Virus record (IMG/VR): IMGVR_UViG_3300009085_000026
Strand: one strand, 5' to 3'
Length of the DNA: 64,000 nucleotides
Source of the DNA: an uncultured virus (IMG/VR IMGVR_UViG_3300009085_000026)
Taxonomy: Duplodnaviria > Heunggongvirae > Uroviricota > Caudoviricetes
Part shown: piece after piece, positions 1 through 64,000 of the stretch
Layout: every line of letters starts with the position of its first letter
How positions within the stretch are numbered: the stretch's first letter is position 1
Notes under the pieces: generated by a model
What the model saw: the letters and a program-made list of their open reading frames with translations, nothing else
Told to the model about the DNA's origin: nothing
The model's database searches: none
Position numbers and translations under genes: made by a program

Positions 1-289
1 GAGCTCCGCGTTTCAACATAGATAAAGCTTTGTTTTCTACTATTCTATGACATTCGTCGCAAAGGGTTATCAAGTTTCTAGTGTCGTTAGTTTGACTTAC
101 TCTCAACAATAGAACATGATGGGCATTCAGTTTTTTTACTTGTCCATAAGTTCTTCCACAAGCTCTACAACGATTTCCATCCCTCTGATAAACTTGGTGC
201 CTAACTTCTTCCCAATGTTTACCATACCTAGCTTTTCGCTTAGCTCTATCGGCCGATCTTTGCTGTCTAGTTAAAGGTCTTTTGCTCAT
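1..289 (-). CDS. HNH endonuclease, runs off the window start (not in ORF track)
   Basis: Manual translation MSKRPLTRQQ...VYQRDGNRCRACG...LNAHHVL...NDTRNLITLCDECHNRI shows CxxC, HH, N and CxxCH motifs; ATG is 4 nt after AAGATAA. Confidence 0.85.
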   Translation of the reverse strand, partial: MSKRPLTRQQRSADRAKRKARYGKHWEEVRHQVYQRDGNRCRACGRTYGQVKKLNAHHVLLLRVSQTNDTRNLITLCDECHRIVENKALSMLKRGA

Positions 290-293
290 TTGT

Positions 294-313
294 TTATCTT
301 AGACGCAAGATAA
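294..313. promoter_or_regulatory. Back-to-back putative late promoters (TTATCTT-agacgc-AAGATAA)
   Basis: AAGATAA on both strands, each 4-6 nt before a divergent ATG (289 minus, 320 plus). Confidence 0.55.
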
Positions 314-319
314 GTCTAT

Positions 320-535
320 ATGAAGATATATACCTTTGGAAAGGATAGAGCTCCAACTAGATTTTGCTTCTTGATATTTAATAATTCAAAATATAGGATA
401 GGATTGCACCCTTACAAAGATATTATGACAATAGGTAAAGGTGATATTGAGTTTGTTAATAAGATGATTGATGGCATGATGTCCGATGACGATCCTCAAT
501 ATGTAATAAAGGCACTATTCGAATGGAAAGCTTGA
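320..535 (+). CDS. hypothetical protein
   Basis: ORF follows the AAGATAA motif and overlaps the next ORF. Confidence 0.6.
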   Translation: MKIYTFGKDRAPTRFCFLIFNNSKYRIGLHPYKDIMTIGKGDIEFVNKMIDGMMSDDDPQYVIKALFEWKA

Positions 536-855
536 AGTTTAAAGACTTAAAAGTAGGGATGTTCTTTGTACAAGACAACTATTCAATATATAGTAGTGCT
601 TGCATAATATGCGCTACTAGTAAGAAAAAGATGGGTCTATTTTATAGAAGCGAAGACGATGGTAATGGAAACGAAAATGCAATTATATCTTTAATAGATG
701 TTGATGAAGAATTCTTTTCATTTTTAGAGAAAAGACAAAATAACATATTTAAAAGGGAATATTTAAATTCAGATAATGGATTTAAAACTGTTATCAATCA
801 GATTTTCGAAAAGGGAGCAAAAATTAAAATTGAGGGTTCCAAAAGCTCTCTTTAA
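523..855 (+). CDS. hypothetical protein, similar to 1323..1610
   Basis: N-terminus LKFKDLKVGMFF resembles MRFDNIKKGMLL. Confidence 0.65.
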   Translation: MESLKFKDLKVGMFFVQDNYSIYSSACIICATSKKKMGLFYRSEDDGNGNENAIISLIDVDEEFFSFLEKRQNNIFKREYLNSDNGFKTVINQIFEKGAKIKIEGSKSSL

Positions 856-1084
856 ATAGTCTCCTAAATAACTTTCTTTTAGATGCTTCTGTTATTTCAC
901 CGGGATCCCTTTTTATCAACTTACTTCTCATTGGGATCCAGTCCTGAAATTCCCAATTGCCAGAAATAGAATAGAAAGCTAAACACCTTTCTGGCCTTAT
1001 AGATATTGGCAAATAATATTCAAATCCCACATAAACATCAGCATACCACTTGAAGGGATAAACTCTAGCAACTCCTTTTTTCAT
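824..1084 (-). CDS. hypothetical protein
   Basis: Translationally coupled ORF in the minus-strand operon. Confidence 0.6.
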   Translation of the reverse strand: MKKGVARVYPFKWYADVYVGFEYYLPISIRPERCLAFYSISGNWEFQDWIPMRSKLIKRDPGEITEASKRKLFRRLFKESFWNPQF

Positions 1085-1326
1085 TATGCTCCAGTCCCGT
1101 ATCTCTCATTTCTATAAGCTTTCTTGTTTTGGCCATTTAAAATTTCTCTTTTATTTCTTTTTCTTTTTTCTTTACGAGTTTCTACTTTACCTTGTCTAGC
1201 TGGATCGCCCATGTCTGGAGTAGATATACCCGAATCTGTTTTCTTGGATACTAATCTTTTTACGGCATCGCCCATCTTAAATGAGTTGGTTCTTTGTATA
1301 TACTTTATAGCTTCTTTGAGTTTCAT
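1084..1326 (-). CDS. small basic hypothetical protein
   Basis: Coupled ORF, N-terminus MKLKEA. Confidence 0.6.
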   Translation of the reverse strand: MKLKEAIKYIQRTNSFKMGDAVKRLVSKKTDSGISTPDMGDPARQGKVETRKEKRKRNKREILNGQNKKAYRNERYGTGA

Positions 1327-1610
1327 TTATTCCTCTTTAATTTATACTTCATTCTAAATATATTATTAAACAAATCGTCTTTTGATATTTCTAGTGATTC
1401 GTTGCCTATAAAATTGCTAGAATCCCAATCTTCATTAGTCTTCTCTAGCTGTAGAGAAACAAATGCTTCTTTAGTATCTGGTAGAAGAGAAAGAACGATG
1501 TAATCTAGTTTTTCACTATACTTTCTTAGTATATAGAAATACCACATTCCCCTACTAGATTTACTAGCTAATAGCATTCCCTTCTTAATATTATCGAATC
1601 TCATTTGCAT
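1323..1610 (-). CDS. hypothetical protein
   Basis: Coupled ORF; similar to 523..855. Confidence 0.65.
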   Translation of the reverse strand: MQMRFDNIKKGMLLASKSSRGMWYFYILRKYSEKLDYIVLSLLPDTKEAFVSLQLEKTNEDWDSSNFIGNESLEISKDDLFNNIFRMKYKLKRNK

Positions 1611-1807
1611 TAGAAATGCCTCGACTTATAAAACATTAACTTCTCTAAGTGTTTCATACTCTTATCTTTCTTCTTGTCTATTTTCATAAGCTTTAAATCT
1701 TTTAAAGCTTTCTGTGCTTCTTTGTCTCTCTTATCGAATTTAGCAAACAACAATGGCTTACTAAACATATCTGCATTTGCTGTTGCTATTGCTTCGTTGA
1801 ACTTCAT
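1610..1807 (-). CDS. small basic hypothetical protein
   Basis: Coupled ORF, N-terminus MKFNEA. Confidence 0.6.
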   Translation of the reverse strand: MKFNEAIATANADMFSKPLLFAKFDKRDKEAQKALKDLKLMKIDKKKDKSMKHLEKLMFYKSRHF

Positions 1808-2127
1808 ATTTGTTGGTTAGTAAATATAAACTCTATGGCTTCTCTTTTTTTACCAAATATTTGAAAAACATATGGGACTACTATTGAACTTCTTCCACCT
1901 ATGTTCCAAGTCTTGTTTGCTTTTACTGGTAAATCTATTTTCCAAGCATAAATGTCTGCAACGTTTCCATCTTCGAACTTTATCATCCATTGCGCTTTTA
2001 CTTTGCCGTCCATGCTGGGACCAGAGGATGGCCCAAGCCTATCTGTTAATTCTTTATAGGATACTCCGGATATGGTACCCAAATAGCTACCGGTATATGC
2101 TATATTGTTTATCGTATCAAATTTCAT
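1804..2127 (-). CDS. hypothetical phage protein
   Basis: Coupled ORF with motif DGKV..QW...F.DG.VA.IY.WK...WNIGG. Confidence 0.7.
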   Translation of the reverse strand: MKFDTINNIAYTGSYLGTISGVSYKELTDRLGPSSGPSMDGKVKAQWMIKFEDGNVADIYAWKIDLPVKANKTWNIGGRSSIVVPYVFQIFGKKREAIEFIFTNQQI

Positions 2128-2678
2128 TTATTGAATTTGTTCTCCTGCTTTTCTGGTTGATAGGTTCCTGGCAATTTCTTCTTTTTATCCTTGGAGGTCT
2201 TCTCCTTTCTCTTTGTGCCAGCCCAGCTTTTTATTTCTTTATCCACTCTTCTTAAGTTTTCCTTACCTTTTCCTTCTCTCCAGAACTTGGTTAAAAATTC
2301 TAAGTCTTGATAGGGAGCAGATTGAGTTAGTCCACCTAGCTCTTCTTGAACTTTTTTATTCTTCTTCTTTTTCTTATTAAATAGAAAATTAGTCTTCTGT
2401 TTGTACTTTGGCCTAGTTCCATTAAAAGTCTTACCTATATTACTATAGTTAGAGTTACCTCTTCTACCTTTACTAGTCATAGAGTCATAAGAGTCAACAT
2501 CTTGTTGCTCTTCCTCTTCATGGATTGTTATCTTTCTTTTCTTTTTCTTTTTAGTATCTTCTATATATCCAGCAGGAAGCTTTCTTCTGACGATCGGTGA
2601 CATAATCTTTTGAATGCCTCTAACAGCAGGAGATTGTGTAGCTGGAACTATTTGTTCTAGGATATCTTTTAATTTCAT
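2124..2678 (-). CDS. Lys-rich hypothetical protein, possible head/internal protein
   Basis: MKLKDILEQ N-terminus and poly-K tracts. Confidence 0.65.
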   Translation of the reverse strand: MKLKDILEQIVPATQSPAVRGIQKIMSPIVRRKLPAGYIEDTKKKKKRKITIHEEEEQQDVDSYDSMTSKGRRGNSNYSNIGKTFNGTRPKYKQKTNFLFNKKKKKNKKVQEELGGLTQSAPYQDLEFLTKFWREGKGKENLRRVDKEIKSWAGTKRKEKTSKDKKKKLPGTYQPEKQENKFNK

Positions 2679-4186
2679 ATGAAGTTCCTCTTTGCATTAG
2701 CGGCAGATTGAGTAGCTTGGTTTTTAACTTGCCCCGATGCCTTAGAAGCTTGACCTCCAACTTGAGTAGCGGTTTGTGAAGCCTTCTCCTTAACGTTAGA
2801 AGTTGCTTTGTCTGCAAGCTTTTTTTCTTCCTGAGAAACCATAGTCTGTGGCTGCCCTAATACTTTTTCTTTTCCGCCATCTAATACTCTGAATGTCCAA
2901 GAATTTAAGTTACCATTATTCTCACCAATTCTAGCATCTACCCAAACTTCGACTTCCATTTTGAACTGGCCTTCCATGGTTACTTCTACTTCTTTCTTAT
3001 TTATAGCTTCTACTTTTCTTTTAGCTAAAGTGAAATTAGCATCTTTTACAGCAAACCATTCATAGATATTATCTCTAAATATTCTATTGTCTGTTGATGC
3101 AGCTATACCACCAGGACTAAACCATTTATCAAGATTGTGGTTTAGCGACTTCAACATATCGCCACCTTTCCCAGTCTCTAGCTCTTCACCGGTCTTCTCT
3201 AACATAAGAGACCTTATATAAGAGCTAATACTTAGAGATTCTATTTTACTTTTATTTTTTTCTTCTTTCCTTTTCTTTTCATCAACAGCTTGTAATATCA
3301 TCTTAGCTTTTTCTTTGTCGCTCAATCCGCTAGTTGGAACTTTTTTATTTTGTAAAAAATCTTCTACAAAAGATTTAGCTTCTTTTGCTTTATATCCTTG
3401 GTTTCGGAGTACGCTAACAAAGTCGCCATAATATGGATGAGAGCTAGACTTTATGGGCTCAGATTCTTTTGCTGTTTCGCTGGGTTTAGATTTGGGCTCT
3501 ACCACCTTTTCTTTTTTTAATATTTTTGGCTGAGTCTTAGTCCAATTTCTTATATCCGCTAAATCGACGTCCAGAGGTATTTTTTTGCTTTCCCTCATAG
3601 AGTTTATGATTTCGGTTCTACCAGTTTTGCTAGTTCCGAATGTATTTATTTTTATTTTTTCTAGAGAAGCAAAAGACTTATCTTCTTCTGTAGATATTTT
3701 TATTTCTGCATCAGCATTCATGCTACCTGAGAGAATTATTCTAAATTGATAATCTGAATATTTGGCTGCTCTAGCTCCAGTTGCTTTTAAAGCTGGAAAG
3801 TATTTCTTTAATTCATTTACTACCTTTGCATTGGTAAGAGGCATAAATTGTTTTTTAGTTTTAGCTTCTTCTCTCCAGTCTGCACTATCTGGTGGAGTTG
3901 GCGAAGTATATAAATTTATAGTAGATAAGTATTGAATTTTAGTACCTGGGTCTATTGCTTTCCTATTTGTTCTTTGTTGAGCTTGCTGCTGTGGTTGCTG
4001 TGGCTGAGCTTGCTGCTGTGGTTGCTGTGCTTGTTGAGGCTGAGCTTGCTGCTGTTGTGGCTGAGCAGGAGTAACTTGTTGTCCTGCTGTATTAGGAGGA
4101 GGATCTTGCTCTGAAAGAAGTCCAATTAATCTACTAATTTTGTTCTCTAACATCTTTTCAATCTTCTTCATGTATTTTAACTCCAC
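2675..4186 (-). CDS. hypothetical protein with Q/P-rich repeat, possible virion protein
   Basis: 503 aa ORF with QPQQQ repeats near the N-terminus. Confidence 0.75.
   Translation of the reverse strand: MELKYMKKIEKMLENKISRLIGLLSEQDPPPNTAGQQVTPAQPQQQQAQPQQAQQPQQQAQPQQPQQQAQQRTNRKAIDPGTKIQYLSTINLYTSPTPPDSADWREEAKTKKQFMPLTNAKVVNELKKYFPALKATGARAAKYSDYQFRIILSGSMNADAEIKISTEEDKSFASLEKIKINTFGTSKTGRTEIINSMRESKKIPLDVDLADIRNWTKTQPKILKKEKVVEPKSKPSETAKESEPIKSSSHPYYGDFVSVLRNQGYKAKEAKSFVEDFLQNKKVPTSGLSDKEKAKMILQAVDEKKRKEEKNKSKIESLSISSYIRSLMLEKTGEELETGKGGDMLKSLNHNLDKWFSPGGIAASTDNRIFRDNIYEWFAVKDANFTLAKRKVEAINKKEVEVTMEGQFKMEVEVWVDARIGENNGNLNSWTFRVLDGGKEKVLGQPQTMVSQEEKKLADKATSNVKEKASQTATQVGGQASKASGQVKNQATQSAANAKRNFI
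3978..4068 (-). repeat. Imperfect coding tandem repeat (AQPQQQQ-type)
   Basis: Repeated gcttgctgctgtggttgctgtg units on the plus strand. Confidence 0.75.
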
Positions 4187-4773
4187 TGATCTTTATTTGT
4201 TCCTAAAACATTTTTAGCAACATTGGCTCCTATCATTAAAGTTAACAGAACAGATGCTTTAACTCTGATAGTTATTTTATTCATTTGTAAATCTACATCA
4301 TAAGTAAACCAATCCATATTGGCCACTTTCATTATTTTCATCTTCTCTGCAAAAATAGATTTATGATGGCTCTTCAGAAAATTCTTAAATCTAACTGTTA
4401 TGAATTGTTGTATGAAACCACCCTCAACATGAGAAGTTAAAGTAGCTGGTAATAAATATCTAAAATACCATACTAAGGTTCTTGGTATCTCAAAGAAAAC
4501 TTTAGGATCTTTTAAGAAATTAGCTTCTAGCCACTTATCACAATTAAAAGCTACAACGACTTCCCCGAAGTTAGCGCTTTTCACAGAAACAAACCCTTTA
4601 ACTATATCAACGTTCAATTGGTTTTCTACGAAGGCCCTTATTTCCTTATCGCTTACATCTTTACGAGTTATGTCCTGCATCCAAACTGGCATGATATACA
4701 TAAGGTATTCATTGCCAGTTGGTTTAGACCAGTAATAGTTGAGACTTAGGGGTATAATCTTATTTGCTGTCAC
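4177..4773 (-). CDS. hypothetical protein
   Basis: 198 aa coupled ORF. Confidence 0.7.
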   Translation of the reverse strand: MTANKIIPLSLNYYWSKPTGNEYLMYIMPVWMQDITRKDVSDKEIRAFVENQLNVDIVKGFVSVKSANFGEVVVAFNCDKWLEANFLKDPKVFFEIPRTLVWYFRYLLPATLTSHVEGGFIQQFITVRFKNFLKSHHKSIFAEKMKIMKVANMDWFTYDVDLQMNKITIRVKASVLLTLMIGANVAKNVLGTNKDQWS

Positions 4774-5641
4774 TATTATCTACTCCCGAAAGATCAAATA
4801 ATTCTAAATAGTTTAAATTGTTTAATTTTGCTAATTCTCTCTTTCTAACATCTAAATCTGTCCATACATCTATAGCTTTCTTATAATATTTTTTATTTTC
4901 AGAAAGCTTAGCCCATCTATTTATTTTTTTAATATGATTCTTGTTATTTTTGTTAAAAGCTTCTTTTCCGTGAACCCACGAGCCTTGAAATTCTATAAAT
5001 AAATCTTTTTCTGGTATATAAAAATCACAAGAAAATGGATATCTTTCGTCGCAATATTGTCTTATTACATTACTATATCGAGAAAGCAATATCCCATATA
5101 ACTTATCTTCTGGTTTAGAGGTGTGAAAAGTATTATTTTTCTTTTTTGTGTCATATATTTTCCCCAATATTATAGGAGACTTTGCAGGCACATCTACTCC
5201 ATATCTATCTATACAAGTTTGTTTGGCCTTTTCTTTAATTTTACTAAACTTCATTGGATTATCTACACCATATTTTTTAATTAAAGTTTTTTTAGTTTTA
5301 TTTTTATTATTGTTTGATTGAAAAGTATATTCAACTCCGTACTTCGTTAAACAAGTTTTTTTACTATTTTCCTTTACTATTTCTGATTTAGCCGGGTGAT
5401 CAACTCCATATTTTTCTATAGAGTTTATTTTTAATATACATCTAGAGCACAGAAATTCAAAATTTTTTAAAAATATTTTACTATAACTATTAGAGCAATT
5501 TTTACAAACAAAAAATATTCTATCTAATGTTCTGCATTTTCCTATGCTTTTTTCTTCTTTAGTTTTATGATCTATAATTTTTATAATTAAGTCTTTAAAG
5601 TTATTTAAAGACTCTTTAGTTTTACTTAGCTCACTGCTCAT
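4760..5641 (-). CDS. free-standing homing-endonuclease-like protein (YGVxx repeats plus C-terminal PD-(D/E)xK/Vsr-like domain)
   Basis: Four K/RYGV(D/E) repeats, CxxC pairs, C-terminal SKPE...CDFYI...FIEFQGSWVH; more AT-rich than neighbours. Confidence 0.7.
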   Translation of the reverse strand: MSSELSKTKESLNNFKDLIIKIIDHKTKEEKSIGKCRTLDRIFFVCKNCSNSYSKIFLKNFEFLCSRCILKINSIEKYGVDHPAKSEIVKENSKKTCLTKYGVEYTFQSNNNKNKTKKTLIKKYGVDNPMKFSKIKEKAKQTCIDRYGVDVPAKSPIILGKIYDTKKKNNTFHTSKPEDKLYGILLSRYSNVIRQYCDERYPFSCDFYIPEKDLFIEFQGSWVHGKEAFNKNNKNHIKKINRWAKLSENKKYYKKAIDVWTDLDVRKRELAKLNNLNYLELFDLSGVDNSDSK

Positions 5642-6044
5642 TATTTTTGTGTTTTTCCCTAGTTACAGTCTTTTCGTATTGTAGATTAAACATTCTCTTG
5701 AACTTGAAATCAGAGAAGAATCCCTCACCGGATATATTTCTAGAAGTAAATACTATAGTTGGCTCATGACCAGTTAGCGCTGCTATTTCATTTACTATGA
5801 AAACGCAAGCTATTGGTAAGCCAGGTAGGTTTACTACACATGGGCTATCGCCCAGTAAATAGCTCTTCTGACTTAATACTATATCGTGACATTGTATATA
5901 GGGGTTTTTGGATAAGTCTAGATTTACTTTCTTTAGTATTTGCTCTATTGAGTCTGCCTTAACTTCTTCTCTTATTTGCTCTACAGTATCATCCGACAAT
6001 TTAGCCCCAAAATTTAGTAAATATACTTTTTCATATTGTGACAC
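5631..6044 (-). CDS. Csx15-like protein (type III CRISPR-associated Rossmann-fold family)
   Basis: Pattern LLNF..L....EQI...LD...P..Q...P.VVNLPGL......EI...TG..P.I...F....NLQ.....R matches my recollection of Csx15; GTG start with AAGGTGG SD. Confidence 0.6.
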   Translation of the reverse strand: MSQYEKVYLLNFGAKLSDDTVEQIREEVKADSIEQILKKVNLDLSKNPYIQCHDIVLSQKSYLLGDSPCVVNLPGLPIACVFIVNEIAALTGHEPTIVFTSRNISGEGFFSDFKFKRMFNLQYEKTVTREKHKNNEQ

Positions 6045-6047
6045 AGT

Positions 6048-6094
6048 TGCTTACCACCTTTAGATGAACTTATGTATTTATCTTGTGGTAAGCA
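6048..6094 (-). promoter_or_regulatory. SD-sequestering hairpin enclosing a putative late promoter AAGATAA (6078-6084)
   Basis: Perfect 10-bp inverted repeat TGCTTACCAC/GTGGTAAGCA; the 3' arm overlaps the SD of 5631..6044. Confidence 0.75.
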
Positions 6095-6101
6095 GTGCAA
6101 A

Positions 6102-7013
6102 CTAAGCGAACAAAGAAACTACAGAATCAAAGTCCTCAATAAATTGTCGCAGCTTTTTCTCGAAAAAGAATGATAGCATTTTGTCTGTGCATACCGTTTT
6201 CGAGTTGTGAATTTCGTTTATATCTACAACAGCATTTACTAGATTGGGGTTATTTGATATGCGTATTAGCTTTAGGTTTCTGAGTACTATTAGCTGTTGC
6301 TCTTTATTAAGCTTGTCCGTAGCTAAATCATCTATAAAGTCTTCACCATAAAGCTCTTCTGATAGCTTAGCAGATTTGACTTCCCCATAGCCATAGATAC
6401 CTTCTATATCGTCGCTCTTATCACCCTTTATAGCCTTGTAGAGGCAGTAGTCATATGTCTTTGGAGATTCTACATACTTATCATTCACGGGATGATATAG
6501 CTTCACCTGGAAGTCTTGTACAGCCTGAATCATATCGCTATCACCAGAAACTATAGTTACTTCCCCTTGCTTACTCAGGTCTCTGGCAAAAACATACATT
6601 ATATCATCAGCTTCTAGCTTCTCTATCGACTCTTGTGTTACTGGATAGTATTTCAATAATCCCTGAAGGTTTCTAATACCCTCAAATAATACATTCCAAA
6701 CGGGGGCTATATCATAAGTTCGTCTGGACTTATATTCTGGATATATCTCCTTGCGCCACTCTGTAGAGCCTATATTGTCCCAACATACAATAAAATAGTA
6801 ATCCTTGAACTTCTTAAAAAACTTATGAAACTTTAGTAAGAAGACATGATACATCATGCTTTCTAAATCTTTATAGTCTTCCGCAACAAGCTCTTTCTTG
6901 TCTGGGCTTGTCTTTTGCTGTATCTTCAATAGTATTGACTTGCCTCTATGAAAAGCTATATGTGATAGGTTGTTCCCATCTAGCAATAAATACTTATTCC
7001 CCACTATTTTCAA
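6102..7013 (-). CDS. rnh: RNase H / 5'-3' flap exonuclease (T4 rnh-like)
   Basis: LLLDGNN, WRKEIYPEYK..R, EADD, SGDSD, GDKSDDI.G motifs. Confidence 0.9.
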   Translation of the reverse strand: MKIVGNKYLLLDGNNLSHIAFHRGKSILLKIQQKTSPDKKELVAEDYKDLESMMYHVFLLKFHKFFKKFKDYYFIVCWDNIGSTEWRKEIYPEYKSRRTYDIAPVWNVLFEGIRNLQGLLKYYPVTQESIEKLEADDIMYVFARDLSKQGEVTIVSGDSDMIQAVQDFQVKLYHPVNDKYVESPKTYDYCLYKAIKGDKSDDIEGIYGYGEVKSAKLSEELYGEDFIDDLATDKLNKEQQLIVLRNLKLIRISNNPNLVNAVVDINEIHNSKTVCTDKMLSFFFEKKLRQFIEDFDSVVSLFA

Positions 7014-7689
7014 CCTTCCACTTGTTTATAAAGTAATTTATATTTACCTCTAATCCTCTCTCAAACTCAATGATGTTGTTTATGTGATTAAGAGTTAGAA
7101 ACCCTATTCCATCAGGGATACTATATATTCCTGCATTATATCCGGCTATAGCTAAACAGAATTTTCCTTCATACTCATCTAAAGATTGCCTAAAATAGGT
7201 TATACCTTCTTTTACGTTTTTCTTTATATTGAAAAACTCGGCCTCAGACCAGTTTTTCCTATGAGCATCATTTAACATCATGACGCCCCTATCTGTACTA
7301 GTAAGCTTGCCCTTATAGTAGTTTCTTCTAAATGCTTTTGGCTTAAACCTACTTTCTCCCCATGCTAAGCTAAAAGCTTGTACTATCGGAACACCTTGAC
7401 TTAAAGACTCTTCAGTTATGGCTACGGATATTTCTGCATTCTTTGTATACTCGTTGAAAAAGCTTATCAGTTGCTTATAGCCACCATTAGAACTCATAAT
7501 GGCCCACAACTGCTCATTCACCTCTATTCCAGTATAATAGTCAAATGGCACTAAAACATTTTGAGTTTCTACTACTCTTTCTATTATCCTCTTGTTGCGT
7601 GCATCATCTAGTTTCATTATCAATCCAATGATAACAAACAAGAGTACCATACAAAGTCCAAATAGAAAGACTATTCCTACTATTCTCAC
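6994..7689 (-). CDS. membrane-anchored lytic transglycosylase (SLT family)
   Basis: N-terminal TM; AWGESRF (catalytic E), DRGVMMLN, AIAGYNAG. Confidence 0.85.
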   Translation of the reverse strand: MRIVGIVFLFGLCMVLLFVIIGLIMKLDDARNKRIIERVVETQNVLVPFDYYTGIEVNEQLWAIMSSNGGYKQLISFFNEYTKNAEISVAITEESLSQGVPIVQAFSLAWGESRFKPKAFRRNYYKGKLTSTDRGVMMLNDAHRKNWSEAEFFNIKKNVKEGITYFRQSLDEYEGKFCLAIAGYNAGIYSIPDGIGFLTLNHINNIIEFERGLEVNINYFINKWKVENSGE

Positions 7690-7832
7690 TTGGGCTCCGT
7701 TTCAGCCTCTTGAGTTAAGGCAATTATTTTATCTGCCTCATTACAAAATTTCTCCCAATCGGGTATGCCCAGGTATAGATGTTCTCTCTCCCACCTTACT
7801 AATTCTTTAATTACTTTATTACGCGTCGTCAT
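7686..7832 (-). CDS. 48-aa hypothetical protein (below ORF-track cutoff)
   Basis: MTTRNKVIKELVRWEREHLYLGIPDWEKFCNEADKIIALTQEAETEPK fills the gap and overlaps both neighbours. Confidence 0.6.
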   Translation of the reverse strand: MTTRNKVIKELVRWEREHLYLGIPDWEKFCNEADKIIALTQEAETEPK

Positions 7833-8031
7833 CATCTTGCTCAACTAGCAGGGATATATTCCCTGAGTCAAATTTTTCAATAATTGTCTTTGGGTCACCA
7901 TATGATTCTAGAAGATCATTCACGGTTGTCCCCAGCCTCCTAGCAATCTCTACTAATCTTATCTGAATAGTTCTAGAAATCTCCTCTTTTTCTTCAAGTG
8001 TCTTTTCCACAGATCTCTTCTTCCTACTCAT
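7819..8031 (-). CDS. hypothetical protein
   Basis: Coupled ORF. Confidence 0.6.
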   Translation of the reverse strand: MSRKKRSVEKTLEEKEEISRTIQIRLVEIARRLGTTVNDLLESYGDPKTIIEKFDSGNISLLVEQDDDDA

Positions 8032-8545
8032 ATTGTACCTCTTTCTGTCTAAAGTCGTCGCAATTCTTTTTAATCTTTATACCCATTTCTTGATAATATG
8101 AACACATTCTATTACTTTTTCGAAAGTATTCACAATTGATACAACCCATTGTTGCAGGGACAGGTGCTTCTACTTCGAATTGAACGTTTTCTATTTCTGG
8201 TCTTGCTTTAACAGATTTATCCAACTTGTCAAAGGTCACAGTTATTAAATTATTAAAATACTTTTTATTTCTAAATATTATTTTTTCTCCGTCGCCAGCA
8301 TAATATTTAGACATCTCTTTGTCAAGTATGTAATATCCTATAAACTTCTCATCAACAAAATAGGTTAGTAATCTTATATCTGAAGTTACTAACCTAAAGT
8401 TTTGATATATATTTTTGCTATCATCTTGCGTTTCTAAATATACAAGTATCTTAGCACGACTAAGACCGCCTGCCGCTCTGCGGATTGAGTAATTGTTTTC
8501 GGACTTCTTCTTCATCAAAGAAACTCTCCGCATCATATTTCTCAA
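8024..8545 (-). CDS. hypothetical protein with C-terminal CxxC...C...C motif
   Basis: GCINCEYF...MC...NCDDF. Confidence 0.7.
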   Translation of the reverse strand: MRNMMRRVSLMKKKSENNYSIRRAAGGLSRAKILVYLETQDDSKNIYQNFRLVTSDIRLLTYFVDEKFIGYYILDKEMSKYYAGDGEKIIFRNKKYFNNLITVTFDKLDKSVKARPEIENVQFEVEAPVPATMGCINCEYFRKSNRMCSYYQEMGIKIKKNCDDFRQKEVQYE

Positions 8546-8613
8546 ACAGTGCTACCTGTTTTTCTAATAGAAATATGCCTTTCTTAAGAAGTTCTATTAT
8601 GACCTTTGCTTGC

Positions 8614-9000
8614 TCATCCGACATCTTTCTCTACCAGAGCTTTTACCATTTTAAATAAAATATCCGTATGATTATATAAAAGCTCTTTAGTTAAAGTATC
8701 TATATCTTCATCTACCACTCTTGCTGGCATTGGCGGTGGAGTATATACTGCACTAGCAGCTGGCGACATTGGTGGCGGTATCACTACATTATTCTTTTGA
8801 ACCAACTGCGTTATAGCCTGAATAGTTGATAATGATTCTACTATACTAGATAGTAAATCCGTATCGCTCATTTCCCTATAAGCAGATGATTTTCCTTTAG
8901 TGTCGCCAGATTCTTTATCTGACTTAGTTCTCTGTAGCTCTTTGTCTATTTTAGCATTTAGCTCTATTTCTATAGAGCTAGTTCCCATATCGTCGCTCAT
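8614..9000 (-). CDS. hypothetical protein
   Basis: ORF with GGAGG SD. Confidence 0.7.
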   Translation of the reverse strand: MSDDMGTSSIEIELNAKIDKELQRTKSDKESGDTKGKSSAYREMSDTDLLSSIVESLSTIQAITQLVQKNNVVIPPPMSPAASAVYTPPPMPARVVDEDIDTLTKELLYNHTDILFKMVKALVEKDVG

Positions 9001-9010
9001 TGATTTCCTC

Positions 9011-9286
9011 CTAGCTATCCATCATAACCTTTACTTCTTCTAGAATAGCTGCATCGTCTCTAAGATCTGAAGGCTGAGTATTCTTTCGGTAGTAGTTGAA
9101 TAGCTTCTTTACATCCTTCTTTGAAAGACCCTCTATCTTATCAGCGGTGATTTCTATTTGACCCTTCATAGCTTTACGGGTCTCATCAAGCTCTTCCTGA
9201 TAACCCATAAAAGTCTTAAGGCCATCCTTGAAAGCATCCTTTTCCTCTTCACTAAGTAGCTCAAGCTTCTTAACTGAATTGCTCAT
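9011..9286 (-). CDS. putative dsDNA-binding protein (T4 DsbA/GapR-like)
   Basis: Small helical protein with GLSKKDVKKLF..Y.K, lying between SSB and rnh genes. Confidence 0.5.
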   Translation of the reverse strand: MSNSVKKLELLSEEEKDAFKDGLKTFMGYQEELDETRKAMKGQIEITADKIEGLSKKDVKKLFNYYRKNTQPSDLRDDAAILEEVKVMMDS

Positions 9287-9296
9287 ATTAGCTCCT

Positions 9297-9554
9297 TTAA
9301 TCTAGATTGAGCAGCTTCTTTGCTGCTATCTGAGTCTGTTTTGTTAGGGCGTAAAAATTTGCTTCTTCTAAACTAACTGTTACATTACCTAAAGAAATAA
9401 ATATTAATTTTCCTTCGTCAGTATCTTCTGGCCATATAACTATGTTAGCATCTCTATCTTCCGTTAAAACTTTTTCTTCCATCTCCCTCTGTTCATCTAT
9501 AAGATTATCATTAGGATACGATCTCTTCATTTCAGGCTTATCTTTTTCGTTCAT
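9297..9554 (-). CDS. hypothetical protein
   Basis: Coupled ORF. Confidence 0.65.
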   Translation of the reverse strand: MNEKDKPEMKRSYPNDNLIDEQREMEEKVLTEDRDANIVIWPEDTDEGKLIFISLGNVTVSLEEANFYALTKQTQIAAKKLLNLD

Positions 9555-10255
9555 AATATTTCTCCATTAAAAACTTCTTTAGCAAAATTATATGCATCTT
9601 GATCTAGTATGAGTTTTATTTTATAGCTTCTCAACTCCTTTGGTGGTATTATTTCCCACTTCATATCTGAAAGCAAGTTACCGTATTCTTCATTAAAATG
9701 TTTGCTTACTGCCATGAAGTATTTACTTATCATGCTTTGTAAACAAAATAACATACCTTCGCTTAAAAGTTCCCCATCATTTCTTGTAAAAAATTCCTTA
9801 TAAGAGTCTTTCGGTAGATCCTTATTTTTCCACCACTTCTTTAAAAATCTATAAGTAGAAGCTAAGTTTTCCATTATAGCTTTTGAATCGCTATTAGTAT
9901 CTCTAGTTTTTAAAGATTCTTTGTGTTCATTGTATTTATTAACAGCTGATTTAGTTTTAAGCTGAGCTGGAAATAAGGTTTCTCCTTTCGTCAGATTTCT
10001 AAACTGGGCTTCCATAAAAATGAAAGGATCAAAGAAAGTATCGTGGGAGAAGTTATCTAGAACCTGCTCAAAATATTTCCAATTTTTGGAAGCTCTCGGA
10101 TCTTCCTTGGTTGGCAAATAGTTTCTAAAATCACCTCTCTTTCTTGCTTGATTTTCATATGCTTTATATACTTGCCAAACTTTATATTCTAAGCCATTAA
10201 ACTTATACTTCTCCCACGATTCCATATTTTTTATATTTCTCTTTTCTCCGACCAT
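9551..10255 (-). CDS. hypothetical protein in the replication cluster
   Basis: 234 aa ORF downstream of the SSB gene. Confidence 0.7.
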   Translation of the reverse strand: MVGEKRNIKNMESWEKYKFNGLEYKVWQVYKAYENQARKRGDFRNYLPTKEDPRASKNWKYFEQVLDNFSHDTFFDPFIFMEAQFRNLTKGETLFPAQLKTKSAVNKYNEHKESLKTRDTNSDSKAIMENLASTYRFLKKWWKNKDLPKDSYKEFFTRNDGELLSEGMLFCLQSMISKYFMAVSKHFNEEYGNLLSDMKWEIIPPKELRSYKIKLILDQDAYNFAKEVFNGEIL

Positions 10256-10431
10256 GAACTACAAGTTTGCTCTGCTGGTAAAGTATTAACTCCTCTTATC
10301 TTTAATCCTATTTCACAAAGTCCACCAAGATACTTTCCATCTGGAGTTTGACTAATAAATCTACAATATGCACAGGTTTCACATTTGCCTCTTGGTGCGG
10401 CATTTGTATTTGGCACTTTCTTCTTTGCCAT
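10231..10431 (-). CDS. small Cys-rich protein
   Basis: CETCAYC...LC...TCSSW; GGAGG SD. Confidence 0.65.
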   Translation of the reverse strand: MAKKKVPNTNAAPRGKCETCAYCRFISQTPDGKYLGGLCEIGLKIRGVNTLPAEQTCSSWSEKREI

Positions 10432-10457
10432 CTGCTCCTCCTAATAATTAACTATGC

Positions 10458-10490
10458 AAAAATAAGGGCGACGGAAGTCGCCCTTATTTT
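10458..10490 (-). terminator. Rho-independent terminator after the SSB gene
   Basis: AAAATAAGGGCGAC-GGAA-GTCGCCCTTATTTT. Confidence 0.9.
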
Positions 10491-10506
10491 GATTATAAGC
10501 TTACTT

Positions 10507-11373
10507 CTACTCTTCCTCGTCGTCTTCTTCATCGGCCTTTAGAGATGCCTTGAGCTTTTCCTTGAAGTCCTTCACACTCGACTTAGCTTTGTCGGAAGCT
10601 CCATCTCCAGATTCTGGTTCAGGCTTATCATCGCCATAGAACTCTTCATTCTTGGTTCCACCGCTTGTGAGATTCTGGATATAACCATCAATAGCTGACT
10701 GAAGAACCTCTTCATCCTCAAACTTTGGAATGGCTTTTAGGTCGGTCCTATTCTCAAGGATCTTTGCAGCAACTTCTGGATTCTCATGTAGAGGAGACTG
10801 CTTCCTCTTTGCCTTTGAGTTATCGTATACAGGGAATTGACCAAACTCGTTCTTTGGTCCCTCTTCCTTCTTTATTACAAAATCAAAACCATTATCAACA
10901 TCAGTAATATCAATGTCATCATCAATCATAGTTGATACGATTTTACCATAAACCTTTACGCCAGCTGCATAGACATAAACCTTGGTCTGGTCTTCATCTT
11001 TTCTGTCTATGAGATTCATCAAGAACTGTTTCTTTGCCTTGATGTCTCGGGCTATCCTGATTAGATCTGGATCGCCACTTCGGAAGAGCCTAGTCCTAGC
11101 ATCACATAGAGGACACTTACCACCACGACCAGTCTTGGGATCTACATTGTACTTTAGACAATAGTAGAACTCTCCATCTACTCTATGTCTTGCTGTTGGT
11201 ACAGAAAATACATCATCTGGATCAATTGCTGGTAGGATTCTTACGTTGTTATCCTGCCACTGTGGCTTAAACCAATTGTGTCCGCCACCTTCACCAGTAC
11301 TCTTTTGGGAATTGAACTGCTCTCTTAGCTTGTCAAGATTAGTTCCCTTACCAGTCTTTTTAGTCTCACTCAT
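10507..11373 (-). CDS. single-stranded DNA-binding protein (T4 gp32-like)
   Basis: WFKP...VRILP, H..C...CPLC Zn site, DITD...GFDF.I.K, YDNSK, acidic C-terminal tail. Confidence 0.85.
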   Translation of the reverse strand: MSETKKTGKGTNLDKLREQFNSQKSTGEGGGHNWFKPQWQDNNVRILPAIDPDDVFSVPTARHRVDGEFYYCLKYNVDPKTGRGGKCPLCDARTRLFRSGDPDLIRIARDIKAKKQFLMNLIDRKDEDQTKVYVYAAGVKVYGKIVSTMIDDDIDITDVDNGFDFVIKKEEGPKNEFGQFPVYDNSKAKRKQSPLHENPEVAAKILENRTDLKAIPKFEDEEVLQSAIDGYIQNLTSGGTKNEEFYGDDKPEPESGDGASDKAKSSVKDFKEKLKASLKADEEDDEEE

Positions 11374-11440
11374 AACAGTTTCTCCTTGTGCGTTTTTAAT
11401 GATACGATAACATTTTCTTTATTCTCTAGCCTAACAGGCT

Positions 11441-11773
11441 TTATTTCCATTTTCCTTGTCTATAAATATATGCGATAGTTCCGTATGTTCCGATGTTGAA
11501 AAAGTCTTTTGTTATCTTCTCTTCTGTTAATCCTAACTCTTGTCTTTTTTCTTTGCTTATTGATAAGTATTTCTTTATCTCCGACAAAAAATCTCCGATC
11601 CTGATTATCAAACCTAATTCACCAGAATCGGAGATATTATTTGTAGAGTAAACTTCTTGCTTCTGATCGAACTTCTTTACTGATTCTACAAGAGCCCTTA
11701 TGAATTCTCTTGTAATCTCATGTTTGCAAGATAATGAATTATAGATTTCACTAACTAAATTCTCTTCATCCAT
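11441..11773 (-). CDS. DUF1599/nucleotide-modification-associated domain-like protein (degenerate)
   Basis: KQ..Y...NI...G..G..IRIGD...D..N..TY..IA...GKW pattern. Confidence 0.55.
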   Translation of the reverse strand: MDEENLVSEIYNSLSCKHEITREFIRALVESVKKFDQKQEVYSTNNISDSGELGLIIRIGDFLSEIKKYLSISKEKRQELGLTEEKITKDFFNIGTYGTIAYIYRQGKWK

Positions 11774-11788
11774 AAAGAGAAATATGCG

Positions 11789-12298
11789 TTAGTTGCTATG
11801 GGTTACCTTGCTTGACTTCTGTCCCTTACCGAAGCTAATGCCCTGCTCTTTCTTGCTGATATCAGTTAGCTCATCGGCTTCAGGAGAATCTTTTCTAGAG
11901 CTACCAGAGGCCTTTCCCTTAAGCTCTGCACTAGCAGATGCCTTAGCGGCCTTGTTCTGGCTTAGAGCGCCGTATGGCTTATCGTGAGCATCATCGCCAT
12001 GCTTGCTCTCTTCATAATCTAGAGCTGGGTCGCCCTTTCTCAGCTTTACGAACTCTTCCATTCCAACGCCGATCTTTGTTAACATGTTAGCATCTGCCTC
12101 GCCCTTCTTTACGAAAGCCTTAGCATAATCTAGTATTGAAAGGATCTGTTCCTTGGAATACTGCTTTGCTGGAGCTCCAGGACCACTAGCCCAAGGACCC
12201 TTGGGGGCATTGGTTACTTGAATAACGCCCTCTTCGGCCAATTGATCTACTTTCTCCATAAGGTTTAATATCTCTTGTGCACCTTTTGATTGTTCCAT
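11789..12298 (-). CDS. hypothetical protein, possible virion protein
   Basis: GGAGAGG SD; upstream AGATTAA resembles the late motif. Confidence 0.7.
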   Translation of the reverse strand: MEQSKGAQEILNLMEKVDQLAEEGVIQVTNAPKGPWASGPGAPAKQYSKEQILSILDYAKAFVKKGEADANMLTKIGVGMEEFVKLRKGDPALDYEESKHGDDAHDKPYGALSQNKAAKASASAELKGKASGSSRKDSPEADELTDISKKEQGISFGKGQKSSKVTHSN

Positions 12299-12360
12299 TG
12301 CATACCTCTCCTATTTTAATCTGTACAGAATTCAGAGAATTTAGAATTAACTTGAGAGTT

Positions 12361-13038
12361 TTAAGTGATTTTTATAGATTTTAAATATGGATCTAAGATT
12401 CCTAATTTACATATGGAATCTCTGATAGCATGCCAAATACAACTAACTCCACCTATGTGAATATAGAATTGATTTTTACAATAACTTCTATTATTTAATG
12501 ATTTTGAATATCCTAATATTTCGTCAATATATAGAATTTCTTTTTTATGATTTAATCCTAACAAAGCGCTATCACAACCTTCATATTTTTTCAAAACTTC
12601 TTTACGGGGAGCAAAATCTTCTTTAGTAATATTTATATTTTTACAGTATATCATATGAGAGTGTAAAATGTCTATATTAGAATTTTGTGTATCATATTTA
12701 GTACCGATTATTTTTACATTAGTACGTTTTTGAATGTTTTCAAGTTGATCAAAAAAACCAGAACTTAGGAATATAATATCGTCATCAAAAGATACTACCT
12801 CATCATATTGAAGAGAAGAATAGAGCATACTAGCCCATTCATTTTTAGGTATAATTTTATTTTTAACTACTACAACTTTAATCCCTAACTTTTTTCCAAG
12901 ATATTTAAATGCTAAGGTTCCCCACCCTCTTTGAACTTGAATGATTACATCTTTCAATTTTTCTGGATAAAATAAAAGAAAGGATCTAAATCCAACCAAA
13001 AAAGTATTTATATATTTAGTTCTGAATACTATTTTCAT
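12361..13038 (-). CDS. putative glycosyltransferase (GT-A-like)
   Basis: VSFDDDIIF DxD motif and C-terminal HIGGVS; very AT-rich. Confidence 0.55.
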   Translation of the reverse strand: MKIVFRTKYINTFLVGFRSFLLFYPEKLKDVIIQVQRGWGTLAFKYLGKKLGIKVVVVKNKIIPKNEWASMLYSSLQYDEVVSFDDDIIFLSSGFFDQLENIQKRTNVKIIGTKYDTQNSNIDILHSHMIYCKNINITKEDFAPRKEVLKKYEGCDSALLGLNHKKEILYIDEILGYSKSLNNRSYCKNQFYIHIGGVSCIWHAIRDSICKLGILDPYLKSIKIT

Positions 13039-13994
13039 AGCTCTTTAGATAGCTCAGACATCAAAAAAACCATTCTAGAAAAAGCTTCTTCTCTATTTTT
13101 ATAGGAAAAATTTAATATATTTTCATGTCCCCTAGGGTCTTTTATCACTGGCCCTAATGATTCTATTATGGTTCTCTTCTTTGGCCCATCATAAAATACA
13201 TTTCTAACTATTTGAAAATTAATATCATTGGCCATATCAAATACTATAACCATAAAAGGCTTTGACTGCTCTATATATCCAAGGATGTTTAGGTCATAGC
13301 CCTTCCAGTCTTCTTGACTAAACGCTTTTGTAAAAAGAACTGGTATTTCAGAAAAGCTCTTTATATATTTTTCCTTATCAGCAATTATTTTCTCTACTAG
13401 CCTTTGCTTGTTAGATAGATAGGTTCCATACTTTACAGTTTTTATTCCATTATCGTTTTCTATTTTATATAGATTAACATCTACACTTAAAGAACCATTT
13501 TCAAAAAGCTTTTCTGCAAGTGCCCATTTTCTATTCTTCCTAAGTAGCTGGTTTAAAATAACAAACTTACTTAATTGATTCTTGGGTTCTGGTAGCAATA
13601 GATCTTCTTTGGTGAAATCATTAGACCAAGTATAATCTCCTGAGTCAACAATGTCTATGCATCTTACATCTTCTTCGGAGATGGAGTTTGGTAAACACAT
13701 ATCGTGATCATAAACTAATCTAACACAAGAAGGAGCCTCTTCTATAATCTCAGTCTGAGCTCCGGTTGGATGTTGATGAAGATGGTGATCTAAGAATAAG
13801 ACGGTTCTATCTTCTCCAGGGTTTTCCGCAAAATCAAAAATATAAAAGTTATCAAATTGATATTTTAAAGAAGTATGGTCTTGTCCATACTCCACAGAAT
13901 AAACCCCATCTAACTTTATATTCTCCTTCTGCTGAAATAGCATTGCAGAATACAAGCCATCAGTATCGGTATGCATGAGAAGAACGTTACTCAA
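13035..13994 (-). CDS. DHH-family phosphoesterase
   Basis: HTDTDG, FDF, LDHH, DIVDS motifs. Confidence 0.75.
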   Translation of the reverse strand: MSNVLLMHTDTDGLYSAMLFQQKENIKLDGVYSVEYGQDHTSLKYQFDNFYIFDFAENPGEDRTVLFLDHHLHQHPTGAQTEIIEEAPSCVRLVYDHDMCLPNSISEEDVRCIDIVDSGDYTWSNDFTKEDLLLPEPKNQLSKFVILNQLLRKNRKWALAEKLFENGSLSVDVNLYKIENDNGIKTVKYGTYLSNKQRLVEKIIADKEKYIKSFSEIPVLFTKAFSQEDWKGYDLNILGYIEQSKPFMVIVFDMANDINFQIVRNVFYDGPKKRTIIESLGPVIKDPRGHENILNFSYKNREEAFSRMVFLMSELSKEL

Positions 13995-14179
13995 TCTATC
14001 CTCTTTTCCATTTCTAGCTCTCTACAAGCTATACATCTAAGAAAATTTTTTGCTTTATCTAACTTTAGCTCTTCACTAAAAAATCCACAGAATGGTTCAG
14101 TATTGTCCCAATCATTAGCATAAGGACATTTTCTCGAATGAGAGCCACAAAACTTACCGTCGTACAGCATGCCTTTCAT
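13991..14179 (-). CDS. small Cys-rich protein
   Basis: Coupled ORF with several Cys. Confidence 0.55.
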   Translation of the reverse strand: MKGMLYDGKFCGSHSRKCPYANDWDNTEPFCGFFSEELKLDKAKNFLRCIACRELEMEKRID

Positions 14180-14390
14180 GGTATTTTTTGCCCTCCTCTA
14201 TGCATTCTTCGCAAAGGCCCCAGCAATCAAAATTATATCCCCAAGCTTGATAACTTGGTAAACTAAAAGGTTCATTTACCCACTTCCCACAACATCCACA
14301 ATTAAAACCGGGATATTCAACTTTCGGTTTTCCCTTCACTATCCACAGGAGATACTGGATCATCATTTGGAGGAGTCGGATTATTAGCAT
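14154..14390 (-). CDS. small Zn-finger-like protein
   Basis: CGCCG...CEEC. Confidence 0.6.
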   Translation of the reverse strand: MLIIRLLQMMIQYLLWIVKGKPKVEYPGFNCGCCGKWVNEPFSLPSYQAWGYNFDCWGLCEECIEEGKKYHERHAVRR

Positions 14391-14574
14391 TTGCTTTCTC
14401 CCATGCCTCTTTAGACTGTTGTCTTATTAGTTCCCAACAAGGATGTTCAAAAATCTTTATTTGCTTCTTTTTGCAAATTTTACAATCACCAACATAATCT
14501 CTCATACTGGTATATGTAATATTATCAAAGAAGTCTTTTATTTTAACGAAAGGTATTATATTGTTTTTAGACAT
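14317..14574 (-). CDS. hypothetical protein
   Basis: CKIC...HPC; begins right after the guaC stop. Confidence 0.55.
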   Translation of the reverse strand: MSKNNIIPFVKIKDFFDNITYTSMRDYVGDCKICKKKQIKIFEHPCWELIRQQSKEAWEKANANNPTPPNDDPVSPVDSEGKTES

Positions 14575-14575
14575 T

Positions 14576-15661
14576 CTATGTATATATGTCGTTGAATTGT
14601 TTTGTAACTCTAATGAAAGTAGTACACTTGCTCAACTGCTTTAGTGACGGAGCACCTATGTATGTACAGCAGCTCCTGAGACCACCAAGTATGTTTTGAA
14701 TAGTCTTTTCTACTGGACCTCTATATTCTACTTTCACTGTTCTTCCTTCTGACGATTTATAGTCAGCCATTCCACCATTATGCTTTTCCATAGCAGTAGT
14801 AGAAGACATACCATAGAAAATCTTGTATTTTTTCTCTATATCTAAGAATCCCATTTTGGAACCATCTAAATCTTTTAGTAGCTGGTCAGTTCTATGAAAT
14901 TCCGTTACAAGTTCGCCCCCACTTTCGTCGTGGCCAGCAAGCATTCCTCCAAGCATAACAAAATCTGCACCAGCTCCAAAAGCTTTAGCAACATCTCCAG
15001 GACAAGTACAACCACCATCAGATATTATGTGTCCACCAAGACCATGAGCTGCATCTGCACACTCTATAACAGCTGATAGCTGCGGATAGCCAACTCCAGT
15101 TTGAATTCTAGTAGTACAAGCTGAGCCAGAACCCAAGCCAACCTTTACGATGTCTGCCCCACTAAGAATAAGCTGTTCTGTCATCTCGGCGGTCACAACA
15201 TTACCAGCAACAATAGTAATCTTGGGATATTTCTTGCTTAGATCTCTTACAAACTCAGGTAGATATTCTCCGTATCCATTAGCAACATCAATACACACAA
15301 ATTTTAATCTCTCACTATATTGTTTATATAGCTCTTCAAAAACAGAAAGATCTTTTGAGTTAGCGCCAATACTTGGAGCAATATAATCAAATTCTATTCT
15401 GCGTCTTGACCAATCTAACGGAGTATAAAACTTGTGAGCAAAGGTAAGCATTTTGTTTTTAGCTAGAGCAGAATACATTTCAAAAGTTCCTATAGTGGCC
15501 ATATTGGCGGCCACTATAGGAGTACCCGTCCAAGTACTTTCTGAGTGTTTAAAAGTAAAAGTTCTACTAAGATCTACTTCTTTGCGAGACCTAAGAGTAC
15601 TTCTCTTAGGCTTAAACAACACATCCGAAAAATCTAATTTTAATTCGTCTACTATTCTCAT
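14576..15661 (-). CDS. guaC: GMP reductase
   Basis: [49 protein letters not shown] motifs. Confidence 0.95.
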
Positions 15662-15665
15662 GAAT

Positions 15666-15697
15666 GGCCTTTCTGATTTTAATTATGCAGAAAGGCC
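15666..15697 (-). promoter_or_regulatory. SD-sequestering hairpin overlapping a putative middle promoter GCATAATT (15681-15688)
   Basis: Perfect 10-bp inverted repeat GGCCTTTCTG/CAGAAAGGCC; the 3' arm holds the guaC SD GAAAGG. Confidence 0.75.
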
Positions 15698-15702
15698 GAT
15701 AA

Positions 15703-15897
15703 CTAAAGTCTAGTGAAATAGAGTTTCATCTGTTCCATCGGAGTTACTGGCCTCATGCCTCTCAGAAACTCTAATACTCCAAAGAAAATGAAGTGGGCCT
15801 CTTCGCCATCAAGGTACGACTTGTACTTGATAGAGTACTCACCATTGATGTCAGTAACTTTCAAGAACTGACCATTGCGATAGAAGTACTTTCCCAT
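15703..15897 (-). CDS. hypothetical protein
   Basis: Strong SD GGGAGGG. Confidence 0.65.
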   Translation of the reverse strand: MGKYFYRNGQFLKVTDINGEYSIKYKSYLDGEEAHFIFFGVLEFLRGMRPVTPMEQMKLYFTRL

Positions 15898-15915
15898 CGC
15901 CCCTCCCTTCTTAAT

Positions 15916-16461
15916 TTACCCGAGAAGTACTTGCCCCTTAGGGTCGAGAGCGAGAATAGTCTTACAGCTAGGACAGCGATACTTCCCGGCCTTGATAGCC
16001 TTGAGCTTCTTGTCGCAAATGGGACAAGCAAATACTCGAGGATAGATGGAGTTCTTTGTATTGAGCTTCGCTTCGAAGTAAGTGATAGCATCTTCTCTAT
16101 ATTGGCCAAAGAAGAAGAACTGTTCGAAGCCGAGGATCTTGAAAATGTCCATGACTCTTGGACAAACCCCGACCATAGCCATGTTACCATTCAGAGTCCC
16201 AAGTGACTTATAGATAGCAGCACAAGCCCCAACGCCAGTGCTAGACATGTAGCTAACTCCGTAGCATACGAAGATGATATTAGTGTAACCGGCGTTGATA
16301 GCCATCTGGACTTTCTTTTGGAACCAAGAGGAATTGTAGGTGTCGATCTGACCCTTCATTTCGAAGGAGATGCACTTGGGAACTTTATCGATCTTCACCA
16401 AGTCGATGAAGAGGTCGTTGTTCTTTTCGTCATCGAATCCGATGATGATGTCTTTATTCAT
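15916..16461 (-). CDS. anti-sigma factor antagonist (STAS) with C-terminal Zn ribbon, copy 1
   Basis: GQIDTYNS, YMSSTGVG, IFKILGF, CPIC...CPSC; start set at the ATG after the GGAGGAG SD. Confidence 0.88.
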   Translation of the reverse strand: MNKDIIIGFDDEKNNDLFIDLVKIDKVPKCISFEMKGQIDTYNSSWFQKKVQMAINAGYTNIIFVCYGVSYMSSTGVGACAAIYKSLGTLNGNMAMVGVCPRVMDIFKILGFEQFFFFGQYREDAITYFEAKLNTKNSIYPRVFACPICDKKLKAIKAGKYRCPSCKTILALDPKGQVLLG

Positions 16462-16513
16462 ATAGCTCCTCCTTCTGACCAAACCAGCATAACTATGCGT
16501 CCTCCATAGTTAT

Positions 16514-16535
16514 ATTATAGATCAGAGTCGAAACT
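16514..16535 (-). promoter_or_regulatory. putative early promoter AGTTTCGAC-N7-TATAAT
   Basis: Copy of a motif repeated about 10 times. Confidence 0.8.
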
Positions 16536-17475
16536 ATTTCGGAGATATTATACTATTCTTTATTGAGTTAAATTCTGAATCCCACTTCTGATTGAAAATC
16601 TCTTTAAATATCTCTCTGTCTTTCTGCTTTTTGGCTTCAGCCAAAAGCATTATCTTGGTCCAGTCAGAAACGTATGGACTAGAGATATGGCTTATCCATT
16701 CAGAGAAAGCCCAACTACTTGGACGGACTGTTCTCGCTAACTCTTCTACTTCTTCTTTAACCTGTAGGTCTTTTATGATATCGGGAGTCCAGTGAGTAGT
16801 TTTTATTTTGAGCTTAGTGTAATCATCTGACCATTGTTCTATTAGCCTATCTACAAACTTCATCTCGTCTCGCTTTTTTTGATAATAAACTATAGATGCG
16901 ACCCAGTAAATATTTTTATATTCTATATTACTTTTAGCACACCAATACTTTAAGTAAGTACTATGGATGAAGATGTCGCTTGGGAGTATATTAATTGCAT
17001 CGTTGTTCCTCATCACGACTACCATGCTCATCTTATTGTCGTGTTCCATTATTGGCTGTAGAATTATAGTACATGGCTGGCGACTATCTATATTGTAGTC
17101 GGCCTTATCCCATACCATAACTATTTTATCTCTGCTATGGATCTTTTTGGAAAACATCCTTTCCATCTGACCATTTAATCTATCAGAGTAGTGATAGGAA
17201 AAAAGACCATCAAATTCTTTCCTGTTTTCCCAGTTCTTACTATAACGAGCGGCTATCCCAGGATTCTTTACACTGAATAATCTATCAGAGCACTCCCGTA
17301 AGATCCATGGCCAGTTCCTTTGTGAAAATGGGAAAAACAATATATTCTGGTCAATATTAGATAAAGTAAATGTGAGAAATGGTAATTCTTTTCTTTTACC
17401 TTTTATATGTCCAGAGCCTTGTAGATCTTTTAATATCTCAAAATAGGCATCATTTACATCTGAGAAACTTTTCAT
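16534..17475 (-). CDS. thymidylate-synthase-like pyrimidine modification enzyme (dCMP-type), copy 1
   Basis: QPCT catalytic Cys; MRNNDAINILPSD has Asp at the TS Asn177 position. Confidence 0.7.
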   Translation of the reverse strand: MKSFSDVNDAYFEILKDLQGSGHIKGKRKELPFLTFTLSNIDQNILFFPFSQRNWPWILRECSDRLFSVKNPGIAARYSKNWENRKEFDGLFSYHYSDRLNGQMERMFSKKIHSRDKIVMVWDKADYNIDSRQPCTIILQPIMEHDNKMSMVVVMRNNDAINILPSDIFIHSTYLKYWCAKSNIEYKNIYWVASIVYYQKKRDEMKFVDRLIEQWSDDYTKLKIKTTHWTPDIIKDLQVKEEVEELARTVRPSSWAFSEWISHISSPYVSDWTKIMLLAEAKKQKDREIFKEIFNQKWDSEFNSIKNSIISPK

Positions 17476-17490
17476 ATAATCTAAATTATG

Positions 17491-17898
17491 CTATTTGTTT
17501 AGGTTTCTAAGCTTCTCTTCTAGTTTATAAATCATCTTAATTGCTGTATCAGCCTCTTCTTCGTAGGGAGTAGATTTAGCCATTGCTCTAAGAATTTCTA
17601 ACCTAGATTCCATTCTGCTAATCTCCAGAGAGCTCTCGGCAGACTTTAACTCTTCTAATTCTTCCCAGTAGCTGGAGTGTTTACTAGTTCGCTCTATACC
17701 TTCTACACTAAAACTAACCTTTATTTCGTTTTCGCGATTTTCGTCTATCCACTTTTCTGCATCTTCAATTTTGTGAAAAATTAGGGGATTATTAGAATAA
17801 TAATAGTCGCAAAAGATATTGTACTTAAGATCTTTATCTTTTACTACTGTTGAGGCAAAAAAATGTAGTAAGTCTTTTATCTGTTTATATTCAGACAT
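17491..17898 (-). CDS. hypothetical protein
   Basis: GAGG SD. Confidence 0.65.
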   Translation of the reverse strand: MSEYKQIKDLLHFFASTVVKDKDLKYNIFCDYYYSNNPLIFHKIEDAEKWIDENRENEIKVSFSVEGIERTSKHSSYWEELEELKSAESSLEISRMESRLEILRAMAKSTPYEEEADTAIKMIYKLEEKLRNLNK

Positions 17899-17915
17899 AA
17901 TAATTACCTCAACAT

Positions 17916-17945
17916 AAAGCCCCGGTTAAAGTCCCGGGGCTTTTT
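17916..17945. terminator. Rho-independent terminator
   Basis: AAAGCCCCGG...CCGGGGCTTTTT. Confidence 0.8.
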
Positions 17946-17960
17946 GGAGAGAGGAGGAGA

Positions 17961-18515
17961 TCAGCCCAGATTAACCTTTGCCTCCTGAGAGACGGCAAGG
18001 ATTGTCTGGCACTCGGGACAGCGGAAGCGACCAGCCTTAGAAGCCCTGAGTCTCTTGGTGCAGATAGGACACTTGATGATGACAGGAAAGAGAGTCTCAG
18101 CTTTAGCAGCTACGGCTTTCTTGGTGAAGAAGTCGAAAGCGTTCTCGAGACTCTCCGCCATATTGAAAAACTGAGAGAAGCCGAGAAGCTGGAAGACCTC
18201 ATAGACCTTCGGCTGAATCTCCACCATGACCATGTCCCCGCCCTTGGGCTTCACCATCTTGAGGAAAGCCGTGAAGGAGCCGATACCAGTGCTGGACACA
18301 TAGGAGAGTCCAGCCATGTGGAAGATAATCTTGTCAAAGCCAGCATCGACTACCTTGCCGATCCTCTTCTGGAAGTAATTGCTGTTGTAAGTGTCAAGAT
18401 AGCCTGTGAGATAGATGGCAATCACTCCGGGAGAATCATCGAACTTCTGAAGCCTGATCTTACAGCTATCATCCTTCTCGTCATCAAATCCCTGAACGAT
18501 TTCGTTGTTCGTCAT
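17961..18515 (-). CDS. anti-sigma factor antagonist (STAS) with Zn ribbon, copy 2
   Basis: GYLDTYNS, YVSSTGIGSF, EVFQLLGFSQFF, CPIC...CPEC. Confidence 0.9.
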   Translation of the reverse strand: MTNNEIVQGFDDEKDDSCKIRLQKFDDSPGVIAIYLTGYLDTYNSNYFQKRIGKVVDAGFDKIIFHMAGLSYVSSTGIGSFTAFLKMVKPKGGDMVMVEIQPKVYEVFQLLGFSQFFNMAESLENAFDFFTKKAVAAKAETLFPVIIKCPICTKRLRASKAGRFRCPECQTILAVSQEAKVNLG

Positions 18516-18524
18516 TTTCTCCTC

Positions 18525-18713
18525 CTACTCTCTGCAGCAGGGAGCATCACAACCTTCGCAGGTTGCAAATTCCTCTGCCAGTGGAAGAAGAGGAAGAGAG
18601 TTCTCCAGTTCCACTCTCATCCTTGCAAGAGGCTTGTAGACGGAATCTTCAAGCTCTCTATTCTCCCACTCCTTCATGATCTTCTTCTGTCGCAAATTCA
18701 TTCTGCCCGTCAT
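18525..18713 (-). CDS. hypothetical protein
   Basis: GGAGGAG SD. Confidence 0.55.
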   Translation of the reverse strand: MTGRMNLRQKKIMKEWENRELEDSVYKPLARMRVELENSLPLLPLAEEFATCEGCDAPCCRE

Positions 18714-18737
18714 ATTTTCTCCTCCCTCGTCTATCGA

Positions 18738-19013
18738 TTAAAGCTTGAGCTCATTTAGAGCTGCTTCAGCTTCCGCAGTTACAAGATCCTTATCATTGGC
18801 AATTTGAATAAGAACCTTAGCAAGTTCACAATAAACTTCGATATTATCGTAGACGGTAAAGCGAGTCCCATCCTTCAACTTCATCTTCCAAGATCCAAAA
18901 ATCTCATTAGATTTCCTTGACGAGAACTGTAGCTTAAATGGACCTACATAACCCATATTCTGAGAGGTCATTACATAGATCTTACCTGTGTTCGCATCCT
19001 TAAGCTTTACCAT
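18738..19013 (-). CDS. hypothetical protein, apparently leaderless
   Basis: ATG 6 nt after the early-motif TATAAT. Confidence 0.65.
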   Translation of the reverse strand: MVKLKDANTGKIYVMTSQNMGYVGPFKLQFSSRKSNEIFGSWKMKLKDGTRFTVYDNIEVYCELAKVLIQIANDKDLVTAEAEAALNELKL

Positions 19014-19019
19014 AGTTTA

Positions 19020-19041
19020 ATTATATATCCTCGTCGAAGCT
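19020..19041 (-). promoter_or_regulatory. putative early promoter AGCTTCGAC-N7-TATAAT
   Basis: Repeated motif. Confidence 0.8.
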
Positions 19042-19470
19042 TTCCTTATCCGTTAAAAATTTCCAAAAGCACTGAAAGAAATCTATGGCTGAAGATACAA
19101 GAATGACCCACAGTTGCCAAAGAAAGTTGAGAAAATGAACGGTCAAGAATACAATAGAAAAAAGAAGATTGAATACCTTATAAATGAATAGACCAACAGT
19201 AAAATGAGTCATCATCTTAGTGGCATATCTATGAAGATTGTTTAGTCGATGCCCATTTATTTTTTTGATGTTTTCCCTATCGATTGAACAGTTTACAAAG
19301 TCTTCCCATAAAGCATCTCCACTTGGATCTATCTTTTTGCCAAGCTTCATAGCATAGATACCATGCCTACCATGCCACAGCCTAGCATAAACGGCTGCAT
19401 CTTCTCCATCTATTGTTTTTCTAAAAATACTTATAAAGTTAGAAACCTCTTTACGCTTCTTATCATTCAT
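19021..19470 (-). CDS. hypothetical membrane protein
   Basis: Hydrophobic C-terminal third. Confidence 0.6.
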   Translation of the reverse strand: MNDKKRKEVSNFISIFRKTIDGEDAAVYARLWHGRHGIYAMKLGKKIDPSGDALWEDFVNCSIDRENIKKINGHRLNNLHRYATKMMTHFTVGLFIYKVFNLLFSIVFLTVHFLNFLWQLWVILVSSAIDFFQCFWKFLTDKESFDEDI

Positions 19471-19533
19471 GTTGCACTCTCAATCTTTAAGGATAGATTA
19501 CGTTCATTGCGTTGTTGGATCTTTTTCTTTCCA

Positions 19534-20055
19534 TTAATAAGTTCCTTTCACACTTAATCTATATCTCCTAGAATATATGGGAGATCTATCGCGATATCCA
19601 AATTTCTCTCTACTAATACTGCCTGCTTCGTCTATGGCAGCCTTTGTATAAAGTCTAGCTGGATCTACTATACAACCAACTCTACCTATATCAAGACGAT
19701 CTGCATCTATACAAGTCCTAATTGTAATATCAGCTTTATGATCACATCCAACTGTATGTTTAGAAAGAGCTTCTGTGAGAAGCTTAAACTCTTCGTCATT
19801 AAGATTAATTTTGTCTCTATGCTTTCTAGCATAGTCAGCTGCTCGAGGTCCATGGCTATAGTCGCTGCCGTTGTTGAGTCTTCGGCAATCATGAAGGAAA
19901 GCAAAATACTGGATCACCTTTTTATTTGCGCCGTTCTTGTCGGCAAGGCGAAAACCATTTTTGTGGACTCTGATCCAGTGGTCAACTCCATGTGTGCAAT
20001 GGGTAGAAAGAGAGAACTGTTTGACCACCATCTCTAAGAATTGTCGATCAGTCAT
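19534..20055 (-). CDS. HD-domain phosphohydrolase
   Basis: HGVDHW, FLHD, HGPRAA, DADRLD. Confidence 0.85.
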   Translation of the reverse strand: MTDRQFLEMVVKQFSLSTHCTHGVDHWIRVHKNGFRLADKNGANKKVIQYFAFLHDCRRLNNGSDYSHGPRAADYARKHRDKINLNDEEFKLLTEALSKHTVGCDHKADITIRTCIDADRLDIGRVGCIVDPARLYTKAAIDEAGSISREKFGYRDRSPIYSRRYRLSVKGTY

Positions 20056-20246
20056 GCCCAGCGAATCTCCTTCGGAGGAAAAAATCCCTTGGCTGTGGTA
20101 TAGAGAAAGTTGGGCATCTTGCGAAGAGCATTGTCAATAAAGAAGTCTCTCTTGTCCTCATTATCGAAAATAGCCATCTTAGAAACCTTCTCGCCCCTTG
20201 GTCCTCTCTCTAACCAGTTAACTGACCATCTCCCTTTCTCTACCAT
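20052..20246 (-). CDS. hypothetical protein
   Basis: GGAGG SD downstream of an early promoter motif. Confidence 0.65.
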   Translation of the reverse strand: MVEKGRWSVNWLERGPRGEKVSKMAIFDNEDKRDFFIDNALRKMPNFLYTTAKGFFPPKEIRWA

Positions 20247-20269
20247 ATTTGATCCCCTCCAATACTTTC

Positions 20270-20291
20270 ATTATATATCCCTGTCGAAGCT
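20270..20291 (-). promoter_or_regulatory. putative early promoter AGCTTCGAC-N7-TATAAT
   Basis: Repeated motif. Confidence 0.8.
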
Positions 20292-20293
20292 TT

Positions 20294-20887
20294 CTATACA
20301 ATACGTAGAGGGGTTTCCCATCTCTTGATTTTCAGTCTATACTTCCTGCGAGGCTTAGAAATTTGTTTTTCAGCCAATTTGTGCAAAGTCAAGCGCTGAT
20401 CTTTATGTGCCCTTATCAAATACAAGTTATCTTTTATAACTCTGAAAGCAATTACATTTTTCGGCAAAGCTGGTTCAACCATGATTATGGGGCTATCTTC
20501 GTTTTCGGGAACTAGTTGGTCTTCCCTCCACTTCTTCAAAATTTCTTCCGCCTGCTTTTTCGCTAAAAGCATTTTCTCATCATCAACTGAATACTCATAA
20601 GCTTTGAGTTTTTCAATGGCCTCAGTAAAGCCTAAATTGACAAAGAACTTTATTTTATGACTTATCGACTTATACTCTTCTACTCTCTTTTCAGTAAATT
20701 GAGAATTAAGCAGATGTCCCTTGGCCTCTTCATATTGATCAGTAAAAGATAAATACTGTGCAAGAAGCTTTTCAGATCCGACTGCATCTGGATGTGTCTT
20801 CATGACGATCTTATGATATGCGCTCTTGAGATCATCAAGAGTCTTAATCTTTCCTTCGTCGATAAGATCGATGAGCGTCTTTGTCAT
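20294..20887 (-). CDS. J-domain (DnaJ-like) protein
   Basis: DLKSAYHKIVMKTHPD with the HPD motif; start set at MTK after GGAG. Confidence 0.75.
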   Translation of the reverse strand: MTKTLIDLIDEGKIKTLDDLKSAYHKIVMKTHPDAVGSEKLLAQYLSFTDQYEEAKGHLLNSQFTEKRVEEYKSISHKIKFFVNLGFTEAIEKLKAYEYSVDDEKMLLAKKQAEEILKKWREDQLVPENEDSPIIMVEPALPKNVIAFRVIKDNLYLIRAHKDQRLTLHKLAEKQISKPRRKYRLKIKRWETPLRIV

Positions 20888-20891
20888 ATAG

Positions 20892-22136
20892 TTAAGCTCC
20901 AATAGAGGTGATGCGAACTCCAAAGTTTTCAGAGTCCACTACTACAATCTCTCCCTTCGCTATTGGCTTCTGGTTGACAAGGATATCCACCTGTTCACCC
21001 TCGTGCTTATCAAGTTCTACGATGGTACCCTCAGCCATTTCCATGACTTCCTTGATTGGCTTCGTAGTTCGTCCAAGCTCAACTGTTATCTCCATATAGA
21101 TGTCATTCGGATTATTGCCAATAGTAGTTGACTTCTCAATAGCATCGAGCTTCTTAGTTATCTGTACAGCCATTTTTCGTCCAACCATTCCCGGACGGCA
21201 ATGGAACTTGTACTGATCATCAACCTTTAAGAAAAGAGGATCTTTGGGTCCAACATTGTTGAGCTTGATTATGTCGTCAACCTTTAAGGAAATGACGTCC
21301 TTCATTGGAATTTCCACCGATCCTACCTCGGCAATTACCTGGACATTAGCAGTAGCAAGTCTCTCTCTAAGCTGAGCGACATTTTCTAGATTTATTTCTT
21401 TTGGTGCAGAGATCATGAACTGAGTAGAAAGCTTAGGGATGATTGACTCGATTGTTACAAATGGGACGCAGAGGTTTATGAAACCCTCAACATCTTCCAT
21501 GCGAGTCTCAAGAGTAATGAAGAAGCACATCTCGTTATTGGGAACTATCTGGGCGAACTGAGGATTAGATTCAAAGCGAGAAAGCCTCGGTCGAAGTTCA
21601 ACTATAGTTTTCCACGCTTCCCTAAGCCCACCGAGAAGCTTAACTACAGTTCCTTCCATGACTGAAGTTTCAATCTCCGTAAGCTCTCTATCCCTTTTTG
21701 ATTGAGCAACTGACTTGCTCACGGAACCCATGAGCCTCTCAATGATGAATGAGGTCAGGTTCGTATCGATTTCCAAAACGATAGCTCCCTTGAGGGGATC
21801 CATTTCAACTATAGCAAGTGTAGTCGATTTATAGGTGGACCTGATAAACTCTTCATAAGCAAGCTGGTCGACTGATGCCACAACGACATGAGCTGGGACA
21901 TGAAGACTTGCCGCTAGAACATTTGAGGTTAAGCGAGCGAAGACCTCGTGCATCATCCTTACTGTCCGAGTCTGCTCTTTCGAAAACTTGTCAGGACGAT
22001 TGAAGTCATAAATCTTGATCTTGCGCTGACGATCTATCTTGCCTGGTACTTCCTCGAGAGTTGGGAGCTCTCCCATAGAAATAGCCTGAAGCATTTGATC
22101 CATCTCTTCGTTTGTAAGAATCTTCGAATCATTCAT
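20892..22136 (-). CDS. fliM: flagellar motor switch protein FliM fused to an extra FliN-like SpoA domain
   Basis: [11 protein letters not shown] (CheY-binding-like), [35 protein letters not shown], then a second SpoA domain ITVELGRT...[16 protein letters not shown]...[16 protein letters not shown]. Confidence 0.92.
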
Positions 22137-22160
22137 ATCATTTGCCCCCCAACAATCCTT

Positions 22161-22182
22161 ATTATACATCTATGTCGAAGCT
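22161..22182 (-). promoter_or_regulatory. putative early promoter upstream of fliM
   Basis: AGCTTCGAC-atagatg-TATAAT. Confidence 0.8.
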
Positions 22183-22211
22183 TTCTATGGTTTTAATTTT
22201 GTATCCTTTTT

Positions 22212-25181
22212 CTAGAGTTCTCCACCTAGAGATTTCCATGTATCTATCCCGAGACCATAAAGGATGGCTTGTTTAAGAGATTTCAATGCGACATTATTTG
22301 GCTTGATCTTAATAATGGGCACTAGATTCATAGCAGCTCTATGAAAATTTTTGTTTAATATATCCCAGTAAATTTCAGTAGCTTTTATGTACTGCTCAGG
22401 AGTTAGAAGATCTACTAGAGATCCACCCCTCAGTGCGATGAATTCCCTCAACATATTTGAAGCTTCTTTATTGTTGTGATTCAATTTCAAGCTTTGCTGA
22501 AGAAGATTGATAACTTTATCATATTTAAAATAGTCTCTTTTATTTGCCCCAAGAGTCTTAGCTTCTTTGAGAAGATCGTTGGACTTAGCAATAACCACTG
22601 GAGAGAGTGGAGCTTCTCTCATACCCAACTTAATTTCTAGATCAAAAAGAGTTTTTTCCACATTGTCTCTTAAATTTTTTGGAATAATTTCAGAATATCT
22701 ATCGAGCGACTTGTAATCCAATAGAGATAAATAAACTGATCTAATCAAATTTGAGTCAGTTAAAGTTTTTGATAAAGAAACCATCTTAGAAATTTGCTTG
22801 ATCAGATTGGCTTTAAAAATGTCGGGACCGTCTTTTATCTCGCTTAGCTTGAGCGACAGCATTCTAGCTCTCTGATAGTCTGGTACAATTGTTAAGATAT
22901 CATTAATTCCTTTTTCTGCCTTATCTACCAAGATCTTAAACTCAGTAGAGTCTTTATTCAACTTTGAGATGGCAAATAAATTAAATTCCATCGAAAAGCA
23001 TAGTCCAGAGACGTCACCGTAGACGGGATCCCAGGAGTTGATAAATCTCCCTCCCAATGTGTTCAAAGAATATCTAGAGTTTTTCAGATAATACTCTATA
23101 TCATAATTTGTTTGCCCAGGAAAATTAAAGTCCCAAATTTCTTTAGCTTTTTCTAAATCTCTAATTGCTTTTGAGAAATCGGCATTTCTATAAAAATCAA
23201 TTCCCTCAGCTACTTTCTTGTCTATATCTGATATGACTTTTGCCACCACAAATTGATTTACTTCTGCTATCAATTTTGGGATAGTGTTGTATTTGGCTCT
23301 AACATCTTTATTTTCCTGCAAATTAAGCGAGCTTCCATAATTGACTAGGGCAGCCTCGTAAGAAGACTTGGATGATTCATAGTCTTTTCTATTTTTATCA
23401 CTAAGAGCTAGAGAATAAGCTCCATCACCCTTCTTTGTTAACTGAGTTGCCAGAAGAACATTGTTTCTTGCTTCTACTAGGCTAACATTAATTTCAAATA
23501 TTGATTTGCTGAGATTACTCTCAACATCTTGAATTTTGATCATAAGAGATACAATATCGGAATTGTTTTTTATATACAAAAAGTCTTGGTCTATTTGAGA
23601 TAGCGTAAAGTTTATATCCGATATGGTATTTTCAATATTTCTTAAAGCCGTCTCATATTCTTTAATTGCCAAATCGGGGTACTTATAGCTCATATTGTTG
23701 CTAAACCCATTTGCCAAATTGAACCCCTTGGAATAAATAGAGGTCACATCATTCATATTTTTTTCAAATATATTAAGCTTATATTTCATCATTGATGCGA
23801 CTAGGGAAACATCTACAGACTCTGTAAATACCAAAAGATTATTAAGGCTATCTCTAATACTTGAGGCTCTAGAATTCATAACTTCATCGGTATAGTCCTT
23901 GCTCCATTCAGAAATCAGTTTTTTAGTAGAAGAATAAATATTATAAAGTTCGGACCTATTAGTAGATATTTTATCTAAATTTTGAGAGTTAGATATAGAG
24001 ACTAAAACGCTCTTTTCGTTTATAACGAATTTTGAAGCCAAAGATTCTTTCCTAGAAAAATCTAGCCAAATATTTACATCTGAGATATATTTCTGTACTT
24101 TTTCACTTTCTACATCTGTAGATAAAATATCCAGTGCTAACAAGCTGTAATTAGTTGTCCTCTTAGCTGAGACTAAAAAATCTTCCACGCTAGTGTTTTT
24201 ATCGAAAAAGTTATGAGTTTCATTATAAGAATTAGTAGCGATTATAGCTATACTATCAAATACTTCCAGAGAGACTTTCATCCTTGGCGTCTTTATTGCC
24301 TCTAAGATGCCTTCCGTTTTTCCATCCCTACCGAATACCAATTTTTCCACAAAATAAAGGTATATGTCGTTTGGATCTTCTCCATTCTTAGAATCAATAG
24401 AGTTGTTAATCTCTCTTACTTTGAGAGCTAGCTCGTAAAGCGCCTGCTCTCTGTTTTCTTGATCCTTGAGAAAGTGAAGTGAAGATACAAAATTATTTCT
24501 ATCTTGCTCTACCGCAAATCTTTCGATGAGATAATTGTAAGCTACAGAGAGGGAATTAATTTCCAATTCGCTATTAGCTGCTTCTAAAGATATTTTCTTA
24601 ACAGAAGAGATAACAGAAAATATCTGATCTTTTTGAAGATCAGAGTAATTCTCTTTTTCAAAAGATACCTTATATAAGGATAGCAACTCAGAATACTTAG
24701 CGATAGCATCAAAGTATCTCTTCTCTTCTAGAAGATTTGCTATCAAGTCCATATTTTCTTTAAACTTCTTTTTGTTGGACATTCTATAGAAGGACTTATT
24801 TACTATAGTTATAGTGTTTTTGATTGAACTATCTGGGAATGGGAAAATTTCATTTAGCTTTGCTAATGACTTTAAAGCTTCTACTTCATCTTCTTCTTTT
24901 ATTTTTTGTGTAGCCACCCCTACTTCACTTGAAAAAGTTTTATAAACATCTAAGATTTCGTTTGTTATTTTATCTACTTCTGGTCGCAAATCTGGAAAAT
25001 TATTCATCATTTTAATAGCTAAATTGAGAGCTTCAGAGTAATGCTTGGTTACCACAAGATACTGAGCTTGCTTTAGCTCTTTTTCCCCATTGCCTTTACT
25101 AAAAGCAGATAATGGAAAAAAGAACAAAAAGAAAAGAGCTAGGATGAATATTTTAGAAAAGGCAAATTTGTTGATGTTCAT
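22212..25181 (-). CDS. large exported alpha-helical/TPR-like protein
   Basis: N-terminal signal peptide; TPR-like segments such as EKRYFDAIAKY and NADFSKAIRDLEKA. Confidence 0.7.
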   Translation of the reverse strand: MNINKFAFSKIFILALFFLFFFPLSAFSKGNGEKELKQAQYLVVTKHYSEALNLAIKMMNNFPDLRPEVDKITNEILDVYKTFSSEVGVATQKIKEEDEVEALKSLAKLNEIFPFPDSSIKNTITIVNKSFYRMSNKKKFKENMDLIANLLEEKRYFDAIAKYSELLSLYKVSFEKENYSDLQKDQIFSVISSVKKISLEAANSELEINSLSVAYNYLIERFAVEQDRNNFVSSLHFLKDQENREQALYELALKVREINNSIDSKNGEDPNDIYLYFVEKLVFGRDGKTEGILEAIKTPRMKVSLEVFDSIAIIATNSYNETHNFFDKNTSVEDFLVSAKRTTNYSLLALDILSTDVESEKVQKYISDVNIWLDFSRKESLASKFVINEKSVLVSISNSQNLDKISTNRSELYNIYSSTKKLISEWSKDYTDEVMNSRASSIRDSLNNLLVFTESVDVSLVASMMKYKLNIFEKNMNDVTSIYSKGFNLANGFSNNMSYKYPDLAIKEYETALRNIENTISDINFTLSQIDQDFLYIKNNSDIVSLMIKIQDVESNLSKSIFEINVSLVEARNNVLLATQLTKKGDGAYSLALSDKNRKDYESSKSSYEAALVNYGSSLNLQENKDVRAKYNTIPKLIAEVNQFVVAKVISDIDKKVAEGIDFYRNADFSKAIRDLEKAKEIWDFNFPGQTNYDIEYYLKNSRYSLNTLGGRFINSWDPVYGDVSGLCFSMEFNLFAISKLNKDSTEFKILVDKAEKGINDILTIVPDYQRARMLSLKLSEIKDGPDIFKANLIKQISKMVSLSKTLTDSNLIRSVYLSLLDYKSLDRYSEIIPKNLRDNVEKTLFDLEIKLGMREAPLSPVVIAKSNDLLKEAKTLGANKRDYFKYDKVINLLQQSLKLNHNNKEASNMLREFIALRGGSLVDLLTPEQYIKATEIYWDILNKNFHRAAMNLVPIIKIKPNNVALKSLKQAILYGLGIDTWKSLGGEL

Positions 25182-25200
25182 ACTATCTCCTCCGAGTATA

Positions 25201-25222
25201 ATTATACCTCAGAGTCGAAGCT
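25201..25222 (-). promoter_or_regulatory. putative early promoter
   Basis: AGCTTCGAC-tctgagg-TATAAT. Confidence 0.8.
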
Positions 25223-25247
25223 TTTATTTAAATCAAACTATATATGC

Positions 25248-25985
25248 TTATATTTCTATTTTGATAAACTTTTTTGCATTAGGGAACGAGCCATTGTAGG
25301 ATTTTCCAACTTTGCCAAAGTTGCTATGTACGTGGCCAAACAGGTGGAGTCTCGGTCTCTTCATATAGATCAAGTTCTTTAGTGGCTTGCTACCTATATT
25401 TACTATTTTATCGGTTAATCCAAAGGTAGAATCGAGAATTCCATGAGGAGGAGAATGAGTTATTAGAATAGTGTTGTTATCAATAAGGGGAGCAATCTTT
25501 TGAAGATCTTCTTCTTGTTCTAGCTCGTTCTTTTCTAGACTAGTCCATTGATAGCCAACGAAATTGTATTTGCCGAAATTGTATTTCTTGTTGTGAGCGT
25601 TGTAAATGTTAGCGCCATTCTTCCAAAGGCAATAATCGTGATTTCCCCTTACTACAAAGATGGGCTTCTTTGCTGTTGCAAGAATAGCTCTTATTTGAGC
25701 TTCTCTAATATCAAGGGCTCTAAACAAGATTCCTTCTCTGTTGTCTATTTTCTTGTGGATTCTTTTAAGTGTTTCGTCTGCATCTTCGTCAGCAATCGGC
25801 AAATCCTGAAGGAAGTCGTTCACTGTAGTTGGCATCATTTTCTTGATTTCGCCCTCAGAGATATAGTCTTCCATCAAGTCGCCAGCGATTACGCCAACAT
25901 CATAATCCCTTTCTTTGAGGAGTTTGGCAAACCACTCATAAGCTTTGATGTAGCTGTGTAGATCTGCCGTGAACAAGATCTTCAT
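25248..25985 (-). CDS. calcineurin-like metallophosphoesterase, apparently leaderless
   Basis: DLH, GDL, GNHD, THSPP, GHVH motifs. Confidence 0.9.
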   Translation of the reverse strand: MKILFTADLHSYIKAYEWFAKLLKERDYDVGVIAGDLMEDYISEGEIKKMMPTTVNDFLQDLPIADEDADETLKRIHKKIDNREGILFRALDIREAQIRAILATAKKPIFVVRGNHDYCLWKNGANIYNAHNKKYNFGKYNFVGYQWTSLEKNELEQEEDLQKIAPLIDNNTILITHSPPHGILDSTFGLTDKIVNIGSKPLKNLIYMKRPRLHLFGHVHSNFGKVGKSYNGSFPNAKKFIKIEI

Positions 25986-25991
25986 GCTTAC

Positions 25992-26013
25992 ATTATAAAT
26001 CAGCGTCGAAGCT
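25992..26013 (-). promoter_or_regulatory. putative early promoter
   Basis: AGCTTCGAC-gctgatt-TATAAT, 6 nt before the ATG. Confidence 0.8.
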
Positions 26014-26014
26014 T

Positions 26015-26044
26015 ACAAAAAAGCTCCTCAAAAAGAGGAGCTTT
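26015..26044 (-). terminator. Rho-independent terminator, near-identical to 34063-34090
   Basis: AAGCTCCTC-loop-GAGGAGCTT followed by a T run on the minus strand. Confidence 0.9.
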
Positions 26045-26068
26045 AAATAATTAAAGTTATTTTAATTT

Positions 26069-29000
26069 TTACTGAGGAATGCAATTGGGCACTTTAGGAC
26101 TGCCTCCATTATTTCCACCATGACCCCATTCGCTAGGGTTGTCCATGGGATTACTTTCTCTTAGATCCATTGATTCCCAATCAATATTGATCATGCCAAT
26201 ATTTTTGCTCCAAATGTTTTCCATCATTGCCCGAAGACTTTCATAATCTTTTCTAGTCATAGAACCTTGGCCGATCTCAAACAAATAGCCCTCGTATAAT
26301 AAGTCTAAAAAATTATATGCCGCCGTCGGGCCTCTAGCAGGAGTAAGACCAAGTTCATGTTCATTTATTTCGCATTCATATATGATACCGTCTGGACCAG
26401 CCATCCAATTAAGAAACAAGGCGCCATAGATCGGGTCACTTCTAATTGGAATACCCAAATTGGACCAATAATGTTTAGAGCCACTAGAAGAATAATCCCA
26501 ATGCATTCCCGCTATAAAGCCATTGAGAGTTTTATCTCCGAGATCTACTTTACCAATTATATCGCTTATAGAAAAATGACAATAAAAATCACAATTAAAT
26601 GGATCACTTGATCTTTTTAGCCACATCCTGCCATTACCATCCTCAATCGCTAAAGAGTGATCTGGATGCGTATGCCAAGTTCCAATATATTCATAATTCT
26701 TGGAACATCCCCTATCGGTCCACTCTTCCGACCATGTCCAGGCCGAGACACCTGCTACACAAAACGTCGGACCTTGTTCAACTATGGGAGTCGAGAAGTA
26801 TCTGTTGGTTTCCTTATTGTAAAAAATATCTCCGGTCGTTTCAAAATTTCCAGATAAACCCGTAATTAGAGCTATAGACATTGCATCTCTAACGGCTGCT
26901 TGAGGAGTTTTAAATTCATCTCCTGGAGCTTTACCATCAAAATCCATTAAATTGACGGGATCGTTTAAACAATAATTATAAGAAGATCCTACTTTATCTT
27001 CTGTTAAAAATCTATGAATAATTGGATCATAATATCTAGCGTTAAAATAGTATAGTCCAGATTTATCTAACTCTTTATCAGTAAATCTAGCTTTCCCACT
27101 GTCCCCGGAGGTCAATTCTCCCCAAGTATCATAGGTAAAGCTGTTTTCTATGTTGCCCGAAGAATCCGTTATGTTTTTTCTAGAAAATAGATTATCCACA
27201 TAGAAATACTTTAATTCTTCACTTGGAGGGTCATAAGTTTTAATGAAGGCCCCCATAGTAGCTTTTCCAGTTAGTAGATTAAATACTGATTCTATCAAAG
27301 TGGAATCTTCATATGTTTCTTTTAAAAGTATTTGATCTCCGGAATATAAATAATATATTGTTTGAGCATTACCAGATCTAGCATATTCCTCTTTTTTTAT
27401 TCTTAAGCCGGAAATATTATACGAATATTTATCTTTATTACCGCCAATATACTCTATCTCTCTTAATCTATTTAGTCCATCATGAGACATTTTATTAAAT
27501 CTATCAGAAACTTTAAATACATTACCTTCGTTGTCATAAGTTATATCCCAGTTTGTAGAATTAAAAGAATCTTGAAAGTTTCTTAATCTTTTTTGATTCT
27601 TATAAATAGAATTTTTTGTATCGCTATCTAACAATTCATAGGTCCAAGTTTTGGTTCCAACAGTTAGCAAATTAGAAACTTTATCGTAATCATAAGTCTT
27701 GCTACCTAAGCTTTCACTATAGAGTCTGTTCATCCCGTCATAAGCATAATTATTTTCTGATCCTAAGTTGTCGTCTCGAGTTATTATATTGCCTAAAAAG
27801 TTTTTGACAAAAGTCATATCTGATATGTTAGCATCACTATTGTTAATAGAAGATAATCTCGCGAATTCGTCATAATCAAAAGAAATTGTTGTACCCGATC
27901 CATATTCAATATAATTCAAACTTCCATCAAATCCTAAAACATTTTTGAATATCGGAGACGAACCATCCGAGTTTGCAGAAAGAATAGAAAAATTATAATT
28001 GTAAACATCGGGATTTGGGTGCCACTGAGAATTTAAATATAAAGTTTTTGTCCAAGGAGAAGCTCCAGAGCCAATCACCGTTATACTTAGTATTGTCCCG
28101 TCGGCGCTATAAGCTTTTTGAACTCTCATCGTTTTATCATCAATTGTTTGAGCAAATTCAGTTACGGATCCAAAATTGTTATATTTGCTCGAGTTTAAAA
28201 CTATAGAAGTTAAACCCTCTTTTTCTTCTGAAGTTGCTATGCCAAATTGACAATATTTCTGTACAATTTCTATATCAGGAGTTCCGTGTGTAATTTGTTT
28301 TTCTACCCCATCTCTGTCATTGTATTCATAAGTTGTTAAAATTCCTCTTCTGTTTGTATTAGCAACATTTGATCCGTTTTTATTAAAATTGTTTATCAAC
28401 GTAGTTCCATCTGAATAGACTACTTTTTCTAGGGAACCTGCCGAAGAAAACATATAGGAAACAAATTCACCAACATTATTTGTCCCATTTGGTTGTTGAA
28501 AGCTTATTAACCTTCCAGAATAATCATAAACATTAGTAGTTATCAACTCATCACCTGTTGCATTTTTGTCAGTCCAACAGTGAGTAGTTTTAGCTCCTCT
28601 ACCCAACCAATCGCTAATCTGTTTGGTTTGTATATAGTTTGTGGCATCTTCATATGATTTGTTGATAACATAATTTTCATCATCTTTATAATAACTATTA
28701 GAAATGTGTCTTTCCGTGCCATTTCCGTCTATTATGTTGGTATAATAAGAGTCAACCACTCTTCCAAGGTTATCATAAACGTTTCGTGTTAAACCATAAT
28801 GATTTGTTTCATAAGAGCTTGGAGAGGCTCCGGTAGCTTCATTAAATACTCTATTAGCTATTGGCTTGTTGAATACGGGTTCATAGTCAGTTTCCGAAAT
28901 TCCTATTAGATAAGCTGTTACTCCTCCTTGGCTATCTTCCCAATCTATTCCAGCATTTTCGATATTTGGCTTCCACTTATAAACAGATGTTGGCCTATAT

Positions 29001-31864
29001 AATTGATCATATTGAATTATATTTCTGAATCCAAGAGAATCAGTTGTCGTCAATCTTCTATTAGAATCATCATAGGTATTTTTAATCAAAAATGTTTCTA
29101 CTGAATCAACTATTGAAGATTTAGTTAACATTCTGCCTTCTCCATCATAAGTATACTGTATTGTATTCTTTGGATAATCGGAAGAATATTCTGTTTCGCC
29201 ATCTGCCTGAGTCATATAAGATTCTTTTTTCACAAGTCTCCCTAAGATATCATAATCAAATGAATTAATTATGTGTTCGTGATCTTCTGAGTCTAGATTG
29301 TTCGTCATTTGTTGATCGTCTTTTACAACAAATGAAGATTTCCAAGAGGGACTAGTACCATAAATAATAGAGAGTATGTTTCCCAGAGGTCTAGTAATAG
29401 AAATTAAGTTGTTAGTTGTTCCATCATAAGCATAGGCAGTAGTTGGATATCGAACTCCATCTGAATAACCTAAACTAGAATCAAATATTTCCTCTGTATT
29501 TAGAGTAGTTCTATCGACTACTTGAATGTGCACTAAATTTAAAGAAGAATCGTAATCGTTAAAAGTACAACTGTCATTATCGGGATCGTCATCGTTCATT
29601 TTTCTAATAGCGCCCGCTAAGCCCATACACTTATAAGTACTAAAACGAGATGCATAGGTTGCTCCACTTGTACCAGCATAAGGATTGCTAAAAGGAGCTG
29701 TACCAAATTTAGAGTAAGGATCGGATTCGCCAGTCCAGAATGCTACATGTTGATACCAAGTATATTGAGGAGTACCAGCTGAACCTTCAACCTTATATGA
29801 TCGTTTTACGTGACCATAAGAATCATAATCCATGTTGTCAGAGTATTTTTCTGTGCCACCAGTAACACTATCATCGCTAACAAAGAATCTTGTTTTTGTG
29901 ACCTCATAATAATCGGTGACATTAGCAGAGGCAGTATTAACGTTAGCTGTTTTATTTAAAAAAATCCAATCTGAGCCATTCCAAACATAATTTTTAGTTT
30001 GAGAAGTTCCCTTATAGGTAGTAGTAGATTGATCGTGAAAAATAACAGTTTTAGTTTTATTTGTAGAAGTAGGAGCACTAGATCCCTTTTCCATAGTAGT
30101 AATAGTAGTACTATACGGGTGGTATGTATGATGTTGAGTGGTGTATTCTTCTATATAGCCCTCTCCCGAACAATAAAAAGAATAATCATAATCAATCTGT
30201 TTCCAAGTAGCTACACTAGAACTAGCCTTTGTTACTACATTTTCAACTGCTGGCTTATTCATTCTAGAAATGCCTGACTCATAATGTGGCGGCTCATAGT
30301 TGTCGTCTATGTAACTCCAAGAATCTTCTCTGTAACAGATTTCTCTAAAAGTATAAACAATTGTGGCTTCCCCAGAGTCGTTTGTTATAGTAAAAGTATC
30401 ACCAGCTGGAGTAGTGTTAAAAGTATTTGAATAAGCAACTTCTTGCAATGCAGAGAAATAAGTAGATTCACTAGTTTGTATCTTAGTTGCTGTAAAAGAG
30501 GTATCTTCAGCAAAAGCAGTAGAATCAAGAGCCTCATACTTGTCTAGCCAGCTATTAGCAGCAGTAGTGCTAGATAGAGAGTATCTACCTATAAACTTGT
30601 CCCCAGCTCTTAAAATACCATTACTAGTATTGTCAGAGGAAACCATAGATACAAAGACTCGTTTAGAAGATATTGAATAATAATAGAACTTGATAGCACG
30701 GCCATCTGTATGAGCGATTCTATCTAATTGATAGGTAGGATCTGAGCCCGACCAAGTGTATGTTAAAGTATTTTTATTTGTAGGATCGCTCAAAGTAGCT
30801 ATTTTACCAGAGCTATCAAAAGTGGCATATTTGCCATCAGAAAAATAAAGTACTACCGTGTCGGCTGTAGTATCCCACCAATAATCATAATAGCCATCTC
30901 CAGGTGGACTATCTATATAGTGCTCTGTCATTGTTACTTCATAGTGAATAACGGCTTTTTCTTCAGGGAGTCTTATATCTATATGCATATGAACACCAGC
31001 CGTTATTACAGTACAATCATAATAGCCAGCTCCATACCAAGTAGAAGCTCCAGATCCTGGATCGACGGGAAGGTTATATTTTCTACCAGATGGGAGAGTA
31101 ATTGCAAAATTCTCTTCACCAGGAGATACATAAGGAAGTTGCCAATTCCACCCTTTTGCAAATCTATAGTGAGAATTTGCGGTAGTACTAATTGGTGAAC
31201 CCGTACTATCGCTAGTTGGAGAACCATCGTCTCCCAAAATTATATTATAAACTAAGTCAGAGCTAAATTTTGACGAGACCGATAAGCCTATTCCCCTAGC
31301 AGATACGGAAACATCATTTCGACTCATCGAAAGACCGCCAAAATAAGGATCTACACTAGCTATAATTGGCAATCCAGAAAGAGTACCAGATTCATCTACT
31401 TTATAAGAACCCATACCAGGAGTATAATCAGTAAAGTGTTCAACTTCAACTGTGATAGTTTTATTTTCTAAATCTTGACTAATTTTCTTTGTTGGTCTCC
31501 AAGATTTTGTTCCCTCATGATAATATAGAACTTGAATGAGATTTTCTTGCTCAAAATCTACAGGGCATTCATAAGGAATAGTTAAAGAGGCGGGAGCTAA
31601 AAACTTTAATCGGTTTGGTCCAAATCTATAAATATTTCCAAACTTTTTTAACTGTTCTTTTTCAATAAAAGCATTAAATTTCTCGAATTTAATTTGACTA
31701 GATTTTTCTTTGAGATTAGAAAAATCTAGATTATATGAATCAAACTCTAATTTAACTTTTTCGGAAGACAAGCTATTAGGTCCCTCTGTGAAAGTAAAAA
31801 CTTTTTCATCAAGCTTTTCAAGTCCATTACAATATTTAAAGGGAGCATTCAAAATCTCTGCCAT
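26069..31864 (-). CDS. Rhs/YD-repeat protein with ZU5-like N-terminus and JAB-like/DUF4329-like C-terminal domain
   Basis: YD repeats; core end FTDKELDKSGLYYFNARYYDP..RFLTED..YNYCLNDPVNLMDFDG; C-terminal E...WHTHP...FS.SD; N-terminal FGP..LKF..PASLTIPY...VEHFTDY. Confidence 0.88.
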   Translation of the reverse strand: MAEILNAPFKYCNGLEKLDEKVFTFTEGPNSLSSEKVKLEFDSYNLDFSNLKEKSSQIKFEKFNAFIEKEQLKKFGNIYRFGPNRLKFLAPASLTIPYECPVDFEQENLIQVLYYHEGTKSWRPTKKISQDLENKTITVEVEHFTDYTPGMGSYKVDESGTLSGLPIIASVDPYFGGLSMSRNDVSVSARGIGLSVSSKFSSDLVYNIILGDDGSPTSDSTGSPISTTANSHYRFAKGWNWQLPYVSPGEENFAITLPSGRKYNLPVDPGSGASTWYGAGYYDCTVITAGVHMHIDIRLPEEKAVIHYEVTMTEHYIDSPPGDGYYDYWWDTTADTVVLYFSDGKYATFDSSGKIATLSDPTNKNTLTYTWSGSDPTYQLDRIAHTDGRAIKFYYYSISSKRVFVSMVSSDNTSNGILRAGDKFIGRYSLSSTTAANSWLDKYEALDSTAFAEDTSFTATKIQTSESTYFSALQEVAYSNTFNTTPAGDTFTITNDSGEATIVYTFREICYREDSWSYIDDNYEPPHYESGISRMNKPAVENVVTKASSSVATWKQIDYDYSFYCSGEGYIEEYTTQHHTYHPYSTTITTMEKGSSAPTSTNKTKTVIFHDQSTTTYKGTSQTKNYVWNGSDWIFLNKTANVNTASANVTDYYEVTKTRFFVSDDSVTGGTEKYSDNMDYDSYGHVKRSYKVEGSAGTPQYTWYQHVAFWTGESDPYSKFGTAPFSNPYAGTSGATYASRFSTYKCMGLAGAIRKMNDDDPDNDSCTFNDYDSSLNLVHIQVVDRTTLNTEEIFDSSLGYSDGVRYPTTAYAYDGTTNNLISITRPLGNILSIIYGTSPSWKSSFVVKDDQQMTNNLDSEDHEHIINSFDYDILGRLVKKESYMTQADGETEYSSDYPKNTIQYTYDGEGRMLTKSSIVDSVETFLIKNTYDDSNRRLTTTDSLGFRNIIQYDQLYRPTSVYKWKPNIENAGIDWEDSQGGVTAYLIGISETDYEPVFNKPIANRVFNEATGASPSSYETNHYGLTRNVYDNLGRVVDSYYTNIIDGNGTERHISNSYYKDDENYVINKSYEDATNYIQTKQISDWLGRGAKTTHCWTDKNATGDELITTNVYDYSGRLISFQQPNGTNNVGEFVSYMFSSAGSLEKVVYSDGTTLINNFNKNGSNVANTNRRGILTTYEYNDRDGVEKQITHGTPDIEIVQKYCQFGIATSEEKEGLTSIVLNSSKYNNFGSVTEFAQTIDDKTMRVQKAYSADGTILSITVIGSGASPWTKTLYLNSQWHPNPDVYNYNFSILSANSDGSSPIFKNVLGFDGSLNYIEYGSGTTISFDYDEFARLSSINNSDANISDMTFVKNFLGNIITRDDNLGSENNYAYDGMNRLYSESLGSKTYDYDKVSNLLTVGTKTWTYELLDSDTKNSIYKNQKRLRNFQDSFNSTNWDITYDNEGNVFKVSDRFNKMSHDGLNRLREIEYIGGNKDKYSYNISGLRIKKEEYARSGNAQTIYYLYSGDQILLKETYEDSTLIESVFNLLTGKATMGAFIKTYDPPSEELKYFYVDNLFSRKNITDSSGNIENSFTYDTWGELTSGDSGKARFTDKELDKSGLYYFNARYYDPIIHRFLTEDKVGSSYNYCLNDPVNLMDFDGKAPGDEFKTPQAAVRDAMSIALITGLSGNFETTGDIFYNKETNRYFSTPIVEQGPTFCVAGVSAWTWSEEWTDRGCSKNYEYIGTWHTHPDHSLAIEDGNGRMWLKRSSDPFNCDFYCHFSISDIIGKVDLGDKTLNGFIAGMHWDYSSSGSKHYWSNLGIPIRSDPIYGALFLNWMAGPDGIIYECEINEHELGLTPARGPTAAYNFLDLLYEGYLFEIGQGSMTRKDYESLRAMMENIWSKNIGMINIDWESMDLRESNPMDNPSEWGHGGNNGGSPKVPNCIPQ

Positions 31865-31918
31865 GATGTTCCTCCTGGTCTAAATTAAACATGATTTAAA
31901 TTTTTTATCATTTAATTA

Positions 31919-33970
31919 TTAAGTTTTTATGCAAATTAAAAAAGCCCGAGACAATGGCATAGAGTTGTTAGCAACACCAGTATGCTCATGATTGCATGAG
32001 TGGTAATGGTTAACATAACAAGCTGTGGTAGCTCCTGCACCTCGCTTTAACTCGCTACCATTTCTAGTGCTAGTATTAGTAGATGTCATTGAGTGACCAT
32101 GGTGATCACTACCACCGCCATATCCAACAAAAGCATCGCTTAATCTTATAAGTTTATTATTAGCATAGGAATATTGTGTCCATCCGGGGGGAATCATATT
32201 TCCCGAGAAGAATGCCACAACTCCAGATGGTATCTCTGTAACGGTAGAATCAGGATGAATTAAATGTAAATTAACATAGGTTGGGTCATTAGGCTCTGCT
32301 GTATGGCTAGGAACTGTATGATAGTGAGAAGTACAAGTACAATGATAAGGATAAGAAGTTAGATGCTTTTGGCGAGTAGCATCATTACTTCCATATGCTG
32401 TATTTGAATGCGTATGGGTATGAGTGGCAGCACCTCCCGTCCCGCCAGTACCAGAAGAGTTTAATTTTACATAATGCTCTTCAGTATAAGTAGCCTCAGA
32501 CCAACCCGTTGGTATAGGATAACTTGAAAAGAAAAGAAGAGCCGAAGATGGAATTGAGTTAGCCCCACCAACTATGGCAGCTCTCCACTCCTGATAAAGA
32601 GGTTGATGATCCATATCATCATGACTATGAGAATAATCGTGGGTGTGGCTAGCACTCATAACGGTTTGAGTTATAGCGGAAGTATCTGCCTGAGTAGAAT
32701 AAGCTGTTCCAGTAGTGAGAGACTGAGAAGCATGGGAATGGGTATTTGAATATAAATTTGAACCACTAGCAGAGGAACTTCCCATCGGGAATATACCCGA
32801 ATACGATAGAGCTCCCCAGCTAGATGGAGCTGCTTCTGCAAATAGAGCCATCATATTACGTGGAATAGTTCCAGCTGAATAAGAAAGTTCAGAAATATCT
32901 CCGTCGTATTCATACCAATTCCCACCAGCTAGATCTCCTGTAGCTATAAATTTATTTTCAGAGAATAAAAATAAATTATCTTCCGATTGTATAATAGAAA
33001 CTATTTTATCGTTATTTATTGCTGAACCATCATTATAAAGACTAGTACCAGAACCAGAAGAATCTGCATTTTTCCAAGCAGAGAGATCATAAGAAGCTAT
33101 TTTCCCATTTTCTCCAGCAACTATGATATCTGTATAATAAGAGCCTATGGCAGAAACAACAGTATCTCCCAAGGGGGATGTAGCAGAAATATTAGTATCA
33201 CCTTCATAATATAGAACATATCCAGTATTTGTGCCAAAATATAGAGGAGAGCCACTTAACATAGCTGTTATCTCTTCGTCTCCAACTTCTAAGTTTAATA
33301 GTACGGGGGTCCATTCTTTTGTAGAAGAGTTATAATTAAAACATCTACCACTATTTTCATAAATTATAAAATTAGAAGAATCTAACTGACTCATTAATGT
33401 TATTTCTCTACGCCCCATCATGTCTCCATTACTATTGAGGCCTTGACCAGGAGTGTGATTATAATCATACCAATTAGTACCATCATAGGATATTACATAA
33501 CCATCTTCAGTTCCGAAAACTAAAGTAGTACCAAAAACGGCCATTTTTGTTATTCTACTATCCCCCGTTACGCCGCCCCCATAACAATGGGGACCAGTAG
33601 GCGAACCTCCGCTAACATCTCCATCTGGATATTTCCATTGATTAACTGATCCGCCCTCAAAAGAGGCAATTTGACCATTATTACAAGCAACTATCAAATA
33701 ATTACCCCATTGAATGGGAGTACAGTCTATACTGACAATTTCACTATCATCATATTCTAGCCAAATTCCAGCTCCCGATTCGAGGGGTCCATAAAGAGTA
33801 TGATTTGAAAATTTGTATCCAGATAAGCCATTAGAGTCATTTAATATATACATATATTTATTGCTAGAAGAATCTTCATAAAAGCAAGCGCCGAGAATTT
33901 TTGTTCCAGCAGCTCCCAGTAGAGTTCCACCATTTAAATATATATTATCATTAGTAAAGGTTTGTGACAT
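31919..33970 (-). CDS. putative tail fibre / virion appendage protein
   Basis: Beta-rich repeats, then three collar-like units (IP.G..A.F....P.GW) each with HxH repeats. Confidence 0.65.
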   Translation of the reverse strand: MSQTFTNDNIYLNGGTLLGAAGTKILGACFYEDSSSNKYMYILNDSNGLSGYKFSNHTLYGPLESGAGIWLEYDDSEIVSIDCTPIQWGNYLIVACNNGQIASFEGGSVNQWKYPDGDVSGGSPTGPHCYGGGVTGDSRITKMAVFGTTLVFGTEDGYVISYDGTNWYDYNHTPGQGLNSNGDMMGRREITLMSQLDSSNFIIYENSGRCFNYNSSTKEWTPVLLNLEVGDEEITAMLSGSPLYFGTNTGYVLYYEGDTNISATSPLGDTVVSAIGSYYTDIIVAGENGKIASYDLSAWKNADSSGSGTSLYNDGSAINNDKIVSIIQSEDNLFLFSENKFIATGDLAGGNWYEYDGDISELSYSAGTIPRNMMALFAEAAPSSWGALSYSGIFPMGSSSASGSNLYSNTHSHASQSLTTGTAYSTQADTSAITQTVMSASHTHDYSHSHDDMDHQPLYQEWRAAIVGGANSIPSSALLFFSSYPIPTGWSEATYTEEHYVKLNSSGTGGTGGAATHTHTHSNTAYGSNDATRQKHLTSYPYHCTCTSHYHTVPSHTAEPNDPTYVNLHLIHPDSTVTEIPSGVVAFFSGNMIPPGWTQYSYANNKLIRLSDAFVGYGGGSDHHGHSMTSTNTSTRNGSELKRGAGATTACYVNHYHSCNHEHTGVANNSMPLSRAFLICIKT

Positions 33971-34000
33971 TTCTAACCTCCATTTTTAACTCAGACAAGT

Positions 34001-34007
34001 TTATCTT
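34001..34007 (-). promoter_or_regulatory. putative late promoter AAGATAA for the fibre-Rhs operon
   Basis: Intergenic motif upstream of a GGAGG SD; more copies at 34043 and 34053. Confidence 0.5.
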
Positions 34008-34062
34008 GGTGATAGAAAAATATTTTTTAAATTAGATACTGATTATCTTTTTTTATCTTCGC

Positions 34063-34090
34063 ACAAAAAAGCTCCTCAAAAGAGGAGCTT
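34063..34090 (-). terminator. Rho-independent terminator, near-identical to 26015-26044
   Basis: ACAAAAAAGCTCCTC-AAAA-GAGGAGCTT on the plus strand. Confidence 0.9.
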
Positions 34091-34096
34091 AAAAAT

Positions 34097-34282
34097 TTAA
34101 GTTCTACTAACTTTTACCATTATTTTATGGTTATGACTTTGTTGATTGCAAGGAGCCCACCCAGTGATAGCTTCATTATTTGGACCACAATAATATACCA
34201 TAGTCCCTTCGGGAAGTATGTCTAATTTTATTAATTCTTCTTTTAGAAGTTTTATTACTTCTTCTTTAGAAAAATGTTTCAT
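34097..34282 (-). CDS. hypothetical protein
   Basis: Last ORF before the terminator. Confidence 0.5.
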   Translation of the reverse strand: MKHFSKEEVIKLLKEELIKLDILPEGTMVYYCGPNNEAITGWAPCNQQSHNHKIMVKVSRT

Positions 34283-34287
34283 TCTTA

Positions 34288-34617
34288 TTATAAATCTATA
34301 AATTTATCTGAAGCTTTAAAGTTCTTTATTTTTTCTACATCTATAAACATTTCTTTAATCTTATCATCTACTTTTTTCTTTTCATTAACCAGACCAAATA
34401 CTTTAGATGCTAGATCGTAGGGAATTTCCACATCAAATACTTCTCCTACGGGATCTCTTGGACCAATAGGCACAGAATCTAATATGAACATTCCCCCAGC
34501 GTCATTTATTATTATATTGATATCCTCAATAAACACTTCCCATATCAACCTAAACATATTATGAGAATAATGTAAATCACTTTCACAAACTCTAGTCTGA
34601 TATAGTTTTGCTTGCAT
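34288..34617 (-). CDS. hypothetical protein
   Basis: Coupled ORF. Confidence 0.65.
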   Translation of the reverse strand: MQAKLYQTRVCESDLHYSHNMFRLIWEVFIEDINIIINDAGGMFILDSVPIGPRDPVGEVFDVEIPYDLASKVFGLVNEKKKVDDKIKEMFIDVEKIKNFKASDKFIDL

Positions 34618-35080
34618 TCTTTACCTTATTTAAAAATTGATCCCACGTTAAAGATGCATTCAATCTTCTATATTCTGGATCGAACTTTATCCCTTCGTTT
34701 CCAATAGAGGACTTATCCCACTTAGGAGCTGTGTTAGTCCATCTTTGCGAAATCCATTTCTTTATAACATTAGCTGGAATAAATACAGTCGCTGACTTTT
34801 CCATTTCGTGATTAGTCAAAGCAAACCAGCCCCTAAATGGATGATCTACTGTATAATTGTTGGCTATAAAGTATCCCCGCTTACCATCTATCTCAATAGA
34901 TGTCCCCTTTATTAGAACATCGCCTCTTTCCTTATTTTTAACAGCTGACTCTACGCTTTCAGAGGCCTTACCATATAACTCTTCATTATTGATAGCATCT
35001 ATTCCCTCCTCTTTAAGCCACTCTACTAACTTATCTTCAAATTCTCTACCATACTTATGTGCATCAAAATTGTCTTCCAA
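34592..35080 (-). CDS. putative PD-(D/E)xK nuclease
   Basis: GREFE...GDVLI....IEIDGK pattern. Confidence 0.55.
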   Translation of the reverse strand: MEDNFDAHKYGREFEDKLVEWLKEEGIDAINNEELYGKASESVESAVKNKERGDVLIKGTSIEIDGKRGYFIANNYTVDHPFRGWFALTNHEMEKSATVFIPANVIKKWISQRWTNTAPKWDKSSIGNEGIKFDPEYRRLNASLTWDQFLNKVKNASKTISD

Positions 35081-35092
35081 AATTAACTCCTT

Positions 35093-35896
35093 CTAAATTT
35101 TTTCCCTAAGCTTAAGAATCTGTATATCACCCTTGAACATATGTAGCGAAAAACAATGGAAAGTTAAATTACCAATAGATACATCATTCCAAAAATTATC
35201 AATGCCCCTAAGCTTTTCCAACATCCACTGATTAAGTCTACAAGCCATATAGATATCATCTCTAAGATACCTTACCGCATCGCAACTTCTTATAATATAG
35301 AAGACATTTAGCTTGTTATCTCTCATCATAAAGTGGTATCCAAGTGTACAGGGCACTCTTTTGCCATGAGCATCACCAGTATCTTCGGGGTGCCATATTG
35401 TTAGATAAGCTTGACGAGTATATGGATCTTTCTTTAACAGATCTACAACATCATTTAAATCACCGTAGGGGAATCTAATGCCACTTCTTACGGTTTTATC
35501 ATCTGTATATTTTGGCCAAAATCTCTCAGCATAAGTGTGGGAAAACTTTTCGCCATCTATCTCTATTGAAAAATTACTCTGGTTAGGTCTCCAGAATGGC
35601 CACCTAACATATGAAGGCATTGGATTTAATGGGATGCCAGACACTCTTTCGTCGAACTGTTCATCGGCCCACTTTACATTTGGACTACACTGAGATCGAA
35701 GATCTTCTATAGAATCTGGTATTGGCGCACTAAAAACTATATCCTGTACTTCAAAAGATTTAAACTCGTCCTTCTCAATCTTTTGAGCTTGCCAATATTT
35801 ATTATCAATTGGTTTACCAGAATTAAGTAAATATTCTAAAGAATTCCTTATGGCCTCTGACAAGCTAAAAAACATATTTGGATTTATTTCTTGCAT
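35093..35896 (-). CDS. thymidylate-synthase-like pyrimidine modification enzyme (dCMP-type), copy 2
   Basis: DPYTRQAY, RVPCTLGYHF, IRSCDAVRYLRDD, SLH. Confidence 0.8.
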   Translation of the reverse strand: MQEINPNMFFSLSEAIRNSLEYLLNSGKPIDNKYWQAQKIEKDEFKSFEVQDIVFSAPIPDSIEDLRSQCSPNVKWADEQFDERVSGIPLNPMPSYVRWPFWRPNQSNFSIEIDGEKFSHTYAERFWPKYTDDKTVRSGIRFPYGDLNDVVDLLKKDPYTRQAYLTIWHPEDTGDAHGKRVPCTLGYHFMMRDNKLNVFYIIRSCDAVRYLRDDIYMACRLNQWMLEKLRGIDNFWNDVSIGNLTFHCFSLHMFKGDIQILKLREKI

Positions 35897-35919
35897 CTTT
35901 TCTCCTGAAACAATATATG

Positions 35920-36555
35920 CTAAAGTATCTGAAGTTTTTGGTGTCCAACCTTAACTTTTGGATCTACCCAAACTTTAAATCCTGATTCTCTAGCCCTTAA
36001 TGAAAAGTAAATATCTTCGGAGACCATTACGTCTTTTCTTCCATTAAATTCTTTTAGAGTACATAAGAACCAAGGTGGTTCTATTTTTTCGAATACTCCT
36101 TTCTTAATTAACATGAAAGCCATACTTGCCCAAGCACTTTCAATAAGATCGTTGCCCTTGAAGTCATCTTCATTAAAGAATCTATGTCTTCCCTCTGCGT
36201 CTGTTTCAATAGGCATACCAGAATATCTCACTGGATCCATTTTAACTGTAGCAGACACTATATCTACGTTTCTATTTAATAGATTTTTAAAATCTTCTGG
36301 TTGAAACATAGTATCACTATCAATCCACATTATATAGTCATAATCAATTGCTCCATAGAATGGAACTCTTGGTCTATCTACGCCCTTATTAATTGGCCTT
36401 AGGCATCTTTCTCTTACTTGAACTACATTAGAACCACCAGCAACAGATATGATCGGTTCTATGTTATTGTCCTTTGTCCAAAAAAGAAAGTTGTTCCAAT
36501 TTATAAAGAATTGACCAGAGAAACTATTCCCTGGCAATGCAAATGCTACTTTCAT
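35920..36555 (-). CDS. glycosyltransferase-like protein, paralog 4
   Basis: YIMWIDSD, SEDIYF, DPKVKVGH. Confidence 0.8.
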   Translation of the reverse strand: MKVAFALPGNSFSGQFFINWNNFLFWTKDNNIEPIISVAGGSNVVQVRERCLRPINKGVDRPRVPFYGAIDYDYIMWIDSDTMFQPEDFKNLLNRNVDIVSATVKMDPVRYSGMPIETDAEGRHRFFNEDDFKGNDLIESAWASMAFMLIKKGVFEKIEPPWFLCTLKEFNGRKDVMVSEDIYFSLRARESGFKVWVDPKVKVGHQKLQIL

Positions 36556-37187
36556 AGTATCCTCGGCTTTAGGTGTTTTACCTTAACTGTTGGATCTAAC
36601 CAAAGCTTAAATCCAGCTTCTCTAGCTTTCAAACAGAAATATACATCTTCTGTTACAAAATGTTCTTTACCAGCGTATTTTACCATTTTAGTTTCAAACC
36701 ATGGTCGCTCAATCTTTTCAAATACACCCTTCTTTATAAGAGTAAATCCAAGGCCAAATCCCATAGCTTCTATTAGATCTTCTCCTTGCAAATCACTATC
36801 TTCTAAGCATTTCATACTTTCACCATCTGGAAGATCTTCTAATTTAGACATAGGGTATAGTTTGTTATTCTTCTTATAACAACCAGCAACTATATCAACA
36901 TTTCTATCTAATAGCTTTTTAAAATCTGGTGGATTAAATAGAATATCACTATCAATCCACATGATGTGAGAGTAATCCAAAGCGCTATTAAACGGTATTG
37001 CTTTTCTATTGTCAATAAAAGGATCTGTAATGCCCATACACTTTTCTCTAGTCAAAGAAACATTTGAGCCGCCTTCAAAGTTTAAGCCATATTTATAATC
37101 ATTCATATCTAAATAGTTTATGAATCTTACTAAGCCCAAAAAAGCTGGGCCAAAAAAGCTATTTCCAGGTAAAGCAATTATTATCAT
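36552..37187 (-). CDS. glycosyltransferase-like protein, paralog 3
   Basis: HIMWIDSD, TEDVYFC, DPTVKVKH; start set at MIIIALPG by alignment with paralogs. Confidence 0.8.
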   Translation of the reverse strand: MIIIALPGNSFFGPAFLGLVRFINYLDMNDYKYGLNFEGGSNVSLTREKCMGITDPFIDNRKAIPFNSALDYSHIMWIDSDILFNPPDFKKLLDRNVDIVAGCYKKNNKLYPMSKLEDLPDGESMKCLEDSDLQGEDLIEAMGFGLGFTLIKKGVFEKIERPWFETKMVKYAGKEHFVTEDVYFCLKAREAGFKLWLDPTVKVKHLKPRIL

Positions 37188-37831
37188 AGTGCCCTCATTT
37201 TTAGGTGTCCAACTTTTACAGTTGGATCTAACCAAAGTTTAAATCCAGCCTCTTTTGCTTTAATGCAAAAGTATATATCTTCTCCTACATAAATCTTTTT
37301 ATTGGGACCGGATGGCTCGTCTACTGTCGCTGTTGCAAACCATGGAGCTGGAATCTTTTCAAATACTCCCCTCTTTACTAACATAAATGCCAATCCGACT
37401 CCATCCGTCTCTATCAAATCGGTACCTTGAACGTCGTCGTCCGTTAAACTTTCTTTTTCAAAGAAGTTTTTAGTAGGATCTATTTTTCCAGCCGCATAAA
37501 CAAAAGGAGTTTTCTTTACCAATCCGCTAACTATGTTTTCATTTCTGGCCAATAGCTTAGTAAAATCTTCGGGGGTAAATATAGAATCACTATCAATCCA
37601 CATGATGTGAGAGTAGTCTATTTTACCATAGAATGGTGCAATGTTATTGCACTCTACAATATCTTTGTCTTCTAAGCCTAAGCACTTCTGCCTTACTACT
37701 GATACATTAGAGCCGCCTTCTATGGAGACAGTATAAGGTATTTTTTCCTTCTTCAAAAAGAACATTAAACGAACCCAACACTCTATAAATTCTCTTTTAA
37801 ATTCGTTCCCTGGTAAACAAAATGTTATCAA
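37184..37831 (-). CDS. glycosyltransferase-like protein, paralog 2
   Basis: HIMWIDSD, GEDIYFC, DPTVKVGH. Confidence 0.8.
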   Translation of the reverse strand: MITFCLPGNEFKREFIECWVRLMFFLKKEKIPYTVSIEGGSNVSVVRQKCLGLEDKDIVECNNIAPFYGKIDYSHIMWIDSDSIFTPEDFTKLLARNENIVSGLVKKTPFVYAAGKIDPTKNFFEKESLTDDDVQGTDLIETDGVGLAFMLVKRGVFEKIPAPWFATATVDEPSGPNKKIYVGEDIYFCIKAKEAGFKLWLDPTVKVGHLKMRAL

Positions 37832-37840
37832 AATATCCTC

Positions 37841-38464
37841 CTATAGATAACCCAACTTCAAGTGATTGACTTTTACTGTAGGATCTGCAAATATTTTAAA
37901 TCCAGCATTTCTAGCTTTATTACAAAAATATATGTCTTCTCCTAAGAATTTTCTCTTTCCGTCTTCTTCTATTTCTCCCGTTTGAAACCATGGTCTTTCT
38001 ATCTTCTCAAAGACTCCTCGCTTTACAAGAAGGAACCCTGTACCAACTGACTTAGCTTCTATTAGATTATCAGAAGATAATTCATTATCATGAGAAAAGT
38101 TTTCTTGGCCAAGCTTTACTACAGAATATGTGTTTGGGGTTAAATGATAAAGACCGCTCACTATATCTAAGTCGTGCGACAATAACTTCATTATATCTTC
38201 TGGGTTAAATATAACATCGCTATCTATCCACATTATATGAGAGTAATCTATTTCGCCATAAAATGGTTTAGTTTTTTTAGACAAATCTATAACATCTTCC
38301 ATACTAAGTCCAAGACATAGCTCCCTTACAATTGAAACATTGGACCCGCTTTGAATACTAACGGTATAGTTTATTTTATTTGATTGTAAGAAACCAGTGA
38401 ACTTTAGCCAATTCAAAAAGAACTTAGCAGAAAATTCATTCGCGGGCAGTGCAAATACTATCAC
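37841..38464 (-). CDS. glycosyltransferase-like protein, paralog 1
   Basis: HIMWIDSD, GTGF, GEDIYFC, DPTVKVNH. Confidence 0.8.
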   Translation of the reverse strand: MIVFALPANEFSAKFFLNWLKFTGFLQSNKINYTVSIQSGSNVSIVRELCLGLSMEDVIDLSKKTKPFYGEIDYSHIMWIDSDVIFNPEDIMKLLSHDLDIVSGLYHLTPNTYSVVKLGQENFSHDNELSSDNLIEAKSVGTGFLLVKRGVFEKIERPWFQTGEIEEDGKRKFLGEDIYFCNKARNAGFKIFADPTVKVNHLKLGYL

Positions 38465-38566
38465 TTTTTACCTTTCTTTAGTTTTTAGATTCAATGCACA
38501 CTCTACAATATGCAAGGTTTCTTCTTGCACTTTATTTGAGATAAATATGCTGTTTGCTTGGTTTAA

Positions 38567-38821
38567 TTATTTACCGAAGTGACCCTTGAGAACTTTTCTT
38601 TCTACAGCTGCCAAATAAGCATTCGGATCGTCAGCTTTCTTAGCTCTCTCCTTGGCTCCCTTAGCGATACCCTTAAATTTCTTCGACTTCATGTATTTCT
38701 TTACATCTGCAGTCTTACCCTTCTTGCCAACACTAGTAGCCATTGCTTTATATCCAGCTTGCTCTCTAGAAGCTTCCCCAAGAAGTTTGTTCAGTATTCT
38801 CTTGTAATCTTGTAGCTCCAT
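38567..38821 (-). CDS. small basic protein, possible head-internal protein
   Basis: ATG 4 nt after AAGATAA; LLGEA motif. Confidence 0.7.
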   Translation of the reverse strand: MELQDYKRILNKLLGEASREQAGYKAMATSVGKKGKTADVKKYMKSKKFKGIAKGAKERAKKADDPNAYLAAVERKVLKGHFGK

Positions 38822-38874
38822 GATATTATCTTTGACTTAAAAACATTTATCTAATTTTATCAAGTTAACTTTGA

Positions 38875-40779
38875 TTGGGAGAAAATAAGAATATGTTTAC
38901 TAAGTTAGCTGAAGTCGATCTATATAAAAGTTTAATGGATACTACTCCAGATGTGGTAACCATAATAGATCTTAATGGTGTAATAAAGTTTAGATCTAAA
39001 AACTCAATGGATATATATAAAAGATCTGACGAAGAAATTTTAGAAAAAGATGGGTATATAGCCGTAACTGACAAGTATAAAAAAATAGTAGAAGACGGGA
39101 TCAAAGAAGTTGTAACAAAAGGTTATGTCAGAGGGCTAGTAGTAGAGCATCTACGAGGAGATGGGACAACATTCACCGGAGAAAATAATGCTACATTATT
39201 AAAAGACAAAGATGGAAAACCCTTGGGGATAATGATAACTACAAGAGATATAACAGATCTAGTTATCAAAAATAAATTATTAAAAGATACTGAAAATAAA
39301 TATAAAACTTTGTTTAATGATGCAGTTGATGGGATTTTTGTTCATGATATGAATGGAAAGTTTATAGATGTTAATCAAGTTGCTTGTGAAAGACTTTTAT
39401 ACACTAAAGCTGAGCTTTTAAATATGAATCTCAACGATATAGATAGTCCAAGCTCTCAAAAATTAATAAAAGAAAGAATGGAAGTATTAAATAAAAATGG
39501 CTATTCAACTTTTAATTCAGAACATATATCAAAAGATGGCAAGGTTTATCCAGTAGAAATAGCTGCTAAAATAATAGAACTTAATGGCCAACCAACAATA
39601 ATATCTATAGCAAGAGATCTTACAGAAAGAAAAAACTTAGAAGAACAATTACAGCAAGCTCAAAAAATGGAAGTTATAGGTAGATTATCTGGCGGTATAG
39701 CTCACAATTTTAACAATTTACTTACCGTAATAAGAGGATACTCTTCTGTATTATTGTCTAATAAAGATGTTAGCAATAGAGACGAATTATTAGAGATAGA
39801 GAAGGCCTCTAACAGAGCAGTTGGTGTAGTAAAACAACTATTAGCATTTAGCAGAAAACAAATAATGAAACCTGTTGTTCTAGATATAAATCAAGTTTTA
39901 AAAGATATAAATAAAATACTTTCTACTTTAATTGGTGAAGGAATAAAAATAAATTATGACTTAACTGAAAATATTGGCAAAATTTACGTTGACCCAATCC
40001 AGGTAGAACAAGTAATAATAAACTTAGCCGTAAACTCTAAAGATGCTATGAATAGCGTTGGCGAACTGACTATAAAAACAGAGATATGCTATTTAACTAG
40101 GGAACAGGTATCTCCACAACCATATCTAAGCAAAGGCGAGTATGTAAAGATAAGCGTTACGGATACTGGTTGCGGTATGACAAAAGACATAATGGACCAC
40201 ATGTTTGAGCCATTCTTTACTACAAAAGAAAAAGAGAGAGGTACTGGCTTAGGTTTACCAACTGTTTATGGTATAGTAAAGCAAAGTAATGGCTATATAT
40301 TTTGCCAAAGTGAAGTTGACAAAGGCACAACATTTGAAATATGCTTGCCAGTAATAGACGCTTCTTATGATTTAAAGATAGACAAAAACGAAGATACTTC
40401 TGCTTTTAGAGGAACCGAAACTATACTATTAGTTGAGGATGAAGATATAGTAAGAAGATTTACGAAAATTATATTAGAAAAACATGGTTATAAGATTATA
40501 GAAGCAGACAGTCCAGATGTGGCATTAAAATTTTGCAATGATCCCGGATTTGAAATAGATTTGTTACTTACGGATGTTGTATTACCAAAACTTAATGGTA
40601 AAGAACTATCTGAGAAAATGTGTAGCATTCATCCAAATGCAAAAGTAATATTCGTTTCTGGATATACTGAGAATACAGTTATACACCAAGGAATATTAAT
40701 AGAGGGCGTTAACTTTATTCAAAAGCCTTTTACTGTATTTGAATTAGTAAGCAAAGTAAGACAAGTTTTAGATAACTAA
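38875..40779 (+). CDS. PAS-PAS hybrid sensor histidine kinase/response regulator (probable start ATG 38893)
   Basis: Two PAS domains; GGIAHNFNN H-box, NLAVNSKDAM, DTGCGM, FEPFFTTK, GTGLGL; receiver LLVEDE, LLLTDVVLP, QKPF. Confidence 0.95.
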   Translation: MGENKNMFTKLAEVDLYKSLMDTTPDVVTIIDLNGVIKFRSKNSMDIYKRSDEEILEKDGYIAVTDKYKKIVEDGIKEVVTKGYVRGLVVEHLRGDGTTFTGENNATLLKDKDGKPLGIMITTRDITDLVIKNKLLKDTENKYKTLFNDAVDGIFVHDMNGKFIDVNQVACERLLYTKAELLNMNLNDIDSPSSQKLIKERMEVLNKNGYSTFNSEHISKDGKVYPVEIAAKIIELNGQPTIISIARDLTERKNLEEQLQQAQKMEVIGRLSGGIAHNFNNLLTVIRGYSSVLLSNKDVSNRDELLEIEKASNRAVGVVKQLLAFSRKQIMKPVVLDINQVLKDINKILSTLIGEGIKINYDLTENIGKIYVDPIQVEQVIINLAVNSKDAMNSVGELTIKTEICYLTREQVSPQPYLSKGEYVKISVTDTGCGMTKDIMDHMFEPFFTTKEKERGTGLGLPTVYGIVKQSNGYIFCQSEVDKGTTFEICLPVIDASYDLKIDKNEDTSAFRGTETILLVEDEDIVRRFTKIILEKHGYKIIEADSPDVALKFCNDPGFEIDLLLTDVVLPKLNGKELSEKMCSIHPNAKVIFVSGYTENTVIHQGILIEGVNFIQKPFTVFELVSKVRQVLDN

Positions 40780-41264
40780 ATTTTAGATTGTTTTGCCTGG
40801 GACAACAACTTAAAATATTTGTTGAATAAGTCCACTAACATATTGTTTCTATCTGTATTTCCTGCAAAGAAATATGACAATAGAAAACCTCTATCCATAT
40901 AAATATCATATCTTAAATTCGGCTCTTTGTTCTTATCGATAGCCGAATCATTTATAATAAACATAGAATAAGTTACAGATTGTATGTCTGTATCACTAAG
41001 AGACATCTTTAGATCGGCGAATATAAAATCTATCGTATTTAAAAGATAGCTTGTTTGATATAATATTCCACTTGTATCTTTCCCTTTTAGATCTTCAAAG
41101 ATAAGATCTTTATCTTTATAACTAAAGCTGAGATTTAGCTCAAACATTTTTAAATAATTAGATAGACTATTAAAAAATTTCTGTTGCGGAGTTAAAGTTG
41201 GCTTTAGTGGAAAAGCTACAGCAGCAGCTAAAAGCAAAACTATAAATACAACTAGCTTTTTCAT
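40776..41264 (-). CDS. exported hypothetical protein
   Basis: Signal peptide MKKLVVFIVLLLAAAVAF. Confidence 0.7.
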   Translation of the reverse strand: MKKLVVFIVLLLAAAVAFPLKPTLTPQQKFFNSLSNYLKMFELNLSFSYKDKDLIFEDLKGKDTSGILYQTSYLLNTIDFIFADLKMSLSDTDIQSVTYSMFIINDSAIDKNKEPNLRYDIYMDRGFLLSYFFAGNTDRNNMLVDLFNKYFKLLSQAKQSKI

Positions 41265-41626
41265 TTGTGTTTCTCCAGGGCCTTTATGCTCTCTTCTATT
41301 CTAGCTATCAAAATGTCTATTCTTTTTATATCATTATTTATGGATCCAAATTGAGTTGATTGATTTTTCATCATTTCTTTTAGTTCTTTTATATTTTCTA
41401 TTAGTTCGGCTTTTTGAATAGTTTCTATAACCGTCACTCTACTCTCTAATGGTTTTATTTGCGCAATCTCTGCCTTTACAGATGCAAAGAAATATCCTAT
41501 CGCGCCCGTGACGGCTAAAGAAATTAAAGTTGCCAGTATTTTTATAAAAGTTGATTGAAAAAATCCAGAATTCTTTGGCTCGGGTGGATCTAGGCTTTTT
41601 AATCCATTTTTGGTTTGTGCTAGCAT
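41261..41626 (-). CDS. single-TM coiled-coil protein, possible lysis accessory
   Basis: One TM then coiled coil; preceded by AAGATAA (41640-41646). Confidence 0.6.
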   Translation of the reverse strand: MLAQTKNGLKSLDPPEPKNSGFFQSTFIKILATLISLAVTGAIGYFFASVKAEIAQIKPLESRVTVIETIQKAELIENIKELKEMMKNQSTQFGSINNDIKRIDILIARIEESIKALEKHK

Positions 41627-41639
41627 ATTATCCTCTAGT

Positions 41640-42206
41640 TTATCTTTGTAAAATATTATTAAAGAATTTGTTTATAGTTTCATCACTTTGAAAAGCTGGT
41701 AGAAGATGAACATTATGCGGGGGTAAAGTTGTTATATCTAATACTTCCAAATAAAGATCGTACTGCTTTCGAAAATCATTAGTTATTTCCCATTTATCTT
41801 TGTTTCTGCCCATGTTCTCTATTCTATTAAAATTTTCTTCTGTTAAAGTTATGAAAACTATATGTATATCTTTTAGAGAATCGCCCAACACTTCTTCGAC
41901 TCTAAATATATGACTTTTCCAAAAGTCTTTACTATATTTATTTCGCCAAGATTGCCCATATACATAGGAAGACCAATAGCCTCTATCAAAAGCTAAATTG
42001 TTTTTAAATAAAAGATCATCTATTAATGTTGGTAAAGCTTGTGCATAAGCTAAATCTCTACCTATTGCATAGTCATCCGGGTCTACATTTGTATCAGCTA
42101 TGAGCCGCATGCCAACATCTTTATAAATTAGAAAGTGGGGGAACTTACTCAATAGATTTATAGCGTAACTTTTTCCGCTCCGACGGATACCTTCTAGAAG
42201 AATTAT
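41640..42206 (-). CDS. P-loop dNMP kinase-like protein with probable non-canonical ATA start
   Basis: In-frame extension ILLEGIRRSGKS (Walker A) upstream of the track start; FDRG motif; SD AAGGAGGTGA. Confidence 0.75.
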   Translation of the reverse strand: MILLEGIRRSGKSYAINLLSKFPHFLIYKDVGMRLIADTNVDPDDYAIGRDLAYAQALPTLIDDLLFKNNLAFDRGYWSSYVYGQSWRNKYSKDFWKSHIFRVEEVLGDSLKDIHIVFITLTEENFNRIENMGRNKDKWEITNDFRKQYDLYLEVLDITTLPPHNVHLLPAFQSDETINKFFNNILQR

Positions 42207-42490
42207 AAGATCACCTCCTTTACACTATTAGCTTCATAAATTTCTATATAACCCTTGCTTAGTTTTTCTCTTATTTTACTATTTACATAATGAAGAGCTT
42301 GTCTTTCGCTATACATTTCTTTTACGTCGCGGACCTCTTTTTTACCTATTCTACCATAAGTTGCAACAATCTTTTTACCTTGAAGACTTATGTGATAGAA
42401 CTTGTAGTGCTCATCTAAAGTATGGACAAATAGTCTACCCTGCCCATACTTAAGCATTAGCTTAACCTTGTCCTTCTGTGCTATATCCAT
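42203..42490 (-). CDS. WGR-domain protein
   Basis: HYKFY......YGRIG.....A....K..EKLSKGY.E. Confidence 0.75.
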   Translation of the reverse strand: MDIAQKDKVKLMLKYGQGRLFVHTLDEHYKFYHISLQGKKIVATYGRIGKKEVRDVKEMYSERQALHYVNSKIREKLSKGYIEIYEANSVKEVIL

Positions 42491-42514
42491 ATTATAAAAT
42501 ATGCGTTATACAAA

Positions 42515-42538
42515 TAGGGCCTCCTTAAGGAGGCCCTA
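42515..42538. terminator. 24-bp perfect palindrome, probable terminator after hsp20
   Basis: TAGGGCCTCCTTAAGGAGGCCCTA. Confidence 0.75.
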
Positions 42539-42555
42539 ACTCTGGGAAAATCCAA

Positions 42556-42978
42556 TTAGGCTTTATTGACTTCAATTTTTCTTGGCTTTGAACCTTCAGC
42601 CTTCGGTAGACTGACCTTGAGAACTCCGTCTTTGAGTTCTGCTTTGACGTTTTCTCCGTCGATGTCCGGGATTCTATAGGCTTTGCAGAACTTACCTGCT
42701 CTGAGGCTTCTGAAACCTTTTTCTTTCTTCTCTTCGCCATAGTTAGCCTCCACGGAAATAACCCCGTTCTCATAGGTGATACTTAGCTGGTCTTCTTTGA
42801 GGCCAGGCACTTCGGCTACGAGATTATACTCGTTGTCGTTTTCTTCTACTTCAGTTCTTAAAACTCTGCTTTGTGGTACATCCAAGTCAAAGAAACCCCT
42901 ATCAAAATCATCAAGTAAGCTACCAAATCCTCGGCTCAATGCTTTCTCAAATGGCCTAAAAATAGCTAGATCATTCAT
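42556..42978 (-). CDS. small heat shock protein (Hsp20/alpha-crystallin)
   Basis: AEVPG..., AELKDGVLKVSLPK...RKIEV. Confidence 0.92.
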   Translation of the reverse strand: MNDLAIFRPFEKALSRGFGSLLDDFDRGFFDLDVPQSRVLRTEVEENDNEYNLVAEVPGLKEDQLSITYENGVISVEANYGEEKKEKGFRSLRAGKFCKAYRIPDIDGENVKAELKDGVLKVSLPKAEGSKPRKIEVNKA

Positions 42979-43087
42979 AAAAACCTCCTAATAAAATATT
43001 ATATTAGGATTAATGTAAATACCATGCCAACTGTAAAATAGCAAAAATATATAAAAAATAAGCCGTTTTATTTAGTTTTTTGCAGAT

Positions 43088-43357
43088 TTAATAGTGTCCA
43101 CTCTGATCTAATTTTTCTGAGTGTGGAGGTATGCCACCAGTGTTTAATTTTGGTGATAGATTTTCTCTCTTTATATGATTATATCTATTTTTAGTGTTGT
43201 TCTTTCTCTTTTTGTGAAATAATTTTTTAAAAATTTTACACATAAAACTTTTATTACCTCTTTCTAAGTAATCAAGTATCATAAAGAAAACTAAAATCAA
43301 AATCAATGACATTATTAAAAGAGAAATTATTCCTATTAAACTTAAAACCGTTATCAT
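43088..43357 (-). CDS. membrane hypothetical protein
   Basis: N-terminal TM. Confidence 0.5.
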   Translation of the reverse strand: MITVLSLIGIISLLIMSLILILVFFMILDYLERGNKSFMCKIFKKLFHKKRKNNTKNRYNHIKRENLSPKLNTGGIPPHSEKLDQSGHY

Positions 43358-43812
43358 TGTTCCGTTGTCTCTATTGATTCATATTCATTCTTCTTTCCGC
43401 AATCTTTACAAAGAGTTTTGTACCAACCGTTCTTTTCCATAAGGTTACCAGTATCTCCACAAACTTCACAGGTTACTTGTGATTTCTTCTCTGCATCGCT
43501 TATTAATTTATACATCTCTTCTGAGGCCATTGTAACATAAAATCTTAAACTTCCATATTTCTCTTTTACTTGTTGAACTCTAAACCAATCATTGTCGCCA
43601 TTTTTAACGAGCTCTATAGTTTTTTCTTTCTTAGATATTTTTTCATCTATCTTTTTTACTTCTATTTCTAGTGCTTTGCAGAGTTCCCACAAAATATCAA
43701 ACCAACCATCTCCATGTTCAAACCCAAAAGCCATAAGACTTTGAGTAATTGGAGTATTGGGGTGAAAAAATTTAAATCTATAAAATAGAGCTTCCTCCAG
43801 AGACTGTTTCAT
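43354..43812 (-). CDS. hypothetical phage protein with Zn-finger-like motif
   Basis: GDGW...QVKEKYGSLRFY...TCEVCG...W.KTLC..C. Confidence 0.8.
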   Translation of the reverse strand: MKQSLEEALFYRFKFFHPNTPITQSLMAFGFEHGDGWFDILWELCKALEIEVKKIDEKISKKEKTIELVKNGDNDWFRVQQVKEKYGSLRFYVTMASEEMYKLISDAEKKSQVTCEVCGDTGNLMEKNGWYKTLCKDCGKKNEYESIETTEQ

Positions 43813-44150
43813 TTTAAGTCTTTGATAGTATAAAGATCATTAAAGAGGTCGGGAAAATTTCTATCGTGAAAATAAATTGTGACATCTTCCTTTGATATCC
43901 TCAAATCGTATTTGTTTCTTTCCATTATTCCCGAATTAAATTCCAAGGTCCAACTATCTACTCCTGGAGTACCATCAATAGCCAATAATATATCAGAAGA
44001 GTTTGGTTTTATAACAACTATTGGTGGACTTGGCCTTATGCTTGGCCCAAAAACAATACCAACTCCAAGACCGATAAGTCCCATTACAGCCAACAGAATA
44101 AACATTATCCAAACTCTAACTTCCTTAAAAGTCATCGGAATCTTTCTCAT
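43809..44150 (-). CDS. membrane hypothetical protein
   Basis: N-terminal TM. Confidence 0.6.
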   Translation of the reverse strand: MRKIPMTFKEVRVWIMFILLAVMGLIGLGVGIVFGPSIRPSPPIVVIKPNSSDILLAIDGTPGVDSWTLEFNSGIMERNKYDLRISKEDVTIYFHDRNFPDLFNDLYTIKDLK

Positions 44151-44407
44151 TTTTTCAATTCTCCTTTAACGGTTGCTCTTATAATAACATCTATAACTTT
44201 CTTTGGTAGCAATATTGGCCCTATGTGATTTGGCTCTTCGCTATCAACTATTTGTAATTTCCAATCTTCATCATCTATTTTCCAAAATCTATAGACTATT
44301 TTTCTTTCTGTATATCCTGAGCTACCCTTATGTTTAGCTATCACTTCAAATGTTTCACTATTTCTTTCTATCCACTCGGTATCTTCTGGTGGAGCATAAC
44401 TCGCCAT
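44147..44407 (-). CDS. hypothetical protein
   Basis: Coupled ORF. Confidence 0.6.
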   Translation of the reverse strand: MASYAPPEDTEWIERNSETFEVIAKHKGSSGYTERKIVYRFWKIDDEDWKLQIVDSEEPNHIGPILLPKKVIDVIIRATVKGELKK

Positions 44408-44443
44408 TTAGTACCCCAATTTTTATTAAATAGACTTACATTA

Positions 44444-44716
44444 TTAAATATGCTTGATTGTTGGGTCTTCTATCCATAATCTACACGTATTTTCTTTGGG
44501 TATCTTATTTGTTCTATATAAATGTACATACAGTTGATTTGAGCAAAACGACTTGCCAATATCTCCCCTATAGCTTCCCCATTCTACTTTCTTATAGTGA
44601 TCGCAGTTTTCACACACACAATTCTTAAGAAGATTTTTTGTTATTCTTGCTCTCTGTTTTTTCTCTCTAAGTTTTGCTTTCTTGAGAGATCTCTTCAGTG
44701 AGTTTGTTTTTGACAT
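44444..44716 (-). CDS. small Cys4 family protein
   Basis: ITKNLLKNCVCENC...FC...NTCRLW. Confidence 0.7.
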   Translation of the reverse strand: MSKTNSLKRSLKKAKLREKKQRARITKNLLKNCVCENCDHYKKVEWGSYRGDIGKSFCSNQLYVHLYRTNKIPKENTCRLWIEDPTIKHI

Positions 44717-44942
44717 CTAACTTTCTTTGCTTTCTTTTAAGAGCGACTTTCTTTCTATGTTTAACCTGCTTTTCCCACTTCTCCTGAGAGCTCATCATCC
44801 ACTGAGAACAAATTACAGAATTCTTATCGTTATTTTTTAGAGCGCTACAATGCTTATCATCACGAAGTCCAGATCGAGCACAATTAGAACAGGTACGACC
44901 CTTGAGAATGTTCTTAATTATCGATCTGGTATTTGTAATCAA
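44667..44942 (-). CDS. small Cys4 family protein (probable TTG start)
   Basis: IIKNILKGRTCSNC...HC...ICSQW. Confidence 0.65.
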   Translation of the reverse strand: MITNTRSIIKNILKGRTCSNCARSGLRDDKHCSALKNNDKNSVICSQWMMSSQEKWEKQVKHRKKVALKRKQRKLDVKNKLTEEISQESKT

Positions 44943-45154
44943 AGTAGCTCTCCAATAATAGCAATTATAGCAATAATAAAGCTTAGGATAGCATAAGCTA
45001 TCAGAATTCCCAGTATAAAAGCAATTGGTCCCCACAAGGGAACTGTAATCCACCACCAGCTCCACGCAACTACTTTAGTAAGCTTCAATATTAAAAATAC
45101 TATAAAAGTTGTGAAGCCTATACTAGGCAAAGAAATCTTAACGCTGTTGGCCAT
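44939..45154 (-). CDS. small membrane protein
   Basis: FLILKLT..WSWWWITVPLW. Confidence 0.75.
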   Translation of the reverse strand: MANSVKISLPSIGFTTFIVFLILKLTKVVAWSWWWITVPLWGPIAFILGILIAYAILSFIIAIIAIIGELL

Positions 45155-46454
45155 AAGTTCTCCTTACAAAATCAAGAGCATCATCTTCGGTAGTAAGCTC
45201 CCCCTCAAGCTGAAGATCCACTACGGTATTGAGGATCTCTTTGAAGAGAGGCCCCGGCTTGAAACCAAGATCAATCAGCTGTTGGCCAGAGATAATCGGC
45301 TTCGGCTTAATCTCCTCCGGCTTCCAGGTGTCCATCTTCTCTCGGATGTAAGTCAGAGAAGAGATGTTACCAGAAGCAGCCATGATATCAGCCTCATTCA
45401 GTTTGAGAAGGTCGTCAAAATGAGGGAGAGCCATCATCTTCTTAACCGTCGCTTTCTTCATGCTCCTGACAAAATGATGAAGCATATGGTCCGAAGTAAG
45501 ATTCTTCACAAGCTCAATATCATCGTTAGAAAACTTTAGTCTTCTCATGAGAGTATCAACCATCTCGGCTCCAACTTTGTCATGGCCGTGATTGATAGTC
45601 TTTCCATCTTCATTTATGCTAGAAGTAGAGGGCTTGCCAATGTCGTGAAGCATTCCGGCAAGTTGAAGGATGGGCCTCTCGCTCTTGAGATTCTCCATTG
45701 CTCTGACGGTGTGCTCGAAGACATCTCCCTCAGGATGATAGTTAGGATTCTGTCCACATCCAACGAGAGCATCAACCTCGGGGAGGATATGCTTGAGAAG
45801 CCCAGAGTCATAGAGAAGGACCATCATCTCTCGAGGCTTACCAATGGCAATCATCTTCATCAGCTCCTCGCTGATTCTCTCCTCAGAAACGTTGTTTATC
45901 TTCTCGGCGTTCATGATGATTGCACTCCAAGTTTTCTTATCGATAGTAAAGCCAAGCTTAATAGCAAAGCGAATTGCCCTAAGGATTCTAAGATTGTCTT
46001 CTTGGATTCTCTTGTTGGGGTCTCCGACAAAGCGGATGATCTTATCGCAAAGATCCTGATGACCCTTATTGAAGTCAAGTACCCTCTCCCTTACAGGATC
46101 ATAGAAGATGGAGTTGATGGTAAGATCTCTGCGGGAAGAATCTTTCCCCATGCTAGAAAAGAGAACTGAGTCAGGCCTTCTGCCATCAGAGTAAGTTCCA
46201 TCCTCACGGAAGGTAGCAACCTCAAAGTCGGTATCCCCATATCTTACCAGAACTACTCCGAAGGACTTTCCAACAGATTTGGTATTTTTGAAAAGGTTGA
46301 TAACCTGGTCAGGGTTAGCAGAAGTTGCAATATCGATATCGTGAGGATCGTCGCCGAGAAGCATATCCCTTACGGCACCCCCAGCAAAGACAGCCTGGTG
46401 TCCTTTGTCTTGGAGTCTCTTTACAATTTTCAGGGCGTTGCCGTAATTAGTCAT
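45138..46454 (-). CDS. cca: CCA-adding tRNA nucleotidyltransferase with HD domain, apparently leaderless
   Basis: GGAVRD, DIDIAT, EVATFR, RRDLTIN, EDNLRILRAIRF, HPEGDVFEH, LHDIGK. Confidence 0.93.
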   Translation of the reverse strand: MTNYGNALKIVKRLQDKGHQAVFAGGAVRDMLLGDDPHDIDIATSANPDQVINLFKNTKSVGKSFGVVLVRYGDTDFEVATFREDGTYSDGRRPDSVLFSSMGKDSSRRDLTINSIFYDPVRERVLDFNKGHQDLCDKIIRFVGDPNKRIQEDNLRILRAIRFAIKLGFTIDKKTWSAIIMNAEKINNVSEERISEELMKMIAIGKPREMMVLLYDSGLLKHILPEVDALVGCGQNPNYHPEGDVFEHTVRAMENLKSERPILQLAGMLHDIGKPSTSSINEDGKTINHGHDKVGAEMVDTLMRRLKFSNDDIELVKNLTSDHMLHHFVRSMKKATVKKMMALPHFDDLLKLNEADIMAASGNISSLTYIREKMDTWKPEEIKPKPIISGQQLIDLGFKPGPLFKEILNTVVDLQLEGELTTEDDALDFVRRTYGQQR

Positions 46455-46461
46455 ATACCTT

Positions 46462-46483
46462 ATTATATCTCAGAGTCGAAACT
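46462..46483 (-). promoter_or_regulatory. putative early promoter
   Basis: AGTTTCGAC-tctgaga-TATAAT, 7 nt before the cca ATG. Confidence 0.8.
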
Positions 46484-46719
46484 TACCAGGTTCTATCAGC
46501 TTTCTTCCAGAAGTTTTTGCAAGAGTGTCTAAAAGGGTTTTCCAACTTGCTTCTTTCAACAGGCTGTCCTTTAAGATCCGTTCTAAGAGAGCAATGAGGA
46601 GGGTTCAAATCTACATATTCTACCATGCCATTTACATATTCTCTACCAGCAGTAAGAAAGTATCTGCAATTAGTGCAAGAACCGCCCCTAAGCAAAGCGA
46701 TAACTACTGCCTTTTCCAT
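46483..46719 (-). CDS. small Cys4 family protein
   Basis: VIALLRGGSCTNC...HC...SCKNF. Confidence 0.7.
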   Translation of the reverse strand: MEKAVVIALLRGGSCTNCRYFLTAGREYVNGMVEYVDLNPPHCSLRTDLKGQPVERSKLENPFRHSCKNFWKKADRTW

Positions 46720-46747
46720 GATTAGATTATATATGCTTTTCGATTGT

Positions 46748-47068
46748 TTATCTGTCGAATAAGAAATTCAAAACTTCTGGATTAATTATTAGCAAATCAT
46801 AGAGTGCATTAGCTAAAGCTGTTACTTTTCCTTCAGAGTCTACTAAGTCGTCATAACCGGTATAATATCCTATAGCATGTATTATCTCGTGGATAAGAGT
46901 AGATTTCATAACAACATCAGAATTATTTGAATTTATTTTTATGTAAGTCCCATCTGAGCATTCTCCATCTAGATCTTCGGTTGGGTCATCGGAGGCTTTT
47001 AGATCTTTAACAAACTCTAGTTTATATATTCTAGTGCCTATTTTTAGCTCTGACGGTAATTCTTCCAT
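46748..47068 (-). CDS. small HEXXH metallopeptidase-like protein
   Basis: TLIHEIIHA...E; ATG 4 nt after AAGATAA. Confidence 0.7.
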   Translation of the reverse strand: MEELPSELKIGTRIYKLEFVKDLKASDDPTEDLDGECSDGTYIKINSNNSDVVMKSTLIHEIIHAIGYYTGYDDLVDSEGKVTALANALYDLLIINPEVLNFLFDR

Positions 47069-47072
47069 GCTT

Positions 47073-47423
47073 TTATCTTTGAATAGTGGGCTTTATTTTT
47101 ACATGGTATTCTCTTTTATTTCCATCATCATCAAAAAGGCAGAAATTATAGACCATTTCTCTCTCTATATTTTCTGATAAAAACTCCGAGTCCATTGCAA
47201 CCATCATTCTTTCTCTACCATGTATTTCTAACGACCCGGTTATTTTTGAGCCATTAGCCTTTTCCCAAAATTCACAGGTCATTCTTTTTTGCTCATAAAC
47301 CTCTTTTTCTCTAGTACAAATATTAAACTCTTTATTTGCATGATTACAAGCTACATTAAACTTACAATCAGAACATAGACTGCCCTTTATTAAGTTTATA
47401 GTTTGAATCTTATTCATGCTCAA
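47073..47423 (-). CDS. small Cys4 family protein
   Basis: TINLIKGSLCSDC...C...TCEFW. Confidence 0.65.
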   Translation of the reverse strand: MSMNKIQTINLIKGSLCSDCKFNVACNHANKEFNICTREKEVYEQKRMTCEFWEKANGSKITGSLEIHGRERMMVAMDSEFLSENIEREMVYNFCLFDDDGNKREYHVKIKPTIQR

Positions 47424-48771
47424 TTGGTGTTCTTAAATGATTATCTACTTCGACAAATATCTCTTTATCTGGTCTTTTTTCTATTTCTGTGGGTTTTTTG
47501 ATAACATCTGTTGCATCAAAAATTTTTAACCTAGTTTTTCTTGCTGGGTTCAAGAATCTCTCAAAGATAAACTCATGCTTTATTGGGTCTAATTTTGTAA
47601 TGCCCATTAGATATGTTACAAGAGATGCCGAAACTGAACCTCGACCAGGACCTGTTGCTATGTTGTTTTCCTTACAGAATTCATGAATCTCTTTTATCAA
47701 AAGGAAATAATCTACAAGCTCAAGATCGTCTATTACCTTTAGCTCATACTTCACTCTCTCCATATAGAAATCAATCTTATCTTCTGGAATGAGACCTAAC
47801 TGAAGCTTCTCGCCAAATCCTTCAGTAGCCATTTCTTCCAGAATCTTTTTACCATGAGGATACTTAGGCAACCTCGGGGGATGTTCCAAATAAATGTTCT
47901 CTACTTTTTTAGTTATAAGATTGCTGTTCTCAATAGCTTGTGCCAAAACTTCTTCTGTGAATATAGAATCTGTAGAGTATCTCTCTTTCCAAACTTTATA
48001 AATATCCTTCTCATTCTTTAGCCATAAGTCTTGGGCAGAGAATCTCCATCCCTGTCCGTTAGCTAAATCCTTTACAGTCTTATTACTTTGAATCAATAGA
48101 GAAAGCTGATGAGCCTCTTTATCTTCTTCTGTAAGGTAGTGAGGATCATTTCCAACTAGCAATGGTACTTCATGCTTCTTTGCCATTTGTATGAGCTGTC
48201 TATTAATTTCGTCCTGCTCCTCCATGTCTATGGTCATGAGCTCTATGAAGAATCTGTCAGGAAAATTCTTCTTCATAGTTTCTATGAACTCATCGGCTCC
48301 TGCTATATCCTTGGCCTTTAGTCTCCGAGAGAGAGTGCCACTCATGCAAGCTGTTGAAGCTACTACTCCTTCACTATTTTTAAATAGAGTTTCATAGCTC
48401 ATTATGGGTTTCTTGTAGAAATTTTCCCAACTATCGTTATGAACTTTTATAATATTCTTAAATCCCACTTCGTTCAAAGCCAAAAGAACGATATGCTCTG
48501 GCTTTCCTTCTTTTGTTTCTAGATATTTCTGTCTATCAAAAAGAATATATCCTTCGATACCATAGATTGGTTTTACTTTGTTTGCCTTACATTGAGTATA
48601 AAGTTCTATCCACTCTGACACTGAACCATGGTCAGTAATTGCTACAAATTTTTTATTGTTCTTTACGTGCCAACCTACTATATCAATTGGTCGCATTATC
48701 CCATCGCGAAGGCTTCCTATACTATGGGAATGCGTGCATATCCAGTCGGGATTTAATTGTACTCTTGCCAT
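47410..48771 (-). CDS. dnaE: DNA polymerase III alpha, N-terminal part (PHP plus start of palm)
   Basis: HSHS, ITDHG, GIEGY, NDPHY, GPGRGS, FERFLNP. Confidence 0.9.
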   Translation of the reverse strand: MARVQLNPDWICTHSHSIGSLRDGIMRPIDIVGWHVKNNKKFVAITDHGSVSEWIELYTQCKANKVKPIYGIEGYILFDRQKYLETKEGKPEHIVLLALNEVGFKNIIKVHNDSWENFYKKPIMSYETLFKNSEGVVASTACMSGTLSRRLKAKDIAGADEFIETMKKNFPDRFFIELMTIDMEEQDEINRQLIQMAKKHEVPLLVGNDPHYLTEEDKEAHQLSLLIQSNKTVKDLANGQGWRFSAQDLWLKNEKDIYKVWKERYSTDSIFTEEVLAQAIENSNLITKKVENIYLEHPPRLPKYPHGKKILEEMATEGFGEKLQLGLIPEDKIDFYMERVKYELKVIDDLELVDYFLLIKEIHEFCKENNIATGPGRGSVSASLVTYLMGITKLDPIKHEFIFERFLNPARKTRLKIFDATDVIKKPTEIEKRPDKEIFVEVDNHLRTPIEHE

Positions 48772-48793
48772 GTTTTAAATTATGCTTTGAGGA

Positions 48794-49174
48794 TTAATGC
48801 CAGATGCGCTTCATTAATGCTTTTTTGTATTTCTCGAATTTAGCTAGAAGTGCAGCGTATTGTTTTTGAGTAAGTTTACCTTTTTGATGAATTTCTTGAT
48901 TCATCTTCCAGACAAATTCTGATGCATATCGGCCTTGTATATTCATCATCAATGCACATAAGAACATCAAAGTTTCAGATCTTTTAGAGTCAAAGTTTAT
49001 TATAACAGGTGGATTCTTGAATTTCTCATAAACTCTATTTGCAGCGTCTACTTGATTATCGCTTAGAGCTCTACTTTGCGATTGATTATAAATACTCTGC
49101 AAGAAGTCATTCTTAGTATCTTTAAAATTATCTAATTCTGGAACTTTCTTTTTATTATCATCGTATATACTCAT
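48794..49174 (-). CDS. hypothetical protein
   Basis: LSDNQ/LTQKQ repeated element. Confidence 0.65.
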   Translation of the reverse strand: MSIYDDNKKKVPELDNFKDTKNDFLQSIYNQSQSRALSDNQVDAANRVYEKFKNPPVIINFDSKRSETLMFLCALMMNIQGRYASEFVWKMNQEIHQKGKLTQKQYAALLAKFEKYKKALMKRIWH

Positions 49175-49431
49175 TTATTTTTGCCATAATATTTCTTAAA
49201 GATTTCTCTAGTTACCTTAACCCAATTACTATCCGGCAAATTAAATAATACTTGCTCTACATCTTCGACTGTATCGTTGTGAAAGAATTTGCTTCCTGAA
49301 TTAACAGGCTTGACGCCCACCAACTTAGCTATTTGCATTAATTGCTTATCACTTAGATTTCTAAGTACTTCTTTTACAGCGCCCTCATAATCTTCAAAAA
49401 TTGCTTTTATCTGCGTATGCCGAAATATCAT
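49171..49431 (-). CDS. hypothetical protein, apparently leaderless
   Basis: ATG 4 nt after AAGATAA. Confidence 0.65.
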   Translation of the reverse strand: MIFRHTQIKAIFEDYEGAVKEVLRNLSDKQLMQIAKLVGVKPVNSGSKFFHNDTVEDVEQVLFNLPDSNWVKVTREIFKKYYGKNK

Positions 49432-49449
49432 GAGATTATCTTGTAGAAA

Positions 49450-51684
49450 CTAAGCTATGATTTCTATGGGGAACTTTCCGTTTAGCTCTGATTCCCAAGG
49501 AAGTTTGAGCCATGCTGATTCATTCTTTACTACAATCTTTATCATTTGTCCTTTAAAGAACTTACCCAGAATGCTATCTCTAAAGTCTTTTCCAAAAGCA
49601 TATACCTGAATAGTATCTCTAAAGTCTGTGACTGTTATCAATACATATTCTTTGTTAGACTTCTTGCTCTTCTTTGTACTAATGTCAGATATGTATCCCA
49701 GAAGAACCCAAAGCTTTTTACTCTTGTCTCTTTCTGATATAATTTTTATGTTCTTCAGCTTTGGATTACTTTGAATATAAGTATCAATACCAGTAAAGCT
49801 ATACTTGCAATAATCATATTCTATTTGAATAAGCTCATAAAGCTGTGGCATTTCTTTTTGATATTGGGCAATCTCTTCTCTTACGTTCTTATTACTTTTC
49901 TTTGAAGCTAAATAAAGAAGCCACTTATATGGCCTATCAGTTATTTTATCGTCAAAATCAACAGCCCCAGAAAATATCAATCCTCTTATTACCCTCTTAT
50001 TTAGTTTGTTCTCTGTTGCTTTTGTAAGGAAATCATCCCAATCATTAAACGGTCTAAGCTTTAAAATATTCTCTGCACCATTAGAAACATCTTTTATGTA
50101 ACTGAGAGCAAAATAAATCTTATCATTATCACAATCAAACATCACACCAGATTTATTTACATCGGGCTTGTTGAACTTTATCCCATTCATCGTTATAGAG
50201 TTGATATATTTCCCAAGGCTACTCTGATGATGCTTCTCTAAGCCCCTATCTATTGTATTGAGAGCAGCAGTCCAGAACTCTAATGGATAGTAGGTCTTTA
50301 GATAAGCTTGAACATAACCCATAAGAGAGTAAGCATAGGAGTGTGGCATGTTGAATGCATAAGCAGCTTGCTTCATCAACTGAACCCATTGAGCTTCAGC
50401 GTATTCGCTAGCTTCCTTTTCCTTCCATTCATCATCTTTTACTATCTTCGCTGTTGCATTGGTCAAGTAAGTCTGATGATACTTTTCACACTCTTTCAAC
50501 ATTGAGTCTCGGCTCTCATCGGAAGTTTTGGCTTTACCAATCTTTCTAACAAGCCGTCTTACTTTATCTGCTTCAAAGATTGTAAAATTGCCAAGCTCCA
50601 TAAGAACCTGCATCAGCTGCTCTTGGTAAATCATGAGACCACGAGTATGATTGTAGATATGATGTAAGCACTTCGGCTCTCGTCTATTCAGTTTGGCTTT
50701 TACATAATCATCAACATTAGCTGAGCCAGGTCTAACTAGAGTTGAGATATTTGAAATATCCTGTAAGCTTCTGGGCTTAATCTTTGCAACTGCTTCTCGG
50801 AACGTCTTTGATTCCATCTGGAATATATTATCAAGCTCTAATGTGTTTATTAAATCATAAACCTTGGGGTCATCAGTGGGTATAAGATAGGGGTCACCTT
50901 TTATGGCTCCGGGATGTTTCTTATTTATTTCTTCTACACAAATACGTATCTGCTCTACACAAGCAAGACCAAGTATATCTACCTTAATCCACCCAAGAGC
51001 CTCAAGCTCCTTGATTGCGCCAGACTCCTGCCAGCCCGTCACATAGCCCTTATTAGCTCTTACTATAGGAATATTTTCAAAAGCATTATCTGAGGACACT
51101 ATAAAGCCGCCAGCATGCTGTCCTATATTCTTTTTCATGCCAGTAAGCTTAGTCATTACGCTTTCAACCTCAGGATGAGCCTTTAGGAAATCTTCAATTT
51201 GGGGATATTTCTTTTTTATTTCATCTACATCTAAATCTTTGTCTTCATCAGAAACTACTTTACTAACAGTCAAATATTCAAATGGCTTTATTCCATATAC
51301 TCTTGAGATTTCTTGGACGGAGCCTTTTACTCCGAGAGTGCCATAAGTGCCAATGCTAACACAATTCTTTTCGCCAAACTTCTTCTTTAGCCAATCCTTA
51401 ATCTTGTCTCTGCCGTCGGGAGAAAAATCTAAATCTATATCGGCCATATCTGCAAGCTCATAATGATGTTCTAGTTTATCTGGCTTTGGAGCAATGCCTA
51501 AAACATATAAAGCATAACTATTATTCTTATTTGTTTCAAGCTTCTTATCTATCAACGAATCTAACTTACTCCATTCGTTCTGAGTCGATAAGGCTCTTAT
51601 CTCTTCTTCCAGATAAGATTTTTCTGGTTCTTGTAATTCTTTTGATTTTTGTTTTAAAAGTTTTAATAAGTCTTTCTTGTCCAT
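49450..51684 (-). CDS. dnaE: DNA polymerase III alpha, C-terminal catalytic part
   Basis: DIDLDF, GQHAGG, KVDILGL, IFQMES, IYQEQLM, YAFNMPHS.AY, YLKTYYP, PDVNKS, OB-like end. Confidence 0.92.
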   Translation of the reverse strand: MDKKDLLKLLKQKSKELQEPEKSYLEEEIRALSTQNEWSKLDSLIDKKLETNKNNSYALYVLGIAPKPDKLEHHYELADMADIDLDFSPDGRDKIKDWLKKKFGEKNCVSIGTYGTLGVKGSVQEISRVYGIKPFEYLTVSKVVSDEDKDLDVDEIKKKYPQIEDFLKAHPEVESVMTKLTGMKKNIGQHAGGFIVSSDNAFENIPIVRANKGYVTGWQESGAIKELEALGWIKVDILGLACVEQIRICVEEINKKHPGAIKGDPYLIPTDDPKVYDLINTLELDNIFQMESKTFREAVAKIKPRSLQDISNISTLVRPGSANVDDYVKAKLNRREPKCLHHIYNHTRGLMIYQEQLMQVLMELGNFTIFEADKVRRLVRKIGKAKTSDESRDSMLKECEKYHQTYLTNATAKIVKDDEWKEKEASEYAEAQWVQLMKQAAYAFNMPHSYAYSLMGYVQAYLKTYYPLEFWTAALNTIDRGLEKHHQSSLGKYINSITMNGIKFNKPDVNKSGVMFDCDNDKIYFALSYIKDVSNGAENILKLRPFNDWDDFLTKATENKLNKRVIRGLIFSGAVDFDDKITDRPYKWLLYLASKKSNKNVREEIAQYQKEMPQLYELIQIEYDYCKYSFTGIDTYIQSNPKLKNIKIISERDKSKKLWVLLGYISDISTKKSKKSNKEYVLITVTDFRDTIQVYAFGKDFRDSILGKFFKGQMIKIVVKNESAWLKLPWESELNGKFPIEIIA

Positions 51685-51685
51685 A

Positions 51686-51913
51686 TTAACCTATAAGTAT
51701 GCTATTATTCGGGTCAGAATTCTTGTCTTTCCAGTCGTTACAAGTAAGATTACTAGGAGGACACCCATATAATCTACAAGCATCAATTTCTATTAGTTTT
51801 GGTTTTTCATCGCCTATTTTCCATAATTCTTTTACACTAGAAGTTCTGTAAAAGCAAGTGCTACAAAATTGATCTTTAAGAAGTCTTTTAATCAAATCAT
51901 TTTTGGAATTCAT
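51686..51913 (-). CDS. small Cys4 family protein
   Basis: LIKRLLKDQFCSTC...C...TCNDW. Confidence 0.7.
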   Translation of the reverse strand: MNSKNDLIKRLLKDQFCSTCFYRTSSVKELWKIGDEKPKLIEIDACRLYGCPPSNLTCNDWKDKNSDPNNSILIG

Positions 51914-52268
51914 TTTTTTGGTGTTCAGTTAAAAACCTTTTCATCTCTTCAACTTCTGCTTCTAACTGTTCTATCTTTTTAGATTCTATTTTGATTCGTC
52001 TAAAGTTTTCTACTTGCTCATCAGATAGTATCCAAGGTTTTTCTATCTTCTTGAATCTGCTACAAGTATTCTGCTCTACTATTGGTTGGTGACCGAGGGC
52101 CTCTCTATCAATACAAGTTTTCTTTCTACCATCTATATCTAGGTAAATGCAATTATCACAGGTCTCTTCTTTAAGAATCCTTATTATGTCTTCTTTTCTT
52201 ACGTTTTTTGTGGTCAAGATTCTCCACTGCCTTTCTTGTTTCTGCAAAATAAGTTGGCAAAAGAGCAA
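51897..52268 (-). CDS. small Cys4 family protein (true start probably downstream)
   Basis: IIRILKEETCDNC...TC...NTCSRF. Confidence 0.65.
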   Translation of the reverse strand: MLFCQLILQKQERQWRILTTKNVRKEDIIRILKEETCDNCIYLDIDGRKKTCIDREALGHQPIVEQNTCSRFKKIEKPWILSDEQVENFRRIKIESKKIEQLEAEVEEMKRFLTEHQKNEFQK

Positions 52269-52488
52269 GATTGATTATTATAGAAATGAGGAAAATCGGA
52301 ACTTTGCCAAACACACTACCCAAATGATAAGTCCAAGCAATTATTTGCGTAATTGCTATTGGCACTAAATACATTAGTGCCACTGCCAACACAAAGATTG
52401 AAGCTGTTATAAGCCCAATCTTAACCCACTTATTACTTAGTAGCTTTCTTATCCGTAGAGCCAAAGCCCGATTCTCCTCTGTGTTCAA
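52171..52488 (-). CDS. membrane hypothetical protein
   Basis: Two hydrophobic segments. Confidence 0.6.
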   Translation of the reverse strand: MNTEENRALALRIRKLLSNKWVKIGLITASIFVLAVALMYLVPIAITQIIAWTYHLGSVFGKVPIFLISIIINLALLPTYFAETRKAVENLDHKKRKKRRHNKDS

Positions 52489-52987
52489 TTTGCTTCATCC
52501 AATCATAGAGCATATCTTCATCACCAACTTCAGTAAGATCGCAAGATATAATTGGCACCATAACCATCTGAGCCAATTTATCGCCGCTGTGCAAGTCAAC
52601 AGAAACTTCCGAAAGATTGTGTAAATCAATATGAACTTCTCCTGAGTAAAATGTATCTATAACTTGAGCTCCAATTAAAAGCTCTTTCTTAGATGCTACT
52701 CCACTCTTGTTTAAAAAGAGCCCCATGCACCCAAAGGGAATCTCAACTTTAATTCCAGATGGAATAAGTAGATTGCTACGTGGAGGGATACTTATGTAGC
52801 TGCTCTTCTCGTCATTTTCATCTATGAAATACATAGAACTTTCTTTATTATTTTGCTCTGTCCACTTTTCTATGATCTCACATAGCTCTTTTGTTACCTT
52901 AGGCATATAGAAATCAATACCAGCATCAGTAGGATGCCCACGAGATGGCTCTTCAACTTCTCTAATTGAAAAATACTTTAAAAGCAT
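52433..52987 (-). CDS. dut: trimeric dUTPase
   Basis: DAGIDF, KSG, VIDTFYSGE, LAQ, RGESGFGST. Confidence 0.93.
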   Translation of the reverse strand: MLLKYFSIREVEEPSRGHPTDAGIDFYMPKVTKELCEIIEKWTEQNNKESSMYFIDENDEKSSYISIPPRSNLLIPSGIKVEIPFGCMGLFLNKSGVASKKELLIGAQVIDTFYSGEVHIDLHNLSEVSVDLHSGDKLAQMVMVPIISCDLTEVGDEDMLYDWMKQIEHRGESGFGSTDKKATK

Positions 52988-52995
52988 ATTAACTC

Positions 52996-53496
52996 CTAAA
53001 TTTTAATTACTTCTATTAAGTTTGATTTCAATACTTCTAATGATAGCAGTCCTTCAGGTCTATCATAAAGATTTGAATAGAATACTCTCTTGATTCCTGC
53101 CTGTAGAATATTCTTTGTACAAGATAGGCAAGGAGAATATGTAGTATATATGTCTGAACCTTCTATTCTAATTCCTCTTCGAGCTGCCCAGATGATAGCA
53201 TTAGCTTCAGCATGAAGCTCATGTTCAGAAGACCAAACTTTGTGCTTCTCTTTAAACGAATCAAGTTTAGTATATTCTACAAAGCTTATAGTTTCTACAG
53301 CATCACTGTCTTGATATTCGTTGTAGAAAAAATCATAACAGTGGACTTTGCCAGAAGCATTACCATTATATCCAACAGAAAGGATATGGCCACCATCAGA
53401 TATGACAGCACCGGCTTTTATTCTAGCACAGGTAGAGCGCTCCGAAAACAAGAACGCTGTCCGCATTAGGATTTCTTCTTTTGTAGGTCGCTTCAT
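52996..53496 (-). CDS. dCMP deaminase
   Basis: RSTC, GYNG, HAEANA, SPCLSC. Confidence 0.92.
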   Translation of the reverse strand: MKRPTKEEILMRTAFLFSERSTCARIKAGAVISDGGHILSVGYNGNASGKVHCYDFFYNEYQDSDAVETISFVEYTKLDSFKEKHKVWSSEHELHAEANAIIWAARRGIRIEGSDIYTTYSPCLSCTKNILQAGIKRVFYSNLYDRPEGLLSLEVLKSNLIEVIKI

Positions 53497-53509
53497 GTAA
53501 ATAAATATG

Positions 53510-53764
53510 CTACCTAAGAATTGCCATTATCTCTAAGAGTGGATCAAGCTTTTTTGTTTCGGCCTTCTTATCTTCCTCAGTGTTAGAAAAGCCATCGCAG
53601 CTTTCTAACCACACAGGATCAAAATTTAATGGCCACAGAAACCACCCAGATCTAATCCCGTGTGCATTTCCAGAAACCTTAGCTTCATGGTTGTTGCAAC
53701 GAGTATGAGCATCACCTGGGATAGTTCTTCGGTGAGAACACTCATAACAGTTTGGTTTGTCCAT
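53510..53764 (-). CDS. small Cys-rich hypothetical protein
   Basis: CYEC...C...GWFLWPLNFDPVWL..C.GF. Confidence 0.75.
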   Translation of the reverse strand: MDKPNCYECSHRRTIPGDAHTRCNNHEAKVSGNAHGIRSGWFLWPLNFDPVWLESCDGFSNTEEDKKAETKKLDPLLEIMAILR

Positions 53765-53782
53765 AGAATTAATTATGCAAAC

Positions 53783-53811
53783 AAAAAAGCCTCCAGTGGG
53801 TAGGAGGCTTT
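53783..53811 (-). terminator. Rho-independent terminator
   Basis: AAAAAAGCCTCC...GGAGGCTTT. Confidence 0.85.
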
Positions 53812-53830
53812 CTAAGGAGATTGCTACTAT

Positions 53831-54310
53831 TTAGTAGTTTGGGAAGTATCTGATATAGAGGGTCCTGTCAGTGCGGTAGTAAAGGGTGACTGCATGGGGT
53901 ATATCTCCCCCAACCACTGGGAGAAGACCGCTCCTTACAGTTCCATTGCTAAGAGTTTTAGTAGGCGGTTCCCAGTTAGCATCGTGGCCCATAGAGAACT
54001 TCTTGATAAATTCGATGAACTGCTGGCGAGTGTAAGTGTTCTTGTAGAAATCCACTTCGGACCAAATCAAGCCCTCTTTCTTGGAATAGCAGAGCCGAAC
54101 GTAGGGAGTCCTGGTATCAGTCCAGAGCTGGTCGGTAATGGTGGTCCCATCGAAAGTATTTGTGCGAGTGACCTCTGGACCCCAAGGAACTTTCGCAATG
54201 TTTGGCTCTGAGTAAAACTGTAAGAGCCTGGGGTCATCGAAGGGGCTGGTAGCAGCGAAGGCCATTACGGCCATCACCAAAAGCATTGCGATAACGATAG
54301 TCTTCTTCAT
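53831..54310 (-). CDS. exported hypothetical protein
   Basis: Signal peptide MKKTIVIAMLLVMAVMAFA; GGAGG SD; degenerate early motif at 54331-54352. Confidence 0.75.
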   Translation of the reverse strand: MKKTIVIAMLLVMAVMAFAATSPFDDPRLLQFYSEPNIAKVPWGPEVTRTNTFDGTTITDQLWTDTRTPYVRLCYSKKEGLIWSEVDFYKNTYTRQQFIEFIKKFSMGHDANWEPPTKTLSNGTVRSGLLPVVGGDIPHAVTLYYRTDRTLYIRYFPNY

Positions 54311-54375
54311 GTATCTACCTCCATGCTTGTATTATAACTCAGTATCAAAACTAAAAGCACTTTCATATACAAACT

Positions 54376-54401
54376 AAAAAGCCCCTCAGTTGAGGGGCTT
54401 T
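54376..54401 (-). terminator. Rho-independent terminator
   Basis: AAAAAGCCCCTCA-GT-TGAGGGGCTTT. Confidence 0.85.
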
Positions 54402-54424
54402 ATCGAAGGAGGCACTATGGGTTT

Positions 54425-54712
54425 TTACCTGTGGATGACCCTCTCGACCTTCATGCTGGCCAGAAAGGAAGCCGGCATGGTAGCCCAGGCGGACCTCTGG
54501 ATCTTCTCGATGACCTTCTTGGCCATGTCCTTTTTGAGAGTAGCCTCGCTGGCATCTCCGACCATGCTTGCCACGAGGCTTTTCTCGAGCTGGGAAGTGT
54601 AGATCTCCCACTTCCGATCCCAGTTCATCTTCATCTTGAGCATGAGCCAGAACCTGGCAGTGGGAATCTCTTCCTTGATGATTTCCTTTACGTCCTCTTT
54701 GAAAGCCACCAT
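54425..54712 (-). CDS. hypothetical protein
   Basis: GGAGG SD; early-motif variant at 54736-54757. Confidence 0.65.
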   Translation of the reverse strand: MVAFKEDVKEIIKEEIPTARFWLMLKMKMNWDRKWEIYTSQLEKSLVASMVGDASEATLKKDMAKKVIEKIQRSAWATMPASFLASMKVERVIHR

Positions 54713-54757
54713 AGTTTATCTCCTCCTGTTGGTTTATCTTACCACAGGGTCGAAACT

Positions 54758-55147
54758 TTATGCATTAGGACTGGTAACTGAGGTATCTTCTTTTTCTGGG
54801 GGATAACCATAGGTTTCAACGAAAGCACAGAAAATAATATAGGCTGCTAGATTGCCCCACTCCTTTGGGTTTTTCTCAAGATACTTACCCACAAGATTGA
54901 AACCTACTTCCCAGGTGGCACTGTCTGGAACTTCAAGCTTACCAAGATCAATCAAAACATCAACTGTGCCCTGAACATATCCCATATACCATCCAGCCCC
55001 AGAACAATCATCTTTTGTTGCTGTAGAATAATTCTTTTGATATCTCTGATAAGCTTGCCAGGCTTTATAAAGCCTGTCTCCATCATCAATAGCAAAGATA
55101 GAGACGGCAACCACCAAGAGAACAAAAACAAAAAGAATCTTCTTCAT
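54758..55147 (-). CDS. Rap1a/Tai-like immunity-family exported protein
   Basis: Signal peptide; DG..LY...GYVQG..D......P.......V.KYL.KNP.....A...I..AF...Y pattern. Confidence 0.6.
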   Translation of the reverse strand: MKKILFVFVLLVVAVSIFAIDDGDRLYKAWQAYQRYQKNYSTATKDDCSGAGWYMGYVQGTVDVLIDLGKLEVPDSATWEVGFNLVGKYLEKNPKEWGNLAAYIIFCAFVETYGYPPEKEDTSVTSPNA

Positions 55148-55156
55148 ACTGTCTCC

Positions 55157-55729
55157 TTACTTCGCCTCTGCGGCGACCCAGTTCTTAAATATCATCTTCA
55201 GAGAACTAAACTTATTTATAAAATTTGGATCGTTGTGTTCGTTCCACTTCAAAACTTTTACTATAGTTTCCCTGCTTGGCTTTAGAGTATTACCTCTATG
55301 ACAAGAGTTGTACTTCTTATAGGCAGTTCTAATAAGTACAAACTCCTCTTCATCAACCATACTGGCCAAAGAGTCTCCCTCTTTTACCTGTTCTCCCTCA
55401 ATCCAATCAAGAATCTTCTCCTGATCTACATAGAAGGTCTTAACCTTGTTATTTCTCCGAGCATCTTTTCTTGACCTATAGGCAATAGCCAAAGCAATCT
55501 GCTTCCAGAAGAAAGAATAGGCAGCTCCCTTCTTGATATTGAAGGAGTTCTGGTGCTTAAAGCACTTATAGACGGCGAACTGAATGTAGTCAAGCCACTC
55601 CTGTTGACGAATGCCCTTGCATGAAACCTGATGCTTAGCAATGTCGTAGAGATACTTGTATAACTTATCGTTCTTATCGCGATCTACCCAAGCCTGGTCC
55701 ATCTCGTCCTTCTTGATGTCTAGAGCCAT
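55157..55729 (-). CDS. phage sigma-factor-like protein (region 2 only)
   Basis: DYIQFAVYKCFKHQNSFNIKKGAAYSFFWKQIALAI resembles sigma region 2 and T4 gp55. Confidence 0.6.
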   Translation of the reverse strand: MALDIKKDEMDQAWVDRDKNDKLYKYLYDIAKHQVSCKGIRQQEWLDYIQFAVYKCFKHQNSFNIKKGAAYSFFWKQIALAIAYRSRKDARRNNKVKTFYVDQEKILDWIEGEQVKEGDSLASMVDEEEFVLIRTAYKKYNSCHRGNTLKPSRETIVKVLKWNEHNDPNFINKFSSLKMIFKNWVAAEAK

Positions 55730-55750
55730 TCTTTCCTCCTGTTAGTTATA

Positions 55751-57142
55751 TTACCATCTTTTCGATCGCGGACTTCCCTTATCGTCCTTGATTAGAACCA
55801 TTTTGCCAAAGGTTGGCTTGAGATCGTCATTATTTGCAACGGCCCAGATAGTGGGAATGTTGTAGTGATTGATGTGGCCCCAATCAAAATATCCATCTGT
55901 GAAGTTCACTATGAGAGATGTGTGCTTCAGGTTATTCTGAACATGGTCATACATCTTCTGGGGGTCCGTACCGCCACGTCCATTGATCTTGATTTTCCTC
56001 CAAGCTCCTTTCTTGTAAGGCTCGCTGCTGTGAACTTCAGTATCCCACTGTACAAGCGTCATAGAAGAGTAGTTCTTTATGATCTTCTCAATCTGACCAA
56101 AGAACCTCATGAGAGTCTGATCATCAACTGAGCCAGAGGTATCAACTGTCACAACTACCTTCTTGGACATTTTCTTTATACCAGGAAGAGGCAAGCTCCT
56201 TCTGTTCCTCTTAGACCAAGTGTTCTCATAAAGGCTACCAGGCTCATTCACATGCCTTGACATGAGAGTAGAAAGTTTCTTCTGCCAAGGAATCGAGACT
56301 GTCTTGATGAGCTCCTTGATTACAGACTGCATGTTGCCAGAGATGTTTCCCCAAGACCGAGTCTTTGCATTATCGATAATTTCCTGTACAACTATTTTCT
56401 CAATCTCTGACAAAGGCTTCTGCTTGCTGTGGTCATCGGTGGTCCTTAGAACCTTCTTGCCCTTGTTCTTTCCACACATTGGGCAATTAGGATCATGAGG
56501 CTTCTTCTTGCCATCATTGCCACCACCATTTCCACCATCTTCCTTCCCATCGCTCTCTTTCTCTCCTTCTCCTCCACCGCCCTCACCATCTTCTTTCTTC
56601 TCTTCGTCGGCCTTCCCACCGCCTCCACAAACTGGACATTCGCCATCTCCCTTGCCGCCCTGGCTTCCAGTAGAAACTATATAGATCTTAGTAGAATTCT
56701 TTTCCAGAAAGTCATACACGATTTCAGAAATGTGTTCTCCTTTGAAGCCCATTGTTTCAATGTCCTTTATCTTTACCCCATCTTTTGGGAGAACAAGCTT
56801 CCTATCGCTTATCATAGTGTCTTCTACTATTTCGTTAATGCAAGCATCCTGAGCTACATTGAATATGTTTGTATCCCTATTGCCCAGTCTATCGTGGAAC
56901 TTGTTGAGAAGATGCATTATCTCATGGACACAAAGTCCTTCAACCTCGAGAGGATTTAGCTTGCTGATGAACTCCTTGTTGTAGAAGAACAAGATCTTGT
57001 GATTGACAGGAGCAACTCCCGCAGTTGGAGTGTTCTCGTCTTCCTTGTAGAGGAAGCGGAGAAGGAACTCTGCGAAGAATGGGCTGTCGACTTGCCACCT
57101 TACGCAGATGCTTGAGATCTGCTCGGGCATTTTATTGGTCAC
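55751..57142 (-). CDS. DUF2201-type metallopeptidase-vWA fusion
   Basis: HEIMH...N.A.D..IN; C-terminal VDTSGS, GRGGTD, FTDG. Confidence 0.88.
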   Translation of the reverse strand: MTNKMPEQISSICVRWQVDSPFFAEFLLRFLYKEDENTPTAGVAPVNHKILFFYNKEFISKLNPLEVEGLCVHEIMHLLNKFHDRLGNRDTNIFNVAQDACINEIVEDTMISDRKLVLPKDGVKIKDIETMGFKGEHISEIVYDFLEKNSTKIYIVSTGSQGGKGDGECPVCGGGGKADEEKKEDGEGGGGEGEKESDGKEDGGNGGGNDGKKKPHDPNCPMCGKNKGKKVLRTTDDHSKQKPLSEIEKIVVQEIIDNAKTRSWGNISGNMQSVIKELIKTVSIPWQKKLSTLMSRHVNEPGSLYENTWSKRNRRSLPLPGIKKMSKKVVVTVDTSGSVDDQTLMRFFGQIEKIIKNYSSMTLVQWDTEVHSSEPYKKGAWRKIKINGRGGTDPQKMYDHVQNNLKHTSLIVNFTDGYFDWGHINHYNIPTIWAVANNDDLKPTFGKMVLIKDDKGSPRSKRW

Positions 57143-58281
57143 TTGCTCTCCCTTGACTTGTAGATGATCTCAGCGATCTTGTCACTCATCTCCGGGAATG
57201 CATCGAGATAAGGATCAAGGAACTCCTTCTCTTTCTTTTCGATTTTCACATTGACTCCCGAAAGAGCCTTGAAGATGGCGACCATGTGGTCCTTGTCGAG
57301 CTCTTCCGTTGCAAACTGGTGGAAATTCTTCAGGACATCATTCGTGATGAACTCCTGCTTCTGCCTGTCCTGAATATAAGCTACCAGCTCATTTGACAAA
57401 GAGTACTTCCTGTCCCTCCCCATCTTCTTCACATCCTTCTTGAACTTGTCGTAGTTGAAGAGGATATCTTCAGGGCGAACCTTTGAGCGAAGCTTGAGGA
57501 ATTCAATAAACTGGTGGACGACCGGGCCCAGCAAAGCAAAGCCAACCATCTTGGTGAGCTGGGTAATCTCCATCTCTGGATTCTGCTTGATGAGCTGAGA
57601 GAACTTATCCCAAGAACGAGGAGTGCAGAACACCATCTCGTTCTCCTTGATGTCGGTGTAAAGAGCAGATGGCTTGGTTGCCAGGAAGCCGAGAACATCG
57701 GGATGGACTTGACCATCCTTCTCGGCCCACTCTCTCCAGCAATCGTAAAGGCCAGCGTCATCTACCATGAAGTGGACGAACCTGTTGTTTAGGGCAGAGT
57801 CGGAAATCTCTGTGACCTCGGTCTTGTCCTCCTCGCCGAGATTGCCTGCGCAAACGATAAACCAGTTATCCAGCAGCCTGTGCATCCCAACTCCATGGTC
57901 GAGAACCAGCTGGAAACTCGGCTGGAGAACATCGAATCGAGCTCGGTTGAACTCGTCGAGGAAGAGGATGCCACCATCCCCGAACTTCCGGTTCTTCTTA
58001 TCGCCAGGAACGTAGAGGTCTTTGAAGGCCTCGAAGGGGATTGTCTCAGGAGGGAGCCATCGGCAACAGCCAAGCTTTGCGTCAGAAAAAGGAATGCCCC
58101 TAATGTCCGAAGACTCCAGCTGAGAAAGGCGGAGGTCAATGAAAGCGATATTCCTCTTCTCAGCGATCTTGGCAACAATGGCAGACTTGCCGATGCCTGG
58201 CTTCCCGTGGATGTATGGAGTTGCAACCTGAGGAGCCTTCAGAAGAATATCTAATGACTGGGCAATTTCCTTAATCGTCAT
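57139..58281 (-). CDS. MoxR-like AAA+ ATPase
   Basis: GKPGIGKS, DLRLSQ, LFLDEFNRA, AGN, ALNNRF, TPRSW. Confidence 0.92.
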   Translation of the reverse strand: MTIKEIAQSLDILLKAPQVATPYIHGKPGIGKSAIVAKIAEKRNIAFIDLRLSQLESSDIRGIPFSDAKLGCCRWLPPETIPFEAFKDLYVPGDKKNRKFGDGGILFLDEFNRARFDVLQPSFQLVLDHGVGMHRLLDNWFIVCAGNLGEEDKTEVTEISDSALNNRFVHFMVDDAGLYDCWREWAEKDGQVHPDVLGFLATKPSALYTDIKENEMVFCTPRSWDKFSQLIKQNPEMEITQLTKMVGFALLGPVVHQFIEFLKLRSKVRPEDILFNYDKFKKDVKKMGRDRKYSLSNELVAYIQDRQKQEFITNDVLKNFHQFATEELDKDHMVAIFKALSGVNVKIEKKEKEFLDPYLDAFPEMSDKIAEIIYKSRESK

Positions 58282-58307
58282 ACTTACCTCCGTGAAGAAT
58301 TTAGTTC

Positions 58308-58329
58308 ACTATAATAGACGATCGAAACT
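58308..58329 (-). promoter_or_regulatory. putative early promoter variant for the AAA-vWA-sigma operon
   Basis: AGTTTCGAT-N7-TATAGT; GCATAATT also at 58374-58381. Confidence 0.65.
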
Positions 58330-58398
58330 ATGTAAATGAGTTTAGTTTATAAGACTAGTTATGTTTAAAGAATAATTATGCTTCCAAGAGTCTAAATT

Positions 58399-59313
58399 TT
58401 ATAGACCTTTGAAAACTTTATTTGTAGCATATCGAGTATAAGTCTTACTCCCAACAGAGTAGATGTACTTATATTGATTTATGAATATGACGTTTTTGTT
58501 TTTCTTTTGGGTTATCCAATCTTTTCTTATTTGGTCGTCAGTCCATTTTATATAGGGAGAAGTTTTTGGATGGGCAACTCCTTGTTTTCTATACTCTCCT
58601 ATTATGAACTCGTCTGTGTATTCTTTATTAATGTCGTCCCCGAATTGATTTATGAGCAACTGCTCTAGAAGATCGCTGTGATCTCCCATAGAGATCATTT
58701 CTGTGTGAGTGTGAGCTCCGGTAGAATAACCATAAGTTCCAGCTGAACCAAGAATCCAGTTTTTGCCAAAAGCTTTTTTAGCTTTTATTTGTTGAAGAGA
58801 CCATGGGACAAAACTATTATTAGGGTTCATGTGTGCTATTCTAAAATCAAAGTTATATTTTGTGCTTTTCAATATTACTAAAAAACCATAGCTTGCTTTT
58901 GGACCATATAGATAATAATCTGAAGAGTCAAAATTAAAGGGACTTATGACAACATCATTTATAGTTTTTCCGTCGTGTACTATGCTACCACCTCGCGCTC
59001 TGTCCACTCCTGGATGTATTCTGATATAACCTGGTGCAAAGTTTTCTCCCCAGCCCTCTGATATTCCAAAGTCTGCTGTAAAGGATGCACCTTTCCTATA
59101 AGTAATATTGTCTGTTTCATTTTCTTGTGCAAACTGTTGAATCAAATTATTTACCGCTGTTTTTCTTTGTTCTGCCAATATAGTATCATGGTGAACCGTC
59201 TGGATAACCTCCAATGTTTTTTCATATCTAATATTAGATTTTTGTGGAGTTGGTTTTTTTATATTAAAAAGACTAAAAAACCAATTAGTCAGCTTCCTCA
59301 TATTTTTCTCCAA
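58399..59313 (-). CDS. M23-like peptidoglycan endopeptidase
   Basis: HPGVD (HxxxD), IAHM, G.AGTYGYSTGAHTH (HxH). Confidence 0.7.
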   Translation of the reverse strand: MEKNMRKLTNWFFSLFNIKKPTPQKSNIRYEKTLEVIQTVHHDTILAEQRKTAVNNLIQQFAQENETDNITYRKGASFTADFGISEGWGENFAPGYIRIHPGVDRARGGSIVHDGKTINDVVISPFNFDSSDYYLYGPKASYGFLVILKSTKYNFDFRIAHMNPNNSFVPWSLQQIKAKKAFGKNWILGSAGTYGYSTGAHTHTEMISMGDHSDLLEQLLINQFGDDINKEYTDEFIIGEYRKQGVAHPKTSPYIKWTDDQIRKDWITQKKNKNVIFINQYKYIYSVGSKTYTRYATNKVFKGL

Positions 59314-59761
59314 TCATTGCTATAGTTTTTCCGAAACAATGGTCGGTCTCATGTTGAAATACTTGAGCTTCTAATCCCGACATCATAATTTGCTCTTCTA
59401 TCAATATTTGATTTCTTATATCTATAGTTTCCCATTTGGATATTATCTTGTGATATCTTTTAACCTTATATTTGTTTTCAATGCCATATGTTAGACATGA
59501 TTCGTTTATTTCATATAACTCGTCAGAGATTTTAGAGTATTCAGGGTTTATATATAAATTCCACTCTTTTGTTTTAGTGTCAAGAGCAACAAAAACCCTC
59601 AAAGGTATTCCTACTTGGGGAGCAGCTAATCCAACGCCTCCGCTATCTAAGCACAATCTTAGCATGTCTTTTATGGTATCAAAAAAGTACTCGCTTATAT
59701 CTCTGAGTTTTACTCTTTCACATATTATGTTTTCTACCAAACTTGGCTCTATTAATTTCAT
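59285..59761 (-). CDS. def: peptide deformylase
   Basis: GVGLAAPQVG, ESCLT, QHETDH; start set at MKLIEP after the GGTGG SD. Confidence 0.9.
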   Translation of the reverse strand: MKLIEPSLVENIICERVKLRDISEYFFDTIKDMLRLCLDSGGVGLAAPQVGIPLRVFVALDTKTKEWNLYINPEYSKISDELYEINESCLTYGIENKYKVKRYHKIISKWETIDIRNQILIEEQIMMSGLEAQVFQHETDHCFGKTIAMIGEKYEEAD

Positions 59762-59776
59762 GTTTCCACCATCAAT

Positions 59777-59804
59777 AAAAAAGAGCTGACCGAAGTCAGC
59801 TCTT
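59777..59804 (-). terminator. Rho-independent terminator with cUUCGg tetraloop
   Basis: GAGCTGAC-TTCG-GTCAGCTC-TTTTTT on the minus strand. Confidence 0.92.
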
Positions 59805-59822
59805 CTATAAAGATTTGTTTTC

Positions 59823-60386
59823 TTACTCTTCGTCTTCTGCGGGAGCAACCGGCTTCTTTCCGCCCATTGGAGCCTTGCCCATTGGAGCTTTACCAGCTGG
59901 TGCCTTTGCTGCAGGAGCAGCCTTTGATGCACCAGACTTTGCAGCAGCCGCGGCGGCCTTTACCTTCTGAGCAGTAAATCCACCCTTGTACTGTTTCTTC
60001 GAAGCTAGCTCTATGCAGAGCTGTACGATATCAAGGAAAGTTCCCTTTACCTGATCGATCATCTTCATTCCGACCTTGGCCTCGTTGAGCCCTTCCTTGA
60101 AGATATCCTCTTCTGGCTCATCCTTCCCGGCCATCTCGGCCTCGGTGAAGAATGCTACTGACCAGCTATCCTTCTTCTCTCCATCCTTATCGTGCTCCAT
60201 AACTACTAGATCATAACCTTCTGGCTGATATTGCCATATATTAGTGAGTCCAGCTGTCTTAATGCCAGCTTTCATTTCGGGATCAACTTTCTCTCCCTCT
60301 TTCCCACCTTCTTCAAATAATAAACCACCCTTTTTATCAAGGGCTTCAAGAAACTCTCTGATATTATCCATTTTATAAACCTCCAA
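59823..60386 (-). CDS. hypothetical protein with Ala/Lys/Pro-rich tail
   Basis: GKAPM repeats; probable start MDNIREFLEA after GGAGG. Confidence 0.75.
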   Translation of the reverse strand: MEVYKMDNIREFLEALDKKGGLLFEEGGKEGEKVDPEMKAGIKTAGLTNIWQYQPEGYDLVVMEHDKDGEKKDSWSVAFFTEAEMAGKDEPEEDIFKEGLNEAKVGMKMIDQVKGTFLDIVQLCIELASKKQYKGGFTAQKVKAAAAAAKSGASKAAPAAKAPAGKAPMGKAPMGGKKPVAPAEDEE

Positions 60387-60389
60387 AAA

Positions 60390-61781
60390 CTATATTCTAT
60401 AAGTCTCGTAATTTATTATATTCTCTTTTGATTTTGGATAGCAACTTTCTGAAGAGCCATCTATTATCAAATAGAGAATGTTCTTATGATTATCTTTGAA
60501 TAACAGGCCTAAATCTTTATCATTTACTCCACCAAAATATCCATCTGTTGCTATAATTAGGAACGGAGCTATCACTGCTGATGCTTCGCTACCTTCACCT
60601 TTTACAGGTATAACTATGTCGTCTTTGCTCATTCCTGATGATGCTGGTTTTTTAATTATGTTTAATAAAGCAGCAGATGGTTTCTCTGGGTCATAGTGGG
60701 TGTGCTCTTTGAGATATTTGAATAGAGACCCCGCTAAGTCTGTTCCACCGCGACCACCTATACCCTTCTTACCTTCTTTATATACTTTCCATCCACCAGC
60801 TTTATATTCTTCGGCATTGTGAACAGCAGTATCCCACGTCATAAAATAAACTCTGCCCTCGAGCTTTACTGTTCCAGCGCTAAATCCTCTCTTGAAAGCA
60901 GAAGCTATTTTATCCATCTCTCCAAAAACTTTACCTATTGTCGACTCCCCTATAGATCCCGAAGTGTCTAAAGCAACTATCAAAACTATTTCAGATACGG
61001 GAGCTTTTACGTAAGGGCCTTTATATAGAATTTTACTTCCAGGAGTGTGCGATTTTGGATCTCTCAAATAAGTAAGGTAAGATTTACTCTTTTGTATCCC
61101 TTCTCCTTCTTTGTACCTTTCCGCTTTCTTTTGAGACATCCTATTTATCGTTGAAGTAGTTCTTGATTTGAACTCTGTTATTCTTCTCTTTAATTCATTT
61201 GCCCAGTCTATCTTTGGCTTGTGAAGGTCTCTCAACTTATCCATATAGCCACCTTCACCTTCTCCTTTACCTTCCACGTTTCTATCTTTTCTTGCTTGCT
61301 CAGCTTTTTCTAAAATTTTCTCTGCCATATCTTTTATTTCGGCTGCATCAGAAGTTTCAAGAATAGCGTGAGCATCTCTCGTTGGCCTCTTCTCCCCCTT
61401 GCCGTCCCCCTTTCCTTCTTTTGCCATGTTCTCTTTTGAAAGTTTTACTTCTTTCTTTTCCCCTGGGCCTGGAGCGTCTTGACCAGCAGACGGAGCTCCA
61501 CCACCTTTTTGGGGTTTTCCTCCTTTCTGTGGAGGTCCACCTTTTCCTTGTTGTGGCTGACCACCTTGTCCTTGCTGCTTCTGGTCTTTTGCCTCTTCAA
61601 CATTTATAACCTCTACACTCTTTGGTGCTTCTCCTGTTGGCTGTGGTAATCCTGACCCTTGTCCAGGTGCTCCCGGCTTACCAAACATAACTGGAGTAAG
61701 TTCGCTTTTCTTAAATGTTTCATTTCCCTCTAGAAGAATGCCCTCATCTAGAGATTTTAATAAATCTATTACATGGCTCAT
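60390..61781 (-). CDS. vWA-domain protein (DUF2201 C-terminal-like)
   Basis: PKIDW, LDTSGS, WDT.V, GRGGTD, ATDG. Confidence 0.85.
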   Translation of the reverse strand: MSHVIDLLKSLDEGILLEGNETFKKSELTPVMFGKPGAPGQGSGLPQPTGEAPKSVEVINVEEAKDQKQQGQGGQPQQGKGGPPQKGGKPQKGGGAPSAGQDAPGPGEKKEVKLSKENMAKEGKGDGKGEKRPTRDAHAILETSDAAEIKDMAEKILEKAEQARKDRNVEGKGEGEGGYMDKLRDLHKPKIDWANELKRRITEFKSRTTSTINRMSQKKAERYKEGEGIQKSKSYLTYLRDPKSHTPGSKILYKGPYVKAPVSEIVLIVALDTSGSIGESTIGKVFGEMDKIASAFKRGFSAGTVKLEGRVYFMTWDTAVHNAEEYKAGGWKVYKEGKKGIGGRGGTDLAGSLFKYLKEHTHYDPEKPSAALLNIIKKPASSGMSKDDIVIPVKGEGSEASAVIAPFLIIATDGYFGGVNDKDLGLLFKDNHKNILYLIIDGSSESCYPKSKENIINYETYRI

Positions 61782-62557
61782 GAGGAACCTCTAGCTTTCT
61801 TAATTTCCTCTTCTATGTCTACTTCTTCTGTTTCTACAGTTCCATCTTTGTTTACTTTTGTAATCTTTCTATACTCATCTTTGTGAGGACCTTCGTTTAC
61901 TTTTACCACTTGTCCTTCTTTATAGTAATCCATTTCTTGAGGAGCTCCCCCAGATTGTCCCTGACCAGGTTGTTCTTTCTTATTGGCTTCTAGCCAAGCA
62001 TACATGTTTTCAGAGTAATAGGCCTTCTTATCTTTTTTATAATCTGTGTGAAATTTATCTGGAATTTTCATGTCGCCTTCGTCAGGTACTGGTTTCCATC
62101 CGCCTATAGCACTTGTATTATCTATATCGTGATTTATAATCATATCTTGAGCTATATTCCAGAGAGCGGGATCTCCTCCCTTCGCTATAGCTCTATCATG
62201 GTGGAATCTTAAAATATGAGATGCTTCATGAGCTATAAAGTAAGCTAACTTCCCTGGGACCTTAGCTTCTTGCTCAACATACTCTTCATCATATAAAAAC
62301 TCTATAACGCCTTTTGAATTTACTCTTACTCCACCAGTCTTAAACCAATATGGAGGTATAGCTTTTCCAATCTTACAATTCCACCACTCGCAGTTATCTA
62401 AAAACTCATAGAGCTCAAACTCATCGGAGTTCAAGAAGTGATTCTTTATGGAGGCCATAGCTGGAGGAATTTTACTTTTCTCTGCTTGAAGCAAAGATCT
62501 TAGGGCATCGATGCCTTTCTCTTCATCTTCATTTAATATATCTAGAATGTTTTTCAT
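61778..62557 (-). CDS. DUF2201 N-terminal-like metallopeptidase
   Basis: HEASH..RFH.....WNIAQDMIIN, E.MY.WL. Confidence 0.85.
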   Translation of the reverse strand: MKNILDILNEDEEKGIDALRSLLQAEKSKIPPAMASIKNHFLNSDEFELYEFLDNCEWWNCKIGKAIPPYWFKTGGVRVNSKGVIEFLYDEEYVEQEAKVPGKLAYFIAHEASHILRFHHDRAIAKGGDPALWNIAQDMIINHDIDNTSAIGGWKPVPDEGDMKIPDKFHTDYKKDKKAYYSENMYAWLEANKKEQPGQGQSGGAPQEMDYYKEGQVVKVNEGPHKDEYRKITKVNKDGTVETEEVDIEEEIKKARGSS

Positions 62558-64000
62558 TATTCTGTCTTTAGTCCTTTTAGATAACTAAGTATTCTGGCTT
62601 CTTCGGCTTTCTCGCCTTCCGGCTCTTCAGCTTCACCAGCTTCCTTCTTTCCGCCCTTGCTTATAGCCTCTAGCTCTTTCTCTACTTGACTCTTTGTCTT
62701 CAAGGACTTCTTCAAGTTTTCTACATATACTTCCCATTTACCAGCCATTTTTCTGTGAAGGTCTCTAAAGAGTTCGCTTCTACCTTCTTTAGCTGCAGTC
62801 TCTATTAAGTGTGTGAATCCTATGAAGTCATCTGTATCAAATTCTAAATCTTTGTACATTGCTTTGAATGTCTGGTATAGTTGTTCTACTATACCTTGCT
62901 TAGACAATAAAGGAATACTCTTCTCTTCCATAAACTTCTCTATATCCTTTTCTGTCTTGTACTTCGACAAGGCATTGAATAGTCTAGCTAGAAGTTGTGG
63001 CTTAGTTCCAAATCCAATATTTGCTAAGTCTTTTACTTGTTCCCTTATCATCTTGTAGTTGAATAATATATCTTCTTCCGTTATTCCCTCTTTGCCTCTC
63101 TTGACAAAGGATCTTATCATTTTACTTATATAGTCTTTTCCTTCGTTTCCAAATTCTGGAGATTGCATTGCCAATAGTCTAATCTGGTTTGCAGCACTAT
63201 TGAACCAAGCCGCAAACTTATATTGCTCTAGATCTTCTGGTGGCTTTGGTGGTGCCTTCTTATCTACCTTTACTACCTCTGGCCACTTATCCTCTATTTG
63301 TTTCTTCATCTTCTCAGCTGTCTTAGTAAACTTGTCTTGAGATTCTTTGCTCAATGATAGCCACTGTTCAACTCCGCGCTCAATCATATCGTCAGCTACC
63401 ATGGTGAAAGATCTTGGAGAAGTAGTTCTTTCTCCTCCACCAAATCCCGTACCACCAGCAACCTTTACTGGATTCAAGAATGGTTTCTCTGGATCTAGCC
63501 CCGTCTTTGTTTTCATATCTTGCTGGACGAAGTTTAGAACTATTGGTGGGACTCTTGTTAGAGTCATGAATTTCTTTCCGCTCTTTGTTTCTGCTGCATA
63601 AGGTAAAGCAGCAAAGTTCTTAAACCAAGATGGAGCATGATATTTTCCTATAAGAACTCTGTGAACTCTTTCTAGAGTTGCTATATCCATATCTTTTACT
63701 GCGTTGATGTTTTCGGATATTCCCGCCTGAGTTCCAGTGTTCATTGCCAATACTACTACTGTCTTTTCTGGTAGCTTATATCTGTCTAACTCTTTTTCTC
63801 CTGACTTCTTTCTAACTAACTCTGATGCTCCACCAAGTTCACCAGTAAGTACTAAATTCATAACTGCTGACATCTTTTCCATGTCAGCTCTGTTGAACTC
63901 ATCAAAGAATAATATCCATGGCTCTTTACTTCCAGCAGGTGGCAAGAATTGAGATGGTGCCATCTTTACAATCTTCATAGCTCTTCTTAGTCTGTCTTCT
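62557..64000 (-). CDS. MoxR-like AAA+ ATPase, second copy (5' end beyond the window)
   Basis: LFFDEFNRA, AMN, D.ATLER, SPRSF; frame stays open to the window edge, Walker A not visible. Confidence 0.85.
   Translation of the reverse strand, partial: EDRLRRAMKIVKMAPSQFLPPAGSKEPWILFFDEFNRADMEKMSAVMNLVLTGELGGASELVRKKSGEKELDRYKLPEKTVVVLAMNTGTQAGISENINAVKDMDIATLERVHRVLIGKYHAPSWFKNFAALPYAAETKSGKKFMTLTRVPPIVLNFVQQDMKTKTGLDPEKPFLNPVKVAGGTGFGGGERTTSPRSFTMVADDMIERGVEQWLSLSKESQDKFTKTAEKMKKQIEDKWPEVVKVDKKAPPKPPEDLEQYKFAAWFNSAANQIRLLAMQSPEFGNEGKDYISKMIRSFVKRGKEGITEEDILFNYKMIREQVKDLANIGFGTKPQLLARLFNALSKYKTEKDIEKFMEEKSIPLLSKQGIVEQLYQTFKAMYKDLEFDTDDFIGFTHLIETAAKEGRSELFRDLHRKMAGKWEVYVENLKKSLKTKSQVEKELEAISKGGKKEAGEAEEPEGEKAEEARILSYLKGLKTE

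Follow-up and report, generated by a model that had tools for sequence, protein, structure and literature searches.

The window, which is the whole 64,000-nucleotide stretch of phage DNA that was analysed, encodes a 137-aa protein that is, judged by its sequence profile, a true but divergent homologue of Csx15, a bacterial protein that binds or cleaves the cyclic-adenylate signal of type III CRISPR. The gene would encode a catalytically disarmed member of this family, a Rossmann-like binder of cyclic oligoadenylates (cOA) related to SAVED and CARF domains. The reading that explains the data best, which we hold tentatively and place just short of an even chance, is that the protein is a non-catalytic cyclic-oligonucleotide binder which, as a sponge, counters type III CRISPR and perhaps CBASS as well. 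The gene and its product have the following features:

5631..6044, minus strand: Csx15-like gene (137 aa, GTG start, stop codon included)
Key residues of the product: Ala14 (head-histidine position), Ala88 (central-histidine position), Phe113, Lys125, Arg129 and Lys133

Homology to Csx15 and predicted fold

The sequence-only reading had recognised Csx15 from the spacing of its motifs, and every motif that it listed was located in the translation: LLNF at residues 9-12, QI at 23-24, P48..Q51, VVNLPGL at 70-76, E86...G92..P95 and F..NLQ...R129. The likeness is far above chance. The NCBIfam profile NF040560 (Csx15, equivalog) matched the phage protein with an E-value of 6.1e-7 over profile positions 1-124 of 125, and the score of 29.7 bits missed the curated cutoff of 35 bits. 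The PADLOC Csx15 model matched it as well (E 6.5e-4), and the family profile found the Csx15 chains in the PDB (9teu, E 1.7e-6; 9ylu, 4.8e-6; 9tet, 6e-5). When the phage clade was compared with canonical Csx15 in HHalign, a check of the HHpred type, the match was significant, with 97.8% probability and an E-value of 1.1e-12 over 121 columns. The protein thus has full-length profile homology to both canonical and solved Csx15, which places it in the wider family.

Among the 19 representatives found by phmmer, 18 matched NF040560 at E <= 0.01 and nine scored above its cutoff (P0069, P0071-73, P0075, P0077, P0083, P0085 and P0086). The search with the canonical P0083 returned just four proteins, so the canonical Csx15 profile is thin. 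A profile search with alignment A2 brought few new sequences, none with a family name, and the cluster members are named only "hypothetical protein". Scans of the phage protein against Pfam and PHROGs gave no matches at E <= 10, a single-sequence phmmer search against the PDB gave chance rows only, and tblastn against 50,697 phage records gave no match at E <= 0.01. A cluster named Csx15 is the second-nearest to the protein in the Atlas (score 0.91), which we treat as a lead only.

We are confident that the protein adopts a Csx15/SAVED-like fold, as modelled by AF2 with a pLDDT of 93.6. The model is Rossmann-like and related to SAVED and CARF, with a five-stranded sheet flanked by helices in matching order. 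In the VIA structure search the top match was the viral SAVED ring nuclease AcrIII-2 (PDB 9r8s; Z 7.5, rmsd 3.3, 110 residues aligned), followed by Cap5, TIR-SAVED and Cap14 SAVED at Z 6.6-7.2. SAVED and CARF chains dominate the top rows (Z 5-7.5). Other likeness was found to Argonaute MID domains (Z 6.4-6.5) and Toprim-like domains (Z 5.2-5.3). AcrIII-2 is a viral protein acting against type III immunity, and the match is to its C-terminal subdomain; however, it consists of two fused subdomains, has an active His128/Arg site and shares 6% identity with the phage protein, and a Z below 8 is only middling. The comparison in Foldseek, which had been proposed as a check, was borne out in part: the best rows include a SAVED domain (Cap4, 4.1e-3) next to a protein of an uncultured archaeal virus (1.2e-3), but nothing in the PDB or BFVD reached E <= 0.001. 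No solved Csx15 chain was among the matches of either Foldseek or VIA. A complex prediction with four copies of the protein and four AMP, run without controls, gave ipSAE values of 0.00 and 0.00 and is uninformative either way on oligomerisation.

Lost histidines and retained residues of a putative binding site

Canonical Csx15 proteins read NF[SGT]HP at their head, and the phage protein reads NFGAK; the earlier reading had given both the NFSHP motif and its change correctly. The head histidine is replaced by Ala14 in all 67 close homologues compared at this position, which aligns with H8 of HaCsx15 and CsCsx15, H13 of CliCsx15 and H11 of PfCsx15. The central histidine of the ELHG motif (H90 in CliCsx15, H82 in PfCsx15) is gone too. 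It is Ala88 in the phage protein, and a census of this position gave 30 Thr, 20 Ala, 13 Ser, four Glu and one Cys, with no histidine in 68 homologues. According to the preprints, the H8A or H13A change abolishes cleavage in three tested Csx15 enzymes. The NFGAK change would therefore remove the catalytic histidine, and with the second functional histidine also lost, the sequence favours binding over cleavage, as the earlier reading had suggested. Since both histidines needed for cutting are lost, trapping of the signal is likelier than its degradation.

Some features of the known ligand site are retained. The adenine-stacking aromatic at position 113 is Phe in 67 and Tyr in one of the 68 homologues, and it aligns with Y113 of CliCsx15, F106 of PfCsx15 and F275 of CbCash. 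The basic C-terminal helix is kept, with K/R125, R129 and K133 each present in 68/68. The three C-terminal arginines on the tail face of known members (R118/R122/R125 in HaCsx15; R116/R120/R123 in PfCsx15) align with K/R125 (68/68), R129 (68/68) and position 132; the last is Phe in 64 of the 68 and His in the phage protein, flanked by K/R131 and K133. All 68 homologues share the same residue at 35 positions, among them H53, R102 and R117; K/R15 is kept in 63 of 67. Invariant loops follow strands beta1 to beta4 at their C-terminal ends.

Canonical HaCsx15, CsCsx15 and CliCsx15 (9teu; NF040560) are of the same family and length as the phage protein and share with it LNF, Q51, VNLPGL, E86..G..P95 and L121..R129, but they have the catalytic head histidine and the central histidine and sit in CRISPR loci. 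PfCsx15, an orphan from Pseudomonas fluorescens (PDB 9tet), is proposed in a preprint to be a cA4 sponge acting through stacking dimers (bioRxiv 10.64898/2026.01.21.700848), and the family profile matches it with E 6e-5. It is a cellular protein, whereas ours is viral. Moreover, PfCsx15 keeps H11 and H82, each of which is Ala in the phage protein, and the same preprint reports that the H11A change abolishes cA4 binding. The Csx15 sensor domain of CbCash (PDB 9ylu; PMC13462974) reads NFLQP and AEMQGR and hence lacks both histidines, like the phage protein, yet it binds cA4. CbCash forms dimers and filaments, with F275 as the stacking residue (PMC13462974). Of its three cA4-contact residues, only this one is conserved in the phage protein (as Phe113), and F241 and R204 correspond to Leu76 and Asn41. 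In CbCash the domain is joined to a Schlafen tRNA nuclease and works for the host (PMC13462974), whereas the phage protein carries no such fusion.

The preprints report that the HaCsx15 H8A variant retained multimerisation on cA4, and that the H90A change in CliCsx15 abolished cA4-induced oligomerisation. By analogy with H11A in PfCsx15 and H90A in CliCsx15, the loss of both histidines could abolish the canonical binding mode. In favour of binding stand CbCash, which binds cA4 with neither histidine (PMC13462974), and the proposed action of PfCsx15 as a cA4 sponge.

Genomic setting, selection and expression

The following features surround the Csx15-like gene:

4177..4773, minus strand: conserved 198-aa protein, the immediate downstream neighbour of the Csx15-like gene in related phages
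4760..5641, minus strand: free-standing homing endonuclease (phrog_3339, DUF7487), overlapping the stop of the Csx15-like gene by 11 nt
6049..6057, minus strand: 3' arm of a hairpin (GUGGUAAGC), with the Shine-Dalgarno core GGUGG at 6054-6058
6078..6085, minus strand: CAAGATAA motif, a candidate phage promoter element
6085..6093, minus strand: 5' arm of the hairpin (GCUUACCAC), the anti-Shine-Dalgarno segment
6102..7013, minus strand: 5'-3' exonuclease (FEN/RNase H type), the conserved upstream neighbour

The absence of cas genes and of an array, noted earlier from the sequence, was confirmed: none of the 83 ORFs of the 64-kb window matched a Cas model at E <= 1e-5 and no CRISPR-like array was found in it. 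No linkage to Cas10 or to a type III locus was found in the window, where the neighbours are phage genes. About 25% of cellular Csx15 genes are likewise unlinked to type III loci. Like the homologues proposed as AcrIII-3, the gene is virus-encoded, as indicated by the phage gene content and by syntenic IMG/VR contigs. The only hint of a host is a FliM that is 40% identical to FliM of a Bacillota MAG.

In a lineage of large phages the Csx15-like gene belongs to the syntenic core. Related loci were searched with alignment A1; L009 and L002 cover one and the same contig stretch and count as a single locus, and L016, which matches residues 47-108 with 31% identity (E 2e-4), was left out of the locus analysis. 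The gene holds a fixed place beside the 5'-3' exonuclease and near a gp32-like SSB in all 12 loci reaching far enough, and the 198-aa gene lies directly downstream in all 12 loci extending far enough. In the window a homing endonuclease, absent from every related locus, sits between the Csx15-like gene and this usual neighbour. The AF2 model of the 198-aa protein has a pLDDT of 82.5, and searches for its fold and family gave none that was recognisable (best fold match Z 4.7, best Foldseek E-value 0.16). Its Atlas score of 0.75 is a lead only.

The gene is under strong purifying selection, with dN/dS of 0.02-0.27 in all 25 pairs with dS < 3, and it is the most conserved gene of the locus in 14/14 related loci. 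The phage clade comprises at least 68 clusters at 90% identity, and IMG/VR contigs of 106 and 158 kb carry two of its members. No clade member was found in prokaryotes among one genome each of 185,579 species. A second clade, 24-27% identical to the phage protein, was found on another viral contig (the P0080 locus), where its neighbours are UvsX, SbcCD, RusA, DnaB and DnaE genes. P0080 was the only one of the distant representatives to give a locus, and IMG/VR scans with P0071, P0072, P0073 and P0082 gave none. The Csx15-like clade is old and lies deep within phages. The suggestion that the gene is a captured CRISPR accessory gene implies a direction of transfer, for which no support was obtained.

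The upstream hairpin folds with -19.3 kcal/mol (z -2.67), and an equally good fold was found in one of 200 shuffles. A stem occluding the Shine-Dalgarno sequence is predicted upstream of the gene in 14/14 loci, the GTG start is kept in 14/14, and in the window AAGGTGGT lies 8-10 nt 5' of this start. The hairpin was rejected as a terminator because no T-run follows it and no terminator match was found in 6045-6101; the same gap holds no sigma-70 match. CAAGATAA is invariant in 14/14 homologous upstream regions and recurs 5' of other genes, and may be a promoter. It was rejected as a generally enriched word (seven found, 5.6 expected), so it is the placement and not the raw count that is non-random. 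The earlier suggestion of a late operon under hairpin control thus stands as regards the occluding stem and a candidate CAAGATAA promoter, but the neighbours are of the replication type. In read-through transcripts the stem would pair the Shine-Dalgarno sequence with the segment just 5' of CAAGATAA and gate translation, while transcripts starting at CAAGATAA would lack the 5' arm and be freely translated. A stoichiometric sponge would need very high expression, of which neither the conserved GTG start nor the occluded Shine-Dalgarno sequence gives any hint.

A possible sponge and its alternatives

If the protein is a sponge, it would still bind a cyclic oligonucleotide, most likely cA4 by homology, with cA3-type CBASS signals possible. 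It would sequester the alarm signal, perhaps by filament stacking as PfCsx15 does, and so weaken the effectors of type III CRISPR and possibly those of CBASS. Sponge action is suggested because the protein has neither an effector domain nor catalytic residues. Acb2, Tad1 and Tad2 are phage cyclic-nucleotide sponges that sequester immune second messengers. The mode proposed here is alike, but the phage protein is unrelated to them in sequence (no Pfam or PHROGs match at E <= 10) and differs in fold. According to the White preprint, sponging should fail because of the large amount of cOA that type III systems produce.

A somewhat unlikely alternative is that this Csx15/SAVED-derived protein has no defence role and is a nucleotide- or nucleic-acid-binding part or regulator of phage replication, recombination or nucleotide metabolism. 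Its fixed place next to the exonuclease and near SSB (12/12 loci), a conservation exceeding that of the replication genes (14/14 loci), the setting of the second clade among UvsX, SbcCD, RusA, DnaB and DnaE, the loss of both canonical histidines and the resemblance to Argonaute MID and Toprim-like domains are all consistent with this. However, the homology is specific to Csx15, a family whose characterised members all bind cyclic oligoadenylates. The conserved residues fall on the aromatic and the loops that make up the known ligand site, and no replication-related family appeared in Pfam or PHROGs (none at E <= 10). The core-gene status inside replication genes, as judged from the loci, is unlike the usual patchy and accessory distribution of anti-defence genes and keeps a non-defence role alive. 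That the protein is still a ring nuclease, cutting through other residues, is unlikely. Invariant His53, Arg102 and Arg117 (68/68) or Lys/Arg15 (63/67) would be the candidates; Csx15 active sites are, as the preprints describe them, composite and remodelled as filaments form, the best fold match is the viral ring nuclease AcrIII-2, 9r8s, and both preprints argue that viruses should prefer degradation to sponging. Against it, a single H8A or H13A change kills activity in the three tested enzymes, according to the same preprints, and His53 is predicted to lie 1.5 turns into helix alpha2.

The protein may also serve the phage as a signal receiver. In one form of this idea, which we consider quite unlikely, it would be a phage-owned receptor for the host cOA alarm, a core gene within the replication module that senses the firing of type III or CBASS immunity and alters the phage's own programme in response. 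It would act either by forming filaments with its ligand or by way of the 198-aa protein that always lies next to it, with expression gated by two transcript forms in which the ribosome-binding site is occluded or free. A very unlikely variant is a sensor rather than a sink, which would bind the host alarm nucleotide and inform a phage partner, e.g. the adjacent 198-aa protein, so that the programme changes when immunity fires. The 198-aa gene follows directly in 12/12 loci, the Csx15 domain is the sensor in Cash (PMC13462974) and expression looks restrained by the GTG start and the occluded Shine-Dalgarno sequence; but no effector domain is fused to the Csx15-like protein, its 198-aa neighbour is without a recognisable fold or family and a homing endonuclease between both genes is tolerated in the window. 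Finally, a poison subunit or decoy could co-assemble with host Csx15, SAVED or Cash filaments and block their activation or turnover. This is highly improbable. Csx15 and Cash act through head-to-tail filaments with composite sites, which a histidine-less subunit would cap or inactivate, but with just 24-34% identity to the representatives that keep a histidine, the interfaces are unlikely to match.

Ring nucleases are the means by which viruses are known to counter type III CRISPR signalling. Sponges have been described that act on CBASS and Thoeris, and to our knowledge there is none against type III. According to one 2026 preprint phages lack Csx15; according to another, viral copies are rare, with nucleases expected. 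The latter (bioRxiv 10.64898/2026.10.26.761840, October 2026) proposes virus-encoded Csx15 homologues (vCsx15, "AcrIII-3"), all metagenomic, as candidate anti-CRISPRs; the idea of signal trapping is already partly in print. By the account of this preprint the viral homologues are rare (more than 20 sequences), come for the most part from prophage regions and should be ring nucleases. The clade described here differs from these since it is a core gene of non-integrated large phages, lacks the catalytic residues and counts at least 68 clusters.

If the phage protein binds cA4, a populous and constrained phage clade without the cutting residues would represent a different solution, a sponge of the filament type, and would show that a CRISPR-associated fold can serve as a core gene in a phage lineage. 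The compact 137-aa protein, which is easily expressed, offers a direct test of whether a sponge can overcome type III signalling. If it binds no cyclic nucleotide, the Csx15 fold would have a second role in phage DNA metabolism.

A divergent Csx15 homologue in a large phage

The gene lies within a run of genes almost all on the minus strand, and AAGGTGGT is positioned 8-10 nt 5' of its start codon.

5631-6044, minus strand: Csx15-like gene, an open frame of 137 codons with a GTG start

All motifs listed for the protein in the sequence-only reading were found, on the minus strand, which that reading had not stated. Pfam and PHROGs gave no match to the protein. NCBIfam NF040560 (CAS_Csx15) matched it at E 6.1e-7 over profile positions 1-124 of 125, with a score of 29.7 bits, below the curated cutoff of 35, and the PADLOC Csx15 model matched at E 6.5e-4. 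Run exhaustively over 1.84 billion representatives, phmmer retrieved 19 proteins; 18 matched NF040560 at E <= 0.01, nine exceeded its cutoff and one (P0083) carries the NCBI name Csx15. A profile built from 17 of them matched the solved chains 9teu (1.7e-6), 9ylu (4.8e-6; the Csx15 domain of CbCash, where it is fused to a Schlafen tRNA nuclease) and 9tet (6e-5). Judging from the numbering offsets, we take 9teu to be CliCsx15 and 9tet to be PfCsx15. When 25 sequences of the phage clade were compared with four canonical Csx15 proteins, HHalign gave 97.8% (E 1.1e-12, 121 columns).

The AF2 model (pLDDT 93.6) has a five-stranded sheet with helices on its flanks. Foldseek returned nothing for it at E <= 0.001, and neither structure search returned a solved Csx15 chain. 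Against representatives, the viral SAVED ring nuclease 9r8s ranked first (Z 7.5), followed by the SAVED domains of Cap5, TIR-SAVED and Cap14 and then by CARF proteins, all with middling Z values. Such matches agree with the Csx15 fold as published (bioRxiv 10.64898/2026.10.26.761840; bioRxiv 10.1101/2024.09.24.614671). Several lines concur that the phage protein is a genuine but divergent Csx15 homologue. The likeness claimed from the sequence alone is borne out by NF040560, PADLOC, the solved-chain profile and HHalign. In the ESM Atlas, a cluster named Csx15 is second-nearest to the protein (score 0.91, a lead only). The same feature search placed the viral family PF23992 (Pam3_gp32-like) at 0.89, directly under the Csx15 clusters; Pfam itself gave no match. 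PF23992 is a lead, as a candidate second phage family of similar fold.

Viral Csx15 has already been proposed in print. The main text of the Tamulaitis preprint describes over 20 viral homologues, all metagenomic and functionally uncharacterised, tentatively proposes the name AcrIII-3, and deems them rare, mostly in prophage regions and expected to be ring nucleases (bioRxiv 10.64898/2026.10.26.761840). In the literature searched, the name occurs in that preprint alone. According to a second preprint, Csx15 is not observed in phage genomes (bioRxiv 10.64898/2026.01.21.700848). Set against the main text of the first, the histidine-less phage protein is a variant on the same theme.

Lost histidines and retained residues

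Canonical Csx15 proteins carry the motifs LNF[SGT]HP and AELHGR, and the phage protein departs from them at both histidines.

First histidine (H8 in HaCsx15 and CsCsx15, H13 in CliCsx15, H11 in PfCsx15): Ala14 in the phage protein; Ala in 67 of 67 close homologues
Second histidine (H90 in CliCsx15, H82 in PfCsx15): Ala88 in the phage protein; Thr 30, Ala 20, Ser 13, Glu 4, Cys 1 and His 0 among 68 close homologues

Cleavage is abolished by H8A (bioRxiv 10.64898/2026.10.26.761840) and by H13A in CliCsx15, where H90A removes almost all activity and prevents oligomerisation on cA4 (bioRxiv 10.64898/2026.01.21.700848). Among 17 aligned representatives the first histidine is retained in only two, the second in two and both in one, so the histidine-less state typifies the whole divergent wing of the Csx15 family. 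One representative, P0075 (283 aa, metagenomic), carries two tandem copies of a histidine-less Csx15 domain, one reading NFGGA and the other NFGDK, and NF040560 matches it in two stretches; it resembles the duplicated-Csx15 group tied to a SAVED origin in the Tamulaitis preprint's main text (bioRxiv 10.64898/2026.10.26.761840).

Other parts of the protein are retained. Phe113 (67 Phe and one Tyr among the 68 close homologues) aligns with Y113 of CliCsx15, F106 of PfCsx15 and F275 of CbCash, the adenine-stacking aromatic. Most of the basic C-terminal helix persists, with K/R125, R129 and K133 in 68/68; the third canonical C-terminal arginine position is Phe in 64/68. The loops following strands β1 to β4 (NFGA, KVNLDLSKNPY, NLPGLP, TSR) are invariant or nearly so, and 35 positions are invariant across the 68 sequences.

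Binding without the histidines has precedents. HaCsx15 H8A still multimerises on cA4 (bioRxiv 10.64898/2026.10.26.761840). The CbCash Csx15 domain, which reads NFLQP and AEMQGR in the alignment to 9ylu and thus lacks both histidines, binds cA4 and drives filament formation (PMC13462974); the phage protein shares only one of its three contact residues. PfCsx15 has been described as a cA4 sponge, and its H11A variant no longer binds cA4 (bioRxiv 10.64898/2026.01.21.700848), a warning by analogy that binding may be lost in the phage protein.

Conservation and the upstream region

A word-indexed search found 68 clusters with 63-89% identity to the phage protein, all of them from metagenomes, where the contigs reach 178 kb. 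We observed two relatives on IMG/VR contigs (106 and 158 kb) and 13 more loci on metagenome contigs, a 31% partial match being left out of the analysis. None was found in 185,579 prokaryote species (one genome each). When the duplicates L009 and L002 are counted as one locus, conservation is highest for the Csx15-like gene in all 14 distinct loci (66-79% identity, against at most 69% for neighbours covered over most of their length). An exonuclease lies upstream in 12/12 loci extending far enough, with one additional ORF between in L001 and L002, and the 198-aa gene at 4177-4773 directly follows in 12/12. dN/dS is 0.02-0.27 in all pairs with dS < 3 (25 of 78); for the three pairs that have diverged least it is 0.10-0.15. 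Next to the gene in the window, and in a more distant relative, we found:

4760-5641, minus strand: free-standing homing endonuclease (phrog_3339, DUF7487), overlapping the Csx15-like stop by 11 nt
L017:8001-8426, plus strand (81-kb IMG/VR contig): P0080, of a second histidine-less Csx15-like clade, motif NFSEL

The endonuclease has no counterpart in the 14 related loci and so represents an insertion specific to this phage; its position fits homing beside a highly conserved target sequence. The P0080 clade is 24-27% identical, and its neighbours on L017 are UvsX, SbcCD, a DNA methyltransferase, RusA, DnaB and a DnaE-type polymerase.

The hairpin noted earlier upstream of the gene is present. 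In the 57-nt gap, GCUUACCAC pairs with GUGGUAAGC in a 9-bp stem whose 3' arm includes the Shine-Dalgarno core (-19.3 kcal/mol, z -2.67; 1/200 shuffles fold as well). No terminator or sigma-70-type promoter was found in this gap. Three elements are invariant across 14 homologous upstream regions: the Shine-Dalgarno sequence, the GTG start and the 8-mer CAAGATAA. Their consensus fold is weak (five pairs, one compensatory change in L005, several wobble changes). Folded individually, 8/14 reach z <= -2, and the mean pairing probability of the Shine-Dalgarno sequence is at least 0.59 in 14/14 and at least 0.89 in 11/14.

6078-6085, 34001-34008 and 49436-49443, minus strand: CAAGATAA; also at L004:2399, L006:1776 and L008:3073

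The raw count of CAAGATAA in the window is unremarkable (7 observed, 5.6 expected). Its placement is non-random: the window and six loci, which are only 5-16% noncoding, together have 15 copies on the coding strand, and 12 of these are intergenic and no more than 60 nt ahead of a start codon. It recurs 4-36 nt 5' of the start codons of several genes, some downstream genes being unrelated to the Csx15-like gene. We infer a candidate phage-specific promoter element. Transcripts beginning there would lack the 5' hairpin arm and be translated, and in read-through transcripts the stem would occlude the ribosome-binding site. This predicted layout resembles that of several T4 genes.

Phage gene content and possible function

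The window has the content of a large phage, with a gp32-like SSB, a 5'-3' exonuclease and a DnaE-type polymerase whose identity to its counterparts in deposited phages does not exceed 33%. It also codes for HNH and homing endonucleases, and for the following:

20892-22169, minus: flagellar switch protein, FliM and FliN domains (Pfam E 1.7e-61 and 2e-40)
15916-16482 and 17961-18515, minus: two STAS-domain proteins
38875-40779, plus: hybrid PAS histidine kinase with receiver domain, the sole large plus-strand ORF
47410-48771 and 49450-51684, minus: DnaE-type polymerase in two ORFs (phrog_405 positions 44-440 and 441-1045)
35093-38464, 16534-17475 and 52433-53496, minus: four tandem phrog_1574 paralogues, two divergent thymidylate-synthase-like genes, dCMP deaminase, dUTPase/dCTP-deaminase-like enzyme
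45138-46454, 59285-59932, 42556-42978, 42203-42490 and 14576-15661, minus: CCA-adding enzyme with HD domain, peptide deformylase, Hsp20, WGR-domain protein, IMPDH/GMP-reductase homologue
25248-25985, minus: calcineurin-like metallophosphoesterase (PADLOC candidate model PDC-S10, E 2.4e-22)
2675-4186, minus: 503-aa protein, Gln/Pro-rich low-complexity N-terminal part
Within 26069-31864, minus: 1931-aa ORF, weak RHS-repeat match only

None of the 83 window ORFs matched a Cas model at E <= 1e-5 and tandem and direct repeat scans found no CRISPR array, so the earlier statement that the window lacks both holds. The nearest genome match of the FliM/FliN protein is FliM of a Bacillota MAG (40% identity), a weak hint of a possible Bacillota host. 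The STAS proteins and the histidine kinase are signalling genes of host-like type, and the set from CCA-adding enzyme to IMPDH homologue comprises auxiliary genes of a kind usual in very large phages. Two small ORFs (48794-49431) separate the polymerase halves, which may reflect an intron or mobile-element insertion; on the distant contig L017 the polymerase is a single 1120-aa ORF. The N-terminal part of the 503-aa protein is encoded by imperfect 21-36-nt repeats (3974-4066), and the protein is kept in related phages but fast-evolving (25-40% identity). The 989-aa and 683-aa ORFs neighbouring the 1931-aa ORF had no family match.

The most likely function, which we propose tentatively, is that of a non-catalytic cyclic-oligonucleotide binder that would sequester host alarm signals. 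The main rival is that the protein serves the phage's own DNA metabolism; the core-gene status of the gene and its replication/recombination neighbourhood in two distant clades speak for this, and we consider it rather unlikely. The presence of a Csx15-like gene in a phage is confirmed as an observation, and its anti-defence interpretation is partly supported: membership of the Csx15 family and a histidine loss favouring binding over cutting both stand, and the sponge role is a tentative proposal only. The target ligand would follow from homology. Since Csx15 pockets also take cA3 and CBASS trinucleotides (bioRxiv 10.64898/2026.10.26.761840), CBASS is a possible target. Sponges are more effective against low-abundance signals (bioRxiv 10.64898/2026.01.21.700848).

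The phrog_1574 paralogues have a weak glycosyltransferase likeness and, with the nucleotide genes, look like a DNA base hypermodification module; together with the dCMP deaminase, the dUTPase-like enzyme and the thymidylate-synthase-like pair they hint at modified DNA. Phages shielded from DNA-targeting systems stay exposed to RNA-guided type III systems. Modified DNA and this exposure would explain a fixed anti-type-III gene.

Follow-up and report, generated by a model that had tools for sequence, protein, structure and literature searches.

The window analysed here, a 64-kb stretch (64,000 nucleotides) of phage DNA, carries a gene in which a whole spirochaete-type FliM is joined in one chain to a FliY/FliN-derived SpoA domain, and the encoded protein has lost the GGXG motif with which FliM contacts FliG. 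The evidence below establishes this architecture, its origin from two host genes, its phage context and the GGXG loss. The fusion probably tampers with the swimming of infected cells, and we put at about even the chance that it acts as a decoy or poison subunit, a single-chain FliM:FliN uncoupled from FliG; in this reading the binding partners and the effect on motility are what we infer. The span 20294-22182 holds two minus-strand genes and one promoter-like motif, and the locus is laid out as follows.

17491..35080, minus strand: accessory island of 17.6 kb that holds the unit of fusion and J-like gene, absent from the syntenic relative G006
20270..20294, minus strand: next copy of the promoter-like motif, directly after the J-like gene, closing the two-gene unit and preceding a 64-aa ORF at 20052-20246 (motif scan)
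20294..20887, minus strand: J-like gene of 197 aa with a THPD motif, beginning 4 nt past the fusion stop (sequence, Pfam)
20892..22136, minus strand: fliM-fliN fusion gene, 414 aa plus stop
22161..22185, minus strand: promoter-like motif GAAAGCTTCGACA-NN-GAT-N-TATAAT, 25 nt upstream of the fusion start codon (motif scan)

The open reading frame of the fusion spans 20892-22169 on the minus strand and encoded 425 aa before revision of the start codon. Translation almost certainly begins with the ATG at 22136, giving 414 aa, because two full-length relatives begin there, a GGGGGG Shine-Dalgarno sequence lies between the motif at 22161-22185 and this ATG, and the upstream ATG falls within the TATAAT of the motif. 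The internal Met348, a candidate start for a free SpoA2 product of the kind made by SctQ, has no Shine-Dalgarno sequence before it, and the sigma-70-like site at 21111-21139 belongs to a class of sites no commoner than chance would give (5 against 4.7 expected). The parts of the protein are given below in the 414-aa numbering.

22074..22136, minus strand: homologue of the CheY-P docking peptide, residues 1-21 (alignment with the host LSQDEIDQLL-type motif)
21429..22010, minus strand: FliM middle (CheC-like) domain, residues 43-236 (Pfam and structure model)
21717..21728, minus strand: G-S-V-S at the site of the GGXG FliG-binding motif, residues 137-140, followed by a 3-residue insertion (alignments)
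21147..21350, minus strand: SpoA1, FliM's own SpoA domain, residues 263-330 (Pfam, alignment and model)
21099..21146, minus strand: variable 16-residue linker, residues 331-346, in place of the acidic tail of host FliM (alignment)
20901..21098, minus strand: SpoA2, residues 347-412, derived from the C-terminus of host fliY/fliN (TIGR02480 and alignments)

The original prediction of a phage-borne, single-chain FliM with an added FliN-type SpoA domain was borne out by NCBIfam, in which TIGR01397 (fliM) scored 314.3 bits against a cut-off of 219.6, with residues 5-330 covering positions 1-319 of the 320 in the model, and TIGR02480 (fliN) scored 102.3 bits against a cut-off of 84.05 over residues 345-412. 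In Pfam, with the 425-aa numbering, PF02154 (FliM) matched residues 54-247 (E 1.7e-61) and PF01052 (FliMN_C) matched two stretches (E 2e-40), the best being 356-423. SpoA2 also matched 1yab_A (E 9e-21). Moreover, the predicted middle-domain fold matches Thermotoga maritima FliM 4fhr_A (TMt 0.88, rmsd 2.4), and 4gc8_A, 3soh_A and 2hp7 with a TMt of 0.85 each.

The two halves of the protein point to two neighbouring host genes. The fusion is collinear with spirochaete FliM to residue 335 at about 55% identity, and a metagenome scan yielded, among the matches listed, at least 80 host-type fliM loci (50-57% identity), none of which matches the fusion beyond residue 345; the contigs of the two other known fusion copies, P0001 and P0002, were not among these matches. 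For residues 345-412 the counterpart, at 62-74% identity, is the SpoA domain encoded by the gene directly downstream of fliM in 58 of the 80 host-type loci listed; the remainder comprised 18 loci that have a FliM C-terminal match but stop too early to be assessed and 4 without such a match. In all 58 assessable loci among those listed, the FliY SpoA domain lies 858-1176 nt downstream of fliM and the genes are separate, within the host order motA-motB-fliL-fliM-fliY. These data rule out that the fusion is simply the normal host gene, an explanation on which the original prediction would have fallen. Spirochaete FliM and FliY/FliN share with the fusion the N-terminal CheY-docking peptide, the CheC-like middle domain and the SpoA domain, but they are two genes, whereas the phage protein is one chain encoded outside any flagellar operon and lacks the FliM acidic tail, the FliY N-terminal peptide, the CheC-like phosphatase domain and the spacer. 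Indeed, the N-terminal ~320 residues of FliY are absent from it. A jumbo-type tailed phage of freshwater-sediment spirochaetes thus probably captured the neighbouring host genes fliM and fliY, after which an in-frame deletion would have removed the FliM acidic tail and about 320 FliY residues (FliY's own CheY peptide, CheC-like phosphatase domain and Q/M/G-rich spacer), joining the whole of FliM to the FliY SpoA domain. In a quick tree of residues 36-240 only, with 39 of the 117 host FliM sequences (every third), the fusion clade sits on a stem branch of 1.0 substitutions per site, whereas the median tip among the hosts is 0.04, and a stem this long suggests a changed function.

We compared the three known copies of the fusion (the window copy, P0001, which is encoded on a 7036-bp contig, and P0002) with respect to the surfaces through which FliM and FliN meet their partners. 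The CheY-binding-like peptide that had been proposed at the N-terminus is kept in all three copies and aligns with the host docking motif, the changes I12M, L15M and Q9N/D being conservative and common to all three; judged from this alignment, it is a homologue of the CheY-P docking motif. SpoA2 likewise retains the predicted FliH-binding patch, as Salmonella V111-V113 align to I397-V398-V399, and this hydrophobic patch of FliN is needed for FliH binding according to the relevant part of PMC6700473. The equivalent of FliN A93, a CheY-P contact in Salmonella FliN, is Glu in the fusion. The FliG contact has fared differently from the host sequence. Passages in PMC6700473 and PMC4642947 describe GGXG as the FliM motif contacting the FliG middle domain (FliG EHPQR motif). 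At this site, which aligns to GGKG of Helicobacter pylori 4gc8, the window copy and P0001 read G-S-V-S and P0002 reads G-S-N-N, followed in all three by a 3-residue insertion. Forty-three positions that are at least 95% conserved in the 117 host FliM sequences are altered in all three fusions, among them G138 and G140, which are glycine in 100% of the host sequences. Residual FliG binding is possible because GGXG is, in the section of PMC4642947 concerned, one of two FliM-FliG contact points. The suggested entry of the protein into the C-ring as a FliM mimic needs qualifying, since this contact loop is lost in all three copies and the protein in the ring would have no coupling to FliG. The loss of GGXG did not figure in the original prediction.

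Conservation among the copies follows the domains. Columns identical in all three make up 100% of the pre-M segment, 80% of SpoA2 and 71% of the N-peptide, against 53% of the linker after the N-peptide, 56% of the former GGXG loop and 19% of the SpoA1-SpoA2 linker, and a 16-letter segment is fully conserved across the copies. Judged by these identities, the folded domains of the fusion are under strong purifying selection.

The two SpoA domains probably pair within one chain, as judged from models. The model of the C-terminal half (pLDDT 84.6, pTM 0.77, with low pLDDT in the linker 331-346) has as its best PDB matches 4yxc_B, 4yxb_B and 4yxb_A, with TM 0.72-0.76 over 155-163 columns, although so good a model may echo 4YXB from training. 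This superposition on the engineered Salmonella FliM(SpoA)::FliN (4YXB, 4YXC) favours the proposed single-chain mimicry of FliM:FliN pairing. The full-length AF2 model was poor (mean pLDDT 59.6), and the pairing was not seen in it (4yxb TMt 0.23). The Salmonella construct, with which the phage protein also has the FliH patch in common, is laboratory-made and consists of SpoA parts only, whereas the phage fusion is natural and full length, comprising the N and M domains of FliM as well as a short linker of 16 residues. Like the fusion, SctQ (Spa33, SpaO, YscQ) carries SpoA1 and SpoA2 in tandem after an N-terminal domain, all in a single chain. PMC4832279 describes it as the equivalent of FliM and FliN fused together and indicates that a linker of 14 residues is enough in Spa33. 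In contrast to SctQ, the phage protein has a true FliM as its N-terminal part and lies outside any injectisome context, and the SctQ model TIGR02551, which matches residues 251-411 in one stretch, stays below its cut-off (53.3 versus 100.8 bits). Pairing within the chain would supply the heterodimeric FliM:FliN base already assembled, as in SctQ of injectisomes and in the Salmonella construct.

The unit is bounded by copies of a promoter-like motif. The form GAAAGCTTCGACANNGATNTATAAT occurs in 5 strict copies, all on the minus strand between 19020 and 26016 (0.00 expected), and a relaxed form gave 8 matches against 0.18 expected. The fusion had been credited with its own copy of an "early" motif; the copy is there, at 22161-22185, but early timing is unsupported and the motif does not form a canonical -35/-10 pair of the sigma-70 type. 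A scan of 19800-22400 for sigma-70 promoters and terminators gave results at chance level. The J-domain gene predicted to come next does lie 4 nt past the fusion stop and encodes an HPD motif, but its match to Pfam DnaJ (PF00226) falls below cut-off, at 18.4 bits against 27.8. The protein is a member of a family that Spirochaetota chromosomes encode in non-flagellar contexts. Among 25 members, T-H-P-D is conserved to at least 90% and P33 is invariant, and no conserved flagellar neighbourhood was found for this family in 7 host loci. An MCP gene lies 3 kb away in one host locus and a FlgO-like gene occurs in one. Nothing beyond adjacency ties the J-like protein to the fusion, and the functional link proposed between them is unsupported.

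A search for the fusion in other phages, which the original prediction had called for, turned up FliM-FliN hybrids on IMG/VR viral records: L084 (G002; 329 kb, complete), L085, L086 and L087 (G005; 154 kb). Like the window fusion, they join the FliM N-peptide and middle domain to a FliN-type SpoA. They come from unrelated phages, in which the window DnaE and the J-like protein have no match, and form a clade separate from the window fusion in the quick tree. In them Pfam detects a single SpoA; FliM's own is missing or a divergent segment takes its place, whereas the window fusion has both intact. Some of them adjoin a phage fliG and keep GGXG: the motif is kept in all three viral records with fliG beside fliM (L083, L084 and L085) and lost where no FliG was found (L086, L087 and the 64-kb window), a small set of three versus three in which L086 is 8% complete. 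In INPHARED, tblastn matched 7 records, of which the top two were inspected; one proved to be bacterial-type DNA (murJ, fabI, pomA) and was rejected, and the other is an unverified, unannotated record; the five lower-ranking records likewise lack annotation. Scans of viral contigs for the fusion and for P0146 gave no match, the 7 FliM or FliG proteins from phages had no match among PHROG families, and no BFVD structure matched the fusion at E <= 0.001. Because no PHROG family or BFVD structure covers the fusion, standard phage annotation would miss this class or dismiss it as contamination.

The fusion gene is carried by a jumbo-type tailed phage of freshwater-sediment spirochaetes. Phage core genes flank the island on both sides, syntenic with the IMG/VR record G006, which carries baseplate and tail PHROGs; in the fragmentary relatives G006-G008 there was no match to FliM or to the flanking 989-aa and 173-aa proteins. 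The expected absence of other flagellar genes nearby held up, with none in Pfam scans of the 81 ORFs of the 64-kb window and no fliG there by tblastn with three phage FliG proteins (best E 0.14); a phage fliG possibly lies elsewhere in the genome, beyond the window. No T3SS genes were detected in the window, and no tRNA genes were found. The island neighbours include a signal-peptide-bearing 989-aa protein and an RHS-like giant, among proteins without assigned function. That host DNA was wrongly assembled into a phage contig, or that the window is a piece of bacterial or plasmid DNA with its organism's normal switch gene, could be suspected from the slightly higher GC at 20-22 kb (0.42, against 0.34 at 22-30 kb), from the lack of structural genes in the window itself and from the fact that mis-filed bacterial DNA with fliM is known in phage databases (MW495066, as discussed in part of PMC13623518). 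Such an artefact is very improbable and largely refuted. Contigs of run X2, from another sample, bridge 20154-20457, 20736-21144, 21173-21575 and 22115-22421 with zero differences and so span both gene borders, disposing of a chimera with host DNA; in addition, phage-specific motif copies stand on both flanks of the unit, the core genes on either side are syntenic with G006, identity to any host FliM is only 55%, and the fusion was never seen in the assessable host loci. The coding density of 97%, with 90% of ORFs on one strand and most without a Pfam family, also speaks against it.

Having lost the GGXG grip on FliG but retained the docking peptide for CheY-P, the middle-domain fold of FliM and the predicted FliH-binding patch of FliN, the fusion would compete with host FliM both for CheY-P, FliY/FliN and FliH and for C-ring positions next to FliM, while passing neither signal nor anchorage on to FliG; such a decoy or poison subunit may blunt switching, the integrity of the motor or flagellar export once a cell is infected. 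The complete FliM architecture with its conserved CheY peptide, together with the purifying selection on all folded parts, would also suit an auxiliary gene whose product serves as a working FliM+FliN unit in the host C-ring, keeping or retuning motility and chemotaxis while host expression is shut down. An engineered Salmonella FliM-FliN fusion was reportedly functional (the 1996 work of Kihara et al.), and the cassettes of fliG and fliM/N with intact GGXG in other phages look like building rather than breaking. We nevertheless regard a working replacement as unlikely, because all three copies have lost GGXG and gained the 3-residue insertion, the former loop varies among them, the window has no fliG and the very long stem branch suggests a changed function. 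That same divergent branch, the GGXG loss and the position in an accessory island among proteins of unknown function would be expected of a scaffold repurposed away from the flagellum, its SpoA pair and CheC-like domain acting with phage partners in assembly, a secretion-like step or regulation. This we consider less probable still, since the conserved parts (the CheY-docking peptide, the fully conserved 16-letter segment and the FliH patch) are host-facing, and hybrids of FliM and FliN occur alongside FliG in independent phage lineages, which argues for the motor as the target.

Phages use flagella as receptors, and our literature searches found no paper on a phage encoding parts of the motor switch ring. 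The sole match for FliM in a "phage" record concerns a sequence that is argued to be bacterial in the part of PMC13623518 that treats it. Tentatively, and with somewhat less confidence than in the decoy reading itself, we propose that the switch may be a recurrent target of spirochaete phages, approached in two ways by unrelated jumbo phages: with a cassette of fliG and a GGXG-keeping hybrid, or with a lone FliM:FliN that is devoid of the FliG contact and acts as a dominant-negative motor uncoupler or a CheY-P/FliH sponge. If true, the lone uncoupler would be the first case of a phage encoding a structural mimic of a rotor subunit. The FliG-uncoupled reading is directly testable in the laboratory, and a natural single-chain FliM:FliN with CheY and FliH surfaces and without the FliG contact would give studies of C-ring assembly and subunit exchange a separation-of-function allele that is ready for use. 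Such a protein would show phages manipulating host motility from inside the rotor.

Two minus-strand genes lie within the span 20294-22182, the larger of which can be read from either of two start codons:

20892-22169, minus strand, larger ORF, 425 aa
20892-22136, minus strand, fusion of FliM with a FliN-type SpoA domain, 414 aa
20294-20887, minus strand, J-like gene, 197 aa, starting 4 nt past the fusion stop

The true start of the fusion is most likely the ATG at 22136, because its two full-length relatives (P0001 and P0002) start at the equivalent Met, a GGGGGG ribosome-binding site lies just 5' of it, and the alternative upstream ATG of the 425-aa ORF falls within a TATAAT box. The NCBI FliM equivalog model TIGR01397 scored 314.3 bits over residues 5-330 (cut-off 219.6), the FliN domain model TIGR02480 scored 102.3 bits over residues 345-412 (cut-off 84.05), and Pfam returned FliM (E 1.7e-61) and two FliMN_C stretches. 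Thus, the original prediction of a FliM with a second FliN-like SpoA domain at its C-terminus is borne out. The full-length structure model scored poorly (pLDDT 59.6), yet the middle domain in it superposes on Thermotoga maritima FliM 4fhr_A (TMt 0.88, rmsd 2.4). The model of residues 251-414 (checked alignment A8, 49 rows; pLDDT 84.6, pTM 0.77) best matched 4yxc_B, 4yxb_B and 4yxb_A in the PDB (TM 0.72-0.76 over 155-163 columns) and may lean on the 4yxb/4yxc structure from training. These entries, an engineered Salmonella FliM(SpoA)::FliN, are the closest PDB fold to the C-terminal model, which therefore supports pairing of the FliM SpoA domain (SpoA1, residues 263-330) and the second one (SpoA2, residues 347-412) within one chain. 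The injectisome protein SctQ has the same architecture: McDowell et al. describe it as corresponding to a fused FliM-FliN, its two SpoA domains joined by a 14-residue linker (PMC4832279). The SctQ model TIGR02551 aligns over residues 251-411 of the fusion, under the family cut-off. In addition, a sigma-70-like site within 21093-21139 (TTGAGA, 17 nt, AATAAT; 10/12), found at chance level in the scan, stands 16 nt ahead of Met348. This Met, also conserved in host FliY, begins the second SpoA strand. No Shine-Dalgarno was found ahead of it; the site would permit a separate FliN-like product, as happens with SctQ.

When some 5.8 billion clustered proteins were searched, P0001 (84% identity, 414 aa) and P0002 (74%, 416 aa) came closest to the fusion, together with P0003, a fragment identical to the window's fusion. 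The remaining 117 matches listed were FliM of 340-381 aa, 52-57% identical and covering only 76-80% of the fusion, and bore, where given, the names Spirochaetia, Spirochaetales, Marispirochaeta, Spirochaeta, Treponema and Termitinemataceae. The fusion is collinear with host FliM to residue 335, after which the host acidic tail is swapped for a 16-residue linker and the second SpoA domain. The host operon reads motA-motB-fliL-fliM-fliY. Besides its C-terminal SpoA domain, host FliY has a CheY peptide of its own, a CheC-like part and a Q/M/G-rich spacer. Among 80 host-type loci, 58 encode a FliY SpoA domain 62-74% identical to fusion residues 345-412, always 858-1176 nt (median 964) beyond the end of fliM; of the other 22 loci, 18 end <925 nt past fliM and the remaining 4 lack a match to the FliM C-terminus. 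Because the fliY SpoA domain is encoded separately downstream of fliM in hosts, the phage gene is fliM plus the 3' end of the adjoining fliY, joined through an in-frame deletion. The fusion differs from the normal host arrangement, and the separate domain in 58/58 loci rules out that it is simply the normal host gene.

The surrounding sequence is that of a phage. Coding sequence fills 97% of the window and 90% of its ORFs share one strand; it encodes a gp32-type SSB, a split DnaE, a 5'-3' exonuclease, homing endonucleases, two thymidylate-synthase-like proteins, a dUTPase, a dCMP deaminase, a GMP-reductase-like protein, a CCA-adding enzyme, Hsp20 and peptide deformylase; the majority of its small ORFs have no Pfam family. 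The C-terminal half of DnaE is 63-69% identical to three IMG/VR records. One of these three, G006 (158 kb, CheckV completeness 70%), has PHROGs for baseplate wedge and tail, an endolysin-type peptidase and a DNA ligase; 37 window ORFs match it by tblastn, and it is syntenic with 2.1-17.5 kb and 35.1-64 kb of the window. The intervening 17.5-35 kb block has no counterpart at the corresponding place in G006 by tblastn synteny, and the fusion therefore resides in a lineage-specific accessory island:

17491-35080, 17.6 kb, accessory island absent at the syntenic place in G006

Besides the fusion and the J-like gene, the island encodes a STAS protein, a metallophosphoesterase, a 683-aa protein, a 1931-aa protein with RHS repeats and a 989-aa protein whose N-terminus resembles a signal peptide. 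Logan contigs of an independent freshwater-sediment run, X2, bridge 20154-20457, 20736-21144, 21173-21575 and 22115-22421 with zero differences, and runs X3 and X4 contribute further identical pieces; all five matching runs are 2017 freshwater-sediment metagenomes, possibly of one campaign, and X1 may be the source sample. Given the phage gene content, the G006 synteny and these bridging contigs, a chimera with host DNA is very unlikely, and we regard an artefact of any kind as highly improbable.

Several other window genes are worth recording. DnaE (Pol III alpha) is split into 47410-48771 and 49450-51684 with two small ORFs between, and its halves are apart in G006 too (82729-83976 and 87604-89802). 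Four tandem paralogues at 35920-38464 (211, 227, 215 and 207 aa) all match one G006 gene (69963-70631), a four-fold tandem amplification in the window's phage. Among the few plus-strand genes is a hybrid PAS-PAS-HisKA-HATPase-receiver histidine kinase (38875-40779), a recurrent phage kinase since it matches phrog_5982 (E 4.8e-99). Two tandem sets of MoxR-like ATPase and DUF2201 (metallopeptidase/VWA-like) genes occupy 55751-58281 and 60390-63978. Paralogous proteins at 15916-16482 and 17961-18515, each with a STAS (anti-sigma-antagonist type) domain and a C-terminal zinc ribbon, may belong to a host-takeover set.

The motif GAAAGCTTCGACA-NN-GAT-N-TATAAT is genuine: it occurs in 5 strict copies (0.00 expected), and a relaxed form matches 8 times (0.18 expected). 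Its copies are concentrated in the island and bracket the two-gene unit, and the copy earlier assigned to the fusion gene stands; a relaxed copy (16514-16533) precedes one STAS-zinc ribbon paralogue. Its upstream box stops 7 nt short of the -10 hexamer, so it is not a canonical -35/-10 promoter. The J-domain gene of the original prediction held up in part: it adjoins the fusion and has the T-H-P-D motif, but scored 18.4 bits with Pfam DnaJ, below the 27.8 cut-off. Members of its family, about 215 aa long and grouped in 42 clusters of the representative library, keep T-H-P-D in at least 90% of the 25 that were aligned, and 8/8 genome matches are Spirochaetota or Spirochaetaceae MAGs; no flagellar neighbours were found among 7 host loci. 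It is a second host-derived gene, tied to the fusion by adjacency alone. Downstream of the unit, the only matches of a 173-aa protein (19534-20055) are weak ones to HD/HDIG-type phosphohydrolases (E 0.006-0.01).

A region-restricted search yielded two more FliM-FliN hybrids, P0133 and P0146, and P0133 as query led to five IMG/VR records:

L083 (G001), separate fliM, fliN and fliG
L084 (G002), 329 kb with terminal repeats, 100% complete, fliG then a 431-465-aa hybrid
L085 (G003), fliG of M and C domains only, then a 423-aa hybrid
L086 (G004), 334-aa hybrid
L087 (G005), 154 kb, 90% complete, 271-aa cut-down hybrid

Unrelated phages carry such hybrids (L084-L087). None of the five phages shares DnaE or the J-like gene with the window, a quick tree sets their FliM apart in another clade, and the captures of switch genes look independent. 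In L083, FliG (11366-12580) begins with a hydrophobic, transmembrane-like stretch of ~25 residues before FliG_N. In L084, a GGDEF diguanylate cyclase gene (4809-5966) ~3 kb upstream of the cassette is a possible second handle on host motility. We found no description of phage-encoded FliM or FliN in the literature, and no PHROG family or BFVD structure matches the fusion. The sole "phage" record with an annotated fliM, MW495066.1 ("Microcystis phage MaAM05"), was rejected: the neighbours (murJ, fabI, engB, pomA and acyl-CoA dehydrogenase genes) read as bacterial, and a published 2026 comment argues the same (PMC13623518). The fusion is a member of known families; its setting and configuration are new.

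Comparison of the three fusions (window, P0001, P0002) with the 117 host FliM revealed 43 positions at least 95% conserved in hosts and different in all three fusions. Most telling among them are G138 and G140, 100% Gly in hosts and both changed: the GGXG site reads G-S-V-S (G-S-N-N in P0002), followed by a 3-residue insertion, and in the PDB alignment stands opposite GGKG of Helicobacter pylori FliM 4gc8. According to two papers, FliM and FliG make contact through GGXG in the middle domain of FliM and EHPQR in that of FliG (PMC6700473, PMC4642947). GGXG is kept in 3/3 FliM or hybrid genes adjoining fliG (L083, L084, L085) and lost in the window's fusion and the two hybrids without fliG in the record (L086, L087), a small, suggestive pattern. 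The N-terminal docking peptide is retained with conservative changes (I12M, L15M), and one 16-residue segment is identical in all three copies. Fusion residues I397-V398-V399 align with Salmonella FliN V111-V113, a patch needed for FliH binding in Salmonella (PMC6700473). Columns identical in all three copies make up 64-81% of the middle domain, 66% of SpoA1 and 80% of SpoA2, as against 19% of the linker joining SpoA1 to SpoA2, 43% and 53% of the other linkers and 56% of the former GGXG loop, which indicates purifying selection on the folded parts and docking peptide. In the quick tree against spirochaete FliM that had been proposed earlier (39/117 host FliM, residues 36-240), the three fusions form one clade (SH-aLRT 100) with a stem of 1.0 substitutions per site, and host tips have a median of 0.04.

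The architecture, origin, context, GGXG loss and selection shown by these comparisons bear on what the protein does. We consider a working replacement subunit unlikely and a repurposed scaffold rather improbable. Since the fusion offers every FliM and FliN surface except the one gripping FliG, we put at about an even chance that it is a decoy or poison subunit. We infer its binding and phenotype as follows: whether free in the cytoplasm or once exchanged into the ring, the fusion would compete for CheY-P, FliY/FliN, FliH-FliI and lateral FliM contacts without coupling to FliG, and switching, motor integrity or flagellar export of the infected host would be blunted.
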